A stretch of DNA of 24,538 nucleotides from Candidatus Fervidifonticultor secundus (lineage in GTDB: Bacteria; Sysuimicrobiota; Sysuimicrobiia; Sysuimicrobiales; Humicultoraceae): the NCBI GenBank assembly GCA_031459385.1, contig JAVKIP010000030.1:1-24538 (forward strand), given 5' to 3'. Below are positions 1 to 24,538 of the stretch, piece after piece. The stretch's first letter is position 1; every line of letters begins with the position of its first letter. The position numbers were made by a program, and so were the translations under genes. A model generated the notes under the pieces. The model saw nothing but the letters and a program-made list of their open reading frames with translations, had not been told where the DNA came from and did not search any database.

Positions 1-46
1 CTGCCGCCCGCCGCGCGTGCGGGCATCCGCCTGCAGGAGGAGCACC

Positions 47-835
47 GTGACGACACACCTGCTGGACGGCCGCGCGGCCATCGTGACCGGTGCAGGGTCG
101 GGAATCGGACGGGCCATCGCGCTGGCCCTGGCTCGGGCCGGCGCCGCCGTGGGCGCCGCGGATGTGGACGGCCAGGCCGCGGCGCGGGCCGCCGACGAGG
201 TCGGCACAGCCGGCGGGCGCGGCGTGGCCGTTACCGCCGACGTGGGAGACGCCCGCGCCGTGGCGGCGATGGTGGAGACCGTCGTCGGAGCGTTCGGGCG
301 CCTGGACATCCTGGTGAACAACGCCGGCCTCCAGCACGTGGCGCCCATCGTCGACTACCCCGAGGACCGCTGGCACCGGCTGATCGGCGTGATGCTGACC
401 GGCACGTTCCTGTGCACCAAGCACGCGCTGCCGCACATGATCCGCCGGCGCTGGGGCCGCGTCATCAACATCGCCTCTGCCCACGGCCTGGTCGCCTCGC
501 CGTTCAAGTCGGCGTACGTCGCCGCCAAGCATGGCGTCGTGGGGTTCACGAAGGTGGCGGCGTGGGAAGTGGGCGAGCACGGGGTCACGGTGAACGCCAT
601 CTGCCCGGGCTACGTGCGCACCCCGCTGGTCGAGGGGCAGATCGCCGACCAGGCCCGCGTGCACGGCATCGCGCCCGCCGAGGTCGTCGAGAAGGTCATG
701 CTGCCCGCGCACGCCGTGAAACGCCTGATCGAGGCCGACGAGGTGGCCGCCCTGGCCGTCTTCCTGTGCACCGACGCCGCGGCCATGATCACCGGCGCGG
801 CACTGCCGCTGGACGCCGGCTGGACGGCGCGCTAG
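47..835 (+). CDS. bdhA: D-3-hydroxybutyrate dehydrogenase (classical SDR, NAD-type), 262 aa
   Basis: TGAGSGIG Rossmann motif; Asp at end of beta-2 (AADVD, NAD preference); NNAGLQHVAPI, SAHGLVASPFKSAYVAAKHG and PGYVRTPLVEGQI carry the HBDH-typical Gln/His/Lys/Tyr/Gln residues. Start moved to GTG 47 because AGGAGG lies at 35-40. Confidence 0.88.
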   Translation: MTTHLLDGRAAIVTGAGSGIGRAIALALARAGAAVGAADVDGQAAARAADEVGTAGGRGVAVTADVGDARAVAAMVETVVGAFGRLDILVNNAGLQHVAPIVDYPEDRWHRLIGVMLTGTFLCTKHALPHMIRRRWGRVINIASAHGLVASPFKSAYVAAKHGVVGFTKVAAWEVGEHGVTVNAICPGYVRTPLVEGQIADQARVHGIAPAEVVEKVMLPAHAVKRLIEADEVAALAVFLCTDAAAMITGAALPLDAGWTAR

Positions 836-839
836 GCCG

Positions 840-1271
840 GTGGCGGCGTTCGTCCCCGGCCAGCGGGCCTCCTGGACGAAGACCATCACCGAAGCCGACG
901 TCGGGGTCTTCGCCCGGCTCACTGGCGACTACAACCCGCTGCACGTCGACGCGGCGTTCGCCGGGCGCAGCCGCTTCGGCGAGCGGATCGCGCATGGCAT
1001 GCTCACAGCAGGGCTGATCTCGGCCGTCCTGGGCATGCGCCTGCCCGGACCGGGCGGCATCTACCTGAGCCAGACGCTGCGCTTCCTCCGGCCGGTCCGC
1101 CTCGGTGACACGGTCACGGCCACCGCCGAGGTGGTGGCGTGGCAGCCCGCGCGCCGCCTGCTCACCGTGCGGACGACCTGCACGAACCAGCGCGGCGAGA
1201 CGGTCGTAGACGGTGAGGCGACCCTGCTGGTCGATCCCGCGTCCCAAGCGGCGGGCGCCGGGCGGCGCTAA
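840..1271 (+). CDS. MaoC/PhaJ-family hot-dog-fold dehydratase, probable (R)-specific enoyl-CoA hydratase
   Basis: Hydratase-2 motif GDYNPLHVD (catalytic D-x4-H), FGERIAHGML, LPGPGGIYLSQTLRFLRPV; starts 4 nt after the bdhA stop. Confidence 0.88.
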   Translation: MAAFVPGQRASWTKTITEADVGVFARLTGDYNPLHVDAAFAGRSRFGERIAHGMLTAGLISAVLGMRLPGPGGIYLSQTLRFLRPVRLGDTVTATAEVVAWQPARRLLTVRTTCTNQRGETVVDGEATLLVDPASQAAGAGRR

Positions 1272-1358
1272 ACGCCGGGGCCCGCTGGCGGGTCGTACGG
1301 GTGGGACGCCGGGCATCCGCGTGGGCTGCCTGCGCCCGCAGGCGTCGCCGGGAGCCGT

Positions 1359-2825
1359 ATGCGCAGATACGTGCTGATCGCCGTTGCCGCCGTGCTGGTC
1401 GCCGGTGGCGTCTGGGGCCTGCATGGCCGGGCGGTGGCACCGGCGCCGGCGGCGCACATGCGCACGGCCACGGTGACCCGTGGCACGCTGGCGATCAGCG
1501 TCTCCGCCACGGGCACCCTGCAGCCCTACTCGCAGATCGAGGTGCGCTCGCGCGCCACCGGGACCGTGGTGGATGTGCGCGCGCAAGAAGGCGACCGGGT
1601 GGCCCGGGGGCAGCTGCTGGTCGTCATCGACGACCGCGACGCGCGCGCACAGGTGGCCACGGCACAGGCGCAGTTCGCCGCCGCGCAGGCCCGGTGGGAC
1701 CAGGCCCGCCGCCAGCTGGCGCTCGCGCAGGCGCAAGATGCCGCACGCATCGCCGAGGCCGAGGCGGCGCTGGCGGGCGCGCGGGCACGTCTGGCGCAGG
1801 TGGAGGCGGGCGAGCGCCCCGAGCAGCTGGCGCAGGCGCGGGAAGCCGTGCGGCAGGCCGGGGTCCAGGCCGACCTGGCGCAGCAGACCCTGGAGCGCAC
1901 CCGTGCCCTCTACCACGACGGGTTCGTGCCGCGTGCGCAGCTCGAGCAAGCGCAGAGCCAGCACGACGTGGCCCAGGCCGGGCTGCGCCAGGCGCAGGCG
2001 CGGCTGCGCGAGCTCGAGGCCGGGAGCCGGCCCGAGGAGGTGGCGATCGCGCGCACACAGGTGCAGCAGGCCGGGGCGGCCCTCCAGCAGGCCCGCGCCG
2101 CCGTGCTGCAGGAGCGTGTGCTCGAAACCGAGGTCGCAGCCGCCGCCGCAGGCATGCGGGGTGCCGCAGCGCAGCTGGCGGCGGCCCGCGACCGTCTGGA
2201 CGAGACGCGGATCACTGCGCCCATCGCCGGGATGGTGGCGCGCCGCTTTGTCCAGGTCGGCCAGACCGTCATCGGCGGGCTGACCGGCGGGGGCACGCTG
2301 GTGATGACCATCGCCGACCTCCGCCAGCTGCAGGCGACCGTCAACGTCGACGAGTCCGACGTCGCGCGGATCCGCGTGGGCATGCCCGTGGCCGTGACGG
2401 CAGACGCGCTGCCCGGCCGCCGGCTCGCGGGCCGGGTCGCGCGCATCGCACCCCAGGCCATGGTGGTGCAGAACGTGACGCAGTACGAGGTGGTCGTCGC
2501 TCTGGTCGCCCCGGATCCCTCGCTGCGCCTGGGGATGACCGTCGATGCCGAGTTCCAGGTGCTCGTGCGGGAACACGTGCTGCTGGTGCCGGCCGGGGCG
2601 GTGCGGGGGACGGACACCAGGGTTGTGGTCGTGGTCGAGGGCGAGACCCTCCGGCCGGTGCCGGTCGAGGTGGGGGCCACCGACGGCCGTCAGGTCGAGA
2701 TCGTGCGCGGCCTGCGGGCCGGGCAGGTGGTCTCCCTGGGGCCTGCGCGCCAGCCGGCGGGTGGCGCGTCGCCCCAGCAGGTCAACCCGTTCCTGCCGCA
2801 GTTCCGTCGCCCGACCGGCCGGTAA
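1359..2825 (+). CDS. Periplasmic adaptor (membrane fusion protein), MacA/HlyD family, with extended coiled coil
   Basis: N-terminal membrane anchor (YVLIAVAAVLVAGGVW); lipoyl half-motifs (ATGTVVDVRAQEGDRVARGQLL and ITAPIAGMVARRFVQVGQTV); about 190-aa Ala/Gln-rich helical region; beta-barrel motifs VDESDV and LRLGMT; GGAG upstream. Confidence 0.9.
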   Translation: MRRYVLIAVAAVLVAGGVWGLHGRAVAPAPAAHMRTATVTRGTLAISVSATGTLQPYSQIEVRSRATGTVVDVRAQEGDRVARGQLLVVIDDRDARAQVATAQAQFAAAQARWDQARRQLALAQAQDAARIAEAEAALAGARARLAQVEAGERPEQLAQAREAVRQAGVQADLAQQTLERTRALYHDGFVPRAQLEQAQSQHDVAQAGLRQAQARLRELEAGSRPEEVAIARTQVQQAGAALQQARAAVLQERVLETEVAAAAAGMRGAAAQLAAARDRLDETRITAPIAGMVARRFVQVGQTVIGGLTGGGTLVMTIADLRQLQATVNVDESDVARIRVGMPVAVTADALPGRRLAGRVARIAPQAMVVQNVTQYEVVVALVAPDPSLRLGMTVDAEFQVLVREHVLLVPAGAVRGTDTRVVVVVEGETLRPVPVEVGATDGRQVEIVRGLRAGQVVSLGPARQPAGGASPQQVNPFLPQFRRPTGR

Positions 2826-2853
2826 GCGCCCGGCGAGCACGAGCGAGACCCGG

Positions 2854-3594
2854 ATGCCGCTGATCCAGTTGCGCGACGTCGTCAAGATCTACCGCATGGA
2901 CGGCGTGGTGATGCCGGCCCTGCGCGGGATCTCGATGGCCATCGAGCCCGGAGAGTTCGTGGCCATCATGGGGCCAAGCGGCTCGGGCAAGTCCACCTGC
3001 ATGAACATCCTGGGCTGCCTAGACCGCCCCACGTCCGGCACCTGCCTGCTGGACGGCACCGACGTGACCACCCTGGACGACGCCGCCCTGGCGCGCATCC
3101 GCAACCGGCGCATCGGGTTCGTCTTCCAGTCGTTCAACCTGCTGCCGCGGATGTCCGCCGTCGAGAACGTGGAGCTGCCGCTGGTCTACGCCGGGGTGCC
3201 CGATCGGCGTGCCCGTGCGCTGGCGGCGCTGGACGCCGTGGGCCTGCGCCACCGCGCCGGCCGCCCGCCCGCGCAGCTCTCGGGCGGCGAGCAGCAGCGT
3301 GTCGCCATCGCCCGGGCGCTGGTCGTCCGGCCGTCGCTGGTCCTGGCCGACGAGCCCACGGGCAATCTCGACTCGGCCACCGCCGGCGAGATCATGGCAT
3401 TGCTCCGCGGTCTCGTGACCGAGGGGATGACGGTCGTGCTGGTTACGCACGAGGCTGACATCGCGGCGTGGGCGGGCCGGCTGGTGCAGTTCCGCGACGG
3501 TCGCATCGTGCGCGACGCGCCGGCGCGGGAGGTGCTGGGCGTGCGGGGCGCCGCGCCGGCCGAGGATGGCATGACGCGGCGGGACGGTCCATGA
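2854..3594 (+). CDS. ABC transporter ATP-binding protein, MacB/LolD family, 246 aa
   Basis: Walker [17 protein letters not shown], signature LSGGEQQR, Walker [12 protein letters not shown]-loop VTH. Start re-called to ATG 2854 (MPLIQLRDV). Confidence 0.92.
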
Positions 3595-4802
3595 CGCTCC
3601 GGGACGCAGTGCGCGTCGCGCTGCGCGCGCTGGCGGTGACCCCGCTGCGGTCGCTGCTAACGATGCTGGGCGTGATCATCGGCGTCGGCGCCGTCGTGGC
3701 CATGGTGGCCATCGGTCAGGGGGCGCGCCAAAACGTCGAGCAACAGGTCCAGGCGCTGGGCAGCAACCTCCTGACCGTGTTCGCCGGCACGCAGCGCCTG
3801 GGCGGCGTCGCCCGCGAGGTGCCGGTGCAGACGCTGACGGTGGAGGACGCCGAGGCGATCCTGCGCCAGGTGCCCGGCGTGGTGGGCGTGAGCCCCGAGT
3901 ACGCGGCGCGCGCGCAGGTCACCGCCGGCGCCGCCAACACCAACACCACCGTCACCGGGGTCACCCCGGCGTTCCAGACCGTGCGCACCTTCCAGGTGGC
4001 CCGGGGCGCGTTTATCACCGAGGAGGACCTGCGCGCGCGCGCCAAGGTCGCCGTGTTGGGGCAGACCGTGGCGGGAGGGCTCTTCGGTGACGAAGACCCG
4101 CTGGGCCGGCGCATCAAGATCCGCGGGGTCACGTTCACGGTGATCGGCGTCATGGAGGCCAAGGGCGCCTCGGCGTTCGCGGACCGGGACGACGTGGTGT
4201 TCGTCCCGCTGACGACCGCCCAGCGCCGGCTCTTCGGCGTGACCCACGTGCGCGCGATCCACGTGCAGATGGCCTCGCCGGAGGTAATGGACGACGGCCG
4301 GGCCGCCCTCCTCGCCCTGCTGCGGGCGCGGCACCGGCTGGCGCCCGGCGCGGAGGACGACTTCACGATCCGCAGCCAGGCCGACCTCCTGCAGACGCTC
4401 GGTGGCGTTTCGCAGACCATGACGATGCTGCTGGGGAGCATCGCCGCCGTCTCCCTGGTGGTGGGCGGCATCGGCATCATGAACATCATGCTGGTGTCGG
4501 TGAGCGAGCGCATGCGCGAGATCGGCATCCGCAAGGCGGTGGGCGCGCGGCGCCGCGACATCCTCCTCCAGTTCCTGGTGGAGTCGGTGGCGTTGTCGGT
4601 CACGGGTGGGATCATCGGGCTCGCTGCGGGCGGGCTCGGGTCGGTGCTGATCAGTCGTCTGGCCGGCTGGCCCACGCTGCTCTCGGCGCCGGCGATGCTG
4701 CTGGCGTGTGCATTCGCCGCGGCGGTCGGGATCGGGTTCGGCCTCTACCCCGCGCAGCGCGCTGCGGCCATGGACCCGATCGTCGCGCTGCGCCACGAGT
4801 GA
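3591..4802 (+). CDS. ABC transporter permease, MacB/FtsX family, 403 aa
   Basis: [17 protein letters not shown], large periplasmic domain, [33 protein letters not shown]-terminal [13 protein letters not shown] overlap with the ATPase stop at 3591-3594. Confidence 0.93.
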
Positions 4803-4822
4803 GGAGCATGGGTCTGCCGCGG

Positions 4823-4834
4823 GCGTTCGAACGC
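4823..4834. promoter_or_regulatory. Perfect 12-bp palindrome GCGTTCGAACGC in the permease-tolC spacer; possible operator
   Basis: Seen directly in the 97-bp intergenic gap; function is inference only. Confidence 0.25.
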
Positions 4835-4899
4835 ATGAGTCGGCACGTGAGCGGCGAACCAGGGAGCCCCAGGTCCACGCCGAGGTCGAGGAGGGATCG

Positions 4900-6168
4900 A
4901 TGCGCACCGTCCTGCTTGGCGTCGTGCTGTGCACGCTGTCGCTGTGGGCACCGCCGGCGGCCGCCCAGGCCCCGGCGGCGCTGGGCCTGGCCGACGTGGT
5001 GGCGCTCGCCGAGCAGCGCAACCCTGCCATCGCCGCGGCGCGGCAGGCCGTGAGCGCGGCCGAGGCGCGGGTCGCCCTGGCGCGGGCGGGCCGCGGCCCG
5101 ACGGTCACGGCGTCCACGACGCCTGCGATCTCCAGCGGCACCAGCGCGGCCCCCGAGGGCTTCAGCGCATCCGCCGCGGTGAGCGCCACCTACGTCCTCT
5201 ACGACAGCGGGCAGATCGCCCACGCGGTGCGGCAGGCCCAGGCCACCCTCAAGGCAGCCCGGCTGGCGCTCGAGGCCACGCGGCAGGACGTGGCCCTGAG
5301 CGTCGCCCAGGCCTACGTGGGTGTGTTGCGGGCCGAGCGCGCGGTCCGGGTGCGCGAGCAGGTGGTGGTGCAGAACCGCGAGCTGCTCCGGCTGGCCGAG
5401 GGCCAGTTCCGCGCGGGCGTCGTGGCCCGGGCCGATGTGGTGCGAGCGCAGGCGAACCTGGCGGCGGCCGAGGGCGAGCTGATTGCCGCGCGCAACGCCG
5501 TCGACCAGGCGAAGGCCGGCCTGAACGCCGCCATCGGCCAGCCGGCCGTCGTACCCCTGGCCGTGGCGCCGCCGCCCCCGACCCCGCGCCTGACCCTTGC
5601 TCAGGCCGCGCTCGCGCCGCTGGCCGACGAGCGGCCCGAGGTGCGTCGGGCGCTGGCCGAGGTCGAGGCCGCCGAGGCGGGCGTGGCCCTGGCCCGGGCC
5701 GCGAGCGGCTGGCGCGTCACGCTGGACGGCCGCGCCGCGCAGAACCTCACGCCCTCGTCGTCAACCACGTGGTCGGTGAGCGGCAGCGTGAGCGTGCCGC
5801 TGTCGGATGCCGGCCGCACCGCCGCGGCCGTCGCCGAGGCACAGGCCACCCTGGCCGCTGCGCGCGCCCGCGTCGAGACCGCGCGCCTGGCGGCCCAGCA
5901 GCAGAGTCTGCAGGCGTTCCTGAACCTGCTGAGCGCGCGGGCGCGCATCGAGAGCGCCCGGGCCGGCCTGGTCTTCGCGCAGGAGTCGCTGCGGCTGGCG
6001 CAGGGGCGCTACGCCGCCGGGGCTGGCACGCTGCTGGAGGTGACGGACGCGCAGACCGCGCTGGTGCAGGCAGAGCAGGCGCTGGCCGGTGCCGAGTTCG
6101 ACGAGCTGGCGGCCGCGCTGAGCCTGCGCCACGCGCTGGGGCGCTCGGTGGTCACCGGCGAAATCTGA
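4900..6168 (+). CDS. TolC-family outer membrane efflux protein, 422 aa
   Basis: Sec signal (MRTVLLGVVLCTLSLWAPPAAAQA); two OEP repeats (ALAEQRNPAIAAAR, FRAGVVARADVVRAQ; RPEVRRA, RYAAGAGTLLEVTDAQ); SD GAGGAGG at 4888-4894 before ATG 4900; follows the adaptor and ABC genes. Confidence 0.9.
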   Translation: MRTVLLGVVLCTLSLWAPPAAAQAPAALGLADVVALAEQRNPAIAAARQAVSAAEARVALARAGRGPTVTASTTPAISSGTSAAPEGFSASAAVSATYVLYDSGQIAHAVRQAQATLKAARLALEATRQDVALSVAQAYVGVLRAERAVRVREQVVVQNRELLRLAEGQFRAGVVARADVVRAQANLAAAEGELIAARNAVDQAKAGLNAAIGQPAVVPLAVAPPPPTPRLTLAQAALAPLADERPEVRRALAEVEAAEAGVALARAASGWRVTLDGRAAQNLTPSSSTTWSVSGSVSVPLSDAGRTAAAVAEAQATLAAARARVETARLAAQQQSLQAFLNLLSARARIESARAGLVFAQESLRLAQGRYAAGAGTLLEVTDAQTALVQAEQALAGAEFDELAAALSLRHALGRSVVTGEI

Positions 6169-6172
6169 TCGA

Positions 6173-6193
6173 GCCCCGGCGCGCCGCCGGGGC
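6173..6193. terminator. GC-rich hairpin between convergent genes; probable bidirectional terminator or 3' stabiliser
   Basis: GCCCCGGCG-cgc-CGCCGGGGC, a perfect 9-bp stem in the 30-bp gap between the tolC-like and livF-like stops; no U tract. Confidence 0.55.
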
Positions 6194-6198
6194 CGCAT

Positions 6199-6903
6199 TC
6201 ACACCGCCAGGTGTCGGGCGATGAGCTCCTGGTCCTCCCAGATCGCGGCCATCGGGCCCTGGGCGACGATGGTGCCCTTCTCCATCACGTAGGCGCGATC
6301 GGCCACCTGGCGACAGAACCGCAGGTTCTGGTCGGCCAGCAAGATGGACACGCCCGTCTTGCGGATCTCCCGGAGGATCTCCGCCAGGCGCCGCACGACC
6401 AGCGGCGCCAGTCCTTCGGCGGGATCGTCCAGCAGGATCAGGTCAGGGTCGCGGATGAGCGCGCGGCCGATCGCGAGCATCTTCTGCTCGCCGCCGCTCA
6501 GGTGGTCACCCCGGCTGGCCCGCAGCCCGTGCAGGGTGGGGAAGAGGTCGTAGACTCGCTCCAGGGTCCAGCGGCCCCGGCCGCCGGACGCCAGGCGTGC
6601 GGCCAGGCGCAGGTGCTCCTCCACCGTGAGGTCCGGGAAGATCCGCCGGTCGTCGGGCACATAGCCGACCCCCAGCCGCGCGATCTCGTACGGCGCCAGC
6701 CCGGCGATCGCGCGACCGCGCAGGTGCACCTCGCCGGCCCGCGGCCGCACCAGCCCCATCAGCCCGCGGATCGTCGTGGTCTTCCCGGCGCCGTTGCGGC
6801 CCACCAGGCTGGCGATCTCGCCCTCGCCCACGTGGAACGAGATCCCGTGAACGACGACGCTGGCGCCGTAGCCGACCACCAGCCCCTCGACCTGCAGGAT
6901 CAC
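6199..6903 (-). CDS. livF: LIV/HAAT ABC importer ATP-binding subunit, LivF type (Walker B reads LLDDP)
   Basis: GRNGAGKTT, LSGGEQKM, LLDDPAEGLAP, ADQN switch, DRAYVMEKG; GTGA overlap with the LivG-type gene. Confidence 0.9.
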   Translation of the reverse strand: MILQVEGLVVGYGASVVVHGISFHVGEGEIASLVGRNGAGKTTTIRGLMGLVRPRAGEVHLRGRAIAGLAPYEIARLGVGYVPDDRRIFPDLTVEEHLRLAARLASGGRGRWTLERVYDLFPTLHGLRASRGDHLSGGEQKMLAIGRALIRDPDLILLDDPAEGLAPLVVRRLAEILREIRKTGVSILLADQNLRFCRQVADRAYVMEKGTIVAQGPMAAIWEDQELIARHLAV

Positions 6904-7682
6904 GGGGCCTCCTCGCCCAGGTAGACCTCGCGCACTTGCGGGTTGGCGCGGATCGCCTCGGGCGGCCCGTCGGCCAGGACCCGACCCCGGTTCATGACGA
7001 TGATGCGCGCCGCCAGCGCGAAGACCACGTCCATGTCGTGCTCGACGACGACGAAGGTCGTGCGGCGTTCCCTGGCCAGCCGACGCACCAGGTCCAGCAC
7101 CATGGCGCGTTCGGGCGGCGTCATGCCCGAGGAGGGCTCGTCGAGGAAGCAGAGGACCGGGCGCGGGGCCACCGCGATGGCCAGCTCGAGCCGCCGCTGG
7201 TCGCCGTGGGCGAGCGTGGCGGCCTCCCGGTGGGCCTCGGAGAGGAGCCCGACCTCCTGCAGCAGGGCCTCGGCCTCGTCCAGCGCGTCGCGGTCGGCGT
7301 CCAGGCGCCCCAGGGGAGACAGCGCGGGCCGGCGCCGCGCCAGCACCGGGAGCAGGACGTTCTCCCGCACCGTCAGGCGCGGGAAGACGTTCATCACCTG
7401 AAACGAGCGCGTCAGGCCGAGCCGGACGCGGGCGTGGACCGGGAGGTGCGTGATCTCCTGCCCCTGGAAGAACACGCGGCCCCCGTCAGGCGCCAGGGCC
7501 CCGCTCAGCAGGTTGATGAGCGTGGTCTTGCCCGCGCCGTTGGGCCCGATGATGGCGGCGAGCACGCCGTCCTGCAGCGTCAGGTCCACGCGGTCCACGG
7601 CCGCCAGCGCGCCGAAGGTCTTCCGCACGGCCTCGGCCCGCAGCAGGTCGGGCGTCGCGCCGGGGGGCGGCAGGTCCGTCAT
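6900..7682 (-). CDS. livG: LIV/HAAT ABC importer ATP-binding subunit, LivG type, 260 aa
   Basis: IIGPNGAGKTT, TRSFQ, LAHGDQRRLE, FLDEPSSG, VEHDM, C-terminal NPQVREVYLG; ATG 7682 overlaps the LivM-type stop (ATGA). Confidence 0.92.
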   Translation of the reverse strand: MTDLPPPGATPDLLRAEAVRKTFGALAAVDRVDLTLQDGVLAAIIGPNGAGKTTLINLLSGALAPDGGRVFFQGQEITHLPVHARVRLGLTRSFQVMNVFPRLTVRENVLLPVLARRRPALSPLGRLDADRDALDEAEALLQEVGLLSEAHREAATLAHGDQRRLELAIAVAPRPVLCFLDEPSSGMTPPERAMVLDLVRRLARERRTTFVVVEHDMDVVFALAARIIVMNRGRVLADGPPEAIRANPQVREVYLGEEAP

Positions 7683-8692
7683 CGCGGTGGCGCCTGCGTG
7701 CGCCGCGCGACGATGCTGGCCACGCCGCCGCGGAAGCCCATGACGAGCACGATGACGGTGGTGCCCAGGACGATCGACCAGTGCACCGTGAACCGCACGA
7801 TGACGTCCTTGAGGATGACGAGGAGCGCCGCGCCGACGACCGGGCCGGCGAACGTGTGAATCCCGCCCAGCAGGGTGGCCAGGATCGGCTCGGCCGAGGT
7901 GCTCCAGTGGGCGACCGGCGGGGTGACGGTGTTCTCCAGGGGCGGGAGCAGCGCGCCCGCCAGCCCGGCATAGAACCCCGCGATCACGAAGGCCGCCAAG
8001 CGGTAGGCCGTCACTGCGACTCCGGCGAAGGCGGCGCGAGACTCGCTGTCGCGGATCGCGCGCAGCGCCAGGCCCAGCGGCGACCGCACCAGCCGGTACA
8101 GGCCGTAGGTGGCCGCCGCCGCCACGATCAGGACCACGTAGTAGTAGCGGTCGATCGTGGAGACGTCGAAGACCACCAGCCCGGGCAGGCCGACCGGCGC
8201 CCGCGGAATGCCCACCAGGCCGTCGTCGCCACCGGTCACCGCGCGCCACTTCCAGACGATGGAGAAGATCATCATGCCGAACGCCAGGGTGAGCATCGAG
8301 AAGTAGATCCGCGTGTGGCGCACGGAGAGCAGCCCGAGTGCGGCGGCGGCTAGCGCGGCCATCACCGCGCCGCCCACGATGCCCAGGGGCAGCGAGGGGA
8401 TCTGGAGTAGGGTCTTCGCGCATGCATAGGCGCCTATGGCGAAGAACCCGGCCTGGCCGAACGAGAGCAGGCCGGTGTAGCCGAAGAGCAGGTTGAATCC
8501 CAGGGCGAAGAGCGCCAGGATGGCGATCTGGATCACCAGGTAGAGCACGTACGTGCGCGTCACGAGCGGCAGCGCGGCCAGCACCACCAGTACCGCCGCC
8601 GCGCCCATGCCCGCCACCCGCCTGCGGGCCGGCGCGCGAGCGGCCGCACCGGCGGCGCCCACGGCGGACGGCGGCGGGGCGGGTAGGGGCAT
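7679..8692 (-). CDS. livM: LIV/HAAT ABC importer permease, LivM type, about 337 aa
   Basis: ALGFNLLFGYTGLLSFGQAGFF, YFSMLTLAF, TGGDDGL, SPLGLALRAIRDSE, LLGG...GPVVG. Start ATG 8692 (or GTG 8695) overlaps the LivH-type stop. Confidence 0.9.
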   Translation of the reverse strand: MPLPAPPPSAVGAAGAAARAPARRRVAGMGAAAVLVVLAALPLVTRTYVLYLVIQIAILALFALGFNLLFGYTGLLSFGQAGFFAIGAYACAKTLLQIPSLPLGIVGGAVMAALAAAALGLLSVRHTRIYFSMLTLAFGMMIFSIVWKWRAVTGGDDGLVGIPRAPVGLPGLVVFDVSTIDRYYYVVLIVAAAATYGLYRLVRSPLGLALRAIRDSESRAAFAGVAVTAYRLAAFVIAGFYAGLAGALLPPLENTVTPPVAHWSTSAEPILATLLGGIHTFAGPVVGAALLVILKDVIVRFTVHWSIVLGTTVIVLVMGFRGGVASIVARRTQAPPR

Positions 8693-9552
8693 CACGACCG
8701 GGCGAACAGCCCCTGGGGCCGCACCAGCAGCACCGCCGCCATGATCACGAAGACGAAGAACAGCTCGAAGACGGGAAACAGCAACGTCCCGTAGGCGGAC
8801 AACACCCCGATCAGCAGGGAGCCGACGAAGGCGCCGGCCAGGTTCCCCAGGCCGCCGATGACCGTGATGACGAACGCCTCCACGATCATGGCCACTCCGA
8901 TGCCCGGCGACGCCGGCCGTACTGGCACGCCCAGCGCGCCGCCCAGCGCGGCCAGCGCGGCCCCCAGCATGAAGACCCCCGCGTAGACGCGCGGGGTCTC
9001 GATGCCGATCGCCGCCGCCATCTCCCGGTCGGCGGCGGTCGCCCGCACCATGCGGCCCCACCAGGTCCGCTCGAACACCAGCCACAGCCCCACGGCCACC
9101 AGCACGCCAATCGCCATGATGAAGACGTTGTAGACGGGGAAGGGCCGACCGAACGCGGGGAAGGTCGCGTCGAGGAACCGCGGGATGGACGGGATCTTGA
9201 AGACGCCGCCCCAAATGAGCTTGACGGCATCGTCCAGGACCAGCACGAAGCCGAACGTCAGCAGCAGCTGGTAGGCGTGGTCCAGGTCGTACAGGTGGCG
9301 CAGGAAGCCGCGCTCCATGACCAGCCCCAGCGCGGCGACCACGGCCAGGCTCAGCGCCACCGCCGCGACGAACGGCAGGCCCCACAGTCCGTAGGCGGTA
9401 TAGGCGACGTAGGCGCCGAGCATGAAGAGGCTGCCGTGCGCGAAGTTCAGGACGCCCAGGACGCCGAAGATGATCGTCAGGCCGGCGGAGATCAGCCAGA
9501 GGTACATCGCCTGGGACAGCCCGATCAGTCCCTGGTAGGCCAGGTCGCTCAT
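8692..9552 (-). CDS. livH: LIV/HAAT ABC importer permease, LivH type
   Basis: GLTIIFGVLGVLNFAHGSLFMLGAY, RTWWGRMVRA, IGGLGNLAGA, LLVRPQGLF. Confidence 0.92.
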   Translation of the reverse strand: MSDLAYQGLIGLSQAMYLWLISAGLTIIFGVLGVLNFAHGSLFMLGAYVAYTAYGLWGLPFVAAVALSLAVVAALGLVMERGFLRHLYDLDHAYQLLLTFGFVLVLDDAVKLIWGGVFKIPSIPRFLDATFPAFGRPFPVYNVFIMAIGVLVAVGLWLVFERTWWGRMVRATAADREMAAAIGIETPRVYAGVFMLGAALAALGGALGVPVRPASPGIGVAMIVEAFVITVIGGLGNLAGAFVGSLLIGVLSAYGTLLFPVFELFFVFVIMAAVLLVRPQGLFARS

Positions 9553-9563
9553 CTCACGGCCCG

Positions 9564-9586
9564 CGGGCGCGCATGCGTCGCGCCCG
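9564..9586 (-). other. Stem-loop directly downstream of the substrate-binding protein gene (mRNA stabiliser or partial terminator)
   Basis: CGGGCGCG-catgcgt-CGCGCCCG, perfect 8-bp stem. Such hairpins commonly follow SBP genes in ABC operons; function inferred. Confidence 0.45.
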
Positions 9587-9594
9587 GCCCGCCG

Positions 9595-10863
9595 CTACTT
9601 CGTCAGGTCCAGCCCCGTAAACGGCGGCCACCGGTAGTAGTCCTTCGGGTCGAACACCTTCAGCTCGCTGACGATCGGGATCGCATAGCGCGGATCGGCC
9701 ACCACGCGCCCCGCCGGCACCGCGTAGACGAACTGGTGGTCCTCGGCGCGGTACGTGCGCAGCCCCGCCGGCGTCTCGATCTGCATGCCCTTGAGGCCCT
9801 CCAGCACCCGGTCGGTCTGGATGCTGCGCGCCTTCTCCACGGCGGCCTTGGTGATGTGGATCGCCGAGTAGGTCACCTCGGCCGAGTAGTTGGGCATGCG
9901 GTTGAAGCGCCGCGCGAACCGGCTGACGAAGGCCCGGTTCATCTCGGTGTTGGGCCAGTTGTGGAGGTAACGGGCCGTGGCGTAGAGCTTGCCGCGGAAG
10001 CGGTTCTCCTTGACCTCCTCGCGGATCCCCTCGAGCACGTCGACCGAGCCGCCCATGGCCTGGAACCAGACCTGGATCCGGTCGAAGACGCCCTGCAGCA
10101 GCGCCTGGCGCAGCAGCGTCACGGCCTCGCCCGCCCACGGGGTCGCGATGATCGCGTCGGGGTTGCGCGCCATCACCGCCGAGATGTGCGCCGAGAAGTC
10201 CAAGGTCAAGAACGGCGCCCAGGCCGCCCCTACGAACTCGACGTCGGGGCGGAAGCGCCGCATCTGGTCCCGGAACAGCGCCCAGGTGGCGTAGCCGTAC
10301 TCGTAGTCGGCGCCGATGGTGGCCCAGCGCCGGATCTCCCGCCGGTCCCGGAAGAGGTGCGCGGCAACGGCGTCCTGGTAGACCGGCACGCTCACCCGGA
10401 CGATCTGCTTGATGCCGCGCTGCGCCACCAGCTCCTCGGTCAGCCGGTGGGTCGCGGCGTGGGTGAAGAACTGGATGCGGTCCAGTTCCTGCAGCACCGG
10501 CCCCAGCGCCATGGCCACGCCGCTGCTGTCGGTGCCGTAGAGGAAGTGGGCGCCGTACTCGGTGACCAGGAACCGCGCGTTCCGCACGCCGGTCGCCGGC
10601 CGGTTCTCGTCGTCCATGAAGCGCATCTCGAGCCGGCAGCCCAGGATGCCGCCGGCGGCGTTGATCTCCTCGATGGCCAGCGTCGCGCCCATTTCGATCT
10701 GCCGGCCGTAGTCGGCGTGGGGCCCCGAGGCCACGCCCTGGATGCCCAGCTTGAGGGCCGGGAGGTCAAGCTGACAGGCTGCGAGTGCCGCGCGGGTCCG
10801 GGGGGGGACCAACAGCACTGCAGCCACCACCATGCACAGCACCAGCAGCAGGCCCCTTCTCAT
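9595..10863 (-). CDS. LIV/HAAT ABC importer substrate-binding protein (type 1 periplasmic binding fold), Sec signal
   Basis: Hydrophobic signal peptide, GATLAIEEINAAGGILG, DYEYG, ETPAGLRTYRAEDHQ; AGGAGG SD upstream on the - strand; first gene of the liv-type operon. Ligand not determinable. Confidence 0.9.
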   Translation of the reverse strand: MRRGLLLVLCMVVAAVLLVPPRTRAALAACQLDLPALKLGIQGVASGPHADYGRQIEMGATLAIEEINAAGGILGCRLEMRFMDDENRPATGVRNARFLVTEYGAHFLYGTDSSGVAMALGPVLQELDRIQFFTHAATHRLTEELVAQRGIKQIVRVSVPVYQDAVAAHLFRDRREIRRWATIGADYEYGYATWALFRDQMRRFRPDVEFVGAAWAPFLTLDFSAHISAVMARNPDAIIATPWAGEAVTLLRQALLQGVFDRIQVWFQAMGGSVDVLEGIREEVKENRFRGKLYATARYLHNWPNTEMNRAFVSRFARRFNRMPNYSAEVTYSAIHITKAAVEKARSIQTDRVLEGLKGMQIETPAGLRTYRAEDHQFVYAVPAGRVVADPRYAIPIVSELKVFDPKDYYRWPPFTGLDLTK

Positions 10864-11043
10864 CCGCCACTCCCCCTCCTATACAGCTACAGCTGGCGCC
10901 GCAGTGCTGGTCGGCCACACGGCGGCACCGGCCAGGATGCGATCTGCGCAGCGCACACCTCACCATGTGCCGACGGCAGGGGATTCTCTGGTCCCCGGGC
11001 TCCTCTCCTGCCGGTTCGGTCGTAGGCAGGCCCGGGGTTCGGC

Positions 11044-11073
11044 TTGACACGGTGGGACAGGCTAGTGTAAATG
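11044..11073 (+). promoter_or_regulatory. Candidate sigma70-type promoter for the tetR-catabolic operon
   Basis: Perfect -35 TTGACA at 11044-11049; AT-rich but imperfect -10 candidates 17-18 nt downstream (GTAAAT/TAAATG, 11067-11073); lies in a locally AT-rich patch. Confidence 0.55.
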
Positions 11074-11074
11074 T

Positions 11075-11117
11075 CTAACGAACGATAGGTAGAAGTTGGC
11101 TACCGGTCGTTCGTTGG
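11075..11117. promoter_or_regulatory. Double operator: 18-bp inverted repeat, each arm containing a PaaR-like pseudopalindrome
   Basis: CTAACGAACGATAGGTAG (11075-11092) and the reverse complement of 11100-11117 (CCAACGAACGACCGGTAG) match at 15/18 with a 7-bp spacer; immediately downstream of the -10 and upstream of the TetR gene. Confidence 0.7.
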
Positions 11118-11130
11118 GGGACATCAGTCC

Positions 11131-11817
11131 GTGGAGTTCAGGGTGGCCGTTCCCGTGAAGGAACCCCGGGGTGACACGCGGCAGCGGCTGCTCACTGTGG
11201 CCGCGCACCTGTTTCGCACCAAGGGGTACGCAGCGACCAGTACCCGCGAGATCGCCCGGCACCTGCGGATACAGACGGCTTCGCTCTACCACTATATTCG
11301 CAGCAAGGACCAGCTGCTGTTTGAGATTGCGCGGCAGGGGCTCGAGGAACTGGAGGCAGAGGTCCGCCCCATCGTCTTCTCCGCGCTGCCACCCCTGGAG
11401 AAACTGCGCCGGTTCATCGAGACTCACGTGACGATCATCCTGCGCTACCGCGACAAGCACGCGGTCATGCTGGCGGAACTCAACGCCCTCCCGGCTAGGT
11501 CCCGGCGGGCGGTCGTCGCACTGCGGGACCGGTACGAAGGCCTGGTCGCGCGGGTGCTGGAAGAGGGGCAGGCGGCCGGGGTGGTCCGCGCCGACCTCCC
11601 GGTGCGGTATCTGCGACTGGCCCTTCTGAATCTCCTCAACTGGTCCATCTTCTGGTTTCGGCCGGACGGCCCGCTGGCCCCTGACGAGGTGGGCCGTATG
11701 CTGTCCAGCGTGTTCATCGACGGTGTGGCCGTCGGTGCCTCTCGGCCGGGAGGAGGAGGAGGACTGCGGGGAAGGGCTGCCCGGGGCAGTGACGGGACGC
11801 CTGCCCCGGGCGGGTGA
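11131..11817 (+). CDS. TetR/AcrR-family transcriptional repressor, PaaR/KstR2-like
   Basis: HTH AAHLFRTKGYAATSTREIARHLRIQTASLYHYIRSKDQLL; C-terminal RDRYEGLVARVLEEG...LLNWSIFWFRPDGPL typical of the PaaR/KstR2 subgroup. Start uncertain (GTG 11131, 11143 or 11155). Confidence 0.9.
   Translation: MEFRVAVPVKEPRGDTRQRLLTVAAHLFRTKGYAATSTREIARHLRIQTASLYHYIRSKDQLLFEIARQGLEELEAEVRPIVFSALPPLEKLRRFIETHVTIILRYRDKHAVMLAELNALPARSRRAVVALRDRYEGLVARVLEEGQAAGVVRADLPVRYLRLALLNLLNWSIFWFRPDGPLAPDEVGRMLSSVFIDGVAVGASRPGGGGGLRGRAARGSDGTPAPGG
11779..11811 (+). other. Perfect 11-bp stem hairpin inside the low-complexity 3' tail of tetR
   Basis: GCCCGGGGCAG-N11-CTGCCCCGGGC. Confidence 0.4.
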
Positions 11818-11826
11818 GCCAACACA

Positions 11827-11855
11827 GTCACACTGCCGGCCAGGCCGGCTGTGAC
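11827..11855 (+). other. Intergenic hairpin between tetR and the M24 gene
   Basis: GTCACA-ct-GCCGGC-cag-GCCGGC-TGTGAC, a 12-bp stem with a 2-nt bulge. Confidence 0.4.
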
Positions 11856-11886
11856 CGGTGCACACGGAGGCGGGAGGTGGACACAA

Positions 11887-13212
11887 GTGGTTGAGCTAAA
11901 ACCGCACACGTCGAGTATCGAGTTCGAGTGGCCAATGGTGGCGTTGCCCGTGCGCCAGTACGCCACGTCCACGATGAACTGGGGCAGCTACACCGTGGAC
12001 CTGACGCGGATGCGGACGCACCGGTTGCGCCGTATCAAAGAGCAGCTCCAGCGGGCTGAGATCGGTGCCATTCTGACCATCAACGAGTGGAACATCCAGT
12101 ACCTGACCGCTACCACGGTGCCGTACTGGACGACGCCTGGCTCCGGCCTGCGGTACGCCCTGTATTGCACCACGCTGAACGAAGCCATCATGTACGAGCA
12201 AGGGGATATCGGCTATCATACCCGGACATCCTGTCCCTGGTTGCACAAGGTCAAGGTGGCTATGACCGGCGCCGGGTGGATCGGGCGCACCATGGGTCCC
12301 AATTACTTCCGGGTCCAGACCGACAAGTTGGTGCAGCAGGTGATGCTCGATATGCGGGATGCGGGGCTGCACCCGCAACGGGACGTGCTGGCGCTGGACA
12401 CCTACGACCCGGTGCTGATCGAGGCGTTCCAACGGGCGGGCGTCAAGGTTAACCCTGAAGGCGGCCAGCTGATGCTGGAGGCGCGCAAGATCAAGAACCA
12501 GGACGAAGTGGAGTGCATCCGCGTCGCGTGCGCTATCGGCGACGCCATGTTCGAGGCCTTGCGGGATAATCTGCGGCCCGGGGTGCGGGAGAGTGAGCTG
12601 GTGGGGGTCATGCACAAACGGTGCTATGAGCTGGGCGGGCGCATCTACTCCGGTGTGTTCGTCACCTCGGGACCGGTAGCGTGGCCGAATCCGCGCGACG
12701 AGAGCGATCGCATCATCCAGCCCGGCGATGTGGTCTATTCCGACGTCTACAACACGTCGTTCATGGGCTACAAGATCTGCTACTACCGCACGTTCAGCTG
12801 TGGGAGGGCGTCGCGGGAGGCCCGGGACGACTACGCCACCGCGCTGGAGTGGTTGTACAAAGCCATCGACAGGATCAAGCCCGGCGTGACCACCCGGGAG
12901 CTGGCGGAACAGTGGCCGCCGGGCCCCGAGGTGTGGAAGGACATCCATGTCTACTACGAAGACCAGACAGCGGGGAACAACTGGGGCCACGGCATCGGCC
13001 TGACGCTCTACGAGCCGCCGATCATCTGGCGGGAGGCGTCCCTGAACGATCCGGTCCCCATCGAGGAAGGCATGGTGTTCGCCGTCGAGACACAGCACGG
13101 GCGGCCAGGGAAACACGGGGTACGCATCGAGGAGATGGTGCGCGTGACCAGCACCGGTGCGGAAGTCCTGAGCCGGTGGCCGGTGCAGGAGGTCATGGAG
13201 GTGGCGGTGTAA
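11887..13212 (+). CDS. M24-family (Xaa-Pro peptidase/creatinase fold) enzyme with atypical active site, 441 aa
   Basis: Creatinase-like N-domain, ARKIKNQDEVECIR, PGVRESE, DRIIQPGDVVYSD, GYKICYYRTF, IKPGVT, GHGIGL, EGMVFAVE, GVRIEEMVRVT. Start re-called to GTG 11887 behind GGAGGTGG. Confidence 0.88.
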   Translation: MVELKPHTSSIEFEWPMVALPVRQYATSTMNWGSYTVDLTRMRTHRLRRIKEQLQRAEIGAILTINEWNIQYLTATTVPYWTTPGSGLRYALYCTTLNEAIMYEQGDIGYHTRTSCPWLHKVKVAMTGAGWIGRTMGPNYFRVQTDKLVQQVMLDMRDAGLHPQRDVLALDTYDPVLIEAFQRAGVKVNPEGGQLMLEARKIKNQDEVECIRVACAIGDAMFEALRDNLRPGVRESELVGVMHKRCYELGGRIYSGVFVTSGPVAWPNPRDESDRIIQPGDVVYSDVYNTSFMGYKICYYRTFSCGRASREARDDYATALEWLYKAIDRIKPGVTTRELAEQWPPGPEVWKDIHVYYEDQTAGNNWGHGIGLTLYEPPIIWREASLNDPVPIEEGMVFAVETQHGRPGKHGVRIEEMVRVTSTGAEVLSRWPVQEVMEVAV

Positions 13213-13266
13213 ACGTTGGTGCGCCGGGGCCGGAGGCTGTGGGCTTCGGGCAGGCGCGGTGGCGGG

Positions 13267-14133
13267 ATGAAGCCGGCGGCGTTCGAGTATCTTCAGCCAA
13301 CCACGCGGGCAGAAGTGCTGGAGGTCCTCCACCAGTTCTCGGCATCTGCCAAGGTGCTGGCGGGCGGGCAGAGTCTGGTTCCGCTGATGAACCTGCGGCT
13401 CGCACGGCCTGCCGTCGTGGTGGACATCAACCGGATCGGCGACTTGGCGTACCTGAGGCGCGAGGACGGCGCGCTCGTTCTCGGGGCGCTGGTTCGCCAC
13501 CGGCAGCTTGAGCGTGATCCGGCGGTGGGTAGTGCGTGCCCCATCCTGCAGGAAGCCGCGCGGCACATCGGGTACCCGGCGGTCCGCAACCGCGGTACTG
13601 TGGGCGGGAGTGTGGCCCATGCCGACCCGGCTGCGGAGCTCCCGTGTGTCCTGCTGGCCGCCGGCGCGACCGTGGTGGTGGAGTCGCGCAGCGGTCGACG
13701 GGCGATTCCCATCGATCGGTTCTTCGTCGGGCCTTACACCACCCAGTTGCGGGCCGACGAACTCCTGGTGGAAGTGCGGGTCCCGGCCGTGGAGCCGGAC
13801 GACGCCTGGGGCTTCGCCGAGTTCGCGCGCCACGACGGGGGATTTGCCCTGGCGCTGGCGGCGTGTGTGATGCGGCGCGACCCGGAGGGGCGGGTGGAGA
13901 CGGCGCGGGTGGCCGTGGGCGGCGTGACCGCGACGCCCGAACGCTTGGTGGGCGCCGAAGAGACCCTGCGGGGGCAGCGACTCACGGACGGTACGATCGA
14001 TCGCGCGGCGGAGCACGCAGCGGCGCTGGCGGCCCATGACGACATTCACGCCACGGCCACCTACCGCCGGCGCTTGGCCCGGTGGCTGGTCCGGGAGGTG
14101 CTCCGCCGCGCGGCGGGGTCCCGGGCCGCATGA
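13267..14133 (+). CDS. Xanthine dehydrogenase-family FAD-binding (medium, CoxM/CutM-like) subunit, 288 aa
   Basis: MKPAAFEY start, KVLAGGQSLVPLMNLRLARP, AVRNRGTVGGSVAHADPAAE, DDIHATATYRR. Confidence 0.93.
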   Translation: MKPAAFEYLQPTTRAEVLEVLHQFSASAKVLAGGQSLVPLMNLRLARPAVVVDINRIGDLAYLRREDGALVLGALVRHRQLERDPAVGSACPILQEAARHIGYPAVRNRGTVGGSVAHADPAAELPCVLLAAGATVVVESRSGRRAIPIDRFFVGPYTTQLRADELLVEVRVPAVEPDDAWGFAEFARHDGGFALALAACVMRRDPEGRVETARVAVGGVTATPERLVGAEETLRGQRLTDGTIDRAAEHAAALAAHDDIHATATYRRRLARWLVREVLRRAAGSRAA

Positions 14134-14630
14134 GCACCGTATCCATCGCCTTCCGCGTGAACGGCATCGACCACCGCCTGTCCATAGAGCCCAGGCGGCT
14201 GCTGGCGGACGTGCTGCGGCACGATCTGGGGCTCACCGGAACCCACGTGGGGTGCGAACAGGGCGTGTGCGGAGCCTGTACCGTGCTGCTGGATGGAGAG
14301 CTGGTACGCGCCTGCCTGCTGTTCGCCGTCCAGGCTGATGGGTGCGAGGTGACCACCATCGAAGGCCTGAGCACGGCGGGCGCGCTGCATCCGATCCAGC
14401 AGGCGTTTATCGAAGAGTTCGGGTTCCAGTGCGGATTCTGCACCCCCGGCATGATCCTGGCCGCCTACCGACTGCTCCGGGAGGTGGCGCGGCCCACGCC
14501 GGACGAGATCCGGCGTGGACTGTCTGGGCACCTCTGCCGCTGCACGGGGTACGCAGACATCGTCCAATCGGTCCAGCGGGCATCGGCGCTGGTGCAGGCA
14601 GCGAGCGAAGGAGCCCACCGTGGGCGGTGA
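14130..14630 (+). CDS. Xanthine dehydrogenase-family 2x[2Fe-2S] (small, CoxS/CutS-like) subunit, 166 aa
   Basis: GCEQGVCGACTV...C and QCGFCTPG...LCRCTGY motifs; ATGA overlap with the FAD subunit. Confidence 0.95.
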   Translation: MSTVSIAFRVNGIDHRLSIEPRRLLADVLRHDLGLTGTHVGCEQGVCGACTVLLDGELVRACLLFAVQADGCEVTTIEGLSTAGALHPIQQAFIEEFGFQCGFCTPGMILAAYRLLREVARPTPDEIRRGLSGHLCRCTGYADIVQSVQRASALVQAASEGAHRGR

Positions 14631-16974
14631 CGACCGCACGGGATCGTACGTGGGTCACCGGATCGCCCGGTGGAGTGACCGCCGCTTCGTGGAGGGCCGC
14701 GCGCGATATCTCGACGACCTGTCGATGCCGGGACAGGCGGAGGTGGCGTTCGTGCGGAGCCTTTACGGCCACGCCCGGCTGCGGCGCGTCGACGTCAGCG
14801 CGGCGCGCCGGCACCCCGACGCCCTCGGCGTGTACTGCTGGGAGGACCTGCAGGCGCTGCTCACCCCGTTCTGGACCATGCCGCGGGGGCCGATTCGCCG
14901 GGCCGCGGTGACGCCGCTGGCCAGCGACAAGGTCCGGTGGGTGGGGGAGCCGGTGGCGGTGGTTGTGGCGCAGGACCGGTACCGGGCCGAGGACGTGGCT
15001 GAGCTGGTGGAGGTGGACTACGAGCCCCTGCCTGCGGTGGTCGACACCCTGGCAGCGATGCAGCCCGACAGCCCTCGGCTGTACGACCAGTGGCCTGACA
15101 ATGTGGTGCTGCACCAGACCTTTCAGGCGGGCGATCCGGATGCGCTGCTGGGGCAGGCGCCGGTGGTGGTGCGCAAGCGGTTCCGGAGCAACCGGCACAC
15201 CGCCGTGCCCCTGGAGGGGCGCGGGATCCTGGCTGCCTGGGATCCCCTCGAGGAGACCCTGACAGTCTGGATCGGGCATCAGGACGTCCACCTGGTCCGG
15301 GCGGTGCTGGCAGACGTGCTCCAGGTCCCCCTGGGGCGGATCCGCGTCGTCAGTCCGGACGTGGGTGGCGCGTTCGGCATCAAGCTGCCGGTCTATCCCG
15401 AAGAAATGGTGGTTTGCGCCCTGAGCCGCCTGCTCCGCCGGCCTGTGAAGTGGGTGCAGGATCGACGGGAGAGCCTGCTGGGGGACACCCACGCGCGGGA
15501 GGCGGTGGTCGACGTCGAGGCGGCCTTCAGCCGCGAGGGGCGGCTCCAGGCGGTGCGCGCGCACATCGTGAGCGACGCTGGCGCCTACGCGGTGGCGGGG
15601 CGCGGCCCCACCATCGAGGGCACCATGCTGGCGCGGGAGCTTCCCGGGCCGTACGAGCTGCAGCACTACGCGTACACGCTGGACGTGGTCATGACCAACA
15701 AGGCGCCGGTGGCCGTGTACCGCGGCGTCGCCATTCCGGTGAGTACCTTTGTCATGGAACGTGTGATGGACTTCGCAGCCGACGCCCTGGGGCTGGACCC
15801 CGTGGATATCCGGCGGCGTAACCTGATCCGGACGTTCCCCTATACCACCGTCACCGGCCACATCTACGACGACGGGCAGTACCTGGCATCGCTGGAGCAG
15901 GCCGTGGCACTCAGCGACTACCACCGGTGGCGCCAGGAGCAGGCCGAACTCCGGGCACAGGGGCGGTACATCGGCATCGGTGTGTGCTGTCTTGTGGATG
16001 CTACGGCCCGAGGAGGCGGGTTTTACGGCCGGCTGGGTCTGAAAGCGGCTACCCAGGAGGGCTGCATCCTCCGCATCGACCCCACCGGCGGGATCACCGC
16101 CGCGTTCGGGACCACCACCCAGGGGCAGGGGTTGCACACGGCCCTGGCGCAGGTCGTGGCCACGGCGCTCGGCGTGCCCCTGGATCGGGTAGACGTGGTC
16201 ATGGGAGATACGGCCACCACGCCCTACGGCGGCGGGGCATGGGCCAGTCGCGGTGCCGTCGCCGGTGGGACCGTGGCCCTGCTGGCCGCGCGGAGCCTAC
16301 GCGAGAAGGTGCAGCGGATCGCCGCACACCTCCTGGAGGCCCGCCCCGAGGACGTCGAGCTGGCAGACGGGAGGGTCTACGTCCGCGGGGCGCCCGGGCG
16401 CTCGCTGACCCTGGCGGAGGTGGCGCATACGGCCTACTTCGTGGCTGCCGACCTTCCACCGGGCACGGAGCCGGGGCTGGAGGTCATGGTCCACTGGGAG
16501 CCGGAGATTCCGGCCACATTTGCCCACGCGACGCAAGTCATGGTGGTGGAGGTTCACCCCGCCACCGGCGCCGTCACCATCCTGCGGTACTTGGTGGTGG
16601 AAGACTGCGGACGCATCATCAACCCGGGTCTCGTGGACGGCCAGCTCCGCGGCGGGATCGTCCAGGGGCTCGGAGGGGCGATGTACGAAGAGATCGTATA
16701 CGATGCCCACGCGCAGCCCCTGACGACCACACTCATGGACTACGTGCTGCCTGGCATCTGGGAAGCCCCCGAGGTGGAGATCCACCACCTAGAGACGCCG
16801 TCGACCCGCAACCCCGGAGGCTTTCGTGGGATGGCCGAGTCGGGGACGGCAGGGGTCCCTGCCGTGCTGGCCGGCGCGGTAGCCGACGCCCTGAAGCCCT
16901 GGGGGGTGGAGATTACCGAGCTCCCCCTGAGCCCGGCCCGGCTGGGGGATGGACTGGGAGACCGTGCGCGCTGA
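14620..16974 (+). CDS. Xanthine dehydrogenase-family molybdopterin-binding (large, CoxL/CutL-like) subunit, 784 aa
   Basis: RFVEGRARYLDD, VPLEGRG, DVGGAFGIK, active-site loop VYRGVAI, QGQGLHT, EDCGRIINP...GQLRGG, RGMAESG (catalytic Glu). GTG 14620 behind AAGGAG, overlapping the small subunit by 11 nt. Confidence 0.93.
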   Translation: MGGDDRTGSYVGHRIARWSDRRFVEGRARYLDDLSMPGQAEVAFVRSLYGHARLRRVDVSAARRHPDALGVYCWEDLQALLTPFWTMPRGPIRRAAVTPLASDKVRWVGEPVAVVVAQDRYRAEDVAELVEVDYEPLPAVVDTLAAMQPDSPRLYDQWPDNVVLHQTFQAGDPDALLGQAPVVVRKRFRSNRHTAVPLEGRGILAAWDPLEETLTVWIGHQDVHLVRAVLADVLQVPLGRIRVVSPDVGGAFGIKLPVYPEEMVVCALSRLLRRPVKWVQDRRESLLGDTHAREAVVDVEAAFSREGRLQAVRAHIVSDAGAYAVAGRGPTIEGTMLARELPGPYELQHYAYTLDVVMTNKAPVAVYRGVAIPVSTFVMERVMDFAADALGLDPVDIRRRNLIRTFPYTTVTGHIYDDGQYLASLEQAVALSDYHRWRQEQAELRAQGRYIGIGVCCLVDATARGGGFYGRLGLKAATQEGCILRIDPTGGITAAFGTTTQGQGLHTALAQVVATALGVPLDRVDVVMGDTATTPYGGGAWASRGAVAGGTVALLAARSLREKVQRIAAHLLEARPEDVELADGRVYVRGAPGRSLTLAEVAHTAYFVAADLPPGTEPGLEVMVHWEPEIPATFAHATQVMVVEVHPATGAVTILRYLVVEDCGRIINPGLVDGQLRGGIVQGLGGAMYEEIVYDAHAQPLTTTLMDYVLPGIWEAPEVEIHHLETPSTRNPGGFRGMAESGTAGVPAVLAGAVADALKPWGVEITELPLSPARLGDGLGDRAR

Positions 16975-17018
16975 ACGTGCAGCGTACACAAACAGCCACA
17001 GCACAGGGGGTGGTGGGA

Positions 17019-18248
17019 ATGGGTGGGATGACGCGGCGGAAGTTCCTGGCGAGCGCGGCGGCGGGTGGCGCCGCCCTGGTGGTTCCCGACGTCCTGCGGG
17101 CCGCGGTGTACGCTGCCCCGCGGGAGCCGATCCGCGTCGGGTTCCCGGCACCCCTGACGGGGGCATTCGCCGACGAGGCCAACTACATGGTGCAGGGCGC
17201 GACCCTGGCCGTGGAGGAGTTCAACCGCGCAGGCGGCGTCCTCGGGCGCCCCGTGGAGCTGCTGGTGCGGGACGACCGGTTGAGCCCAGACGAAGGTGCC
17301 CGCCGCACGCTGGAGCTCATTGAGCGCGAGCGTGTGCACTTCCTCGCCGGCGTCCTGTCGGCGGCAGTGCAGCTGGCAGTCAACGAGCAGGCCAAGCGGC
17401 ACCGGAAGATCTTCGTCTCCACCAGCCAGTCGGACAAGATCGTGATGCCGCCTGACTTCGGCCCGTGGACGTTCCACGAGGCGCTGACCCCGACCATGAC
17501 GTCCACGGCCCTGGCCCAGTACGTCCTGCGAGAAGGGCGCGGCCGGCGGGTCTACATTCTCTATGCCGACTACGCGTACGGGCAGGAGCACACGGCGGCG
17601 TGGCGGCGGGTCGTATCCGCGACGGGCGCGGCGCTGGCCGGCGTCGACCCCCATCCCCTGGGCACCACGGACTACTCCGCCTACTTCCCCAAGATCGTGG
17701 CAGCGCGGGCGGACCTGCTGGTGCTGAACAACTTCGGGCGGGACATCGTGAACTCGGCCAAGCAGGCCGTGGAGCTGGGGCTCAAGCGGCGGATGCAGCT
17801 GGCCGTGCCCATCATTCCCACCTCGGCCGCCTTGGAAGCCGGACCGGAGGTGCTGGAAGACGTGCTGTGCGCGTCCAGTTTCTGGTGGGAGGTCCAGGAC
17901 CGGATCCCCAAGGCCAAGGAGTTCAATACCAAGTTCAGCCAGCGGTTCAACCGGGTACCGTCCGACTACGCCGCCTACGGCTACAGCGGCGTGCGCGAGC
18001 TGCTGGAAGCCGCCGAGCGCGCGCGGAGCACGGAGAGTGACGCGGTGGCCAAGGCTTTGGAGGGACGGCGCTACGCGCACTACAAGGACGGGCAGTACTG
18101 GCGCCAGTGCGACCACCAGTCGATCCAGTCCATCTTCCTGCTGAAGGGGCGCGGCGTCCCCAGGGGGTCGTACGGGCTGTTTGACGTGGTGGCGACGGTG
18201 GACGGGGAGCGCGTGACCCCCAGCTGCGAAGCGCTCGGTCACCGCTGA
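17019..18248 (+). CDS. LIV/HAAT ABC importer substrate-binding protein with twin-arginine (Tat) signal, about 409 aa
   Basis: MTRRKFLASAAAGGAALV fits S/T-R-R-x-F-L; GATLAVEEFNRAGGVLGRPVELLVRDD, ADYAYG, WRQCDHQ. Start ATG 17019 or 17028. Confidence 0.9.
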   Translation: MGGMTRRKFLASAAAGGAALVVPDVLRAAVYAAPREPIRVGFPAPLTGAFADEANYMVQGATLAVEEFNRAGGVLGRPVELLVRDDRLSPDEGARRTLELIERERVHFLAGVLSAAVQLAVNEQAKRHRKIFVSTSQSDKIVMPPDFGPWTFHEALTPTMTSTALAQYVLREGRGRRVYILYADYAYGQEHTAAWRRVVSATGAALAGVDPHPLGTTDYSAYFPKIVAARADLLVLNNFGRDIVNSAKQAVELGLKRRMQLAVPIIPTSAALEAGPEVLEDVLCASSFWWEVQDRIPKAKEFNTKFSQRFNRVPSDYAAYGYSGVRELLEAAERARSTESDAVAKALEGRRYAHYKDGQYWRQCDHQSIQSIFLLKGRGVPRGSYGLFDVVATVDGERVTPSCEALGHR

Positions 18249-18287
18249 CCTCGTGCCGTGGTCGTGAACCTCGTGCTGCGGTCATGA
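18248..18287 (+). repeat. Imperfect 20-bp tandem duplication filling the SBP-permease spacer
   Basis: ACCTCGTGCCGTGGTCGTGA (18248-18267) and ACCTCGTGCTGCGGTCATGA (18268-18287), 17/20 identical; the second copy contains the livH-type ATG. Confidence 0.75.
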
Positions 18288-19147
18288 GTGTCGAAGGGCT
18301 GCTGCTCCAGCTCATGACCGGCATCGTCGTGGGCGCCATTTGGGTCATCGTCGCCCTGGGCCTATCACTGATCTTCGGGATCCTGCGCATCGTTAACTTC
18401 GCCCACGGCGCCTTCTACATGCTGGGGGCCTACCTGGCCGCCTTGGCGGTGGGCTGGACGGGCAGTTTCTGGATGGCCCTCCTCCTGGCGCCGGCAGCCA
18501 TGGCGGCCTTCGGCCTGGTGGCGCAGTCCGGGCTGATCCGTCCCCTGTACCAGCGGGGGCTCGTCTACAGCGTGCTGATCACGTACGCCGTCTCCCTGGT
18601 GATCATCGAAGGCGTGAAGATGCTGTGGGGGACGGTAGGGCCACAGTACCGCATCCCGCGGGAGCTGGCCGGAATGGTCACGCTGGGGTTTGTCGTTTTC
18701 CCCAAATATCGGCTGTTCGTGCTGGCGGCGACGGGACTGACGGTGCTGGGGCTGTGGTGGCTACTGCACCGCACCTCCACCGGGCTGTTCATCCGTGCGG
18801 CGAGCCAGGATCCGCTGATGACGCAGGCGCTGGGGGTCGACATCTCCCGGGTCCTGGCCGTGGCTTTTGCCCTGGGCGTGGCCCTGGCAGGCCTCGGGGG
18901 AGCTCTAGCAGGCCCTCTCCGGGGGGTCTTTCCGGAGATGGGGCTGGACATCTTGGTCGAGTCGTTCGTGGTAGTGGTCATCGGCGGCATGGGGAGCCTG
19001 ACCGGTGCCGCAGTGGCCGGGTTACTGGTGGGGATCGTCCAGAGTTTTACGTTCCTGTGGGCTCCGTTGTTTGCCCATGTGGTGCTGTTCCTGTTGATGA
19101 TCGCCACCCTGTTGGTGCGGCCGCACGGCCTCCTGGGGACGGAGTGA
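18284..19147 (+). CDS. livH: LIV/HAAT ABC importer permease, LivH type
   Basis: ALGLSLIFGILRIVNFAHGAFYMLGAY, RTSTGLFIRA, FVVVVIGGMGS, LLVRPHGLLG. Confidence 0.92.
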   Translation: MSVEGLLLQLMTGIVVGAIWVIVALGLSLIFGILRIVNFAHGAFYMLGAYLAALAVGWTGSFWMALLLAPAAMAAFGLVAQSGLIRPLYQRGLVYSVLITYAVSLVIIEGVKMLWGTVGPQYRIPRELAGMVTLGFVVFPKYRLFVLAATGLTVLGLWWLLHRTSTGLFIRAASQDPLMTQALGVDISRVLAVAFALGVALAGLGGALAGPLRGVFPEMGLDILVESFVVVVIGGMGSLTGAAVAGLLVGIVQSFTFLWAPLFAHVVLFLLMIATLLVRPHGLLGTE

Positions 19148-19150
19148 CCG

Positions 19151-20166
19151 ATGCGCGCAGAGCTGGAGGCACGGTGGGATCTGAGCGTCCGGCGGAAGTG
19201 GCGCCAGGGAGCCCTGGCCACTGTGACGCTGCTGGCCCTGCTCCTGGCCCTGCCCCTGGCGTTGCCGTACGAAGCCCTGGCCACGCAGGTGCTGGTCTAC
19301 GCCCTTTTCAGCCTGGGCTACAACCTGCTGTTCGGCTACACGGGGCTGTTGTCGTTTGGGCATGCTGCCTTTTTCGGACTAGGAAGCTACAGCGCGGCGC
19401 TACTGGCGCGGCACGTCACGGCCAACGTCGCCCTGACCCTGCCGGCGGCTGTGCTCGTGGCCGCCGCCATGGGTGCCGTCATCGGGTTCTTCTGCCTGCG
19501 CCGCCGGGGCGACTACTTCTCGCTGATGACGCTGGCGTTCGGGCAGTTGCTGTACTTCGTCGCCCACCAGTGGCGCACGGTTACCGGCGGCGACGACGGC
19601 CTGCGGGGTATTCCGCTGCCCTCGGTGGCCATCGGCGGGTGGGCGGTCGACCTTACGACCTCCGTGGCCACCTACGCCTTGGTGGCCGTCCTGACGTTCG
19701 CCGCCTTCCTGGCGTTCCGGCGGCTGCTGGCGTCCCCCTTCGGTACCGCCCTGCAAGCCATTCGCGAGAACGAGCTGCGGGCGGAAGCCGTGGGCTACGA
19801 CACGTTCCGCCTGAAGCTGTGGGCATTCGTGCTCTCGGCTGGCATGAGCGGCGCTGCCGGCGCCCTGAACGTCTACCTCTTGAAGTTCGTCGGCCTCAAC
19901 AGTTTGCACTGGATCACCTCAGGCTACGTGGTGCTCATCACCATCCTCGGCGGTACAGGAACTCTCTACGGCCCCCTGGTGGGCGCGCTGGCCTTCGTCG
20001 GGCTGCAGGACGCCCTCAGTGGCGTCCCCGCCATCATGGATCGGTGGCCGTTCTTCGTCGGCCTGTTGTTCATTCTGTGCGTGTGGACCTTCCCGGAAGG
20101 CATTTGGGGAACCGCCCAGCGGGTCTACGCCCGCCTGCGCATCGCAAGCCCGGCGGGAGGCGAGCC

Positions 20167-20170
<4 letters not shown>
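19151..20170 (+). CDS. livM: LIV/HAAT ABC importer permease, LivM type
   Basis: GYNLLFGYTGLLSFGHAAFFG, YFSLMTLAF, TGGDDGL, SPFGTALQAIRENE, LGGTGTLYGP, PEGIWG. Confidence 0.92.
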
Positions 20171-20915
<745 letters not shown>

Positions 20916-20919
<4 letters not shown>

Positions 20920-21638
20920 CCGGCGAGATCCTGGTGCTCGAGGACCTGCACACCTACTACGGGAAGAGCCACGTGCTTCAGGGGGTCTCCTTCGGAGTCG
21001 GCAGAGGAGAGTTCGTGGCGCTGGTGGGCCGGAACGGCGTGGGGAAATCGACGATTCTCAAAACCGTCATGGGGGTGACGCCGCCCCGGGCCGGCCGGGT
21101 CCTGCTGGAGGGGCGGGAGATCACCGGCAGGCCACCCCATGAGGTATCGCGGGCAGGCATCGCCTGGGTGCCCGAAGACCGGCGGGTGTTGCCCCACCTG
21201 ACCGTGCTGGAGAACCTCCAGATCTCGCTGCACGGTGCGGGGGTGGGGCGGCACGAGGGGCAGGAGCGGTTGCAGGATGCGTTCGCGCTGTTCCCGCAGC
21301 TGCGGGAACGCCAGCACCAGAAGGGGCGGACGCTATCGGGCGGCGAGCAGCAGATGCTGGCCCTGGCCAGGGCCCTGGTGGTGCGCCCGAAGATCATGCT
21401 GGTCGACGAACCGACGCAGGGGTTGATGCCCAAGCTCGTGGCGGCCCTGGTGCAGGTGCTGTGCGAAATCCACTCGCGGGGAGTGACTGTCGTCCTGGTC
21501 GAGCAGATGGTGACAGTGGCGCTGGAGCTGGCCCGACGCATATACGTCATCGACCACGGGGTCGTCCGCCTGTCTACTACGCCTGACGGCATCCGGCAGG
21601 ATCCCGGCCTGATGCAGGCGCTCTTGGGCGTGTCGTAG
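20916..21638 (+). CDS. livF: LIV/HAAT ABC importer ATP-binding subunit, LivF type, 240 aa
   Basis: YYGKSHVL, GRNGVGKST, WVPEDRR, LSGGEQQML, LVDEPTQGL, VEQ; GTGA overlap at 20916-20919. Confidence 0.92.
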
Positions 21639-21647
21639 GAGGGACCG

Positions 21648-22412
21648 ATGGGACTCGCAGATACGGACTATCAGGATCACGTGGTGGTCGAGCTGCTGGG
21701 GAAACGGGTGCACGTGCTGGACCTCTCGCGCGAGATCGGGCCGGGCATCCCCGTCTACCCCGGGCACATGCGCGTGGCCACGTGGTGGCACCTGACCCAT
21801 GAAGACGTGAGGCGCTTGCGCCTGCCGCCCGACTCACCGTTCGGGGGGTATGGCGTGTTCGGCATTGCCATGTGCGACCACGTTTCCACCCACCTTGACG
21901 CGGTGTTCCACTTTGACGCCCGTCGGGCAGAGAAGTCCATCGACCGGGTGCCGCTAACGCAGCTCATCACCCCCGGGGTGTGGATCGACGTGAGCTGGGT
22001 GCCGCCGCGGCAGCATATCCGGCTGGCGGACGTGCAACGGGCGCTCCAGGAGGCGGGCACCCGCCTGCGGCCCGGGGTGACGTTGCTGTACCACACGGGC
22101 GCCGCGCGGTACTGGCGCGAGCCCTATCGCTTCCTCACGGAGTACCCCGGTCTCGACGAAGAAGCCAGTCGGTGGATTCTCGACCACGGCGTCGTGAACG
22201 TGTGCACCGATGCTCCTAGCACGGACAACCCTGCGGACCTCACCTATCCCAACCACAGGCTCCACGGAGAGCGCCAGGTGATCCACACGGAGATCGTGAA
22301 CAACATCGACAGGATTCCGCGCCACGACGGCTTCTACGTCATGTGCCTGCCTCTTCGTTTCGTGGGCCTGTCGGGCTCTCCGGTGCGGGCGCTGGCGCTG
22401 TGGGAGGAGTAG
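21648..22412 (+). CDS. Cyclase-family metal-dependent hydrolase (kynurenine formamidase/isatin hydrolase-like)
   Basis: DLS...PVYPG, HVSTHLDAVFH (variant of HxGTHxDxPxH), YPGL, TDAPSTD, H...E, GSPVRALA; AGGAGG SD. Confidence 0.88.
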   Translation: MGLADTDYQDHVVVELLGKRVHVLDLSREIGPGIPVYPGHMRVATWWHLTHEDVRRLRLPPDSPFGGYGVFGIAMCDHVSTHLDAVFHFDARRAEKSIDRVPLTQLITPGVWIDVSWVPPRQHIRLADVQRALQEAGTRLRPGVTLLYHTGAARYWREPYRFLTEYPGLDEEASRWILDHGVVNVCTDAPSTDNPADLTYPNHRLHGERQVIHTEIVNNIDRIPRHDGFYVMCLPLRFVGLSGSPVRALALWEE

Positions 22413-22454
22413 CCGGGCGGGCGCAGTGAGGACGACACGTTGGGGGTGATGCGC

Positions 22455-22640
22455 ATGCCGCTCATTCGGGTCACGTCTTTTCCGCAGGAGAAGGAGGCAC
22501 GCGCCGAGCTGGCTCAAGCCATCACTGACGTCGTGCATCGGGTGACGAAGATCCCCCGGGAAAGCATCTGGGTCATCTTCGAGCCCGTGCCCCATGAGAA
22601 CTGGTCGGTGGGAGGCGTCTTGGTATCGGAGAGACGGTAG
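22455..22640 (+). CDS. Tautomerase-superfamily protein (4-oxalocrotonate tautomerase-like, beta-alpha-beta), 61 aa
   Basis: Start re-called to ATG 22455 giving M-P-L-I (catalytic Pro-1); ELAQAITDVV...IWVIFE...ENWSVGG pattern and size match the family. Confidence 0.85.
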   Translation: MPLIRVTSFPQEKEARAELAQAITDVVHRVTKIPRESIWVIFEPVPHENWSVGGVLVSERR

Positions 22641-22651
22641 TCGGACCGCGT

Positions 22652-23416
22652 GTGGGCGGGCAGCGGTTCTCCCTGGCGGATCGGACGGCCCTGGTCACCG
22701 GCGGCAGCCGTGGCCTCGGCGAGGCCATCGCCGTGGGGCTGGCCGAGGCCGGGGCGGACGTGGCGGTGGCCGCGCGCAGCCGACCGGACCTGGAGCGCGT
22801 CGCGTCCCGCATCGGTGCCTGTGGCCGCCGTGCGGCTGTGGTGGAGGCGGACGTCACCCGGGTGGAGGACGCGCGGCGGATGGTGGAAGAGACCGAGGCG
22901 GCTTTGGGCCCGCTGCACATCCTGGTGAACAACGCGGGCGTCAACATTCCGCGCCTGGCGGTGGAGGTCACGGAAGAAGAGTGGGACCGGGTGGTGGACA
23001 CGAACCTGAAAGGTGTCTTCTTCTGCGCCCAGGCAGCGGGCCGGCGCATGGTCCAGCGGCGCTACGGCCGGATCGTGAACGTCGCGTCGCAGATGGGCCT
23101 GGTGGGCTTCTACTTCCGCGCGGCGTACTGCGCCAGCAAGGCGGGCGTGGTGAATCTGACCCGGGTCCTGGCGGTGGAATGGGCGCCACACGGCGTGACG
23201 GTGAACGCGGTGGCACCCACGTTTGTCGAGACGCCCATGACCCGCGAGATGCTGCAGGACCCGTGGTTTCGCGACGAGGTGTTTCGCCGGATCCCGGCAG
23301 GGCGGCTGGCTGACGCCCAGGATGTGGTCAGCGCCGTCGTCTACCTAGCGTCCGATGCGGCAACAATGGTGACAGGCCACACGCTACTGGTCGACGGCGG
23401 CTGGGTGGCATGGTAG
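22652..23416 (+). CDS. Classical SDR oxidoreductase, gluconate 5-dehydrogenase/KduD/HpsO-like, probably NADP(H)
   Basis: TGGSRGLG, AARS (basic residues, no Asp), NNAG, S...YCASK, VAPTFVETP, VTGHTLLVDGGW. Confidence 0.9.
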   Translation: MGGQRFSLADRTALVTGGSRGLGEAIAVGLAEAGADVAVAARSRPDLERVASRIGACGRRAAVVEADVTRVEDARRMVEETEAALGPLHILVNNAGVNIPRLAVEVTEEEWDRVVDTNLKGVFFCAQAAGRRMVQRRYGRIVNVASQMGLVGFYFRAAYCASKAGVVNLTRVLAVEWAPHGVTVNAVAPTFVETPMTREMLQDPWFRDEVFRRIPAGRLADAQDVVSAVVYLASDAATMVTGHTLLVDGGWVAW

Positions 23417-23433
23417 CAGGGAAGGAGGCCGAG

Positions 23434-24538
23434 GTGCGGGAGTACCTCAAGCGCGCGTCGCCCCAGCCCGCAGTAGACCGGCGGGCGGTGGAGGAGACGG
23501 TGCGTGGCATTCTGGAACATGTGCGCCGCGAGGGAGATGCGGCGGTGCGGGAGTACTCGCGCCGTTACGACCGCTGGGATCCACCCCGGTTCCGGGTGAT
23601 GCCCGATGAGGTGGAGCGGGCACGGCAGGCGTTGCCGCCGGCTCTCATAGACGACATCGCCTTCACCGCCCACCAGGTCCGTGAGTTCGCGCGCTGTCAA
23701 CTCGACACGCTCCGCCCGCTGGAGGTAGAGATGCGACCCGGTGTGGTCCTCGGACACCGGCACATCCCCGTGGCATCGGTGGGGTGCTACGTGCCCGGAG
23801 GCCGGTACCCGCTGATCGCCTCGGCGCTGATGAGCATCGCGACGCCCAAGGTGGCAGGGGTGGAACGCGTGGTGGCGTGCGCGCCTCCCCGCGGGGAGGG
23901 AATCTACCCGGCGACGCTGGTGGCGATGGCGGTCGCGGGCGCGGATGAGATCTACTGCCTGGGCGGCGTGCAGGCGCTGGCGGCCATGGCGTACGGCACC
24001 GCGGAGATCTCGCCGGTGGACATGATCGTGGGGCCGGGCAACCAGTACGTCGTGGAGGCCAAACGGCAGCTGTTCGGCGTGGTCGGGGTGGACCTGCTGG
24101 CGGGCCCCACGGAGATCCTGGTTATCGCTGACCACACGGCCGATCCGCACGTGGTGGCGGCAGACCTCCTGGGCCAGGCGGAGCACGATCCGGCCTCCCC
24201 TGCGGTACTGGTAACCACCAGCCGGGAGCTGGGGACGCGGGTGCTGGCCGAAATCGCGCAGCTGTTGCCCACTCTGCCCACGGCCGAGGTGATCGGGATC
24301 AGCTGGCGCGACCGGGGGGAGGTCGTTGTGGTCGATTCAGACGACGAGGCAGCAGCCGTCGCCGACGAGTACGCTCCCGAGCACCTAGAGGTGCAGACCC
24401 GCAACCCCGACTGGTACCTGCAGCGGCTCCGCAACTACGGCACGCTGTTTCTCGGCGAAGAGTCGACGGTCGTTTACTCCGACAAGGCTGTCGGGACCAA
24501 TCACATCTTACCCACCGGGCGGGCCGCGCGGTTCACCG
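23434..24538 (+). CDS. Histidinol dehydrogenase (HisD)-family protein, HpsN-like paralogue; 3'-truncated by the window end
   Basis: Not in the ORF track; translated by eye from GTG 23434 (AAGGAGG at 23422-23428): MREYLKRAS...GCYVPGGRYPLIAS...GGVQALAAMAYG...GPGNQYVVEAK...AGPTE...GQAEH...APEHL...SDKAVGTNHILPTG; open to the last base. Confidence 0.92.
   Translation, partial: MREYLKRASPQPAVDRRAVEETVRGILEHVRREGDAAVREYSRRYDRWDPPRFRVMPDEVERARQALPPALIDDIAFTAHQVREFARCQLDTLRPLEVEMRPGVVLGHRHIPVASVGCYVPGGRYPLIASALMSIATPKVAGVERVVACAPPRGEGIYPATLVAMAVAGADEIYCLGGVQALAAMAYGTAEISPVDMIVGPGNQYVVEAKRQLFGVVGVDLLAGPTEILVIADHTADPHVVAADLLGQAEHDPASPAVLVTTSRELGTRVLAEIAQLLPTLPTAEVIGISWRDRGEVVVVDSDDEAAAVADEYAPEHLEVQTRNPDWYLQRLRNYGTLFLGEESTVVYSDKAVGTNHILPTGRAARFT

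Follow-up and report, generated by a model that had tools for sequence, protein, structure and literature searches.

N-heteroarenes come from vitamins, alkaloids, heated biomass and pollutants, and few routes for their degradation are known. The characterised arrangement nearest to the locus described here is the lower nicotine pathway of Paenarthrobacter nicotinovorans pAO1 (kdhC-Dabb-pkc-dhpH-nit), with HpoH/HpoI of Rhodococcus PY11 as a second comparison. Shared with our locus is the pairing of a PF04199 cyclase with a Mo hydroxylase from the same clade, which in pAO1 lie in one operon with dhpH; relatives of the cassette likewise have a DhpH-type monooxygenase beside the two. The available text of PMC6214936 puts forward the hypothesis that the pAO1 cyclase opens trihydroxypyridine; even in this nicotine model, the opening of a ring by a hydrolase of the cyclase family has the standing of a hypothesis. 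The furoate pathway (hmfABCDE, Trudgill) runs through a CoA ligase, a Mo dehydrogenase, tautomerisation and lactone hydrolysis, as laid out in the part of PMC3223595 at hand. Single components also have described counterparts, namely the acyl-CoA-responsive TetR repressors of the PaaR/PfmR/KstR2 type, the non-peptidase M24 enzymes DMSP lyase DddP, creatinase and DoeA/EutD, and, as the closest solved relatives of the HisD-like protein, DHPS-3-dehydrogenase HpsN (PDB 8V35, 8WWE) and cysteinolate dehydrogenase.

A modular cassette inserted into a resident locus

The window, that is the whole stretch of 24,538 nt that was analysed, is one whole contig of the hot-spring Candidatus Fervidifonticultor secundus. 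From 11131 to the contig end it holds 14 intact ORFs, all on the + strand, with intergenic gaps of -11 to +69 bp:

6199..10863, - strand: resident divergent Liv-type ABC importer, partner of the paaK-like and HpaB/AbfD-like genes
11010..24538, + strand, continuing to about C59:123220 (~13.7 kb in total): inserted cassette, left junction approximate
11044..11073, + strand: candidate promoter with a perfect -35 TTGACA at 11044-11049 and no consensus -10 (sequence, consensus scan)
11075..11115, no strand: predicted operator of two PaaR-type pseudopalindromic boxes, CNAACGNNCGTTNG, with one mismatch each (starting at 11075 and 11100)
11131..11817, + strand: TetR repressor, TetR_C_24, PfmR/KstR2-like (Pfam, PDB search)
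11887..13212, + strand: DddP-like M24 (pita-bread) enzyme, 'CYYRT' subfamily (Pfam, NCBIfam, alignment, fold match)
13267..14133, + strand: Mo-hydroxylase FAD subunit, CoxM-type (Pfam, NCBIfam)
14130..14630, + strand: Mo-hydroxylase 2Fe-2S subunit, CoxS-type (Pfam, NCBIfam)
14620..16974, + strand: Mo-hydroxylase large subunit, QorL/CoxL/Kdh clade (PDB search; below every NCBIfam cut-off)
17019..18248, + strand: Liv-type substrate-binding protein (SBP) with a twin-arginine signal, TRRKFL (Pfam, sequence)
18284..21638, + strand: LivH, LivM, LivG and LivF, ABC permeases and ATPases (Pfam, ORF layout)
21648..22412, + strand: cyclase-family (PF04199) metallohydrolase with a variant motif (Pfam, alignment)
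22455..22640, + strand: 4-OT/DmpI-like tautomerase (Pfam, NCBIfam)
22652..23416, + strand: SDR dehydrogenase/reductase (Pfam, NCBIfam)
23410..24538, + strand: HpsN-sister HisD-fold dehydrogenase (GRYPL, DK...TNH), last ~47 residues on C59

Pfam assigned TetR_N with TetR_C_24, Peptidase_M24 and the CoxM/CoxS/CoxL-type Mo enzyme subunits to the regulator and first enzymes, Peripla_BP_6, two BPD_transp_2 and two ABC_tran domains to the importer, and Cyclase, Tautomerase, adh_short and Histidinol_dh to the later enzymes. Among the matches listed, the NCBIfam cut-offs passed were those of broad SDR subfamily models and of the HisD domain model only. ORF layout and Pfam thus agree with the first-pass annotation on 14 closely spaced same-strand genes and on their families. 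The gene set that it ended at 24538 is truncated, since the HisD-like ORF runs off the contig and is completed on contig C59 past a 13-nt assembly gap. The genes expected beyond this position were found there: the C-terminal part of the HisD-like protein and two further same-strand genes, PaaK-like and HpaB/AbfD-like. As to a single transcript, the DNA alone offers gaps of at most 69 bp and terminator-like sites at chance level.

The site is empty in two relatives: in G019 and in G002, which belongs to the same genus, the divergent SBP gene stands directly next to the paaK-like one. Intergenic similarity to G002 stops near 11010, as judged by eye, and GC3 is 0.80-0.91 in the cassette genes versus 0.94-0.97 in three flanking genes. 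The empty site in these relatives and the lower codon GC mark the 14-gene block as an insertion; the cassette is also modular. The paaK-like and HpaB/AbfD-like partners of the resident importer now sit past it on C59, making the cassette an example of pathway assembly through insertion into a resident acyl-CoA locus.

Promoter, operator and regulator

A promoter before the TetR gene is plausible from its sequence, albeit with a weak -10. A sigma-70 consensus scan of 10800-24538 returned 0 sites because no good -10 lies 16-18 nt from the TTGACA, so that only the -35 element of the one promoter originally proposed has held. The operator-like repeat proposed along with it proved to consist of two 14-bp PaaR-type boxes, its arms (11077-11092 and 11100-11115) being 88% complementary; the box consensus CNAACGNNCGTTNG was taken from the accessible part of PMC6651687. 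A genome scan gave 70 single PaaR-type boxes, and the sole non-overlapping pair within 60 bp was the cassette operator; none was found upstream of the g19 core copies described below.

The best PDB match of the TetR protein was 3VPR (Thermus PfmR), and KstR2 matched at E 1e-19. The repressor likely senses acyl-CoA, as it resembles the PaaR/PfmR/KstR2-type systems in its TetR_C_24 domain and in the PaaR-consensus boxes, although no paaABCDE genes lie near the cassette. This CoA-dependent side, with the PaaR-type operator and the PaaK-like ligase, had been overlooked in the earlier scheme.

Enzymes that deviate from their family prototypes

The best solved relatives of the CoxL-type subunit were CO dehydrogenase (8UEM, 535 bits) and quinoline 2-oxidoreductase (1T3Q, 532 bits), followed by Kdh. 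Form I CO dehydrogenase carries its Cu-binding Cys in the loop AYXCSFR; in the cassette protein the loop reads VYRGVAIP without this Cys and the score is 570 bits versus an NCBIfam cut-off of 991, and assignment as aerobic CO dehydrogenase form I was rejected. The three-subunit M-S-L layout, the YRG loop and the catalytic Glu (ESG) place the enzyme in the QorL/Kdh-type clade, with N-heteroarene hydroxylation as its predicted activity. The SBP found no close ligand-bound relative in the PDB (best E 1.6e-36); its clade adjoins a Mo enzyme and/or a DhpH-like monooxygenase in all three plasmid loci examined.

The supposition that several enzymes depart from their prototypes at diagnostic positions was confirmed for the M24 enzyme (Cys298), the HisD-like protein (GRYPL) and the cyclase (HVSTHLDAVFH). 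DddP is both the best NCBIfam model of the M24 enzyme (91.6 bits versus a cut-off of 600) and the top fold match of its predicted model (TM 0.71-0.73 at only 21-22% identity, model pLDDT 69). However, its ligand set is D/C/H/E/E (D286, Cys298 replacing Asp as metal ligand 2) instead of D/D/H/E/E, and this Cys holds throughout its subfamily; by score and ligand set, identification as DddP was rejected. The enzyme shares the fold of DddP, creatinase and DoeA/EutD and is probably not a peptidase. Searching 60 relatives gave only 35-39% and weaker paralogues, a search of representatives gave few clusters above 50% identity, and the ESM Atlas gave generic M24 clusters only. Plasmid matches in the Paenarthrobacter sad region and Haloferax pHV4 belong to a broader subfamily and were set aside, with no core genes beyond an SDR.

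In the cyclase, the metal ligands are kept in HVSTHLDAVFH, PNH and TEI, while the Gly and Pro positions of HxGTHxDxPxH are changed (HTGTHFDAPAH in isatin hydrolase); the Cyclase/KynB-like metal motif is present and the score lies below the KynB equivalog cut-off. The tautomerase retains Pro-1 if its start is the ATG at 22455, and a relative's copy begins ATG-CCT behind an RBS.

The HisD-like protein is closest to the HpsN group (366 bits versus 266 for HisD) and falls in the DK clade, with support 98/97 for its 8-row group. It retains the equivalents of Gln248/His251, Glu318/His319 and Asp352/Lys353 (APEHLE, GQAEHD, YSDKAVGTNH), and hence the catalytic, Zn-ligand and Asp-Lys residues. HpsN has the motif G-R-Y-A/S-H, whose His126 is described as sulfonate-recognising in the available part of PMC11382572; in GRYPL this His is replaced by Leu, and the protein was not accepted as HpsN. 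The cassette also has no hps, cuy or suy neighbours, unlike the HpsN and cysteinolate dehydrogenase systems. Biosynthetic HisD was rejected as well, since the his operon on C12 has a hisD of its own and the window gene has SDK instead of GDY...NH.

Recurrence of the core in other genomes

Of the 93 other genomes in the phylum, three (G042, G045 and G090, the last with two contigs involved) carry a 12-gene core from CoxMSL to HisD in synteny, with identities of 64-89%. In all three it lacks TetR and M24 and lies behind an MMSDH-type ALDH, and is followed by a VOC gene and a monooxygenase. The latter is a DhpH-like FAD enzyme whose best PDB match is 2,6-dihydroxypyridine hydroxylase (E 2e-71). 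The MMSDH beside the g19 core is CoA-acylating and passes TIGR01722, and g19 also has an LLM monooxygenase with a flavin reductase. Only the window's genome misses the DhpH-like gene; there an HpaB/AbfD-family gene follows the cassette. HisD matches of 46-52% elsewhere in the phylum were not counted as co-occurrence: they belong to a separate clade with GDY, and one of them is part of a his operon.

Farther afield, a single cluster of Haloarcula sp. JP-L23 contains M24, SDR and CoxM/S/L genes, an adjacent pair of cyclase and hisD, and genes for VOC, a DhpH-like protein and MMSDH. In the unrelated bacterium G305, ~27 kb hold M24, SDRs, cyclase (55%), HisD-like (63%), CoxL (36%) and DhpH-like (48%) genes. 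Halomarina PSR21 combines cyclase, Mo enzyme and MMSDH, the MMSDH matches in both haloarchaea reaching 50-54%. In a sample of 301 genomes, 11 further cyclase loci were examined, and seven of them, probably kin, again showed VOC-CoxMSL-cyclase. Active-site loops vary among the co-located CoxL proteins of the compared loci, and these Mo enzymes may not be orthologous to one another.

The predicted co-occurrence thus holds for the combination, including an archaeon; the M24 of Haloarcula, G094 and G305, however, belongs to another subfamily, with D/D/H/E/E ligands and 30-31% identity to the window's enzyme. Unrelated contexts were seen for many of the cyclase and HisD-like relatives: five further cyclase plasmid matches examined had no core, and HisD-like matches in the 4 of 189 plasmid records examined lay in LacI/SnoaL, DeoR-SDR or Fe-ADH/MMSDH contexts. 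The differing M24 subfamily and these unrelated contexts speak against the N-heteroarene pathway proposed below. Two earlier expectations did not survive the comparison. The conserved unit is 12 genes rather than 14, TetR and M24 standing mostly with a PaaK-like ligase or other neighbours; and an oxygenase-independent route fails for the relatives, given the DhpH-like FAD monooxygenase in the closest core copies, Haloarcula and G305.

A possible pathway for an N-heteroaromatic compound

As first proposed, no characterised pathway matched the combination at high identity, the best being 28-37% to pAO1 enzymes (KdhC 34%, PKC 28%, DhpH 37%, the last versus the g19 enzyme). The cassette lacks the nicotine upper-pathway genes, omega-amidase and nitrilase, whereas the pAO1 arrangement lacks the HisD-like, tautomerase, SDR, M24 and Liv ABC importer genes; at this identity to the pAO1 proteins compared, and with no nitrilase, membership in the pAO1 nicotine or PY11 2-hydroxypyridine pathway was rejected. 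The pterin/lumazine pathway was also rejected, as it requires an isomerase and a prFMN decarboxylase (available part of PMC12391406). A literature search, with subscription journals outside its coverage, found no description of the enzyme combination among the entries listed, and the isonicotinate matches listed held nothing relevant. Low identity to characterised enzymes, the variable CoxL loops, the missing DhpH-like gene in this genome, its many paralogues and the hypothetical standing of the pAO1 cyclase role itself also count against the N-heteroarene reading, as does the lack of HisD-like or CoxL matches in the available flanks of ten loci with close M24 orthologues.

The solved relatives of CoxL, the recurring combination, the DhpH-like neighbours in relatives, the contexts of the SBP clade and the pAO1 arrangement support a catabolic cluster with an N-heterocycle as the most likely substrate class. 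Judged on sequence, we give a probability of roughly 45% to an undescribed pathway for the uptake and breakdown of a small N-heteroaromatic compound, whose ring is most likely of the pyridine type. The Liv-type ABC system would import the compound, and the Mo enzyme would place water-derived oxygen next to the ring nitrogen. A further hydroxyl would be added by the DhpH-like monooxygenase in most relatives, a step without its enzyme in the window's genome. The lactam-like product would then have a C-N bond of its ring cleaved by the cyclase-family hydrolase, and tautomerase, SDR and HisD-fold enzyme may process the open chain or a side chain. For the HisD-fold enzyme, the predicted reaction is oxidation to the acid of a non-sulfonate substrate, a 1,2-diol or 2-amino alcohol able to chelate zinc. 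Removal of an amide or amidine nitrogen may fall to the M24 enzyme, and acyl-CoA from the adjacent PaaK-like ligase would release TetR from its boxes. We consider it doubtful that one such pathway is common to bacteria and haloarchaea, with the version here having lost the DhpH-like step, which depends on O2, and passed to regulation by acyl-CoA.

If true, such a shared pathway would provide first substrates for the His126-less HpsN sister clade, the Cys-ligand DddP-like M24 enzymes and a ring-opening cyclase clade, and its version in a hot-spring genome would permit ring degradation without oxygen. As one of many orphan catabolic clusters, the cassette is a good lead rather than a discovery. 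It comes from a thermophile, comprises 12-16 genes and has a Tat-exported SBP, a defined operator and cross-domain counterparts; it thereby offers a tractable way to the ligand, and a single ligand could account for several large families that carry wrong annotations ('hisD', 'Xaa-Pro peptidase', 'cyclase').

Alternative substrates and origins

Catabolic islands can gather such genes loosely, because the genome holds many paralogues (13 CoxL, 11 M24 and 23 SDR tblastn rows). Somewhat unlikely, though a possible alternative, is a fusion of two modules for different substrates, with a common promoter and no common pathway. TetR and M24 would then belong with the resident PaaK-like ligase, HpaB/AbfD-like protein and divergent importer and serve an acyl-CoA pathway, and the 12-gene core would stem from a g19-like donor. 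The three core copies behind the MMSDH-type ALDH, without TetR or M24, fit such a fusion, as do the PaaR-type operator and a 64% TetR orthologue that precedes paaK-like and SBP (SBP1) genes in G039. Among ten loci with close M24 orthologues (four of them <4 kb), none had HisD-like or CoxL matches in the flanking sequence available, two had a PaaK orthologue (63-65%) nearby and another an AbfD-like gene and an acyl-CoA synthetase. Against two separate modules, the cassette's SBP clade (45-52%) accompanies the M24 orthologue in two of these loci, and cyclase and SDR (57%) in one; HisD-like genes (56-61%) occur in two of four GTDB genomes with the M24 orthologue, and in three further lineages an M24-fold gene again lies beside a HisD-like one.

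A furoate-like CoA route appears improbable. Here, the PaaK-like ligase would activate either the carboxylate of a furan, thiophene or pyrrole-type heteroaryl ring or an aldehyde, which the Mo enzyme hydroxylates or oxidises before tautomerisation and hydrolysis. This matches the step logic of the Trudgill pathway in the available part of PMC3223595, and the PaaK-like gene follows the cassette; a tungsten AOR adjoins a cyclase-SBP-M24 set in a deltaproteobacterium, and a furoate-like plasmid cluster has a CoxL of 42%. Yet the ligase gene is resident and, at the search threshold, absent from g19 (0/3), and the cassette has no HmfE-like MBL-fold hydrolase, as told by Pfam content, whereas cyclase, HisD-like and M24 genes are absent from hmf. 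The cyclase family also works on C-N bonds, and the DhpH-like neighbours indicate a hydroxypyridine.

Less probable still is a pyrimidine-type ring that, after Mo hydroxylation and opening, would give a three-carbon semialdehyde for conversion to acetyl- or propionyl-CoA by MMSDH: this enzyme lies beside the core in g19 and occurs in Haloarcula and Halomarina, and g19 has the LLM monooxygenase and flavin reductase that also make up part of the Rut pathway, but MMSDH and LLM genes are absent from the window's cassette, neither barbiturase nor ureidoacrylate amidohydrolase had a homologue among the genes seen, and the sole characterised substrate of the DhpH-like enzyme known to us is a pyridine.

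A fourteen-gene cassette behind two PaaR-type boxes

In the Candidatus Fervidifonticultor secundus genome (G000; 3.3 Mb, 59 contigs), of which the window is the entire contig C24, profile matches bore out the families that the first-pass annotation had named for 14 clustered genes. The window is arranged as follows.

17-1271: SDR resembling 3-hydroxybutyrate dehydrogenase, then a dehydratase of MaoC type (assigned by eye)
1359-6168: RND-type membrane-fusion protein, ABC exporter (ATPase and permease) and TolC-like outer-membrane protein; a commonplace set for efflux or export
11044: TTGACA
11075 and 11100: PaaR-type boxes
11131 to window end, + strand: 14 intact genes, spaced -11 to +69 bp apart (TetR, M24, CoxM/S/L, SBP, LivH/M/G/F, cyclase, tautomerase, SDR, HisD-like)

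The TTGACA proposed as a promoter is present, but a consensus scan gives no promoter, since a good -10 is missing at a spacing of 16-18 nt. The operator-like repeat is a real inverted repeat and resolves into the two boxes, each with one mismatch to CNAACGNNCGTTNG, which is the PaaR consensus of Thermus according to the available text of PMC6651687. Single boxes of equal match quality occur 70 times across G000. Pairs at most 60 bp apart occur twice in the whole genome, and the pair other than that of the operator overlaps itself. The TetR protein bears a TetR_C_24 domain, with 3VPR as the closest structure and KstR2 among the next matches.

The search for genes beyond 24538 recovered the HisD tail missing from the window at the end of another G000 contig, C59. 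Contigs from three of four hot-spring runs join C24 to C59 across 13 nt, which preserves the frame; as these runs belong to one study and may be the source of the genome, they show linkage rather than independent occurrence. Downstream of HisD, the same strand carries genes for a PaaK-like CoA ligase and for an HpaB/AbfD-family protein; each scores under its equivalog cut-off. The HpaB/AbfD-like gene has a 68% paralogue in G000:C1:281571-296248, next to a CaiC-like CoA ligase, an FAD oxidoreductase, a corrinoid protein and an MtmB-like methyltransferase (names by eye from translations); this may be a locus for demethylation of methylamine or betaine.

The cassette is inserted into a resident locus

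The cassette is an insertion. G002, a genome of the same genus (4 contigs), carries the left flank of the window up to the divergent SBP gene and, about 140 bp further on, the paaK-like gene; G019 has the same empty site. GC3 is 0.80-0.91 in the cassette genes versus 0.94-0.97 in three flanking genes. PaaK-like and HpaB-like genes and a divergent ABC importer co-recur in other families and therefore form a resident module.

A twelve-gene core recurs in another genus of the phylum

The cassette is also modular. In the phylum (94 genomes, all listed in one order), the 12 genes from CoxM to HisD occur in 3 of the 93 other genomes, all of one genus in another family: G042 and G045 have them in synteny at 64-89% identity, and G090 has them across two contigs. 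In these genomes a CoA-acylating MMSDH precedes the core, and a VOC protein, an FAD monooxygenase, a second VOC protein, a flavin reductase and an LLM oxygenase follow, the G045 contig stopping within the flavin reductase. The top PDB match of the FAD monooxygenase is 2,6-dihydroxypyridine hydroxylase (DhpH; E 2e-71); the G000 genome has no such gene. A 64% TetR orthologue stands ahead of paaK-like and SBP genes in G039.

The enzyme combination recurs in distant lineages

The co-occurrence expected in other genomes extends across domains. A single cluster of Haloarcula sp. JP-L23 holds M24, SDR, CoxM, CoxG, amidohydrolase, cyclase, hisD, CoxS, CoxL, SDR, 2-hydroxyacid dehydrogenase, SDR, VOC, FAD monooxygenase and MMSDH genes, with identities to the window proteins of 35% (cyclase), 49% (HisD), 32% (CoxL) and 30% (M24). 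G305 is one of 12 cyclase-bearing genomes among 301 sampled from another phylum; within about 27 kb it carries M24, 2-hydroxyacid dehydrogenase, SDRs, cyclase (55%), HisD-like (63%), CoxL (36%), DhpH-like (48%) and a Liv importer. A further genome, G094, has M24-2HADH-amidohydrolase-SDR-HisD-like (57%), with a 59% cyclase on a separate contig. The HisD-linked M24 proteins of these lineages belong to another subfamily and carry an Asp at each of the two ligand positions; loops differ among the co-located Mo enzymes, and many cyclase and HisD-like relatives sit in other contexts.

VOC-CoxMSL-cyclase was found in 7 of 11 new cyclase loci (the seven probably kin), six with an SDR between; no Mo enzyme was seen in three of the 11. 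In L245, L246, L249 and L252, a conserved VOC-CoxMSL-SDR-cyclase operon is followed by an apparent acyl-CoA synthetase and Fe-alcohol dehydrogenase/transhydrogenase (by eye). The SBP clade includes eight plasmid records, and in all three that were examined the neighbours include a Mo enzyme and/or a DhpH-like gene.

Pathway reading and alternatives

We tentatively read the cassette as one for taking up a pyridine-type N-heteroarene and breaking it down hydrolytically (probability about 0.45). The sequence data establish the gene families, the synteny, the insertion and the operator, and from these we infer each reaction. The nearest characterised arrangement is kdhC-cyclase-dhpH of the Paenarthrobacter nicotinovorans nicotine plasmid pAO1, whose PF04199 cyclase is hypothesised, in the available parts of PMC6214936 and PMC9304392, to open 2,3,6-trihydroxypyridine. 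Identities to the pAO1 enzymes are only 28-37%, in line with the claim that no characterised pathway matches at high identity; the cassette therefore at best works alike and is not a member.

A search of 60 relatives gave no close M24 orthologues; such orthologues, at 53-72%, turned up in four loci from GTDB and, among 80 metagenome loci, in 6. Their neighbours include PaaK (63-65%) in two of the ten, the cassette's SBP clade (45-52%) in two, a 35% cyclase with a 57% SDR and AOR in one, and an AbfD-like protein with an acyl-CoA synthetase in another. HisD-like or CoxL genes were found in none of the ten available flanks, four of these loci being shorter than 4 kb; in G097, a 61% HisD-like gene adjoins a Mo enzyme, some 40 kb away from M24, and another Mo enzyme is about 13 kb from M24. 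The leading rival, a two-module patchwork, is less probable than the pyridine-type reading. Considerably less probable is a furoate-like CoA route (available sections of PMC3223595). A pyrimidine route is slightly less probable still.

Searches of full text outside subscription journals and supplements listed no paper that describes this enzyme combination, and a term search found neither 'pyridine' nor 'aromatic' in the main text of the Sysuimicrobiota paper (PMC11604079). The cassette is a real and apparently undescribed variant of heteroarene catabolism by Mo-hydroxylase and cyclase, and several of its enzyme clades are orphans.

At a deltaproteobacterial locus (L034:1041-2091), a frameshifted SBP gene duplicate lies upstream of AOR and an intact copy.

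Anatomy of the enzymes

CoxL obtains similar scores with CODH (8UEM) and with quinoline 2-oxidoreductase, and it is without the CODH Cys loop. The M24 enzyme keeps Asp286, the His and two Glu; Cys298, invariant in an 8-row alignment, replaces the second Asp. DddP is the best structural match of its predicted model (pLDDT 69). A second 'CYYRT' M24 (35%; G000:C1:389831-391036, L037 and L038) belongs to a widespread orphan subfamily, and 36 of 60 relatives contain matches of similar score; it is flanked by 2-oxoacid dehydrogenase E1/E2-like genes, and a gene resembling 3-hydroxyisobutyrate dehydrogenase is close by. On the Paenarthrobacter sp. R1 plasmid (L035:9591-12993), another member of this broad M24 subfamily, accompanied by RidA, an NAD(P) oxidoreductase and an SDR, adjoins sulfonamide-degradation genes and may act on the heterocycle freed by sulfonamide degradation.

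The HisD paralogue is closer to HpsN than to HisD and keeps the catalytic and Asp-Lys residues. It has Leu in place of HpsN His126, described in the accessible portion of PMC11382572 as sulfonate-recognising. Since both characterised HpsN-type substrates chelate zinc via a 2-hydroxy or 2-amino group, its substrate would by analogy be a similar zinc-chelating, non-sulfonate diol or amino alcohol. In a tree of 18 selected matches that leaves out HpsN itself, it clusters with homologues from plasmids and from G094/G097 and is separated from the his-operon enzymes. G000's own hisD is separate, in an otherwise complete his operon (C12, L039:9152-10477); it is highly divergent with a very long branch, and in place of the GDY...NH motif it reads ANYAIG.

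Follow-up and report, generated by a model that had tools for sequence, protein, structure and literature searches.

A putative non-peptidase M24 metalloenzyme with cysteine at the bridging-aspartate position, from a DddP-like branch

Based on sequence comparisons, a structural model and the gene context, the product of positions 11887–13212 of the window (the whole stretch of DNA analysed, 24,538 nt) is proposed, with a probability of about 0.6, to be an active non-peptidase metalloenzyme of an uncharacterised Cys-type clade that would have arisen in the DddP-like branch of the M24 family. M24 enzymes are known for a fixed D-D-H-E-E dimetal site that also serves a small number of reactions other than peptide cleavage; creatinase, the ectoine hydrolase DoeA and DddP are established non-peptidases of the family. 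In the proposed enzyme, Cys298, probably aided by the hydroxyl group of Tyr300, would take the role of the bridging carboxylate, giving a Lewis-acid site of Zn/Fe type, mono- or dinuclear and with a thiolate, within a DddP/creatinase-like homodimer. The substrate may be a small polar solute taken up through the neighbouring HAAT-type ABC importer, and the M24 enzyme could break one carbon–heteroatom bond of this solute; our odds for the bond chemistry are about 45% for C–N hydrolysis (amide, amidine or lactam ring) and about 25% for DddP-style beta-elimination, the rest going to other reactions. The other enzymes encoded nearby, namely the Mo hydroxylase, the isatin-hydrolase-like cyclase, the SDR and the HpsN-like dehydrogenase of the alcohol-to-acid type, may process the substrate or its products.

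Throughout one M24 clade, which extends to the genetically tractable Haloferax volcanii, the bridging carboxylate has been swapped for a Cys-x-Tyr pair, and genes of this clade are part of many different catabolic operons. Once the reaction is found, thousands of annotations could be corrected, and a new metal-site type for the pita-bread fold would be added, probably together with one or more unrecognised routes by which small polar compounds or N-heterocycles are broken down in soil, aquifer and sediment.

The gene, its metal-site residues and the operon

The 441-aa protein belongs to the M24 pita-bread superfamily (PF00557) by both its Pfam gathering score (residues 209–421; 120.7 bits, cut-off 23) and its fold. 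The gene starts with GTG at 11887, has GGAGG-type purine runs 5' of the start and ends with TAA at 13210–13212; a second open GTG lies upstream at 11851. The gene and its key codons are as follows.

11887–13212, + strand: gene of the Cys-type DddP-like M24 protein (P0001; 441 aa), assigned from its translation, PF00557, the AF2 model and the DddP fold match
12682–12696, + strand: WPNPR (residues 266–270), with P269 under the substrate-binding His of prolidase/APP
12742–12744, + strand: codon of D286 (GAC), the first ligand Asp, kept in 120/120 alignment rows
12778–12786, + strand: codons of C298-Y299-Y300 (TGC at 12778), the C-x-Y signature
12988–13014, + strand: H368-G-I-G-L-T-L-Y375-E376, with the ligand His retained (H368, CAC 12988)
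13087–13131, + strand: codon of E401 (GAG 13087) to codon of E415 (GAG 13129), both ligand Glu residues kept

The five ligand positions read D286, C298, H368, E401 and E415, with the canonical residue at four of them, and all codons were rechecked. In pairwise HMMER alignments with prolidases, C298 faces the second ligand Asp, in 'GYnsDmtRT', and P269 and Y375 face the two His residues, in 'kPH' and 'GLEVHE', respectively. This agrees with the first-pass annotation that the D, H, E and E ligands are present, that Cys replaces the second ligand Asp and that both peptidase His residues are missing. Cys298 occupies the second (bridging) Asp position of the M24 site, with Tyr300 as its co-varying partner, and Tyr375 (TAC 13009), at the peptidase His position, coincides with Asp377 of DddP.

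The surrounding genes and elements are listed below in order of position.

10864–24538, no strand: strain-specific segment from the TetR gene to the HisD-like gene, of lower G+C; a same-genus genome lacks it at the syntenic site
11077–11115, no strand: inverted repeat just 5' of the TetR gene, a candidate operator (16-nt arms, 88% complementary, 7 nt between)
11131–11817, + strand: TetR-family regulator, first gene of the cluster (PF00440 and PF17932)
13216–14133, + strand: Mo hydroxylase FAD subunit, CoxM-like (PF00941 and PF03450), starting 3 nt past the M24 stop
14130–14630, + strand: [2Fe-2S] subunit, CoxS-like (PF01799 and PF00111), its ATG at 14130 overlapping the CoxM stop
14620–16974, + strand: molybdopterin subunit, CoxL-like; nearest solved structures, a CoxL chain and the quinoline 2-oxidoreductase large subunit
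17019–18248, + strand: HAAT-type (Peripla_BP_6) substrate-binding protein, orthologues of which (44–51% identity) adjoin many M24 relatives
18284–19147, + strand: LivH-like permease
19151–20170, + strand: LivM-like permease
About 20170–20919 and about 20920–21638, + strand: two ABC ATPases in different frames (Walker A at 20281 and 21027)
21648–22412, + strand: cyclase-family metal hydrolase (PF04199); nearest solved structures, isatin hydrolase and kynurenine formamidase
22652–23416, + strand: SDR oxidoreductase
23410–24537, + strand: HisD-family four-electron alcohol dehydrogenase, HpsN-like (motif GRYPL), running off the contig end

The operon genes abut or overlap, and the M24 gene is the first enzyme gene after the TetR gene. 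A perfect TTGACA lies at 11044–11049; a consensus promoter/terminator scan of 10800–13300 gave no site, and no terminator-like sites were found between the TetR, M24 and CoxM genes. The proposal in the first-pass annotation of a committed or ring-opening step for the first enzyme gene fits the gene order and is compatible with the Mo hydroxylase and the isatin-hydrolase-like cyclase. Since positions 62–10781 are syntenic with the same-genus genome at 81–86% identity, a mis-binned contig was rejected. CO dehydrogenases of Form I and Form II carry the active-site loops AYxCSFR and AYRGAGR, respectively; the AY[RG] motif is absent from the CoxL-like large subunit, and CO dehydrogenase was rejected on this ground as the identity of the CoxLMS genes.

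The Cys-type clade

In an alignment of the query and 119 homologues (120 rows, 51–78% identity, the identical P0002 being left out), D286, C298, Y300, R301, T302, H368, Y375, E376, E401 and E415 are each found in 120/120 rows, as are W266, P267 and R270, while P269 is found in 85/120. Cys298 is therefore neither chance nor a sequencing error. Its register against Asp is supported by 18 Asp-type relatives, which have identical GY-x-x-D-x-x-R-T spacing and fall in the same MAFFT column, and by the D...RT span, which is 17 residues in both the M24 protein and DddP. The single HMMER alignment to DddP is ambiguous around C298 because its path sets 'ykiC' opposite the DddP 'ygiC' and holds two compensating 2-residue gaps.

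Among 89 full-length representatives, residue 298 is Cys in 68, Asp in 18 and another residue in 3. A FastTree tree, built from representatives at 50% identity with distant paralogues as the root and with its long branches flagged, gave one clade of 69 rows (66 Cys and 3 others, support 96) with the Asp types basal, so nearly all Cys rows appear to fall into a single clade within the DddP-like radiation. Tyr300 occurs in 63 of the 68 Cys rows and in 0 of the 21 non-Cys rows; in seven independent pairs, positions 298 and 300 change together in five and in opposite directions in none, the few independent events giving a sign-test p of about 0.06. Ten Cys rows lack D286, and eight of these have Cys288, at the position of DddP Asp297, the sixth ligand. 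The loss of the His residues is uncoupled from Cys: SPHPH is found at 266–270 in other Cys-type branches, including a same-genome paralogue, and His is found at 375 in some Cys-type branches.

The clade comprises at least 66 clusters at 50% identity and extends over Rokubacteria, Thermodesulfobacteriota, Nitrospinota, Proteobacteria, Actinomycetota and haloarchaea, with homologue lineages from groundwater, soil and sediment. Its public names, which are automatic, are Xaa-Pro aminopeptidase or dipeptidase, and a look-up in the ESM Atlas gave generic 'aminopeptidase P family' clusters only. Literature searches on M24, DddP-like proteins, Cys in creatinase, pita-bread activities and Haloferax accessions, covering the main texts of open-access articles, yielded no functional study of the clade. 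As judged from these sequences, Cys298 is the hallmark of a large uncharacterised clade and no peculiarity of the one gene at 11887–13212. Three points were absent from that first reading, namely the clade-wide Cys, the Tyr300 partner and the uncoupled His loss.

Across 79 related loci, the M24 gene usually adjoins a Liv-type ABC or TRAP importer, with genes for SDR, MBL-lactonase-like, cyclase, HisD-like, CoxLMS and CoA-ligase or ACAD proteins nearby. The neighbourhoods vary widely by sub-branch, with aromatic-acid-like, CoA-dependent, lactonase and oxoprolinase-type sets, and the clade therefore probably acts on several substrates; as far as the sequences tell, gene context names no single one. 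In Haloferax volcanii DS2, HVO_RS04235 on pHV4 (WP_013035071.1), annotated 'M24 family metallopeptidase', is of the Cys type, at 39% identity. Its key residues are D, C-Y-Y-R-T, H, Y, E and E, and it too lies in a catabolic neighbourhood, where hydantoinase A/B, EthD, cupin, PaaK and a ThDP enzyme are encoded instead of a Mo hydroxylase. Searches by its accessions found no papers on it.

Candidate chemistries

We infer that Cys298 serves as a metal ligand; a nucleophilic or a structural role would be the alternatives. The thiolate-ligated dimetal site with new chemistry that the first-pass annotation had put forward is plausible for the M24 protein, and the Cys288 of most Cys rows without D286 speaks for it indirectly. 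A more unusual arrangement, in which Cys298 and Tyr300 beside the His/Glu/Glu/Asp site would form a new pita-bread cofactor, either a thiolate-plus-phenolate Fe/Zn centre or a Cys-Tyr cross-link, is unlikely. Cys-Tyr cross-links are known from galactose oxidase, cysteine dioxygenase and cysteamine dioxygenase; the partners are i and i+2 in the last of these, as are Cys298 and Tyr300 here. If such a cofactor were present, the chemistry of the clade could be redox or radical-assisted C–S/C–N cleavage, which to our knowledge is performed by no M24 enzyme.

A DddP-like beta-elimination lyase, in which the substrate carboxylate would sit on the metal site, a base would take the alpha-proton and a leaving group (such as sulfonium, ammonium, sulfonate or hydroxyl on a C3–C4 acid) would depart, is a possible minority reading that we regard as doubtful; its alcohol, aldehyde or acid products would pass to the neighbouring dehydrogenases. 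No other fold is closer than that of DddP, which is also the one characterised relative in this part of the tree, and CoA-ligase, ACAD and ECH sets occur at other loci. However, Asp297, Asp307, Tyr366 and Asp377 of DddP are replaced by Tyr288, Cys298, Ala362 and Tyr375, and the protein reaches 91.6 bits with the NCBIfam DddP model, which has a cut-off of 600; orthology to DMSP lyase was rejected on the cut-off and on these four DddP-specific residues. The HisD-like neighbour is nearer to the sulfopropanediol 3-dehydrogenase HpsN than to histidinol dehydrogenases (365.7 versus 266.3 bits), and six related loci carry ComB-like genes (2-phosphosulfolactate phosphatase family) 3' of the M24 gene; these two observations raised a DHPS/sulfolactate pathway with the M24 protein as a new desulfonating lyase. 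HpsN is defined by the motif G-R-Y-A/S-H, the His126 of which binds the sulfonate (PMC11382572). At this motif the neighbour has G-R-Y-P-L and five co-located homologues have G-R/K-Y-P-L/M/C, so that the sulfonate-binding His is absent from all six; because of this absence and of the lack of a sulfite-handling gene in the window, the DHPS/sulfolactate pathway was demoted to a minority rival.

It is considered very unlikely that the metal site accepts Cys for Asp and that the protein is still a peptidase or dipeptidase of the Xaa-Pro type, as its automatic public names would have it. Residual peptidase activity may persist, because four of the five ligands and the R-T of 'TRT' (R301–T302) are still peptidase-like, and E376 is also kept. 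However, both peptidase His residues are gone, the N-terminal domain is DddP-type, and the peptidase NCBIfam cut-offs are far from reached (PepQ, 68.6 versus 630; PRK09795, 70.2 versus 393; PepP, 33.8 versus 465; YpdF likewise). Furthermore, the same-genome M24 paralogues L003, L005 and L006 have all five D-D-H-E-E ligands as well as the 'HE' His, and the gene lies in a catabolic operon rather than in a housekeeping context. The first-pass statement 'probably not a peptidase' is thus backed by the fold, the missed cut-offs, the loss of the ligand Asp and both His residues, and the context. M24 proteins without catalytic activity, such as Ebp1/PA2G4 and Spt16, are known from eukaryotes, and the loss of one canonical ligand and both His residues could point to a similar binding or scaffold protein. 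Such a role is highly improbable, in that 33 diverse sequences show no variation at the remaining ligands or at about 80 other positions, the pocket residues are the same in 120/120 rows, and the gene is translationally packed with enzyme and importer genes.

Comparison with DddP, peptidases and creatinase-type enzymes

With the AF2 model of the M24 protein (pLDDT 89.2), the top four Foldseek matches were DddP structures (TM 0.76–0.77 over 410–416 columns, with rmsd 3.1 over 410–412 columns at TM 0.77), followed by prolidases (TMq 0.65–0.68); 238 PDB fold matches had E ≤ 0.001, and the M24 fold was found in all among the matches listed. In the PDB and NCBIfam searches, DddP was the only full-length sequence match (residues 35–436), the references being Ruegeria lacuscaerulensis 4RZY/4S00/4S01, Roseobacter denitrificans 4B28 and NCBIfam NF043017. 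The two proteins share a predicted two-domain architecture with a DddP-type N-terminal domain (TM 0.77 for the model), a spacing of 12 residues from the first to the second ligand, the ligand His, both Glu residues and the Pro of the 'xPW' loop, and DddP is nested in the same radiation of the tree. In contrast, identity is only ~21%, the score lies below the equivalog cut-off of NF043017, and one extra residue stands between GL and E in the M24 protein. DddP has a six-residue binuclear iron site that includes Asp297 (PMC4108388). Four of these six residues are retained in the M24 protein, the exceptions being Tyr288 for Asp297 and Cys298 for the bridging Asp307. Asp377 and Tyr366, replaced by Tyr375 and Ala362, are the mutated DddP residues named in the titles of 4S01 and 4S00. 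Their catalytic roles are reportedly given in the 2015 structural paper.

The prolidase/APP enzymes (M24B; 5CDL, 3Q6D, 1PV9 and 1A16) share the C-terminal pita-bread domain (residues ~200–430, E 2e-21), in which D286, H368, E401 and E415 are conserved together with the 'GY' and the 'RT' on either side of the second ligand position. The N-terminal domain gives no sequence alignment with theirs, Cys stands at the second Asp of their five-ligand D-D-H-E-E set, and P269 and Y375 stand at their substrate-binding and proton-shuttle His positions.

Creatinase and DoeA/EutD (1CHM, 7YTO and 6TWK) have the same two-domain fold (TMq 0.67–0.69). Both are weaker matches by sequence: the NCBIfam cut-offs for DoeA/EutD are missed (36.7 versus 575 and 34 versus 613), and creatinase gives E 5e-13 with a profile; PF01321 (Creatinase_N) has no match in the M24 protein and is present in 4 among the 120 listed homologues. 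Creatinase has a metal-free active site with a catalytic His, and a Cys may lie near this site. In the M24 protein, the ligands that are kept speak for a metal site. Creatinase and DoeA are precedents within the M24 fold for C–N hydrolysis of small zwitterions.

Metal-site residues of the Cys-type M24 protein

The protein discussed here is encoded by the following gene, the translation of which is free of stops and comprises 441 residues:

11887-13212, plus strand: Cys-type M24 gene

Its sole Pfam domain is Peptidase_M24 (residues 209-421, 120.7 bits). The first-pass annotation had described an M24 enzyme with an Asp-to-Cys change at a metal ligand and two histidines missing, and a codon check bore out all of its coordinates: Asp286 (12742), His368 (12988), Glu401 (13087), Glu415 (13129), the substituted Cys298 (TGC, 12778-12780), the altered motif WPNPR (residues 266-270) and Tyr375 (13009). 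In HMMER alignments with solved prolidases, Asp286, His368, Glu401 and Glu415 occupy ligand positions, the second ligand Asp of "GYnsDmtRT" aligns with Cys298, Pro269 stands opposite the His of "kPH", and Tyr375 stands opposite the His of "GLEVHE", which confirms the residue observation. The HMMER alignment with DddP, the M24-family DMSP lyase, is ambiguous at Cys298 because two compensating two-residue gaps open around it. Cys298 is nonetheless placed at the Asp position because a stretch of 17 residues runs from D to R-T in each of the two proteins, the alignment with prolidases leaves no ambiguity at this point, and 18 Asp-type relatives, which read GY-x-x-D-x-x-R-T, carry their Asp in the MAFFT column of Cys298.

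Extent and phylogeny of the Cys type

Of 8000 candidates scored in a word-indexed search with the M24 protein, 3535 reached E<=1e-5, and the best 120 of these 3535 are 51-100% identical to it. In a conservation alignment of 120 rows (the protein itself and 119 homologues, the identical P0002 being left out), Cys298, Asp286, His368, Glu401, Glu415, Tyr375 and Glu376 are kept in every row, as are Trp266, Pro267, Arg270, Tyr300, Arg301 and Thr302; Pro269 is kept in 85. Judged by this conservation, Cys298 is a family trait and not an accident. An exhaustive phmmer search of 1.84 billion cluster representatives gave 8923 matches at E<=1e-3, of which 2289 reached E<=1e-10 and 162 reached E<=1e-30. 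The 84 proteins of 380-480 residues among the 150 matches listed, with fragments and longer proteins set aside, were combined with five of the query's own group into a survey of 89 rows, in which position 298 is Cys in 68, Asp in 18 and another residue in three.

A FastTree phylogeny was built from these rows and the nearer paralogue of the source genome. Asp types are basal in it under a root, placed on four prolidase-like paralogues from the same genome, that is approximate because long outgroup branches were flagged. A single clade of 69 rows (66 Cys and the three other rows) has a local support of 96, three stray Cys rows fall among the Asp types, and at least four state changes are required. 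Against a cut-off of 600 bits, the DddP model scores 237-403 bits for the three rows nearest true DddP and 75-112 bits for all remaining rows tested. No NCBIfam model covers the Cys clade; the best match is DddP for all ten members tested, every one below its cut-off. The source annotation names of the homologues seen are all generic, and literature searches, with most subscription journals outside their range, found no functional study of the clade.

In a column-by-column comparison, Tyr occupies position 300 in 93% of the Cys rows and in 0% of the Asp rows, and the only other columns in which the commonest state of each group reaches at least 60% and differs belong to an insertion near residues 354-358. 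Cys and Tyr300 occur together in 63 rows, neither in 21, Cys without Tyr300 in 5 and Tyr300 without Cys in 0. Among seven pairs that are independent on the tree and differ in Cys, Tyr changes the same way in five, the opposite way in none and not at all in two; with few independent events, this co-variation is suggestive (sign test, p about 0.06). Asp286 is kept in 58 of the 68 Cys rows, and 8 of the 10 without it have Cys at position 288, which corresponds to DddP Asp297, named as the sixth ligand of that enzyme (PMC4108388). Such an exchange of Asp for Cys at ligand positions would be the behaviour expected of a metal site. P0129, P0132, P0140, P0143, P0147, P0175, P0192 and P0225 form a sub-branch without Asp286 and with the second Cys at 288. 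Since position 375 varies among D-C-H-x-E-E rows (Tyr 23, His 10, Trp 9) and residues 266-270 read SPHPH in some Cys-clade branches, the loss of both histidines is, on these alignments, a trait of the query's sub-branch and not of the whole clade.

Gene cluster and neighbourhoods

The source genome is an assembly of 3.3 Mb in 59 contigs (97.6% complete, 5.5% contamination), and the window is all of contig C24 (24.5 kb). The M24 gene is accompanied in its cluster by the following features:

11131-11817: TetR regulator
within the cluster: Mo hydroxylase, with FAD, 2Fe-2S and molybdopterin subunits
14620-16974: large subunit of the Mo hydroxylase
within the cluster: HAAT-type binding protein, two permeases and two ATPases
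within the cluster: cyclase-family hydrolase (nearest, isatin hydrolase, 46.9 bits)
within the cluster: SDR
23410-24537: HisD-family dehydrogenase, continuing past the contig end

The genes adjoin or overlap, with 3 nt from the M24 stop to the CoxM start, and a scan found no terminator-like sites in 10800-13300. Upstream of the TetR gene lie a perfect TTGACA (11044-11049) and, after it, an inverted repeat of 16 nt (11077-11092 / 11100-11115), which is a candidate operator; a consensus promoter scan of this region found no site. GC3 and Walker A sites resolve two ATPase genes, one at about 20170-20919 and one, in another frame, at about 20920-21638, and the 539-aa ORF from 20019 is a composite, the mechanical ORF list fusing genes at 20019-21638 and 18625-20919. 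The nearest solved chains to the Mo hydroxylase are a CoxL (535 bits) and quinoline 2-oxidoreductase (532 bits), with 6-hydroxypseudooxynicotine dehydrogenase scoring next best for the large subunit, from which the AYR active-site loop is absent; the enzyme probably hydroxylates N-heterocycles or aldehydes and is probably not a CO dehydrogenase. Against HpsN the HisD-like protein reaches 365.7 bits, and against the best histidinol dehydrogenase 266.3. It reads GRYPL where HpsN has G-R-Y-A/S-H and HisD G-S-A-P-L (PMC11382572), and because it differs from both motifs it may represent a third substrate class in the HisD/HpsN family. Five HisD-like homologues adjoining other Cys-type M24 genes read G-R/K-Y-P-L/M/C.

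The same-genus genome G002 is collinear with window 62-10781 at 81-86% identity, matches nothing from 10864 onward beyond paralogue level, and continues beside the collinear block with DNA matching the end of source contig C59 (83-91% identity). G+C is 73.3% on the left side of the window and 68.5% in the cluster on the right, and most GC3 values drop from 0.91-0.97 to 0.81-0.91. Matches to the M24 protein at E<=1e-60 occur in 20 of 40 relatives (genus to order), all 36-39% identical, the level of the source genome's second Cys-type paralogue, and the 40 yielded no orthologue of the M24 gene in the window. The TetR-to-HisD-like cluster (10864-24538) was probably gained by horizontal transfer as a catabolic island, and in the source genome C24 is probably continuous with C59. 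The gene content of window 2-10863 is conserved in the same-genus genome; it includes an SDR, a MaoC dehydratase and a MacAB/HlyD/outer-membrane-factor efflux set (2-6168) and a second HAAT ABC importer (6199-10863, minus strand).

A one-genome-per-species scan gave 149 confirmed relatives, from which 80 loci were kept (L087 and L088 being one contig), all from metagenome-assembled or single-cell genomes of Rokubacteria, Thermodesulfobacteriota/Deltaproteobacteria, Nitrospinota, Alpha- and Betaproteobacteria, Tectomicrobia and others. By tblastn with the window's proteins (>=50% coverage, E<=1e-10), LivH was matched in 33 loci, LivM and SDR in 32 each, the binding protein in 26 (17 of these at 44-51% identity), the cyclase in 13, CoxS and CoxL in 7 each, and CoxM and the HisD-like protein in 6 each. 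Clustering of 1077 crude ORF calls from 79 loci and the window (>=35% identity, >=70% coverage), made by a simple greedy caller that is unreliable in high-G+C loci, gave the following numbers of loci, named by Pfam and with the window counted wherever it has a member: ABC ATPase 30, LivM 27, SDR 26, LivH 25, binding protein 15, AMP-ligase 13, LysR 12, ACAD and GntR-FCD 11 each, cyclase 9 plus 4, MBL-fold lactonase-like 8 plus 5, HpaB/AbfD-like 7, and ComB-like, HisD-like and CoxL 6 each. In the gene maps, the M24 gene typically adjoins an ABC or TRAP importer, and its partners include Mo hydroxylase, aldehyde:ferredoxin oxidoreductase, Fe-ADH, lactonase-like, oxoprolinase-type, creatininase and CoA-dependent beta-oxidation genes; this mixture argues for several substrates in the clade. 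In four alpha/beta-proteobacterial loci (L047, L058, L059 and L061), the M24 gene recurs in a block with a pair of proteins (about 275 and 307 aa) that match neither Pfam nor NCBIfam; three of the four have a small Zn-ribbon protein between the M24 gene and this pair, and three have PrpD-like and SDR genes nearby.

The second Cys-type gene of the source genome (C1:389687-391066, equal to L089:6688-8067, minus strand; 37% identical) has the motifs GYRTCYYRT and SPHPH and Trp375, and has orthologues in 20 of the 40 relatives searched. It is flanked by the E1-beta and E2 genes of a 2-oxoacid-dehydrogenase-like operon, among whose other members are GntR-FCD, an HIBADH-like gene, EamA, Amidohydro_2 and an amine oxidase. 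The pita-bread paralogue set of this genome is unusually rich, with twelve M24 matches in 3.3 Mb, three of them within 45 kb on C1. A cultured Cys-type member, HVO_RS04235 of Haloferax volcanii pHV4 (39% identical; L090, pHV4 524676-549947), has as neighbours hydantoinase/oxoprolinase A and B, an Nramp transporter, two EthD genes, a cupin, an HD protein, a ThDP enzyme and PaaK, and offers a tractable system for genetics.

Possible function and comparison with known enzymes

Its retained ligands, its invariant pocket and its place in an operon all suggest that the protein is an active enzyme. From 33 sequences, AlphaFold2 gave a model (mean pLDDT 89.2, pTM 0.88) that retrieved the DddP structures 4S01, 4S00, 4RZY and 4B28 as Foldseek PDB ranks one to four (TM 0.76-0.77 over 410-416 columns, 20-21% identity), with prolidases (TMq 0.65-0.68) and creatinases and the ectoine hydrolase DoeA (TMq 0.67-0.69) below them. 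The earlier suggestion that the protein is probably not a peptidase holds as a comparative argument: the Asp and both histidines are missing, the architecture is DddP-type and the scores fall below the peptidase cut-offs, all of which speaks against a peptidase.

The protein is probably a metalloenzyme that breaks a carbon-heteroatom bond of the imported solute, with the bridging carboxylate replaced by Cys298 together with Tyr300. An elimination in the style of DddP, its closest structural relative, is a less likely alternative for the chemistry than hydrolysis. Hydrolytic C-N cleavage is favoured, at about 45%, because creatinase and DoeA provide precedents, the importer belongs to the amino-acid/amide/urea type, and the genes nearby encode an N-heterocycle-type Mo hydroxylase and further C-N hydrolases. 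Thiolate-ligated metal sites in hydrolytic or lyase enzymes occur elsewhere, in peptide deformylase, in LuxS and in the Cys-His-Glu zinc site of sorbitol dehydrogenase.
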